Source of the DNA: Schmidtea polychroa
Lineage: Eukaryota
Assembly (NCBI GenBank): GCA_044892525.1
Contig: CM097885.1
Location: forward strand, 9,798,001 to 9,862,000
DNA length: 64,000 nt
Direction of reading: 5' to 3'
The notes below the pieces were generated by a model, which made no database searches, was not told the origin of the DNA, and saw only the letters and a list, made by a program, of their open reading frames with translations. The position numbers and the translations under genes were made by a program. Shown piece after piece: positions 1 through 64,000 of this stretch (within the stretch, counting starts at the first letter, position 1; each line of letters starts with the position of its first letter).

Positions 1-1781
1 TTTTTTAATTATAAATTCAAAGCTCCTCATTACCTTTTTACATTCATTATTTTTTATTAACTCTGTTGGGTTATTAATCAGTAAGGTCAATCAGTTGGTT
101 AGTTTCTGACTCCTTTTGTCTCTTTTTAAACCAATCAACTCTGGTAGTTTTAGTGTTTATTATTGTTATTGTTTGTTTCATAATAATCATTTTATTAAAT
201 TTTTATTTTATTCCTTCTTATTTATAATCAAATTAATTTTCAGAATGAATTACTTATTGAATCTAAAGAAACGTCTTTCGGTTATTTTGGAAATAATTTG
301 TAAGATTTCTTTATCGTTTTTACTATAAAAGTAATTTTTAAAACTTGTAAAATATGACAGCTTTTGACACCATGATATCATAGTATATATATTATAATTT
401 AAACGTCAAAGAAAAGTTTTAAAAACACATCAGTTCGTTTCTTTTAATCACCCACTAAATGATCATGTTAACTATGATCGACACGGCTTGCAATTCGGGG
501 TCGCTCCATTTTTATTTCTGGAATGATGACTGTCAATCATAAACTAATATATGTCCATGGTTCTCAAATGTCGTCCAATAAATGTTTCAATTCCCCATCT
601 GGGATCAGGATGAGTCCTGCTCTTTTCTAGATTGCAACATAAACATCTCGCATGGCTTGTGCTACTGCCAGGCACGCTGGATTTATCATGTGCTTTTACG
701 TAAATAATAACATCTGTTGTTATTCTCTTGTCTACCTGAGCTCTTTTTTCAGCGATCTTTCTTTTCTAAAAATTGTCTAAAATAAAGTTATTATAGAAAC
801 GTATCTCAGTGGTGCATTTCTATGAATCGAAGGTTTGTATATGTTTCTCTGCAGTGTTTAATTTTTTTATCACTTTTTAGATTTTTATTGTGTAAAATGT
901 ATCTCATTGCACTATAAATGAGAACATCAGCGTGAAATCAAAGTATGTATGTATGTTTCTATAATGTAAGATTATTGAATTTTTTCTTATATCATAGGAA
1001 ACGTCTCTCAGTGGTGTTTGGTGTAGCTCTAATCTTTAAAAATTACGCATTTTTGTGTGCGTCTGTATGTCTGGAGTTTTGTGATCAATTATCAGTGTGA
1101 ATTTTACATCGTCGTGCTTCTTTTTATTGATTTTATTTGGTGTCTTTTCACGTTTTTCATTTTTAGTCAACTTTTTGCTGCATCTAACGCAATTTGGTCA
1201 AAATTCAACCTTTATATTTGGGCCAAAAATCAGTTTCGGCCCAACACCGCTAACCTCATATTTTCATTTTATATTTTGACTTAATTTTGTTGAATAAATT
1301 AAAAAAACTCAATAGAAGAAAATGGAAAGAAAACCAGTTCTATTGCATCTGAATGTTAATGGAAGTATTATGATTGTTGGTGAATGGAACTTCGGAAGCA
1401 ATTCTTTACATTTGTTTCACAAAAACCTTTACACTCCACGTGAGTTTATGAAAGTTGAGTGCCTTGACAAACACAATGCTTAGAGGGTACATTGGCCAAT
1501 CTCGCACGAAATTTCATTCGTTGGTTTTTCTTGATTACAATAAAATCATCAGTAAAATCCTTCAATTTTTTCACTTTAGATTAGTTTTTACAAATTTTTG
1601 TTTATTTTCATTTTGACTATAGATCTATGTTTTTCTTATTTAAGAAAGGTTTTCAGCATTGTCTTTTTCAAATGTTATTCATAATAAAAAATATTGATGA
1701 AAATTTATGTTTAATAGGGACAAACATTGATAAAGACAAATGAGATACAATAATAATATTTACATTTTTTATCTTCTTCAG

Positions 1782-8873
<7,092 letters not shown>

Positions 8874-9969
8874 ACTGTCATTGTTATATTAAAAAATTCC
8901 TGGGATTATATATTAAATTATTTATAAGTTTCCATCTAAATTGTGATTGATTCTAAATATTCCATGAACAAATTATTTTCAGAATTAGTATTAAAATCGA
9001 TTTTAGTAAATTGTCGGTGCTGATCTATTTATGATATTTATTTCATAATATATTATTGAATTATTTTTCTCTTGCTTTCTTGTTAAATTAGAAAAAAGTT
9101 ATTTGGTTTGCATTAAAACAAATTTTTAAAAAGACTTAATGATTTTAATTAAAAAATTAAATATAAATTTAACTATGATTTATTTAATTAAATATAATTT
9201 GATTATAAGTTGATGGAAATTCAAATTTTATAAATAATATATTCAATTGTTAGATTACTAAATGGAAAGGTTTGATCATCTACAATTCGATGAATTTATA
9301 ATAATTTAGAACGCAGCTCAACCCTTGATTACCATGTTACTATTACTAAGACTTTACGAATAAAATTAAAAAAAACAATAAAAACCGGAGACTCTTGGCG
9401 TGATCGCCATATTAGCCACAGAGCTACGGGTATTAATAGAATCCATAAAAGTTAAATTGTTTGAAGAGTTTCTAAAAAATAATAATTAATGTATAAGTAA
9501 GGATTTCAGCATACAATCAAAAATGCACAACCTCATACCATTATTTTAATACAAATTACAAAACGCCTCAAAGTTAGTTTGTAAAATATCAAATTGTTTG
9601 TTTGATAATCTTTTGCAAGATTTATAATTTTCACTGTCCAAAGAGTTAAAGTGATAATTCATTCATCGTCAATTTATTTGGTCAATAAGTGATTGGGTTC
9701 GATACTGGGTGGAGTCAAATTTCTTACATGATACCGATGAGAGTCAAATAAACTCAAAAGTAGTTGTTTCGACCAGTCAGAGGGGGGAATGATGTCTACC
9801 TCTGACTGACAGTTTTTGTTTTGGGTTTTGTCGCGTCTGTGTGCAGAATTATTGTGATATTGATGTGCACACACAGACGCGAAGAATTGGTATATTCGGG
9901 TTTTGTTCGAAGGTTATTTTGGATTTTTTGTAAATTGATTTTTTAAATAGTTTTTTAGAGTTTGTTTTA

Positions 9970-10107
9970 CCAGCTGAATTTTTAGTTTTTGTTGACCTTG
10001 GGGTATCCCTTCTTTTTCATGAATCTTAGCTTTTATATTTTCAACGGTATCGCATAATTCAACCTCAATTGTGATGATCTTCCTGTCAACGTCCTTACAA
10101 ATATTTG
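9970..10107 (-). pseudogene. Ubiquitin fragment (about residues 2-45) inside the TIR element
   Basis: [42 protein letters not shown] versus ubiquitin [42 protein letters not shown]; one frameshift. Confidence 0.9.
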
Positions 10108-10214
10108 CGAAAATTTATTTAGTTTATTTTTAATAGGTTTAGGAAGGGCAGGCCCTAGGGAAAATGTTTCCTTAACCCATAAAAAATTACATCTAAATTC
10201 AATGTTAACCCATT

Positions 10215-10490
10215 CAAAAATTAAAATTTGAGTTTCACGAAGATCGATATAAGTTAATTGCAAGATGATATCGCGATAAATGAAGTTGTACCAGTACCGG
10301 ATTCTGCTTGAGCAATTACATCACGACCTTTACCAATTTGATTTATAGCTCTAGCTTAAATAGCTGATAACTTTTCAAACCCGTAATCATAAATCCCTCT
10401 TAAAAGACCTTTGAGATTCGTTTTATTAATTACTCGTGTGACATCGATCTCTTTACTTGTTTCAAATTCAATTTTACTAATATTAGTTGT
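10215..10490 (-). pseudogene. EIF4A3: eIF4A-III (DDX48) N-terminal fragment inside the TIR element
   Basis: [15 protein letters not shown]...[38 protein letters not shown]...LQLTYIDLRETQILI. EFETSxExDVT and RETQ are eIF4A-III-type; stop and frameshift present. Confidence 0.88.
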
Positions 10491-10586
10491 TATTACATTT
10501 TTTAAGATTTTTAAAATGCATTTTAAAAATATACAAAAATACAGAAAATTTCCACATTTAAATATTACCTTGTTCTGGCTGGATAG

Positions 10587-11434
10587 CTAGAACCACGCTC
10601 TGCTACCAGTATGTTTTGACAAAACACAAATACCCAGAAAAGGAATTTCTTTTTTTATCAATGACATATGATTATAGCAAACGGTTGACATGGCTCTAAC
10701 AGACACTTGAGCTAGTTGCATTCCTGTTAATTCAGTTCTTGTTTCATCATTTGAATTCTTTTTCATTTCATCTGTGAAGTCATCATAATATTTTTTCAAC
10801 CATTTTTGTTTTTTGTCACTGATTGATTGTATATGGAATTCAAACCATTGGATAATTGTTCAACACTTTTGCTAGTAAATATATGAACTGTGTTGATTTC
10901 TTTAAGAACTCGATTAAATGGAATATCATATTCCTTTTTTTCGGCAGTTCCATATTCTGCTTTATTATTCTTTGACATGAAACGATGAACAAAACTATTA
11001 CTGGTATTTGACAAAAAATCTATGGGTTGACTTGTAATTCTAAACGGAGTTCCAGCAGCATATATAGCACTATCTTTTGCAGCAATTATTCTGTCAACAC
11101 TTTGTCTAATAGAAGTGTCATAATATTCACCAGATGATTTAATAACATTTTCCGACGATTCTTTAATAATTGAATATTTATTTTCCAATTTGTCCAATTA
11201 ATTACAAGCAAAATTATCAACACAACCCAATTTTGCTGCAGAAATTGGCTCAACCATGTCTTTAACTATTTTCAAATTACTTTCGGTCCATGTTAATGTA
11301 GAATTTAGTTTGAAAATTTTATCTTTAATCCAATAATAATATTCACCGGCTTTCGTAAATGTATCCTTAATAATAAGATATTCTCTTATTCTTTCCAAAG
11401 ACTTAATTGAACTATTGGAAGTTTGATTTTCCAT
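10587..11434 (-). pseudogene. Perilipin (PAT-domain)-like intronless copy inside the TIR element
   Basis: SLERIREYLIIKDTFTKAGEYYYWIKD...VDNFACN*LDKLENKYSII resembles the PAT domain (ACKGLDRIEERLPIL type); in-frame TAA at 11198-11200; frameshift near 10797. Confidence 0.75.
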
Positions 11435-11894
11435 TTTAAAAATCCACCAAATTTCAGCTGGTTAAACAGACCCTAAAAACTATTTAAAAAATCAATTTAC
11501 AAAAAATCCAAAATAACCTTCGAACAAAACCCGAATATACCAATTCTTCGCGTCTGTGTGTGCACATCAATATCACAATAATTCTGCACACAGAAGCGAC
11601 AAAACCCAAAACAAAAACTACCAGTCAGAGGTAGACGTCATTCCCCCTTCTGACTGGTCGAAACAGTAGTCTTCCATTAAAAATCGCATTGGATACCACT
11701 TTAAAAACTTTACTTAATCCAGTTATTTAACCAAAAACGAAAAATTCGTTTTGATTCTATTTATTTAAATATCACTATTATAACCACTATATATATATAT
11801 TTTTTGCACGATATCTTTATTTGTAAACCAAATTTGAAAAAATACAAATATTGTAAATCAACAATACATTATTTTATATATATTTTTTACACAT

Positions 11895-11942
<48 letters not shown>

Positions 11943-12186
11943 CACATATATAGTTCTTAATTTAAGAGTTATAAATTTTATGAACTTTTATTTCATTATA
12001 TTTTGATATTATTTTAATTTCATAAATAAATTTTTAATTTATTAATTGTTGTTTTAATTCATCTCAATAAATCATAGTATATTAAGCGATTTTTCAGATA
12101 AAATATTTTTAATAAATGATAATATTATTTCAAATTTATGGTATAATTATGAATTTATCATCCATTTATTAAAATATTGAAATAAG

Positions 12187-28822
<16,636 letters not shown>

Positions 28823-29929
28823 TATATTTTATTGAAAATATGTTTATCTTTTCCATTTAATAAATGTTTTATTTTATTATTTTATTTTTATATTTATTTT
28901 ATTATTAATTATTTTAAATAATTAAAAGCTATTTTTGTAAGTAGAAAAAATATCATTAAAATAATTTCGATAATTTCATATGAAATACCAACAAATGAAG
29001 CTGAAAAAAATGGTGAAGCATAATAAAGGAAACTGAATTTAATATTAATCAAATTATTACACTTATTTGCACGGAATAATATCTATAGGATGAAAAATCA
29101 ATAAAACTATATAATAAAAGTGTAGACTTACCTGTGTTGAATTTTAATGTTTCATAAATATTAACATTTATTATAGAAATTGAGAAAGTTGTAGACAAAA
29201 AAGCATTTAAAAACAAACACAAAATAAAATATGTATTCGACAAGTAGAAATTTTACATGGATTATGTAGAATTTTAAAGTTTTATTTTTTGAAGAAACAA
29301 TGACTGATACAATATTTCGTTTAAAAAGTTTATTATGAATAGAAACAAGTTCATTTGACTCCATAATTTACAAATATTTGGAGATGTAAGTTTAGGAAAT
29401 CACTATTTTGTGAATATTTACTAATTAAAATATGTAATATACAAACAGTAAATTTAAATTAAAATTTATTAAAAGTTACTTTAAAATTTAAAAAACTTCA
29501 AAATATCAAATTAGGTAAATTCATAATTTGAAAAAATATAATTTCTGACAAATTATGATTCGATTATTGGTTTGCACACAAACTGTATTATTTATATGTG
29601 ATTATTCCCTGCAAACATGTATATTCGCAGAAAGAAAATTATATGGAGAAAAATGCATAAAATTATAGTTTTAGTACTTTAATTGAGGTCAGTCGATACT
29701 GATAAAATACCAATGATTTCTTTTCCATTGACATTGTATTTATTAAAAAGCTTGACAATGAATCAGTAAATATATCAAAAAACATATATATATTTGCTAA
29801 TTTTTAGAAGAAAAATATATAACTCTGAAATCTTTAAGAATAAAGTTTTTCATACATTGGGGATTTTTATATTTTCCAATAATAAGTGGTTCTAACTTTT
29901 TGTCTTCTAAACTACAAGATAAAAATAAA

Positions 29930-30060
29930 GTAATTTCTTCTTTGATCTTTGTAGCTCCATTACAGTTGTCACTTTTCTCAACAAAAGATTTAGATGGAAG
30001 ATTTTTTTAAATAACGCCGTTTCATCACAATTAAATATGGTACGTTGCTCATATTCTAAA
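29930..30060 (-). mobile_element. pogo/Tigger DDE fragment
   Basis: YEQRTIFNCDETALF../LPSKSFVEKSDNCNGATKIKEEIT. Confidence 0.7.
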
Positions 30061-30329
30061 ACGCCATATGCAAAGTAAAATTCATATTTTTAAAAGGTCA
30101 TATTTTTAAAAATATTATTGATCTAAAAAGATCTCATTATGTTTTCTTTTTATTAGGGTTTTGATTACTTGTTATAGTTTTCATTTTTATTATTTGCAAG
30201 TTTAAACATTTTGTAAAACTTCAAATAGATAAAAATGTTTAAACTTGTAAATAATTTACCGATTTACATTATTAAGGTTTTTTATAAGTATCATAATAAT
30301 ATTAATAATCTCTTTAAAGTAATACTAAA

Positions 30330-30465
<136 letters not shown>

Positions 30466-30789
30466 TATTAATAGTAATAATAACATCTCCCGCAAGCGTT
30501 AATATATTTAAAAAAATAATGATAATATCTATAATTCATTAGAAAAGTCTTGCACTGGGCCTTAAAATGAGCCATTGGTCATGATAATCAATTGATAGGA
30601 ACACTAACGTTTTGGCTGCTAAAAAGTGTGAGCCCTCTAGACCAATAATATTTTAAAAAATAAGTTTTGACCTTGACCTATATATTTGACCCTGACCTAC
30701 ATATTTGACCTTAAAAAATTTCCTGGTGTAGGGGGTACTTGTCGTAGTGGGCTCACATCTATCTACTCAACAAGATATTGTAAAATAAT

Positions 30790-31560
30790 TCCCAAATTTT
30801 GCAATGTTTAGTATATGCCACGCTTGACCTTTTGTTGTTCCGTATTTGAAAGAGCACAAGTTTCATCAGTCATTATACTAAAATACCGGACTTCAGTAAC
30901 TTGATTTAAATATTTTGTACAATTATTTTATTACAAGCAGTTATTATCTTATTTTGGATATTCCAACTTATATATGTGAAATTCTTACCACATCCTTGAA
31001 AATGTTTTTTTCAAATGTGAATCGCCAGACTTTATTTTTGTAGGTAATATCGTCTTAAAATTTTCTTAATTAGTAGTAGGTATTTTATCTACAGAAAACT
31101 CTCCAATCATCTCTATGGCCCCTCAATGGAATACATTGACGTCCACAATGTGGACTCCACATAGAATAACCGTTCTTATAATTGGTTCCAATGGTTATCA
31201 GCAGCTTGCTGTGCACAATTTTTGTCCAATTGATCCAGGACAGATATACATTTTTTTATTTTTTAATACTCAAAATATGTTCGTATTTTAAAGTGGAATT
31301 AAGATGATATTGAGCCGTTTGATACTTCATAAAATATTCGAATAAACTAACCAACTAAATCTTGCAATCCAAGAATATTGAAAACTTCTTTTAGACTTTT
31401 CTTCTATCTTTTCTTCTGAATCTAAGTACTTATTTTTATGTAATGCAATTGCTGCATCTGTTGTTGATGATGTCATAGAAATTGGATCATTTTGAACCAC
31501 TGTGAAACTTTCTATAACTTCATCATTTCTTCGGATCTTTTTGCAGAAACTAAGCAAAGT
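30790..31560 (-). mobile_element. hAT (ZMYM1/P52rIPK-like) transposase remnant
   Basis: RSFQYSWIARFSWLVYS; CGRQCIPLRGHRDD; FSIMTDET. Confidence 0.75.
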
Positions 31561-31613
31561 TGTTTGTTTTCTTTTTCACCCATCTTTAACTTTAGATTTC
31601 TATTAAAAAAAAT

Positions 31614-32020
31614 CAGTGCTGTTTTTCTGACGGAACGCTCCGAAACGGCGTTCCGGCACCTATTTTCGCTGAATGATTTTAAAAAATTGACATATGTTTT
31701 GGTTTTTTGTCATATTTCTATTTCTGACATTTCAAATAGTCAATTACAATCAAATTAAAAGTAGTAGTCGTACGCCAAAGCGAGTGAATCATAACTCCGT
31801 GATTCCTATGTGTTATTACTATTATATAAAACACGCTCATGGTAAATATACGCCATTATTATATTATGTCATTAAAATCGTTTCCTGTCGTCGGTAATAA
31901 GTGTATATTTTGTGTCCTGCATAATTATTTTATTTGTTAGCTAATTTCGGCGTCATTTCTTTGCATGTAAAGGATAGTACAGATACATTCCGATACCTTT
32001 TTTCCAGAAACAAAGCGCTG
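31614..32020. mobile_element. hAT-type MITE
   Basis: CAGTGCTGTTTTTCTG ... CAGAAACAAAGCGCTG imperfect TIRs; 8-bp flanks AAAAAAAT/AAAATAAT. Confidence 0.6.
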
Positions 32021-32484
32021 AAAATAATATTTTAATTAAATTATGTGATAAAATAAAACCTCTATTAAAAGGTAAGCAATTTCCGTAATAAATAAAAACT
32101 AATAATTTTAATGGTTGGGTATTTTTCGCATATAAATTCTATTTTATTTACATATAATTACTTACTTCATCACACACAAATTTTATTTTCGACACTTAAA
32201 TTTAGAAAATGCCTTTATATTGACACACAATTTTACTACAAGCCACATAAATTTAGAAATATATTAATATTAATCGTTCCGAGGGTTTTATACAAGATTT
32301 TGCGCCCTAACATCTTTAATTACGGTCTTAAATTTTATAAAAGAGTGACAATATTAAAATGAATGCAAAATAAAATAAAAATGTTTAAGAAACCATTTAT
32401 TAGGCAAGTTGCCTTATTAAACTAGTATTAGCCTTTACTTTCTTTGGCTAACCACGCTTTTTTCTTTCACTAAGCAGGGTCACA

Positions 32485-34427
32485 TTGATTAAAGCCAAAT
32501 GTAATCTGTATAAAGAAGAATTGACATTCCTAGGGCACACTGTAAGTGCAAGTGGGATAAAAACTAACGACAAGAAGATTAAAGAGATTCAAGATGCAGA
32601 AATACCAGTATGCGCCAAACAATTAAGATCCTTTTTAGGTATGACCAATTACTATAGGAAGGTTATAAAAGACTATGCGAAAATTGCGGAACCTCTACAT
32701 GCAGCTACGTCCGGCTGTGAGAAAAAGATTAATTGGTCAGAAGATTGCAACAATAGTTTTGAATTACTTAAAACAAAGTTGTGTGAAGCTCCAATTCTAG
32801 ATTACCCAAGAATGGATAGAAACTTTATTCTGGATACAGACGCTAATTTTGGGGCCATCGGAGCAGTTTTATGTCAAGCTAAAGAAGATGGTACTGAAGT
32901 GGTAATTGCATATGGGTCGAGACACTTGACCGCGCATGAAAAAGGTTATTGTGTGACTAGGAAGGAGTTACTTGCTATACACGAATATGTAATGTATTTT
33001 AAACAATATCTATACGGAAAGTCATTTGTAGTACGAACGGATCACAAGGCGTTGGTTTTCATGAGATACACAAAAAAACCGATAAGCCCGCAATTCCAAA
33101 CCTGGTTAGCCAACCTTTCCGGATATGATTTCGATCTTCAATATAGGAAAGGAGAGGAACACGGAAATGCGGACGGAATATCAAGGATTAAAGGGATGTT
33201 ATGTGCACAATGCCAGACTAGACATGAAGACGCAAAAGAAGAAAAAGCCAGAGTAAGACATATCAGCTCATTACAGAAGACTGAGTCGATGACAAAACTC
33301 TTAGAAAAGCAACAAGAGGATGTAGATTTCATTCACATGACAAGAGTGTTACAGGGAGAAGAGAAAAAAGATGACTTGAATAAAAAGAAATTTCCTTTCA
33401 ATTTGCATAACAACATAAAATTAGAAGATGGGTTTTTATTATTAGAGAAGAATGGTAAAGATGTCATCCTGGTGCCGATAGACTACTCAAATACGTTAGT
33501 TAAAGGAATACATACTGAAATGTGTCACATTGGAGTAAAGAAATTAATGAGCTATATGAGCAACATATTTTTTTGGCCAAACATGCAAGAAACTATACAA
33601 AACTGTTTGAGAGTATGTGAGATATGCTGCAGAAGGAAGATAGTGTAGGAGAAGACAAAGGAACGATTGTTGCCGATAATAAGTTCAGAATTTTTAGAAC
33701 AGTTGGTCATTGATATAGCACACATGAAGAATGGTGGAGTGTACAAGTATATGCTAGTTATCATTGTTCGTTTTAGCAAAATGGTCAGTCTGACCGCACT
33801 GGAGAGACAAGACGAGAGATCGATTTTCAAAGCCATATTGGAGAAGTGGATATACCATTTCGGAAAACCGCGAAATTGTCTGTCAGACAGAGGGAAGAAC
33901 TTCGATAGTATCAGTATCAATCTAACGGTTTAGTTGAGAGAACAATACGGACAGTCAGAGACTTGCTGGCAACATCATTAGCAGGTGGACTAGGAGAGCG
34001 AAATTTGGCGGAGTTACTTCCTCGAGTAGAATTTTGTATCAACGTGACACAACAGAGCGCGACGGGATTTTCTCCATTTGAAATTGTTTTTGGGAGGAAG
34101 ATTAACCTTCATTCAACATTGCCTCAGACGACATTGGATACAGTTGAGATACATAGATTGGTAAGAGAGAACAGTGAGAAAGCAGCTAAACGAATGAAAG
34201 AGATGGAAACAGAGAAGAGAACGAATCGATTTTTCACGGTGGGGCAGAAAGTATTAGTTCGGAAAGAACCACAAAATCGCGACAAAGATGGATTACAGTA
34301 TGAAGGTCCTTTTGTCATATCAAAGTTTTTGTCAGAACGCCAGGTGGAATTGAGTGACGGGACGACAAAGAAACTCAGACGAATTGAATGGCTTAAGAGA
34401 TGGGCAGTTCCTTAAAGAAGGGGAGAG
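32485..34427 (+). mobile_element. Ty3/Gypsy pol fragment (RT C-terminus, RNase H, integrase), disrupted, followed by a polypurine tract
   Basis: FLGHTVS, LRSFLGMTNYYR, LDTDANFGAIGAVL, RKELLAI, TDHKAL, H-H-C-C zinc finger, SDRGKNF, GFSPFEIVFGR, YEGPF; stop at 33648; AAAGAAGGGGAGAG after the final stop. Confidence 0.93.
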
Positions 34428-36071
34428 TTATGGAAAGTTGTTTGTTTTAATAATATTCGATTTAGCGTTTTTTGAAAAATATATTTTAATTGCATTTATT
34501 GATTTTATGAATTTAGAAGTTGAAGACATCATAACTAAAATAAATGAATTTTCTAAATTGTATAACATATAATACAAAACTTTTAAAAAAATAAATAATT
34601 TTTAATAAATTTTTAAAATTTCCAGTGAGCAAAAATTAAATCTCAAAAACGTTATACCAAACCAAAGAAGAAATAAAAAATCTAAACATTTTAAAAATAA
34701 ATTATATCATATTTTTATTTTTTTTCCATTGAAATATTTGTTAAATTTTGTTTTAATAACTACAAAATTAAATATAATTAATTTGTCAATCAAATAGCAA
34801 TTATTTTTGGTAGTGGATTCATACGGAAGAGTCGGCAAAATTGAGGATTCTTGGAACAATATCTTGAAATTTATTCATTTTCATTAGAAAGTCAATCAAG
34901 CTGTCTCAAACGGGTACTTTTTTTTATTATTTTTTATATACATGTATTATTTGAATATTTTAAATTTGCCATTCATTGACATTTTGCCTCCTTGTGTTAT
35001 ATCTTTGTAAATGATTTTACTAAGGGTTGAAGGTACGGATATCACCAATTTGTCTTATTCATCGTATTTTATCACTTTTTCTATCATCTTCATTGTCTCC
35101 TCAATCTGCTTAGTTGTCATTAAATGTTTAATCTCAATCTTTTGTCCTTATATTTTTGATCAGTGAACACTTTTAAAGTTTCTCGTCATTTCCAGTACGA
35201 GAAAGAACAATATTTTCGTCACCTAGAATATTCTTTCTATACATTCCTACACCAGTTTCTTCCAGCAATTGCAGTTTTAAGTCATTACTTAATTACGTTG
35301 GTTGATTTTTATTTAGTCTTTCCTCTAAGACGTATACATGTTGGTGTCATCTAAAGTTTTTAAATCCCTTTTCCGTGACTTGTTTTGGAATTGTCTTTCA
35401 AAGACATTATCTTCATCAATCTCTAGAGACCAAATCTACTCCAATAAATGTCAACTCGGTCCAATTATCAAATGTAATGCTAAACTTTGTACCCGTACTT
35501 TTCAATACAGAAAAGCTTTTGTTTCTATATTTCATAAATGAAATTATCGTTTTGGTGACAATAGCCTCTGTTATGAATGAATTTGAGAATCGCATCGTAC
35601 TTTTATTATTTTTATTGATATATCTTCTTTAGCAGCATTGATATATCTTCGCGTTTTAAGAATGCTCTGGTTACCTTTTTCGTTGTATCTGAAGTATGAG
35701 TCTCATCGACTCTGGATTTGATGCGCATTCTGCAGATCATTTTCATCTGAGTGCATAAATTGCATTACAGTAACTTGATTCCTACCGGATCTAATGTAGT
35801 TATAGGCCAATTAATATCTTCAAAGTAGATCATTTCTCTTTTGATAATTTTATTTATATCTCCTAAAGTTCTTTGCTGTGGTCTCTATGGACCTTCGAGA
35901 TTTAAATTAGATTTTTCTTGTATGGTTCGGTAAAGATTTTCAACAAAGTTTTCGTCATTTTTGTCACAATGACTCATGACCAATGACCAATTTTACAATA
36001 GCTTTAGATATTGAACTTTTACTTATTTGATAGAATATATCGTAATCTCCTTCGTTTGATGTAAAGTAGCC

Positions 36072-36452
36072 TTATGGATTTTTCAAATATTGAAAAACAT
36101 CTGCAAATGTTGTTCGATGTTTCTTGAAACGTAAAATCAATTCTGATTTAAATTGATTACCAAAACAGCTGTTTTGTTGAGACAATTCATCCAGCATTGT
36201 GTCTCCAGTTTGTGTCTCGACAACAATATTTTCCACCACTAATTTAATGGGAAGCAGCGCGGATATTATACTTGATAATAAGTGAAATTGTTCACCTGAA
36301 AAGCTAATAAGGTCAATTAGACTTTTTCTTACCATATTTTTAATTATCTGAAATCGTTCGACCATATCTATATTCCATCGTGTTTTCGAATCCAATTTCA
36401 ATTCCATTACTTTTCCAAATTCTGCCTTTAAATTTTTGGAGAACACAATCAT
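36072..36452 (-). mobile_element. hAT transposase remnant
   Basis: ELKLDSKTRWNIDMVERF...ALLPIKLVVE. Confidence 0.7.
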
Positions 36453-38559
36453 TTTTTATAGATGATAAGCCAAATAATAATATCTTTATTTTTTGTTAGT
36501 ATTGTTTGCAGGGCCGGATTAAGGTGAAGAAAGGCTCTAGGCTAATCTAGGTACGAGGCCACACCTAGACATATATTCACTTTCCGTACGAAGCACATAA
36601 AGGCCGAAGACAAGAAATTTTTTGGACCCCTTTTTAAGCACAATTGAATTAGACTATTACTAAAGTTGAATATTTGAATCGCTGTAAATTCATATGAAAC
36701 AATTAAAAATATTATGTCTACAGTACGTGAAATTTATTTATGAGTTAAATTTTTACTTACTTGAAGGATAATGAACATATATAGGCTTAGTATCTTCCAG
36801 AAGTTAAGACATGCAAACTATCTTATAATTTGAAGGTCTATTTGCTGCTACTTCGAACTGCTGCCAATAATGTTTTATTTATGATAAATTAATGCATTAA
36901 TTTACTAAGTCTAATAAAAAAATGTTGTAAGGATAATAAATTATTTTATTTATATTCTCAACGCCAGATGTGGCAATTACAAATACATTTAATAAATCTC
37001 AACATTAACAAAGAAACATTATAATAAAAATTGTTTGACTACAAAAAAGAAAAATACGCATGTTAACGTCACCATATTTTCTATAAAATTAAATTCTATA
37101 TTAATTGGTGAATTATGAGTTGAAATTTCGCCTCTGCGTTTTTTTCTTTGAAATTGGATTAATTTGTGTGCACACACAGGCACGGACAATTGTTTTGAGT
37201 TGAATAATCGAGTTTTTGGAGATATCGGTTTTGGATTTTGTTTGGTGATAAAATGTTTGGATTTTTATGTGAATATGGAAGTTTATTTAAAAAAAGACTT
37301 GTTTAAATTTTGTAGTTTTTTCTGTGAATTTAAAAATAAAAAGATTTAAAATTCGTTTGGCGTGCTGATTTTGAAATGGAAAAAGTAGTTTGGGACAATA
37401 AATAGAGAGTTGTATTCATTGTTGAAATATCTAATTGTATGAAGTTTAGAAGATTGCAAACAGATTGATATATTATATGGACATTCAGAATCAATAACGA
37501 AATTAATCAACGAAACTAACTCATTCCTTTTAAGTGTGGATTTATGTGATTATGTAATCGTATGAAAATTAAATCTTTATCAAATGATGTTTACTAAATT
37601 CAAATCAGTTGAAGTTTCAGAAATTATTTAAGTGGATCGTTGATCCACTATTCAAATATGAATTTCTATATGTTTGAACAATAAAACTGAAACAGACACA
37701 TGGAAATTTTGGACACAAATTTATATAAATTGAACTTTATGCTTGCCGTTATCCCCGAACATGAGTTATTACTATATGAGGAATCAAGTCAAAGGCATTA
37801 AGTTGATGCTTCGAAAGAATATGATGTTCAATACCAAATCGAGTTTATCAGAACAAATATGTTCCTTTCGACAATTAAACATGATAGCAGAGCGAGGTTC
37901 TCTTTAGGGGGCTACGCACCAGGAAAGAGAACAATTGCAAAGATTATACAATTCTTGATCAATGGTGATTTTTGTTTTGAATTTTATTTGTATAGATATT
38001 TAAAATATGTAAATTTGACCAACCTTCATTCCCTATCAAGCGTTAAAAAGTGCTGCTATGGGTCCCAGCATTCTTTTAAAGTGGGTATCCATGAAACGTT
38101 CCTTCTTGAATTGCCATCAAATTTTCACATGTCCGTAACTCGAGCTTCTTAGAAAATTTGTAATTTTCTTGGATGATGATGAAGCTTCAAAAACATATTT
38201 TTTGTTTACTAATTCTAGAATAGTCTTCAATAGCTGATCGGTCACGACTACTAATATCAAATTGACCTAAACAAATGGTGCATTTTACTAATTTTTTTTT
38301 AAATTCCGTCTTCAATTTTTCATTAAATGTATTTAATCGTCTCTTTTTAAATTGCTCACTCATTTTATCTGCAACAAAAATATTATTTATTAATGTACTT
38401 TTTTATCTTAAATTTTCATAAAAATTACTCAAAAAACAGAATAACGTCATATGGTCATATATAGATACTTACAATTACTTAATATTTTATGAAAAGTCAT
38501 CTTTAAATTTGTTTTGTAATTTATTTTTATTTTAGGACACATAAACAAAATATTTCTTC

Positions 38560-39994
38560 TAACTAATTTAAAATTTGTTAATTTTTTGAAAACGCGTACA
38601 TTTCGCGTAAACTTTCCAGGTTGAGTACTAGGTCTTCCAGATTTTTTAGTGTGGATATGATATTTTGTAATTATCTTTTCTATCAAGGTTTTTCTAAATT
38701 CCAAATTGTTACTTTCGCCTCCATTTTTTCGGTACAACACAAGTGCGTTCCACACCGAAATATCTATTAAATGAAAAAATACTTTTTTGTAGTAATTTCC
38801 CCCCGCTTTCTCGTGGTTGGATGGTGTTGATCCAGACTATCTACACCTCCCATAGTGTCATTATAGTCGATGACGACTTTCGGTTTGGAAATGGCATTTC
38901 CCTCTCTATCTCTTTTTCCTGTTGCCTCCATTTGTGGATAATGGACTGTAGATAGAAGAAACACGGCGTTCTTATCTTGCCATTTAGCAGCATAACTTTG
39001 CCCCTTTGAAACGCAATCATTTCTCGCTTCTTCAACTTTTTCTTTTGTAATTCCGCGGGAACTTCTTTACGATTCAGACGCACGGTTCCATACGTGTCTG
39101 TTTTCTCCTTGATAAGTATGTCTGCTAATTGAGGTGACGTATAAAAATTGTCCGTTGTTAGGCAATATCCCATTCCATAAGTGATAATACAACTTTGGAA
39201 GACATAGGTAAATCCTTGTATTTATCATTTATTTTTGTACCTTTCCCTGTATATATTATACTGGAATATAAGTAACCCGACTTTGACTCGCATAGACAAT
39301 ATAGTTTGATTCCAAATCTAGCCCTTTCAGTGGAATATATTGCACCCAACTTAGACGCCCTTTATAGAGCATCAAACTTTCATCAATGCTAATGTCCCTT
39401 TCGGGAAAATATAATGAGCTACTTTTATTATTTATGCTCTCGAAGACAGGCCATATTTTGTTTAGTTTGGGCTGTGGATGAGTTTCAGGATTGTAGTCTT
39501 CATTGTTAGAAAAATGAAAATTCTTTTGAATATCTTCTGCAAGGGAGTAGTTTCGAGAAGATGGGTGTTTCAAACACTTCTGAAGTTTTCTAGAACATTC
39601 TTTCCTCTGGTTTTTTTCACGATGCCTTGGAGTACTTTCATTCCAAAAAAACGTGTAATTCTTTAGCAGTAACTGGCAACCACGATCTTGATGCTGATCA
39701 TGACTGCTGTTCCCCAAATCTATTTGTTTCCGTAATAATGTGATTGATCAGAGAATCATCAAAAAATAATTGATAATATGCTAAAACATCAAGTTGTTCT
39801 GGCAGTGCAAAAGTGCAGCCAGTAGCCACAGGGACCGGCGCAGGGACCGGCTGATTTGTACTTATAGTATACCAATTTCTCGCTAAATCCAAATTGGCCT
39901 CATCGTCGCTTACCTCGGATTTAGTTTCGGTATAATCACTTTCTTCGGAATCACTTTCCGATAGATTGACATATTCTGACTCACTATCGCTCAT
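38560..39994 (-). mobile_element. piggyBac (PGBD4-like) transposase pseudogene
   Basis: ISIDESLMLYKGRL, FGIKLYCLCESKSGY, LTTDNFYTSPQL, GTVRLNR, KPKVVIDYNDTMGGVDSLDQ; several frameshifts. Confidence 0.92.
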
Positions 39995-41552
39995 TTTCAA
40001 AGATGTTTTACTGAAATAACATATAAAAATAATATAATAAAGAAAATAATTCAAAAAAATAAAATAAATGTATTATTTATATATTATTATATTCTAAATT
40101 CACTTACCAAAAAATTATGATGACAATAAGGCACAAATTAGATTTATTGAATTAGTTTTACTGAAATAAGCATATAAAAAATAATATAATAAAGAAAGTA
40201 ATTCAAAAAAAATTAAATAATTATATTATGTATATATTATTATATACAAAATTCACTTACCAAAAAATTATGATGACAATAACAATATCATAAGTAAATA
40301 TAATGTTTGCCCGTCTATGTCACGGGCTAGTACATTAAGTGGTTAAGTAAGTGGATCTTGAATTAGTTCCGTATTTTCATTTTGAGTTTGTGCAATGGTT
40401 GTTTCCTCACATACAGCTAGGTGTACTTCAGTGAGATTTTCTTCCAGTTGATGTTGAGTAGTAATGGTTGATGCATGCATGTAAGCAGAGATTGGTGTGA
40501 TGTTCTTTACCTCACGCTCTTGAAGTTGCTTTCTCTTGCACTTGCTAGCGTCACTTTTAAATTTTTTGCTCATGCTAAATTAGTATCTAAAATTAAATAA
40601 GAAAATATATACAAAGCCACATAATATACATTTTAAAATATACCTGCTAAAAATATATATAAATAAATCATTAATAATTACTATAATAAGAAATAAATAG
40701 TAAATAAAAATTACTATACTTAGAAAATAGTATTTAAACAAAAATAGTAAATAAATAATTACTATAAATAGAATTAGTATCTTTAAATTAATATATATCG
40801 GTATTTTTAACATAAAAAGTACATTTAATGATATTATTTAATAATATTTCAGGTGTTTCAATATACGACCAGTTAATCTGACTATTTGCTAATATATTTT
40901 ATAATTTTATATATGGAACAGTTGCTTCCTTTTTTCGTGACGGAGCTACCTTCACAGAAAGCTGATAATAGCAAAATTTCGATAATGAATAAATCCAGTT
41001 TGAATAAGAATTTATTGTAATTAACATTGTTGGAGATCTTGACCACCATCAGATATATCATTGTTAATAAAACGAAAGCTTCTGTTGAATATTTTGCCAT
41101 CTTGTTTTTTGAGATAAGTCTGCTTTTCTTCTTTTCTTCTTCTGCATTTTTTGAAAAGATTCTTTTTGCTTCTGTTTTGTTATTTGAAAGTCTACTTCAC
41201 GCTTATTATTAGTTATATAAACAAACCTTTTAAATATTTAATTAATTATAAAATAATTAAATTAAATAAAACAATAATGAGAAGGCACTACACCTTTTTC
41301 TTTTATTTTAATTATTTTTTTCGTTTAATAAAGTAAAACATTCTTCTAAGAAGATATCACTTAATGGTCTAACATAATTTGAAATAACAAATGATTGAAA
41401 TTCGTCATCTTTTTCCATTTGAGATATTAAACGAATTATTATTATATAAATTATTATTAAATTTATATTATTATTAGAAGAAGATTTAACTTTATTCATA
41501 AGTCGTTTCCGAAATATATATTATTAAAACAAAACAATTTTTCAATATTGTT

Positions 41553-44056
41553 TAGTGTTTCCAAATTACTCGATTTTTTGTAATACTCGGTTATTCGAGT
41601 ATTACAAAAAAAATTGGGCGAGTACTCGGTTACTCGAAACTAAAATTAAATAATTAAAGATTAAATAATTAAAGATAAATAATTAAAGAATTTAATTAAA
41701 TTTTATTAAATATATCAAATATTTATTGTATATATAACTTTTTATTTATTTAAGAAATAATATTTAAGAAAAATTAGCGCATTTAAGGTTTCTGGGTTCA
41801 TTCTGTTTCGGATTTTCGTCTTCAAAGTGCCAGCTACTGAGAAGACTCGTTCGGAGGCTGTAGAAGTTGGCTTTATTGTCAATAGTGCATTGTACAATTT
41901 CTCAAGTTGTTCAGAACGTTTACCTTTATTTACTTCAAGTAGCTTACATTCTTTTTCCAAACTTAAATTTCGGGTATTTTGGTGTATAGGTTTTGTAAAC
42001 GAAGAAATACACTTTTGTAATTTCTTGTATGGGTTTAGCAACTCAGGCTCCTCATCTTCATTAGTGCTTGAACTTTCAGAATGGTTGGGAAATAAACGGT
42101 TCATTATTTTTGTTGCAAATCCTTTAACTTTATGTTTAGTTGAATATTCAAAAAATTTGTTATTTTCAGGATACACGCCGTGGTGTAGAAATGATAATAG
42201 AGTAACCAATTCTTTATTTCGACGTTTTTCAATTCGAGATTTCAAATTAAACAAGAATTCTGTCGCGAGCGGAGTTTTAATCAATTCTAATTCTTGAAAC
42301 ACATATAGTAATGTTGCGTCTCCAGTCAATAAATTAGAATTTTGTTTACTCAATTCCAAAACAGCTATTTTTGCCGGTTCTAAAATTGAAACAATTTCTT
42401 TTAACAATTCAATATTATCATTTTTATAAGGTGCTACCCCTAGCTCGACCAAAGCACGATTAACTGAGTTTATTAATTTTAAAAATCGCTCAGTTGCCAA
42501 TACTAAACTACTCCATCTAGTCTTTATATCTAAGAGCAAACGTAAACAATTTCCCTCATTTTGGCTAGTATATTTTTTTAAAATTTCGCTTCTTAAAGAT
42601 GATTTTCTAAAGAATTTTATAATTTTTCTCATTTCATCTATCGCGATTTTATGTGTTGTTCGAAGCTCCACTGTTTCTAGTTCTGAATGTAAAAAATCGT
42701 CGTTTTCCAGTTCATCTATTATTTCATTAGATTCCGCTTGATCTTCATCATTTTCAAAAAATTCTACATCATCATCTTCGGTAGCATCGACATAACCAGG
42801 TTCATTACGTTTTGAGTAAAAAGTTTCAATGACGGCTAGGTGAAAAGCGTGGTTATAGCATAATTGGCTTTCAGCTGATATAATTTTGCCGTATTTCACC
42901 ATTACGTTTGCACCATCGTGCGCGGAAGCAACTATGTCAGAATCAAAATCTACTCCAAATTCTTTCAATCGATTGAATACTAGTTCTTCGGTTTTTTCAG
43001 ATGTGCAGCTTTCTATAATCGGAACCAAACCAAGAACAATTTGACTCGAAATAGATTGCAGTGTGACATTAAGATATCTTCTTAAAGCGATATCAGTCCA
43101 TTCATCGACCGTAATTGTAAATTTTTGTCCTGATTTAATTTTGGCTTCTAAATTATGCTTAGTTTCAGCTTTTTTTTCTTTGAAAAATGTTAGAAAGTGT
43201 TTTCGAACAGTTGATACGCTGGTTGGCATTTTGTAATTACGACTGTTTACAAAGCAGCGAACTGCATCGCATTTGACAATTGTACGAAATGGAATACCAT
43301 CTTTTGTTGCGCATTTCGATATAATTTCCTCCAGTGATTCTCTTTCTCTACTGATAAATGTTAACATACCACTAACTTTAGGTATTTTGGATGTGCTTGG
43401 TCCTAGCGAATCATCAGCAGAATTTTGAACATTCCTTTTGGTTTGAGGTTTTAAACTGATATCATGTTTTTTTAAATGATTTATCATTCCAGTTGTGGTA
43501 CCACCTTTAATGGATATCTTATTCGTACATAAATCGACTTGACATTGCGCAATTTCTGATGATAATTTTTTGAAATAATCCCAAACTTTCGATTTGTTTG
43601 TGGCCATTATGGATTAGAGGATATCTATAAATTATATTTTCGAAATTCAAACAAAATAAAAACAAACCTAATTTTTATACACATAATTATTATTGTAATT
43701 AATAATTATACTTACGATGTGTGATCTGTGTTCTGTGATGAACGCGTAAAAGTGTAAAATATTTCACTGAATTAAATACAATTTCTTAAACTAGAAAAAA
43801 ATCTTACAGTTAAGAAAAATAGTATTTTTAATATTTAATTCTTATAATTTTGCTTGCTTAATTAAGAAAAATAGAAAATATTGAATGTTACTATAGCAAC
43901 CAATATCATAATTTCTGATAATTTTTGCTTGAAAAAAAAATTATATCTAAAGTAACTACTCGGTTACTCGACGTAATTACCCGGTTAACCGAATAATGGA
44001 AAATATCTGAAAATAGACGAGTACTCGGTTACTCGATTATTCGTTTGGAAACACTA
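41553..44056 (-). mobile_element. Full-length hAT transposon with perfect 13-bp TIRs and 8-bp TSD
   Basis: ATATTGTT|TAGTGTTTCCAAA ... TTTGGAAACACTA|ATATTGTT; subterminal GTACTCGGTTACTCGA repeats. Confidence 0.95.
41742..43607 (-). CDS. hAT transposase, 621 aa (BED finger, DDE, dimerization domain)
   Basis: VWDYF..C..C..GTTTGMINHLKKH; TVDEWT; AHDGA; CYNHAFHLAV; KTRWSS; PTSTASERVFS. Confidence 0.95.
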   Translation of the reverse strand: MATNKSKVWDYFKKLSSEIAQCQVDLCTNKISIKGGTTTGMINHLKKHDISLKPQTKRNVQNSADDSLGPSTSKIPKVSGMLTFISRERESLEEIISKCATKDGIPFRTIVKCDAVRCFVNSRNYKMPTSVSTVRKHFLTFFKEKKAETKHNLEAKIKSGQKFTITVDEWTDIALRRYLNVTLQSISSQIVLGLVPIIESCTSEKTEELVFNRLKEFGVDFDSDIVASAHDGANVMVKYGKIISAESQLCYNHAFHLAVIETFYSKRNEPGYVDATEDDDVEFFENDEDQAESNEIIDELENDDFLHSELETVELRTTHKIAIDEMRKIIKFFRKSSLRSEILKKYTSQNEGNCLRLLLDIKTRWSSLVLATERFLKLINSVNRALVELGVAPYKNDNIELLKEIVSILEPAKIAVLELSKQNSNLLTGDATLLYVFQELELIKTPLATEFLFNLKSRIEKRRNKELVTLLSFLHHGVYPENNKFFEYSTKHKVKGFATKIMNRLFPNHSESSSTNEDEEPELLNPYKKLQKCISSFTKPIHQNTRNLSLEKECKLLEVNKGKRSEQLEKLYNALLTIKPTSTASERVFSVAGTLKTKIRNRMNPETLNALIFLKYYFLNK

Positions 44057-44949
44057 ATATTGTTGGGTTCTTCAGAATTAATTATTTGATTACTTGACAT
44101 AAATAAGAAGATTTGAATTTCTAATTTTTATTATATATCACATTTAAAAAATATTATATCAAATAATAGGTTCTATACAGTCCTCCGCCGATGTCATGGA
44201 GGGACATTTTAGTTTGTGGGCTTATGTTTGTTTCAATATTTTATTATTATTTTGAGTTCATTGAGACTTCTATTGTATTTTGTTAGCTACCTCTATTGTC
44301 GATCCTTTGATTCCTTGATGATTGCGTCTTGTCATAATGCTGTAACCTAAAGTTCATACGAAGGGTAGGACCTAATACGGTAAAATCTCAACCACACTGA
44401 TCTCAAACTAATATCTATAGATACCCACAAAAATAACCTATTTTGATGTAAACTAAAATTCTCTATCGTAAATGGTTTTCCTATGAGCAAATTCCCCGTC
44501 AGCTTACTGACACGTTTCTTTATGTATAAACTAATCATATTTCCTGTAAAAATGTTTTTCATTAGACCTAAAAGCTGTTGAAGAAATTATTTACAGGCAT
44601 ATATTTCTTCTAAATATAATATATGGAAGTAAGGTAAGATGTGGACTCGGGAACAAAGACATATGACTCATCATATGACTCATCACTATGATTCATCAAA
44701 TAAAATTGATAATCAGTTTACTATTCAATATATTTTCCAAATTATTTAAATCATTGGAAAAATCTTTAATATCTTTGGTCACCTTTGATCTGCTGCAACA
44801 TTTTTATTATTATTATTTTTCGGTCATCAATATAAAAAAAGAAAGCTCAATACATAAAAATTTATTAAATTAAATCAACAATCTTAGAATAATGGTATCT
44901 TCTAAGGGTTTTTACTAATTCCCATTCCACATATCGCCAATAGCGGCCG

Positions 44950-45260
44950 AAACACCATGGATATTTTGTTTCCATTTCTTTCTCCTTATATAACTCTCGA
45001 TATCCTATTGGAATTTATTGAATATATCAAATATCCGGATTTGGGTGTCATTGTATACCAGATCTGGTATGATCTCTGGTTCCCTGTCCGTCCATCAGAA
45101 TTTCATTCAATTTAAGATAGAAATACTTGAGGCGATTTAACATCGCTTTGGAATATTCATCCGTAAAAAATATTAATCCTCTTTCTAAATTCATAAAAAT
45201 ATCTGCAAATAATAAAAAAATATAAAAATAATATAAAAACTCTTTAAGAGATTTACGTAC
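44950..45260 (-). pseudogene. Frameshifted homolog of the unknown ORF at 62356-62646
   Basis: FFTDEYSKAMLNRLKYFYLKLNEILMDGQG/..IIPDLVYNDTQIRIFDI versus LFTDEYHAIILERLHFYYSQMYVILKDRDGAIIPDLIYNETKTWIFDI. Confidence 0.65.
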
Positions 45261-46269
45261 ACACTCCTTAAGGACCATGAAGTAGTTCGACCTCCGGCTG
45301 ACCCGAACAAAAAGAGCCATATAATAAGAGATTAATATAATATAAATAATGCATGTGTGCATGTACTATGAGGATATTAACAAATTGAATGTTTGACTGA
45401 ACAACGACGCAGGAATACCAGTACGCCGTTGAACATTCGTACATAAAAAAAAACAAGCAAAAAATTTAATAAAAAGAAAACATCAAATATGGAATTACTT
45501 TAATCTTACATAAATCATAACTACATGATAATAATAAAAATTCAATCATATATACTCACTATGTAGATTGGAAAAATTTCTGTTCAAAATTTGGCATAAA
45601 ATAATGATTAATTCTGACTGAAACGTGTCAGTATATATACCTATTTTGTACACGTGTATGTATTGATGCATTAAAACAAACTCGAATTCTTTTTATTCCA
45701 GAATTTTCTATTTTGCGATTTTGATATTTTTAATGGCAATTTTTTGTGCCATAATTTTTGTTTTTATTTTTAAATTTTTATTTTTTAATTATTTTTCGTT
45801 AATTTGACGTCCATGATGGATTTGGAACGGTTCCAGAACATTCTATTTTACTTTTAATTTAATTTTTATTCTAACTGGTGTTTTATGAATTTTCTTTTTA
45901 AGATTTATTATTTTTAATACTAATTTATTTATTTTCTCTAACTTTTATTTCTAGCTGGCTTTTGTGATGGTCATCGCCATTTTAATGGAATGTTCTGGGT
46001 TTTTCTGGAATTTTTTCGGTTTTTATCGTCTTTTAAGTTATTCGAGTCTGTTTTATGTTTATCTGTGTTTATTTGGTTATTTTCGAGTTCTATTTTGCAT
46101 AACCTCTTGCTTTTGGTATAATTTTATTTAATTTCTGTGTTTAGGTTTTTGTTGTTTTTTTTCCTTAAATTACTATTGTTTATTTGGTGTAGTTTTTTAA
46201 TATTTAACTATACTTTTTGCTTTTTGCATGCTGTGTACTTACACATTTCAGTCATAATTAGAAATTTGG

Positions 46270-46744
46270 GTCTAGAAGTCAGTTCTAGCCCAACACCCGT
46301 ATGTTTTCTTGTTCATTTTTTCTTATATCTTTGAAATTCTTTCTTAATTGAAAGCACTGGTGTTTGAAATGACCTGCTCTGTGACAATGATAACATTTAA
46401 CATTCGGACATTCTGCTCTTCTATGGCCTTCTTCATGACATGCCCAGCATCTGAACTTTGGTCTATTGTTTGTTTGGAATTCTTGATTATTAAAATTCGA
46501 TTGTTTGTTCTGATATTCTCGATTCTGTTTTGGCTTATTTCTTTGACGTATTTCTTCTAGGCATATCGTTATATCTGCGTAATATTGGTCTTGCTGGAAT
46601 ATTTACAGCTTTTTTTACCATATCCGCATATCTCGTTTCAGTTCCCACAACTGCCATCGAGTCACTGTTTCGATTTAATTCTATAATTACTTTCTCGTGT
46701 TTTTTAATTTTCTTTTTCATTTCATTCACAGATTTTTTATTCAT
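46270..46744 (-). mobile_element. LTR-retrotransposon gag remnant with two CCHC knuckles
   Basis: CWACHEEGHRRAECPNVKCYHCHRAGHFKHQC at ~46355-46450. Confidence 0.8.
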
Positions 46745-46824
46745 TTAAATCTATTTAAATCATCCATTTAATTACTTTCACAATCATTTTTGCGCGATTT
46801 TCTTCTAACTCTTCATTATTTTTA

Positions 46825-46955
46825 AAACTAATGCCGTGTTTAATTTTCAAGTGCATTTCGAGAGCCGATGTCGATCCTCCATTGCATTTCATATATTTAC
46901 GACATTTAGCTGTCTCTGTGGTAAAATCCTTGTCGAAATAGCTCCAAACGCTGGA
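46825..46955 (-). mobile_element. BED zinc-finger fragment (hAT 5' end)
   Basis: WSYFDKDFTTETAKCRKYMKCNGGSTSALEMHLKIKHGI. Confidence 0.6.
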
Positions 46956-47569
46956 TTTTTCGAATTGATTTTTGATGGTTGCTAAAATATTTTATAAATA
47001 TATCAATTTTAACTATACACACATATAATATATTGATATTTTGATTTAAGTTTGAATTTATAACAAATAACATTTTTTTATAAAATTTGTAAAAAAATGT
47101 TTTTATTTTACTAAACACTTATAACATACAATACACGTAATATAAATTACCTGATAGACTTGTTGATTGCAATTATGGGCACGTGTTGTGAAGTGAAATT
47201 AACGACTGATTTTTGTAGTCTATTTATGCTTTGCGTCGTCGTAGAAAAATATAACAATAGAATCTATTTTTGATCGTTTCATACTCTCCGCAGCCAATAA
47301 TTCATTGCAGATCAAACAAAGAGGTTGTTAATTACCATTACAAATTTGAAATGTAAAGCCAAATTGAAGAAAAGACTCATCATATTTTCTTTTTCGCACA
47401 TTAAATGGTTGTTTTTCATTCTTATTTAAGTTCAGCCATTTATCCATGGCCAAAAATTATTTTGAAAAAATCTCGCTTAGTTGCATTAAAAATCTCTCGC
47501 GTCCCCAGAATTATGCTAAGCGACCCCATTTGGGGTCGCGACCCATAGTTTAAGAAGGCCTGCAATAGA

Positions 47570-48040
47570 TAGTTAACTGACCCTTTCCCAAAAAAAGTAC
47601 CTGAACGAACCTCTTCCAATCAACAAATTCTAAAAGATTATTTTTTGGTAGGGTGTTCCTATTTGATTATTGTCACAAAGACAACTATGACGATTAAAAG
47701 TGTCAATATTTCCAAAACCGTGTTAACATCTAGGACACCATTTACAATAAATTCTGACTGGGGTAATAGAAGCATTTCTGCAATTTAAAAATTTATTTAA
47801 GTCGCTGATACCTACGTAATGAAAAGCCTTTCTTTTTTTTAATAAAAGTAAATTTATGGGTGTTTCGCTTACAACTTTACTAATGCAGTTTCATCATATG
47901 ACAACACATTAATTGAATAGCCAGGATTAAACATTTCAAATCGATTATTTTCACTTAGTTTCATTGGCATATCATTTGGGTCAAAACGAAGTGAGGAAAG
48001 ATTATAAGAAGATGGTTGACTGCGTAAATCATCATCAGTC
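47570..48040 (-). pseudogene. Divergent Polinton pPolB N-terminal fragment, cut by the TIR at 48041
   Basis: SSYNLSSLRFDPNDMPMKLSENNRFEMFNPGYSINVLSYD...INLLLLKKRKAFHYVGISDLNKFLNC aligns with the neighbouring pPolB. Confidence 0.75.
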
Positions 48041-48920
48041 AGTAGGAAGATAGTAGCCTACGGCAGCAATAGGGGGGGGGTTAAAAATATTGCAAATTTT
48101 GATTGCATAATTTTTGCCGTAGACATTTTTTTTTGATTATATAATCGATGCCGTAATGCCCAATGATTTTTTTTCTAGGATTTTCAATACAAAAGCCAAG
48201 AATAAGTCAGTATTATTTGGGTGGGTCTCATTGGTCCCGAGAATTTCAATAGAAAAGGTGGTCTACATTAAAAAAGCATAATAAATTTTTAAATTAAAGC
48301 AAATTATGGGTCTAAAATTTTCAATTAAGTAAAGTATGGGTTAATTAAGTAAATTAAGGTTCAAATTTTTGAATTACAGTAAATTATGGTTCTTAAATTT
48401 AAAATTAAAGTAAATGATTGTTCAAAAATTGAATTACAGTAAATTAAGGGTCTAAAAATTGAAATACAGCAAATTATAGGCTCAGATTTTTAAATTAAAG
48501 TAAATTAATAGATATATTTGGTAATCAATGGGCTGAAATAAGTAAATTAAGTTTCAAATTTTTAAATTAAAGTAAGATTTTAAAATTTATTAACAAAAAG
48601 TTGGAATAATAGTCAGTAATTGAGAATTGAAATTTTTTAATGAAATTTGTTAATAGAAATTTTTTAAGATTAATTTTAATGAAAATTTTAATGGAATAAT
48701 TTTCAATGAAAATTTTAATGGAATAAATTTTAAGTAAATTTTTTTAATGAAATTTTTTTATAGATTAATAATAATAATAATAATAATATTATTTCAACCA
48801 AATACTATACAACACATTAAAATTAACTAAACACATAAAAATAACTAGACACATAACAAACATAAAAATTTACCAAACAAATAAAAAGAACAAATGTAAA
48901 GATATAAACTTTTATTTAAT
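48041..48920 (+). repeat. Polinton-like terminal repeat A (AGTAG start, poly-G, ~28-bp AAATTAAAGTAAATTA-type tandem repeats)
   Basis: Divergent inverted counterpart ends at 58878. Confidence 0.75.
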
Positions 48921-48924
48921 CAAA

Positions 48925-51900
48925 TCAGTCTTCATCAATATCAATATCATCTTTCCAACAACTTCTCCAATATCTTCTCCAACATCTTCATCAAATTCTT
49001 CTCCAACAATTTCTCCAACATTTAATTGACTTAATCTTACATGCCCATATGTTAAACTAGTATTTTTCCCCACCCAAACCCTTTTGTCATCTACGTTAGT
49101 TAGTGCTATTTTAGTATTTTTAATTGTAAAAATTTCATGATTTTTGCTTGTTATTTTTGTTTGAGGAATCGAAAAAATTTGATTAGTATGACTGATGCTT
49201 TATGTCACTACCTTTCAATGTTACACCTTTAGCCTTTTTTGTTTCCTCATCACCCAACAAGCTATAACACTTAGGTCTAAGAAAAACCTATTCCTTATAT
49301 TTAAGACCTTTATTCTCGTCTTTGAACTTTCCAATGACAGAATCAAGGTTCTTACTATATAAGGAATGACAACTATTGTAATTGGAAGTATCTAATAAAT
49401 TATCTCGAATCATTGCAGGTAAAAGAACCTCAAGTTTACAGTTAATGACTTCGAGGAAAAAAGAGTCTGTATCACCTGCAACGATATTAATTTTACAACT
49501 AAACTCATTGCGAAATGATTCTAAATCCTTATATTGTAATTCATACATTCTAAGTTTAGATAGATCAAGTACAGACTGACCAATGTAACTTGGTCTATCT
49601 AAACATAGAATCTGAATTCAATAATGCAGCAATTAAATTATCATCTATTTTAATAGATTTTTTAGAAGTTGGTTTTGATGAATATTTTACTAATTTACCG
49701 GCAGGAGTACAAAGACGAAGATAAATTCTTCTCTTTAAATTCTCTACTGTTTTGCCATATAAACTGTTATTTAACAATTTATAATAATTTTTGTCTAAGT
49801 TATTTATGCTTTTTTGACCTTAATTCTGTATTGGTAACCATGTATTTTTTAAAAATTGGAGATTTCTTAAATCTTACACCCCTATTTACACGTGTTACTT
49901 TAACACCAAGTTCCAAATATAATTTTAATAATCTCCAATTAATCACATAATTAGATTTTGGAAGATGAGTTAATAATGATTTTTCAACCTTTGACCCAGC
50001 AGGTTTCATTTTTTCAGCAGCTACAGGGAAATCATCCAACTTATCATGAAGCTCAGAAGGAATTACAAGATCAACTTCAAGAGTGTATCCATAAGACAAA
50101 GATTCAAGATTTAAATTCCTACATTCATCCATTTTTAATATAATACATCAAGAACCCAACTAAGGGTACAAAAATTTATTAAAGAAAAATAACATAACAT
50201 AACTAGTATGTTAGTAACAATAAAACAGGCAAGCTGTTATATGGAATTGAATCTTCTAGAGTGCTCTTTTAGGGATGCTGGCACTATCATCCCTACTTTA
50301 CACCACAAGGTAATGGCTGACTTAAAGCCCAACCGTAAAGATTATTAATATCTATATAAAGTAACTCTGTGTTTTCATCGGTTTTTACATAATGTTTATT
50401 TACATAAGTAAGACCACCTCTTATTCCACCCTCATCAAAGCTAAACATTTCGTTTTCAGTTCAATCGGTTAATTTAAAGACATTAATGCAGAAGACCAAG
50501 ACATACCAGGAATTCCGAAATAATTCAATGGTTCTAATCTATTATGAGCAATAGATTTCAAACGAAATTGTTGAAAGAAATCAGCCAAAAGAAAACAATC
50601 GAGTTTTAAGTATATCATCATGTAGTCTAATAAAGTTATGCAATTAGTTTCAACCCAAATCTCCTGAGCTTTTTTATACTCGTGTTCAGTGACACCTTCC
50701 CAGATTGGTGGTAATTCATAAGTAGTTTGGAGAATATCTAAAGAAGTGGCGAAATTATAAGGGAAGATTCCTTTTTCAGAAACTATAGTACCAGAAAAAG
50801 CAGAATTAGTAAAAGGCAAAGAATTCAAAGTTTTGACTGCTTTAGCTAAAGAATCATTGACAAATTGATAAGAATCAATGAATCTTAAGCTAATTTTGCC
50901 TAAATGAGCAATCAAAGAAATAGATTTTTCAGTCGTTATTGGGATGCAACCTAAAGTCCAATTTTTAAATTTATTTAATCCGTATTTAAGTATATGATGC
51001 GTATCGTATCCCTTCAAGTTATGAAATACGATAGGCAAAATTTTATTTATTTTCCTATTTATGTTACATGTACTACAAGCTGCACTCAAGTATTTCCCCG
51101 TAAAATGATCGTGATCTCTAACAGGATCAACGATAGATTTCAAACAAAGATAACAAACAGAAGCACTAACAAATTGACGTTGTTCAATTTTCGTTAATTT
51201 AATCATAGGTTTCCTACCCATTTTATAATAAAAAGGAAGAACCTTATTTAATGCTATATCCTCTATAGCACTTAAAAAAATCTCGACGCAATCTAAACCT
51301 ATGAATTGTTGATATGATTTAGATTCGTCAAAGTTATTTACAAGTAAAAGACCAGCAGATATTGGCATGTGTCGTTGGAAGTGAACATTATCGGCAAAAT
51401 CGGCATAAACTACAAAAGGAGGAGTTACTGTTTTCGACCAGTCAGTAAACTGCAATAATTTATTTTGAGGGAAAGTGTAAAGAGTTGTTCCTAATTGATT
51501 ACGTTTACATAATATTTCATGTTTTTCCAGTGCGTGTTTATACCTAAACCCATTCAAACACCGATGGCACCATAATGATTGTATGCGTGTAGGACAAGTA
51601 GTGTTGATACCACAATTCAATAATCTATTTAAATTATTTATAGCAACGTAATGGAAATTGTTTCATTTATTTAATAGTAGTAAATTAATTACAGTTCCAT
51701 TTAAAACTTTGGAACGATGTATAATGTCTAAATGTGGATGTTTTAAAACGTAATTATCAGTTAATTGTTTGCTATTGTCATAAGAAAAAACGTTAATTAT
51801 TAAGCCGGGATTTTCGGCCTCAAATTTTCTAATGTCTTTTAATTTCATGGGTAAATCTAACGGGTTGTATACTAAGTCGGATAAATTATAACTGGATGTC

Positions 51901-51950
51901 CTATTTCTATATTGTCTAACAACCTCATCATATTTTAAAATAGCTAAAAT
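48925..51950 (-). pseudogene. Protein-primed family B DNA polymerase (Polinton/Maverick/adintovirus type), copy A; 5'-truncated and frameshifted
   Basis: VVYADF, DHDHFTGKYLSAACSTCN, VFHNLKGYD, YLKLDCFLLAD, YIDINNLYGWALSQPLP, KLLNNSLYGKT, AGDTDSFF, IGKFKDE, acidic tail. Confidence 0.92.
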
Positions 51951-51951
51951 A

Positions 51952-52795
51952 CAAAATTTTTTTTTCAATAAACAAGCCAAGGATAAATATTATTTGGGTG
52001 GGTCTCCTTGGTCCTGAGAATTTCAATAGAAAAAGGTAGTCTTCAATAAAAAAGCATGGATTTTTCACACAATAGTGAGGGGATCTTCTTGGTCATGAGA
52101 ATTTCAATAGAAAAGGTGGTTTACATTAAAAACGCATAGTAAATTTTTAAAATAAAGCAAATTATGGGTCTAAAATTTAAAAATAAAGTAAATGATGGGT
52201 CTAAAAAATTTAAGTAAATCAAGGTTCAGATTTTTTTTGAAATAAAGTAAATTATGGTCTAAATAAGTAGATTATGGGCTAAGATTTTTCAATTAAAGTA
52301 AATTATGGTCCAAATTTTAAAATTAAAGTAAATTAAGGTTCTAAAAATTAAATTAAAGTAAATAATGGTCCAAATTTTTAAATTAAAGTAAATTTAGGTT
52401 CTAAAATATTAAATTAAAGTAAATAATTGTTCAAAATTTAAAATTAAAGTTAATTAAGGGCTCAACTAAGTAAATTAAGGTTCAAATTTTTAAATTAAGT
52501 AAATAATGGTTCTAAAAAAATTAAAATAAAGTAAATAAAGGTCCTAAAAAATTAAATTAAAGTAATGAATGGGCACAAATAACTAAATTAAGGTTCTAAA
52601 AAATTAAATTAAAGTTAATTAAGGTCCAAATTTTAAAATTAAGTAATCAATGGTAAAAAAAATTTAAATTAAAGTTAAATAAGTAAATTAAAGTAAGATT
52701 TTTAAATTTATTAACAAAAACTAGAAGGTGTTTGAGAATTGAAATTTTTTAATGAAATATTTTTCAATGGTAATTTTTAATGAAAATTTTTATGA

Positions 52796-52857
<62 letters not shown>

Positions 52858-53045
52858 TATTAATAATATATCAACCAAATACTATACAACACATAAAAAA
52901 TTAACTAAACACATAAAAATAACTAGACACATAACAAAACAAATAAACATTAACTAAACACATTAAAATGAACTAGACACATAACAAACATAAAAATTTA
53001 CCAAACAAATAACAAATGTATAGATATAAACTTTTATTTAATAAA
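51952..53045 (+). repeat. Terminal repeat B (outer ~140 bp missing); inverted near-identical copy of 57617-58736
   Basis: Reverse-complement identity seen by eye. Confidence 0.85.
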
Positions 53046-53046
53046 A

Positions 53047-55179
53047 TTAGTCCTCATCTTCTCCAAAATCTTCATTTAATTCTTCCTCATTTTCTCCAAC
53101 ATTTTCTGCAACATTTTCTGCAACATTATCGGAAGGTAAAATAGCCTCAAAATCGGCATAAACTACAAAAGGAGGAGTTACTGTTTTCGACCAGTCAGTA
53201 AACTGCAATAATTTATTTTGAGGGAAAGTGTAAAGAGTTGTTCCTAATTGATTACGTTTACATAATATTTCATGTTTTTCCAGTGCGTGTTTATACCTAA
53301 ACCCATTCAAACACCGATGGCACCATAATGATTGTATGCGTGTAGGACAAGTAGTGTTGATACCACAATTCAATAATCTATTTAAATTATTTATAGCAAC
53401 GTAATGGAAATTGTTTCATTTATTTAATAGTAGTAAATTAATTACAGTTCCATTTAAAACTTTGGAACGATGTATAATGTCTAAATGTGGATGTTTTAAA
53501 ACGTAATTATCAGTTAATTGTTTGCTATTGTCATAAGAAAAAACGTTAATTATTAAGCCGGGATTTTCGGCCTCAAATTTTCTAATGTCTTTTAATTTCA
53601 TGGGTAAATCTAACGGGTTGTATACTAAGTCGGATAAATTATAACTGGATGTCCTATTTCTATATTGTCTAACAACCTCATCATATTTTAAAATAGCTAA
53701 AATGCTATATAAAAAACATGAATCATCGGTGTTTTTTATATTAATTAAACAATATTTATTTTTTAGATAAGTAGGTAGTTCAATGAAACTCCTACCACTT
53801 AATCTACTTAACCTACTTATTTTTGTTATAGTGAAGTGGATTTCTGTTATATTTTTTATAATCCAACTACTTCCTAACTCTGTAATATTAGTTATTTTCT
53901 CATTTAGTTCCCTAATACCTTCATCAAAAAATGATGCAGTTAAAGGTTTTGCGTAATTGGAGATATTATTAACCTTTATTTCCCCGTCTTTTTCAAATTC
54001 GATTGTTATTCCGAATTGAATTTTGACGGAGCCTAATTCGTTAATAATATCTCGTAATTTTATAATTAATTGTTCAGGAAATATTATTTCCTTTATATTT
54101 AAGTCGCTAGTATTTAAACTTAATATTTGATGGGTACCCCTTAGATCTTTTTGTATTATGGGAACATTACCCCCTAGTTGTATTATATTTAATCCATCCC
54201 AAGAATCAAAGGAATTGAATAATCCGACCTTGGATTCAACAAAAGGCAATCCGACCTGGGATTCAACAAAAGGCAATCCGACCTGGGATTCAACAAAAGA
54301 CAATCCGTCCTGGGATTCAACAACCAATCCATCATTGGATTCAACAAAAGACAATCCGTCCTGGGATTCAACAACCAATCCATCATTGGATTCAACAAAA
54401 GACAATCCAGCCTGGGATTCAACAACTAATCCGACCTGGGATTCAAAAGAAGAAGTATCTAATTTAATTTTTTTATTTGTATTATTTTTTTCTATAGTTG
54501 AGGGTCTTTTAAAAACACTATCTTTTTTAAAATTAAACCTATCTAAATGATTTTTATGTTTATTATAAAAAACGCTATATGTTACAGGGTCACTAGTCTT
54601 ACATACGGGACATATAAAATATGTTTTATTATAATATTTTTTCGTGTAATAATTCTCCATTATAGAATGGCAATTATTATCATGTTCTTTCGATGAACAA
54701 TAATTTGGATAAAGTATACCTATAAAATAAAAATTTAATAAAAAAATATATATATAATTTAAATGAAATATTTTAATAAATGTTTACGCAAAAATTTACA
54801 AATTTTATTTACTAAAAAATAAAAATCTACTAAATTAAAAATATTAACATTTAATTAAATAAAAAATTATATTAAATTTCCTTTAAATTATATAAAAAAG
54901 TAATCAATACTTACATTGTAAATTTTCATTTCGATTTATTGACACATTGACATAATTTTTCTCTTTATTCGTATTACCTAAATTATTAATTAATTAAATC
55001 AATAAATTTAAAATTATGTTTACTTTTTCTTTTCAAATTTCCTTTAATCTTCGATTTTAAATTGTCTTTATTAATAATATCTAAATTAATTAATAAATTA
55101 ATTAATAAATAAATTAAAATTTACCAAATTCCTGAATTTTTTCTCGAACATTCATAAAGTTTTCTATTAAAGAATTCAT
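53047..55179 (-). pseudogene. pPolB copy B: spliced 5' end (exons 55179-55125, 55080-55024, 54977-54915, 54719 onward), in-frame TGA at 53416-53418, internal deletion joining Exo I to the acidic tail
   Basis: Three GT-AG introns (44, 46, 195 nt) splice in frame into the 414-aa ORF; GRSFIELP..KYCLINIKNTDDSCFLYSILA; ADFEAILPSDNV|AENV..EDED*. Confidence 0.85.
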
Positions 55180-56056
55180 TTTTAAAGGTTAATTATTTGT
55201 TAAATGTGAATAATGATTGATTATTGTTTATAGATTATTATTGTTTATAGGAACAAATTCTAACCAATCAAAATCAAGGAAGGGTAGGGGAAAAATATAT
55301 TACGTTGCGGTATTTTAAAATTAAAATTTATTTTAAAAACACATTTTGACGTTAAAGTCGAGTTATGTAACAAAGACATAATAAACTTATTATTTACTAC
55401 AAATATTTCACCTATCAAATACCTAACTAGAGATGATATATATTGATTGTTCATAAAAGCAAACTTAATCATAAATTTCTGTATATTATTTTGTAAATTA
55501 TTTCTGTAAATTAAATTTTGTATATTATTTCTGTAAATTATCAAGTAAATTTAAAGTTCTTGATAAGGTTAACTGGTTTCTTAGATTATGTTTTTTTTAA
55601 AAAAGTTCATCAATGTGTAAATATTCTTAGAAAATTATTGAAAAAAATTATTTAGTCAAATGCATTACAAAGTCATCTAAAATTAAACCAATTACTTAAT
55701 TATTAACATAAAAGTCATTAAAAAAAAAAAAAAAATTAATTTTTATTTAAAATTTAACAAATTATCAAGAAATTCAATTAAAATTATCATTAAAGCTTTA
55801 AATTTTTTAATAAATCAACATGAAATTCTTAGAAAATAATTGAAAAAAAAATATTATTACAAAGTCATATCCTATCACGTGATTATTAACCTAACTGTCA
55901 TTAAAAATAATTTTTATTTAAAATTAAAAAACCAATCAATAAAAATGCATCCAATTATCAAGAAATTAATTAAATTTATCTTAGAACTAACTTAAAATTT
56001 TTAAATATTCATTCTATCCACATGAAATTCATGAAAATGATAAAAATGATAAAAAA

Positions 56057-57616
56057 ATGAATTATTACACGAAAAAATATTATAATAAAACATATTTTAT
56101 ATGTCCCGTATGTAAGACTAGTGACCCTGTAACATATAGCGTTTTTTATAATAAACATAAAAATCATTTAGATAGGTTTAATTTTAAAAAAGATAGTGTT
56201 TTTAAAAGACCCTCAACTATAGAAAAAAATAATACAAATAAAAAAATTAAATTAGATACTTCTTCTTTTGAATCCCAGGTCGGATTAGTTTTTGAATCCC
56301 AGGCTGGATTGTCTTTTGTTGAATCCAATGATGGATTGGTTGTTGAATCCCAGGACGGATTGTCTTTTGTTGAATCCCAGGTCGGATTGCCTTTTGTTGA
56401 ATCCCAGGTCGGATTGCCTTTTGTTGAATCCCAGGTCGGATTATTCAATTCCTTTGATTCTTGGGATGGATTAAATATAATACAACTAGGGGGTAATGTT
56501 CCCATAATACAAAAAGATCTAAGGGGTACCCATCAAATATTAAGTTTAAATACTAGCGACTTAAATATAAAGGAAATAATATTTCCTGAACAATTAATTA
56601 TAAAATTACGAGATATTATTAACGAATTAGGCTCCGTCAAAATTCAATTCGGAATAACAATCGAATTTGAAAAAGACGGGGAAATAAAGGTTAATAATAT
56701 CTCCAATTACGCAAAACCTTTAACTGCATCATTTTTTGATGAAGGTATTAGGGAACTAAATGAGAAAATAACTAATATTACAGAGTTAGGAAGTAGTTGG
56801 ATTATAAAAAATATAACAGAAATCCACTTCACTATAACAAAAATAAGTAGGTTAAGTAGATTAAGTGGTAGGAGTTTCATTGAACTACCTACTTATCTAA
56901 AAAATAAATATTGTTTAATTAATATAAAAAACACCGATGATTCATGTTTTTTATATAGCATTTTAGCTATTTTAAAATATGATGAGGTTGTTAGACAATA
57001 TAGAAATAGGACATCCAGTTATAATTTATCCGACTTAGTATACAACCCGTTAGATTTACCCATGAAATTAAAAGACATTAGAAAATTTGAGGCCGAAAAT
57101 CCCGGCTTAATAATTAACGTTTTTTCTTATGACAATAGCAAACAATTAACTGATAATTACGTTTTAAAACATCCACATTTAGACATTATACATCGTTCCA
57201 AAGTTTTAAATGGAACTGTAATTAATTTACTACTATTAAATAAATGAAACAATTTCCATTACGTTGCTATAAATAATTTAAATAGATTATTGAATTGTGG
57301 TATCAACACTACTTGTCCTACACGCATACAATCATTATGGTGCCATCGGTGTTTGAATGGGTTTAGGTATAAACACGCACTGGAAAAACATGAAATATTA
57401 TGTAAACGTAATCAATTAGGAACAACTCTTTACACTTTCCCTCAAAATAAATTATTGCAGTTTACTGACTGGTCGAAAACAGTAACTCCTCCTTTTGTAG
57501 TTTATGCCGATTTTGAGGCTATTTTACCTTCCGATAATGTTGCAGAAAATGTTGCAGAAAATGTTGGAGAAAATGAGGAAGAATTAAATGAAGATTTTGG
57601 AGAAGATGAGGACTAA
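56057..57616 (+). pseudogene. pPolB copy B' (inverted duplicate lacking the leader exons)
   Basis: Identical protein to copy B apart from two fewer 9-aa repeats and about two substitutions. Confidence 0.88.
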
Positions 57617-57805
57617 TTTTATTAAATAAAAGTTTATATCTATACATTTGTTATTTGTTTGGTAAATTTTTATGTTTGTTATGTGTCTAGTTCATTTTAA
57701 TGTGTTTAGTTAATGTTTATTTGTTTTGTTATGTGTCTAGTTATTTTTATGTGTTTAGTTAATTTTTTATGTGTTGTATAGTATTTGGTTGATATATTAT
57801 TAATA

Positions 57806-57888
<83 letters not shown>

Positions 57889-58878
57889 TCATAAAAATTT
57901 TCATTAAAAATTACCATTGAAAAATATTTCATTAAAAAATTTCAATTCTCAAACACCTTCTAGTTTTTGTTAATAAATTTAAAAATCTTACTTTAATTTA
58001 CTTATTTAACTTTAATTTAAATTTTTTTTACCATTGATTACTTAATTTTAAAATTTGGACCTTAATTAACTTTAATTTAATTTTTTAGAACCTTAATTTA
58101 GTTATTTGTGCCCATTCATTACTTTAATTTAATTTTTTAGGACCTTTATTTACTTTATTTTAATTTTTTTAGAACCATTATTTACTTAATTTAAAAATTT
58201 GAACCTTAATTTACTTAGTTGAGCCCTTAATTAACTTTAATTTTAAATTTTGAACAATTATTTACTTTAATTTAATATTTTAGAACCTAAATTTACTTTA
58301 ATTTAAAAATTTGGACCATTATTTACTTTAATTTAATTTTTAGAACCTTAATTTACTTTAATTTTAAAATTTGGACCATAATTTACTTTAATTGAAAAAT
58401 CTTAGCCCATAATCTACTTATTTAGACCATAATTTACTTTATTTCAAAAAAAATCTGAACCTTGATTTACTTAAATTTTTTAGACCCATCATTTACTTTA
58501 TTTTTAAATTTTAGACCCATAATTTGCTTTATTTTAAAAATTTACTATGCGTTTTTAATGTAAACCACCTTTTCTATTGAAATTCTCATGACCAAGAAGA
58601 TCCCCTCACTATTGTGTGAAAAATCCATGCTTTTTTATTGAAGACTACCTTTTTCTATTGAAATTCTCAGGACCAAGGAGACCCACCCAAATAATATTTA
58701 TCCTTGGCTTGTTTATTGAAAAAAAAATTTTGTATTTAAAATCCCAGAAAACATTGGGCATTACGGCAACAATTATGTAATCAAAAAATGTCTACGGAAA
58801 AAGTTATGTAATCAAAAGTTTGCAACATTTTTACCCCCCCCCCCCTCTATTGTTCCCGTAAGCTCCTAACTACCTACT
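57617..58878 (-). repeat. Terminal repeat B', complete, ending ...CTAACTACCTACT (5'-AGTAGGTAG on -)
   Basis: AG-initiated end, as expected for Polintons; homologous to the 48041 end. Confidence 0.8.
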
Positions 58879-58879
58879 A

Positions 58880-59385
58880 ATCTGGAAAACTCTTTGTAGC
58901 ATTTTCATCTGCTGATGCTACTTCTCCTTTTATTTTTACATTATGAAATGCCTGCCTTTTTAGGAATCCTGTCAGCCATCCTTCAATTGCATTAAATGTC
59001 ATTGTCGTCATTGCATTGACACTTGTTGGTGGCTACAATTCCCGAAGTCGTTTGTATATTCTAAGGGTCTTTTCCTTTATAATTTTTCCATCTATAGGTA
59101 TTTTTTTCTGCAGCTAATCCTCTATCCAAACCACTAAACTTTTTTCCATTCTCTCCGAGATAATATTTCGGCTATATGACGATATATTTGGAACTGATGT
59201 TCGATCCAGAAATTACTGATCGTCGAATGGAATCCTCACTTTTTTATGGTTCTGATAGTCGCTTCACTTAAACAAAAATCTTTGCCAACAGATGTGGGAC
59301 CTACGCCTCTCTCAAGACTGTCTAAGAATTTTATTTTAGTTTCCAAAGAAGTCGCTTGTCGCTTCCGATTATTTTTTAGGCATCT
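58880..59385 (-). mobile_element. Tigger/pogo transposase N-terminal remnant, cut by the Polinton terminus
   Basis: RKRQATSLETKIKFLDSLERG..LSEATIRTI; MEKSLVVWIED; FNAIEGWLTGFLKR..KGEVASAD. Confidence 0.8.
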
Positions 59386-59789
59386 TATTAATCGGCTATA
59401 ATAAAAATTAAAATAAAAACACTTAATAAAAAATTTTTAAATCTAAAAAAATAACATTACCAGTTTATTAAAATTTCCTTATGTAAGTAAAACTTCTTAA
59501 AAATAATAATTTTTGCAGGAAATTACCAGTTTATTAAAATTTCCTTTAGTAAAATAAAATAATTACTAAAAAATTTAAAATTAAAAAAAATAACATTACC
59601 AGTTTATTAAAATTTCCTTATGTAAGTAAAATTAAATAAGTAAAAAAAAATATTTGTCAAAATAACAATAAAAACAAAATTAAAACATTAATATTTTTTG
59701 GAAATAGTGTTAAACCGAATATTTCGTGCAAAAAAAAGAAGATTTGTTCCTTTTTTGTGGACCGTGTTATTTCAAAATCGTGTAAAAAA

Positions 59790-60248
59790 GAGTTGGGTGT
59801 ATATGATGTACAATAATTATCATTATCAAAATCTTGAGTATAAGTTTCTCGATAATCAGTATTTTTCGATAATGATAGAGAAGTTACACTAAAATTTTTG
59901 AATAATGATGAAGATGTATCATAAGATCCGTTATATTGAGCTTCACTTTGAATAGTTACAAGGATAAATTAGGCATTCTTCGAACAGTAAATATTTGCCC
60001 TTATAAAAAGATGATGCTACTTTAGCAAATGCAAATGATACAATTTCTTTTGTCTTTATCGGATAAATTGCATGTTTGGTATTTAATCCAATTTGATGTC
60101 CAGCTAATACAGATGATTCACATCAAACTCTTCGAACCATTAATTTAGCATCGAGTAATATTAATTTAGGTGCTGCACCTGCAACTCCAGTTGATAATGA
60201 CAATGCAGAGTCAGATCTTTTCAATCTCATGCGTACATTAACACCTAA
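59790..60248 (-). pseudogene. Polinton/adintovirus major capsid protein fragment, copy 2
   Basis: GVNVRMRLKRSDSALSL..LDAKLMVRRV*..SVLAGHQIGLNTKHAIYPIKT. Confidence 0.75.
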
Positions 60249-60318
60249 ATATTATTATTATTATCATTATTATTATTATAACATTATACTTGAACTTTTT
60301 ATAAGTTTTTATTATTAC

Positions 60319-60379
<61 letters not shown>

Positions 60380-60869
60380 GTGAATTGTAATTGTTTGAGT
60401 TTGCACATGGATTGAAAGGTCTTTGTTAATATTGCATAAAAACTGCATCGTCTTTGTTAAAATTACTTTCAATTTGTTAACACATATATCAACAATAATA
60501 TTACGTTGCGAGTGTTTAGACTATTGAACTACATATTGAATTACCTTTCGAATGATACCTATATTATATAGTTTTTAAAATGTTGAGATTTTGACCATTT
60601 GAAGGTTAAGGATACATCTTAAACCTTCAAGGATATGATCATTGGATGGAGCTTTTCAAGACCTTTCGAATGATACCCATAAAGTTTGACATCATTTGAC
60701 CCTTTTAAAATTTGAATTTGAAATGAGTCACCCCGATGAGTCATCATTGACGTTATTTATGAATCACCGGGGTGGGTATGAGTCATGTTCTCTGTTATGA
60801 GTCATTGATGAATCATATGTCTTTGTTTAACGATGAGTCATGCAGCACATTTGTACCTACTCACAATTC

Positions 60870-61403
60870 AAGTTTTTATCTAAATACCCAAATTTCTAAC
60901 AATACTCTGCATATATGTAGCACAGTAATTATAATTTTCGAAATCTTGAGTATATGTTTCTCTATAATCATTATTTTTAGACAAAGTCAATGATGTAACA
61001 CCAAAGTTTTGAAAATTGAGCTGAAAGCAGTATATGATCCATTATATTGTGTTTCACTTTGAAATGTAATCAGAATAGAATTAGGCATTCTTCTGTCACC
61101 AAATATTTGTTCTTTATAGAATGATGAAGCACCTTTAGCAATAGCAAATTGTACAATTTCATTTGTTTTTAATGGATAAATTGCATGTTTTGAATTAAGA
61201 CCCAATTGATGACAAGCTAATACTGATAGGTCTACTCGAACTCTTCTCACCAATAATTTTGCATCAACTAATTGGCATATTGGTGCACTTGCACTAGTAA
61301 GAGATATTGCAGAATTGGACTTTTTCAATCTAATGTGTACATTAACTCCTGGAAGTAAATATTTAGGTTGATCCATAAAGTCGAGTTGTAATGATGAGCA
61401 CAT
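60870..61403 (-). pseudogene. Polinton/adintovirus major capsid protein fragment, copy 1
   Basis: DFMDQPKYLLPGVNVHIRLKKS..AKLLVRRVRVDLSVLACH..AIYP..MPNSILITF..YNGSY follows the Maverick capsid pattern (QxKxLLxGVxxRIRL, VRKV, AxYP, NGxY). Confidence 0.8.
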
Positions 61404-61869
61404 GGTGAGTTGATTTTCATTTCTCGAGAAATGAGAAATCTCGAAATCGCTTTTCCAAATTTCTCGAGATTTTTCTAGAAATTTGAAAAGTGAATAAGTG
61501 TATTTGAAATAAGAAAATATAACATTTAAAATGTATATATCAATATTAGTAAACCTATTATCTTAGTATGTAAATGAAATATAACATCTAGAGAATAATA
61601 AACATTTAAAATTGTATTATTATAAATTGCGTATAATAAAATAAATCATTATTTATTGTTTTTGAAATAACCCTTTAAGAAATACATTGCGTCCAAAGTT
61701 TTAACACACATTCTTGCTCATTTTTTGTCAAGATATTTTCTGATGTTGAAACATTTCTTTCGTTTTGAGTGACGTCGGTTTAATTGACAACAACGCGTCA
61801 AATAAGCATTGTAAATTATCCGTTCTCTTTCCAGTCGATTCATATATTTTTTTTTCTATTACTCCATAA

Positions 61870-62205
61870 GACAAAGGTCTTTTTTATTTATCTGGTGTAT
61901 CAAAAATGATATTTCCAAAGGGAAAACCACAACAACTTATCAGTAGAAGTAACAATTACCCCACAATATATTTCAAAACTGGTAAATGTAGAATTATGGG
62001 GTGTAAGGAAATAATCATAGCTAATGAATATAATGTTTATGATTTAGAAATAAAATCGATAACAGTAACTTCTGATATGGGTTTTGCTTGAAATTTAAAT
62101 AACTTGGCGAAATCAATACCATGCGTTTACGAACCAGAATTATTTCCAGCCTTAAGATATATAAAATATAACCCTATGTGTGTTTATATATTCGCTAGTG
62201 GTTAG
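61870..62205 (+). pseudogene. Divergent TATA-binding-protein-like gene, intronless, with internal stop
   Basis: IYFKTGKCRIMGCK..DLEIKSITVTSDMGFA*NLNNLAKSIPCVYEPELFPALRYIKYNPMCVYIFASG versus TBP [26 protein letters not shown]. Confidence 0.8.
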
Positions 62206-62355
62206 ATGTTTAATTATCACTAAATTAATTATTTAAAATATCATGTGATTGCAAATTCAGTGCAATTTAAATGCATCATTCTGATTGGTCAGTATCTAAT
62301 TGACTATTATTGGTTTTAAACATGATGTTTCTTCATTTATTAAAATTTTTTAAAA

Positions 62356-62646
62356 ATGTACAATATTCAAACCTCTGCTATAACAGCATTGAAAGAAATT
62401 GAAATTTATGGTAAATTTCAAATTTTATTATTATTTGGATTTAACATATTATTTACAGATGAATATCATGCAATAATACTTGAAAGATTACACTTTTATT
62501 ATTCACAAATGTATGTTATCCTGAAAGATCGAGATGGGGCAATAATTCCAGATTTAATCTACAACGAAACCAAAACCTGGATATTTGATATTATTAATAC
62601 CTATTTCTGGGATGTGAAGATCGGAAGAACTATGAAGGAAGTGTAA
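62356..62646 (+). CDS. Unknown 96-aa protein, probably element-associated
   Basis: ATG-initiated ORF with a diverged homolog at ~45 kb. Confidence 0.55.
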   Translation: MYNIQTSAITALKEIEIYGKFQILLLFGFNILFTDEYHAIILERLHFYYSQMYVILKDRDGAIIPDLIYNETKTWIFDIINTYFWDVKIGRTMKEV

Positions 62647-64000
62647 CCAAAATTCCCTTGCTTTATTGGATGTAGTTGTTGTAATTTCCGCTACCAAGGA
62701 TATGTTGAATGATCTTTGGTAAAGACTCTTCGAAATTACCATTTCAGTTGAATTGTCTCAAAATAAATCTATATTTAATTATTTTTTGTTTTGTTTTGTC
62801 TTTGTAGTAAATAGTAATAAAACTAGTAATAGTAATAATAATAAATAGTTATAAGACTAATCAAAACAATAAATAGTAATAAGACTAATAAAATTGTAAT
62901 AATCAATCATAATTTAAGTTAGAAAGCTAAATGCAGCATAAGTGCAACTTAAATGCGATTTAAACAAAGACATAATTTAAACAAAGGTATACTTTATTCT
63001 GATTGGTTAATCGATGTTTTGAAGGTATAAAAGGACAGTTAAAACTTATTTTGTCATTAGTAAAAATGACTAAGAAAGTATCAAGCGTCGAAAAAGTAAA
63101 AGCTGTTGAAGAAATTGTGCAACCGGTTCAGTTGTTTCACAATTACAAAATATATTTCCTTAAAAAAGAAATCAATTTAAAATTGGTAAAATCAGTCAAA
63201 CTACACCAAACTCAATTCCAATTTCTAGCTGGAACTCTATAGATGAAGTTTTCAATAAGATAGATTCAAATCTAAAATGCAATCAAAACGCTTTCTTCAA
63301 TGCCCGATATGCAAGATATTATGACGGCTTTGCAGAAATAGGCTTTAAGAAACAGGAAAGCTGGTATCTAACAATTACAGTTCAAGGCGATAAAGTCGAT
63401 CAGAATGATGTGTTTTCTCCTATTTGGAAAATAAAAACTGCGCCAATTTCGCAAATATTTTAATAAATGTAGCAGTTAAATAAATGTATTTAATCAGACT
63501 TTGTTTGTTTTGAAATATAATAATATAAACTATAAAGAAAATTTTATTTCATTCGAAAATGTTTAAAATGTCGTCAGAAAAAGGTATAACATATAAGTAT
63601 TTAATGTACATTAATTTTATTTAGAATATTTAATAAACTTTTTGGTTCAACAATTAGAGGAGTTAACCGATATAAAAGTTAGAGATATAGTTACAGCTGC
63701 AGATACATTAGAACAAGAATTAGTTTTTTCTGATGATGATGATGATGATGATGATTCATGAATACATGAAGATTCTCAAGTTACTAAAGAAGGTTTATCA
63801 TATGAATCTAAACAAATTGAGCGACATGTGTGTAATGATTTTACTGATTGAGTTGATCACGTAGTTGAGAATATAATGAAAAAGTGTGGATATGTAGACT
63901 GTACATGTACTAATAAATAAATCTTGAATATGCATTTATTTTATCATTAAGCATAAACGCGCGTGTTAAACAAGGACTTGTGCAATAGATGTGCAATAGA

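What the first reader, a model, noticed from the sequence alone, without database searches (positions are those of the whole stretch)
9760..11670. Pack-type TIR transposon carrying three unrelated host gene fragments (perilipin, eIF4A-III, ubiquitin)
Seen: a 1901-bp element with ~215-bp TIRs, TG..CA termini and a perfect 5-bp TSD (GTAGT), but no transposase. Inside, all on the minus strand and without introns, are a perilipin-like gene, the eIF4A-III N-terminus and about half a ubiquitin. Known: gene-capturing Pack-MULEs have 9-11-bp TSDs, while TG..CA ends with 4-5-bp TSDs suit integrase-type transposons such as Ginger2/TDD. Inference: this may be an animal gene-capturing vector of an integrase-type family that serially acquires pieces of housekeeping genes, possibly from mRNA.
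Basis: partly seen in the sequence, partly recalled or inferred. Interest (0 to 1): 0.88.

Follow-up and report, generated by a model that had tools for sequence, protein, structure and literature searches.

The report
Retrotransposon remnant with inverted LTR end
This is not a cut-and-paste gene-carrying transposon but a decayed, misassembled copy of a very abundant BEL/Pao-type LTR retrotransposon whose repeats and leader hold pieces of host genes; one end was probably made by a copying accident during reverse transcription.

Summary
Window 9765-11665 has inverted arms of about 218 nt, TG..CA ends and a perfect GTAGT duplication. On the minus strand it carries a perilipin-like fragment, an eIF4A-III N-terminal fragment and about half a ubiquitin-like domain.

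The interpretation as a Pack-type DNA transposon does not hold. The "TIR" is the first ~218 nt of a long terminal repeat (LTR). Window 10612-11665 is a complete 1054-bp LTR. Three bases after it lies an 18-nt primer-binding site that perfectly complements this genome's initiator tRNA-Met. Most other copies are solo LTRs of 256-935 bp with 5-bp duplications.

A 92% sister copy continues into a full ubiquitin-like domain and a gag-like ORF. Another copy has the same internal DNA, then a purine tract and an LTR start. Elsewhere in the genome the gag lies 2.6-2.8 kb upstream of a Pao-type peptidase domain, in ORFs of up to 2238 aa.

The host pieces are therefore built-in parts of a BEL/Pao-like retrotransposon family. 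The inverted arm joins the ubiquitin-like sequence at a short homology patch, and that junction is unique in the genome. A second locus has its own unique junction at the same patch. Template switching during cDNA synthesis followed by integrase insertion fits best. Interest is moderate.

The parts
9760..9764 (.). Target-site duplication GTAGT, left copy
   Evidence: Read directly. Seven of 20 other family loci have perfect 5-bp duplications.
9765..9982 (+). Inverted partial LTR: nt 1 to about 218 of the LTR, copied in the opposite orientation (the 'left TIR')
   Evidence: It aligns with LTR starts of L031, L034 and L048. It holds two hairpin-forming palindromes, read.
9963..9982 (.). Homology patch where the LTR sequence joins the ubiquitin-like sequence (the crossover)
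   Evidence: An exact 12-mer plus a few more bases are shared by all LTR subtypes aligned and by the antisense of the ubiquitin-like CDS of L031. Inside the patch the window carries the LTR-type letters. The junction 41-mer is unique in the genome.
9977..10107 (-). Ubiquitin-like fragment, residues about 2-45, with one frameshift
   Evidence: Pfam ubiquitin 33 bits. The sister copy L031 continues into the full domain: 85 bits, positions 1-70 of 72.
10219..10512 (-). eIF4A-III N-terminal fragment (about human residues 20-111, perhaps from the start codon), with one TAA and one frameshift
   Evidence: Contigs of run X7 match 10220-10503 contiguously.
10591..10608 (-). Primer-binding site: 18 nt perfectly complementary to the 3' end (with CCA) of the genome's CAT-anticodon, initiator-type tRNA
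   Evidence: It lies 3 nt after the LTR end in the window, L031 and L049.
10612..11665 (-). Complete LTR of 1054 bp (TG..CA), the 5' LTR of the remnant; its first ~218 nt are the 'right TIR'
   Evidence: Its two ends match TSD-flanked solo LTRs at other loci.
10645..11442 (-). Perilipin-like gene fragment inside the LTR (residues 1 to about 240 of about 346), with an in-frame TAA at 11198-11200 and a frameshift near 10802-10804
   Evidence: 89% DNA identity, contiguous, to C1:79150509-79151374. 81% identity to P0001. table 4.
11666..11670 (.). Target-site duplication GTAGT, right copy

Best explanation
Window 9765-11665 is a dead, aberrant cDNA copy of a BEL/Pao-like LTR retrotransposon. Read on the minus strand it consists of:
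- a complete 5' LTR (11665 to 10612);
- a 3-nt spacer;
- an initiator-tRNA-Met primer-binding site;
- the element's leader, which contains an eIF4A-III-derived piece;
- the first ~45 codons of the element's own ubiquitin-like domain;
- an inverted copy of LTR nt ~218 to 1, in place of gag-pol and a 3' LTR.

Shown: the LTR identity, the primer-binding site, the family's gag and peptidase genes, and the uniqueness of the junction.

Inferred: a nascent plus-strand DNA that started at LTR nt 1 copied about 218 nt. It then switched at a short homology patch onto a plus-sense DNA template, inside the ubiquitin-like sequence. It copied that template back through the leader, the primer-binding site and the whole 5' LTR, and ran off at LTR nt 1. 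The resulting duplex had an LTR terminus ending in CA-3' at both ends, so the integrase inserted it with a 5-bp duplication.

The host gene pieces were not gathered by this copy. They were already part of the lineage. They most likely entered by reverse-transcriptase template switching onto abundant host mRNAs.
For: LTR identity:
- Of 20 ten-kb family loci, 7 hold 256-927-bp units with TG..CA ends and perfect 5-bp duplications, and 2 more have one mismatch.
- The window's position 10612 corresponds to their far end.

Primer-binding site:
- The same LTR end, 3-nt spacer and site occur in 3 independent loci: the window, L031 and L049.
- A cloverleaf pattern built from the site finds 1214 genomic matches of a 72-nt tRNA with anticodon CAT, whose 3' end plus CCA pairs with all 18 nt. 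The control gives 0.
- The site's 16-mer occurs 394 times; control 0.

Internal genes:
- L031 is 92% identical to window positions 199-1901 of the element. It continues into a full ubiquitin domain and a DUF1759 gag-like ORF. Pfam gives E 1.6e-4, below the cut-off. In the Atlas, 23 of 30 hits are DUF1759 clusters, score 0.94.
- L005 has 546 bp at 93% identity to L031's internal region. About 750 bp further on come a purine tract and an LTR start without a duplication.
- In 8 loci, gag lies 2.58-2.80 kb upstream of Peptidase_A17.
- For 17 of the 100 listed primer-site places, Peptidase_A17 lies 3.3-3.7 kb downstream, in open frames of up to 2238 aa.

One-off origin:
- The window junction 41-mer and the L049 junction 42-mer each occur once in the genome at up to 3 mismatches.
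- The two junctions sit in the same patch but carry different LTR subtypes.
- The window's arms differ at 5 of 186 positions. The nearest other copy, L031, differs from the left arm at about 10 of 186, counted by eye.
- Inside the patch the product carries LTR-type letters, as expected if the LTR side was synthesised first.

Precedent: TSD-flanked complex LTR elements have been explained by abnormal template switching (PMC1950507; abstract and passages read).
Against: - I did not see a single complete element with two direct LTRs sharing one duplication.
- RT, RNase H and integrase of this family were not shown.
- DUF1759 is below Pfam's cut-off. The ORF at L031:3549-4085 has no Pfam hit.
- The direction and template of the switch are inferred from one junction.
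- The second purine-tract locus (L004) has tektin exons rather than retroelement DNA upstream.
- The other end of L049 is lost, so it is unknown whether that second case has a duplication.
- The genome searches score only the best 40-150 candidates. 'Only one full two-armed copy' rests mainly on the junction pattern searches.
Confidence: 0.85

Rival explanations
1. One reading: a non-autonomous Pack-type TIR DNA transposon of an integrase-like family (Ginger2/TDD). A transposase acting in trans cuts and pastes it, and it serially captures host gene fragments.
For: It has inverted arms of about 218 nt, TG..CA ends, a 5-bp duplication, no transposase and three host fragments. The arm sequence is highly repeated, with 913 first-look candidates.
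Against: - Among the 20 ten-kb loci fetched (of the 41 matches scored, 913 first-look candidates), the other copies of the arm are starts of direct-type units with a different far end. None of the 20 has a second inverted arm within 10 kb.
- A tRNA primer-binding site follows the unit.
- The family carries a purine tract, gag and a Pao peptidase.
- The two-armed junction is unique.
- The cargo is shared with coding retroelement copies, in frame with gag.
Confidence: 0.03
2. A rearrangement after insertion, or two independent insertions: an LTR fragment and a truncated element lying head to head. The matching GTAGT would then be a coincidence.
For: The region is rich in transposons. LTR elements often recombine and nest. 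A 5-bp match has a chance of about 1 in 1000.
Against: - Both outer ends fall exactly at LTR nt 1 next to the duplication.
- The arms are closer to each other than to any other copy seen.
- The join sits in a homology patch, and a second locus is joined at the same patch.
- An internal rearrangement cannot change the base next to the duplication.
Confidence: 0.07
3. The two-armed form is itself a replicating non-autonomous lineage. It would either be transcribed from the LTR and copied by the family's machinery, or mobilised as DNA by integrase acting on two U3 ends.
For: L049, 80% identical over element positions 1-937, has the same layout. At least 12 other places match the whole ubiquitin-eIF4A stretch.
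Against: - Each junction is unique at up to 3 mismatches.
- The two junctions carry different LTR subtypes.
- At least one of the other places runs on into the peptidase domain, and others into the ubiquitin-like C-terminus and gag, rather than into an inverted arm.
- Such an RNA would lack a 3' R for strand transfer (established retroviral replication scheme).
Confidence: 0.05

Closest known systems
BEL/Pao superfamily of LTR retrotransposons (metazoan)
   Same: LTRs with TG..CA ends, a short target duplication, and a tRNA primer-binding site. A DUF1759-type gag-like ORF, with a Peptidase_A17 domain 2.6-2.8 kb downstream of it. Long gag-pol-sized open frames.
   Different: The LTRs are mosaics of host coding fragments. 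The ORF upstream of gag holds an eIF4A-III piece and a ubiquitin-like domain. RT and integrase were not examined here.
TSD-flanked complex LTR retrotransposons made by abnormal template switching (Sabot and Schulman 2007, PMC1950507)
   Same: One integration event (a flanking 5-bp duplication) of a misassembled cDNA whose outer LTR parts are nearly identical. The same logic is used here.
   Different: Their cases are direct LTR-internal-LTR-internal-LTR fusions in grasses. A text search of that paper finds no occurrence of 'inverted'. Here the second end is an inverted partial LTR and most of the element is missing.
Pack-TIR / Pack-MULE elements (Tan et al. 2021, PMC8277862; abstract read)
   Same: A non-coding mobile unit with inverted ends that carries host gene fragments.
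   Different: Those are DNA transposons sharing TIRs with transposase-encoding partners. Here the arms are LTR starts and the partner is a retrotransposon.
Ginger2/TDD integrase-type DNA transposons (features recalled, not from a call)
   Same: TG..CA-type ends and a 4-5-bp duplication, because both use a retroviral-type integrase fold.
   Different: Ginger elements have no LTRs, no primer-binding site and no gag. All three are present in this family.
Gene-fragment capture by LTR retrotransposons in plants, and retroviral transduction (review PMC13317346, passages read)
   Same: Host sequences built into LTRs or internal regions, ascribed to read-through or to template switching between co-packaged RNAs.
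   Different: It is documented mainly in plants. Here it is an animal BEL/Pao-like family with several 5'-proximal fragments of housekeeping genes inside the LTR.

Membership tests
Pack-type TIR DNA transposon | Terminal inverted repeats shared with an autonomous, transposase-encoding DNA transposon | tested here: not met
   The arm sequence is the start of an LTR. The related coding copies carry a gag-like ORF and Peptidase_A17.
Pack-type TIR DNA transposon | Host gene fragments between the ends | tested here: met
Pack-type TIR DNA transposon | Other copies with both TIRs and their own duplications (for a multicopy family) | tested here: not met
   None of the 20 ten-kb loci has a second inverted arm. 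The junction is unique. Only the window matches positions 1-1901 among the scored hits, which were 40 of 1946 candidates.
Ginger2/TDD | Integrase-like transposase without RT or gag, and no primer-binding site or purine tract | tested here: not met
   A primer-binding site, a purine tract and a gag-like ORF are present.
LTR retrotransposon | Repeat unit bounded by TG..CA, with a 4-6-bp target duplication | tested here: met
   Seven perfect and 2 one-mismatch 5-bp duplications among 20 loci.
LTR retrotransposon | Primer-binding site complementary to a tRNA 3' end just after the 5' LTR | tested here: met
   18 of 18 nt pair with the genome's CAT-anticodon tRNA plus CCA. The site lies 3 nt after the LTR in 3 loci.
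LTR retrotransposon | Purine tract just before the 3' LTR | tested here: met
   L005 and L004 have a purine run of 13-14 nt (within a shared 16-nt flank) abutting the LTR's TG. L005 also has family internal DNA upstream.
LTR retrotransposon | Two direct LTRs around one internal region, sharing one duplication | not tested
   No further genome letters could be fetched. Only a 5' half (L031) and a 3' half (L005) were seen.
BEL/Pao superfamily | Pao-type aspartic peptidase (Pfam Peptidase_A17) in the pol region | tested here: met
   Matches of about 148-162 bits lie 2.58-2.80 kb downstream of this family's gag in 8 loci.
BEL/Pao superfamily | DUF1759-type Gag | tested here: inconclusive
   Pfam gives 22.1 bits against a cut-off of 25.4. 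Atlas: 23 of 30 hits are DUF1759 clusters at score 0.94.
BEL/Pao superfamily | RT, RNase H and integrase in the order PR-RT-RH-INT | not tested
   Only open-frame lengths of up to 2238 aa around the peptidase hits are known.

The most novel reading that the evidence does not exclude
A highly successful animal BEL/Pao-like lineage has built host mRNA pieces into its own working parts.
- Its LTRs are mosaics of 5'-proximal coding fragments of well-expressed genes. Subfamilies carry perilipin-like, HSP90 N-terminal and a weak eIF3f-like piece. All fragments run sense, and all join the LTR's last ~35 nt at the same ..NKE / AAYAAAGAA microhomology.
- Its gag-pol ORF begins with an eIF4A-III N-terminal piece and a ubiquitin-like domain.
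- The ubiquitin-like domain keeps its C-terminal Gly-Gly in 66 of 69 close copies and is in frame with gag.

Host deubiquitinases could cut after the Gly-Gly and release Gag from whatever leader peptide is translated upstream, as happens in natural ubiquitin-fusion genes.
Probability: 0.25. Interest if true: 0.6.

Novelty: new variant of a known kind. Interest (0 to 1): 0.38.

Why it matters
It removes a would-be first case of an integrase-type Pack transposon in an animal. It also shows how an LTR remnant can imitate a TIR element: TG..CA ends, a 5-bp duplication and inverted arms.

What remains is of moderate interest:
- A TSD-flanked cDNA with an inverted LTR end records a plus-strand template switch that was still integrated. 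A second, independent case sits at the same homology patch.
- The family behind it has hundreds of copies with long open frames. It shows gene-fragment capture by an LTR retrotransposon in an animal. Such capture is documented mostly in plants, according to the review passages read (PMC13317346).
- The family has a ubiquitin-like domain and an eIF4A-III piece fused upstream of Gag.

Tried and rejected
**Things that could not be done or gave nothing**
The candidate parent genes and full-length elements were therefore judged from coordinate tables only.
- A protein search for full-length relatives of the window's eIF4A fragment found none.
- Rfam found nothing in 9600-11800 at E up to 0.1.
- Earlier-findings look-ups were empty.
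I replaced it with plain 41- and 42-mers.
- No other family member lies in the window.

**Sequencing runs**
- No RNA holder is listed. Only Logan contigs were available, and four runs were laid.
- No contig spans the element or an empty site, so polymorphism and transcription stay open.
- Contigs of two runs guessed to be RNA cover the perilipin span and run on beyond both capture borders. They look like the parent gene's transcript.
- Contigs over 10220-10503 could be eIF4A-III mRNA or element transcripts.

**Ideas dropped**
- I first read the far end of the short units as a second, asymmetric transposon end, and considered Transib (5-bp duplication). I dropped this once the primer-binding site was seen.
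- I considered that reverse transcriptase ran to the 5' end of the perilipin mRNA. The parent transcript contig continues at least 212 nt beyond the capture border, so that is not supported.

**Weak or ambiguous hits**
- The purine-tract locus L004 has tektin exons upstream, not element DNA.
- The eIF3f-like hit (PDB E 0.01; Pfam JAB E 0.019) and the MitMem_reg-like hit (Pfam E 0.014; PDB top hit MAD2B E 0.08) in other LTR subfamilies are weak.
Full report
**1. The observation**

The sequence is as described. Window 9765-11665 (1901 bp) has arms 9765-9955 and 11475-11665 that are 97% complementary over 191 nt. With one indel they extend to about 218 nt: 5 mismatches in nt 1-186, then 1 indel and 4 mismatches up to nt 218. 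The ends are TG..CA, and GTAGT flanks both sides.

On the minus strand lie three host-derived pieces:
- A perilipin-like fragment. Pfam Perilipin gives E 9.4e-5, below the cut-off. It is 81% identical over 99% of its length to the 346-aa Perilipin-family protein P0001.
- An eIF4A-III N-terminal fragment.
- About 45 residues of ubiquitin.

All three are decayed by stops and frameshifts. No transposase ORF is present.

**2. The arm is a repeat, but not a TIR**

The window lies in a 781-Mb, roughly 26% GC genome. Three parts of the element are all highly repeated:

| Part | First-look candidates | Scored |
|---|---|---|
| Arm | 913 | 40 |
| Ubiquitin-eIF4A part | 395 | 40 |
| Perilipin part | 950 | 40 |

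I fetched 10 kb inward from 20 arm copies. None has a second inverted arm.
- The arm starts units of 256-935 bp that are homologous to each other along their length.
- These units end in a different short end, ..AAACA.
- Seven of the 20 carry perfect 5-bp duplications and 2 more have one mismatch.
- A short end is also found in 10 of the other 11 loci.
- Element position 848 (window 10612) corresponds to that short end.

So window 10612-11665 is one complete unit of 1054 bp. Its interior is the perilipin fragment.

**3. The unit is an LTR**

- Primer-binding site. Three bases after the short end, on the minus strand, comes an 18-nt stretch (10608 to 10591). Its complement looks like a tRNA 3' end with CCA. 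The same arrangement is in L031 and L049.
- Matching tRNA. A cloverleaf pattern derived from it finds 1214 genomic matches of a 72-nt tRNA with anticodon CAT. The control finds 0. The tRNA's 3' end plus CCA pairs with all 18 nt. From recalled knowledge, its ATCGAAA T-loop and GGG/CCC anticodon stem mark it as initiator-type. The site's 16-mer occurs 394 times; control 0.
- Sister copy L031. It is 92% identical to element positions 199-1901. Where the window turns into the inverted arm, L031 runs on into:
  - a full ubiquitin-like domain: Pfam 85 bits, positions 1-70 of 72;
  - a gag-like ORF: DUF1759, Pfam E 1.6e-4 but below the cut-off; Atlas 23 of 30 hits, score 0.94;
  - a CCHC-like ORF, read by eye;
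  - an ORF whose Atlas neighbours are arthropod hypotheticals, a few of them with DUF1758 or Asp_protease_2.
- 3' LTR. L005 holds 546 bp at 93% identity to that last ORF. About 750 bp further on come a purine tract and the LTR's TG, with no duplication, which is the layout of a 3' LTR.
- Coding copies genome-wide. The gag-like ORF has 783 candidates. The 150 scored are 69-100% identical, in open frames of up to 1395 aa.
- Peptidase. Peptidase_A17 lies 2.58-2.80 kb downstream of gag in 8 loci. It lies 3.3-3.7 kb downstream of the primer site at 17 of the 100 listed places, in open frames of up to 2238 aa.

This is a BEL/Pao-like LTR retrotransposon family. I did not see one element with both LTRs, or its RT and integrase, because no more genome letters could be fetched.

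**4. The 'cargo' belongs to the lineage**

Perilipin:
- The fragment sits inside the LTR. It is 89% identical, without gaps large enough to be introns, to C1:79150509-79151374.
- That locus runs on into the C-terminal part that the element lacks, in a 326-aa open frame. An inverted twin lies 88 kb away.
- Contigs of two runs guessed to be RNA cover the span and continue beyond both borders.
- The parent therefore has no intron in the captured span, and this piece says nothing about an RNA or a DNA route.

Other LTR subfamilies carry other pieces in the same sense orientation:
- HSP90 residues about 3-44 in L047 (PDB E 1e-10);
- a weak eIF3f-like start;
- short perilipin pieces.

The perilipin, HSP90 and one further fragment all join the last ~35 nt of the LTR at the same ..NKE / AAYAAAGAA words. 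That looks like microhomology-guided switching.

eIF4A-III:
- The fragment matches PDB eIF4A-III residues 20-111 at 87 bits, against 63 bits for eIF4A-I/II.
- It lies in the same open frame as gag in at least 5 loci. The offsets are 876, 594, 876, 648 and 654 nt, all divisible by 3. The shared frames are 1335, 820, 748, 687 and 594 aa.

Ubiquitin-like domain:
- Its C-terminus (..LAGG) occurs 69 times at up to 3 mismatches.
- It keeps Gly-Gly in 66 of the 69 and shows many synonymous differences. The mismatch filter biases this count.
- It is in frame with gag in three of those loci, at an offset of 117 nt.

A candidate eIF4A-III parent is C1:112210795-112211451. It has a full DEAD domain and a 450-aa frame. 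It also has 45-48 extra bases with an in-frame TAA inside the captured span. This could be a short intron that the element lacks. I could not read the locus.

**5. The inverted arm**

- Aligning the arms, several LTR starts and the antisense of L031's ubiquitin-like CDS shows an exact 12-mer plus a few more shared bases at LTR nt ~205-225.
- The window's left arm is LTR-like through this patch and ubiquitin-like right after it.
- L049 is joined at the same patch, but its arm is of another LTR subtype.
- Each junction is unique in the genome at up to 3 mismatches in 41 or 42 nt.
- Both outer ends are exactly LTR nt 1. The arms are closer to each other than to any other copy seen.

The simplest account is as follows. 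A plus strand begun at LTR nt 1 switched after about 218 nt onto a plus-sense DNA template inside the ubiquitin-like sequence. It copied that template back to LTR nt 1, giving a duplex with two integrase-competent ends. The duplex was inserted once.

This is inference. The same reasoning (a flanking duplication plus near-identical outer LTRs) was used for complex LTR elements in grasses (PMC1950507, abstract and passages read).

**6. Comparison and verdict**

- Pack-TIRs are known in animals: 370 in 100 genomes (PMC8277862, abstract). This is not one of them, and it is not a Ginger-type element either.
- It is a one-off, dead by-product of a very active BEL/Pao-like family.
- The family is the more interesting object. 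It has LTRs assembled from host mRNA pieces, and an eIF4A-III piece plus a ubiquitin-like domain fused ahead of Gag.
- My searches for 'Pao, BEL, retrotransposon, ubiquitin-like, gag' returned 25 papers, none on such a fusion among the 10 listed.
- Gene capture by LTR elements is reviewed mainly for plants (PMC13317346, passages).
- Supplements were not consulted.

Noticed in passing
G000:C1:79326093-79388607 and beyond (not in the window): A huge tandem array of a 72-nt CAT-anticodon (initiator-type) tRNA gene with a 454-bp period. The pattern has 1214 matches genome-wide and the first 100 listed are all in this array. It lies about 90-175 kb from the two perilipin-like parent genes.
   Followed up: no
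L031:572-1810: A 413-aa open frame without stops. It runs from the perilipin fragment in the LTR through the LTR end, the primer-binding site and the leader into the eIF4A-III fragment. That is unusual for DNA of about 26% GC.
   Followed up: partly
G000: C3:66.2-66.8 Mb, C3:69.21-69.24 Mb, C1:230.75, 250.08 and 256.95-256.98 Mb, C4:35.12 Mb: At least 15 single-exon eIF4A-like open frames of 393-409 aa, 50-55% identical to the element's fragment. Several sit in local clusters, which suggests an expanded intronless eIF4A family.
   Followed up: no
L004 (G000:C2:82881529-82884748): An LTR preceded by the same purine tract as in L005, without a duplication. Upstream, on the other strand, are tektin exons (Pfam 73 and 36 bits) rather than element DNA.
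   Followed up: partly
L005, 750 bp before the LTR: A 136-aa ORF with a weak dynein heavy chain N2 hit (E 2e-4). It may be another captured host fragment near the 3' end of the element.
   Followed up: no
G000:C1:233501466, 233505914, 233510362; C1:168144580/168159536; C1:241526363/241541304: Internal regions of the family repeated in direct order: three copies spaced 4448 bp apart, and two pairs of copies about 14.95 kb apart. These could be tandem arrays sharing LTRs or segmental duplications.
   Followed up: no
L037-L040 flanks: Four of 20 LTR copies sit inside (TAA)n or (ATT)n microsatellites. This hints at a target preference, or it may simply reflect how common such tracts are here.
   Followed up: no
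window 9772-9808 and 9832-9885 (and the mirror sites in the right arm): The LTR start holds two strong palindromes: a 10-bp stem around a 16-nt loop, and a stem of about 14 bp around a loop of about 22 nt. Their role is unknown (read).
   Followed up: no
window 32452-34415, 38447-39747, 41742-43613, 50469-57616: The rest of the window is also transposon-rich. It holds an RT-RNaseH/integrase fragment, a DDE_Tnp_1_7 transposase in pieces, a zf-BED/hAT transposase ORF of 623 aa, and duplicated ORFs with DNA_pol_B_2.
   Followed up: partly
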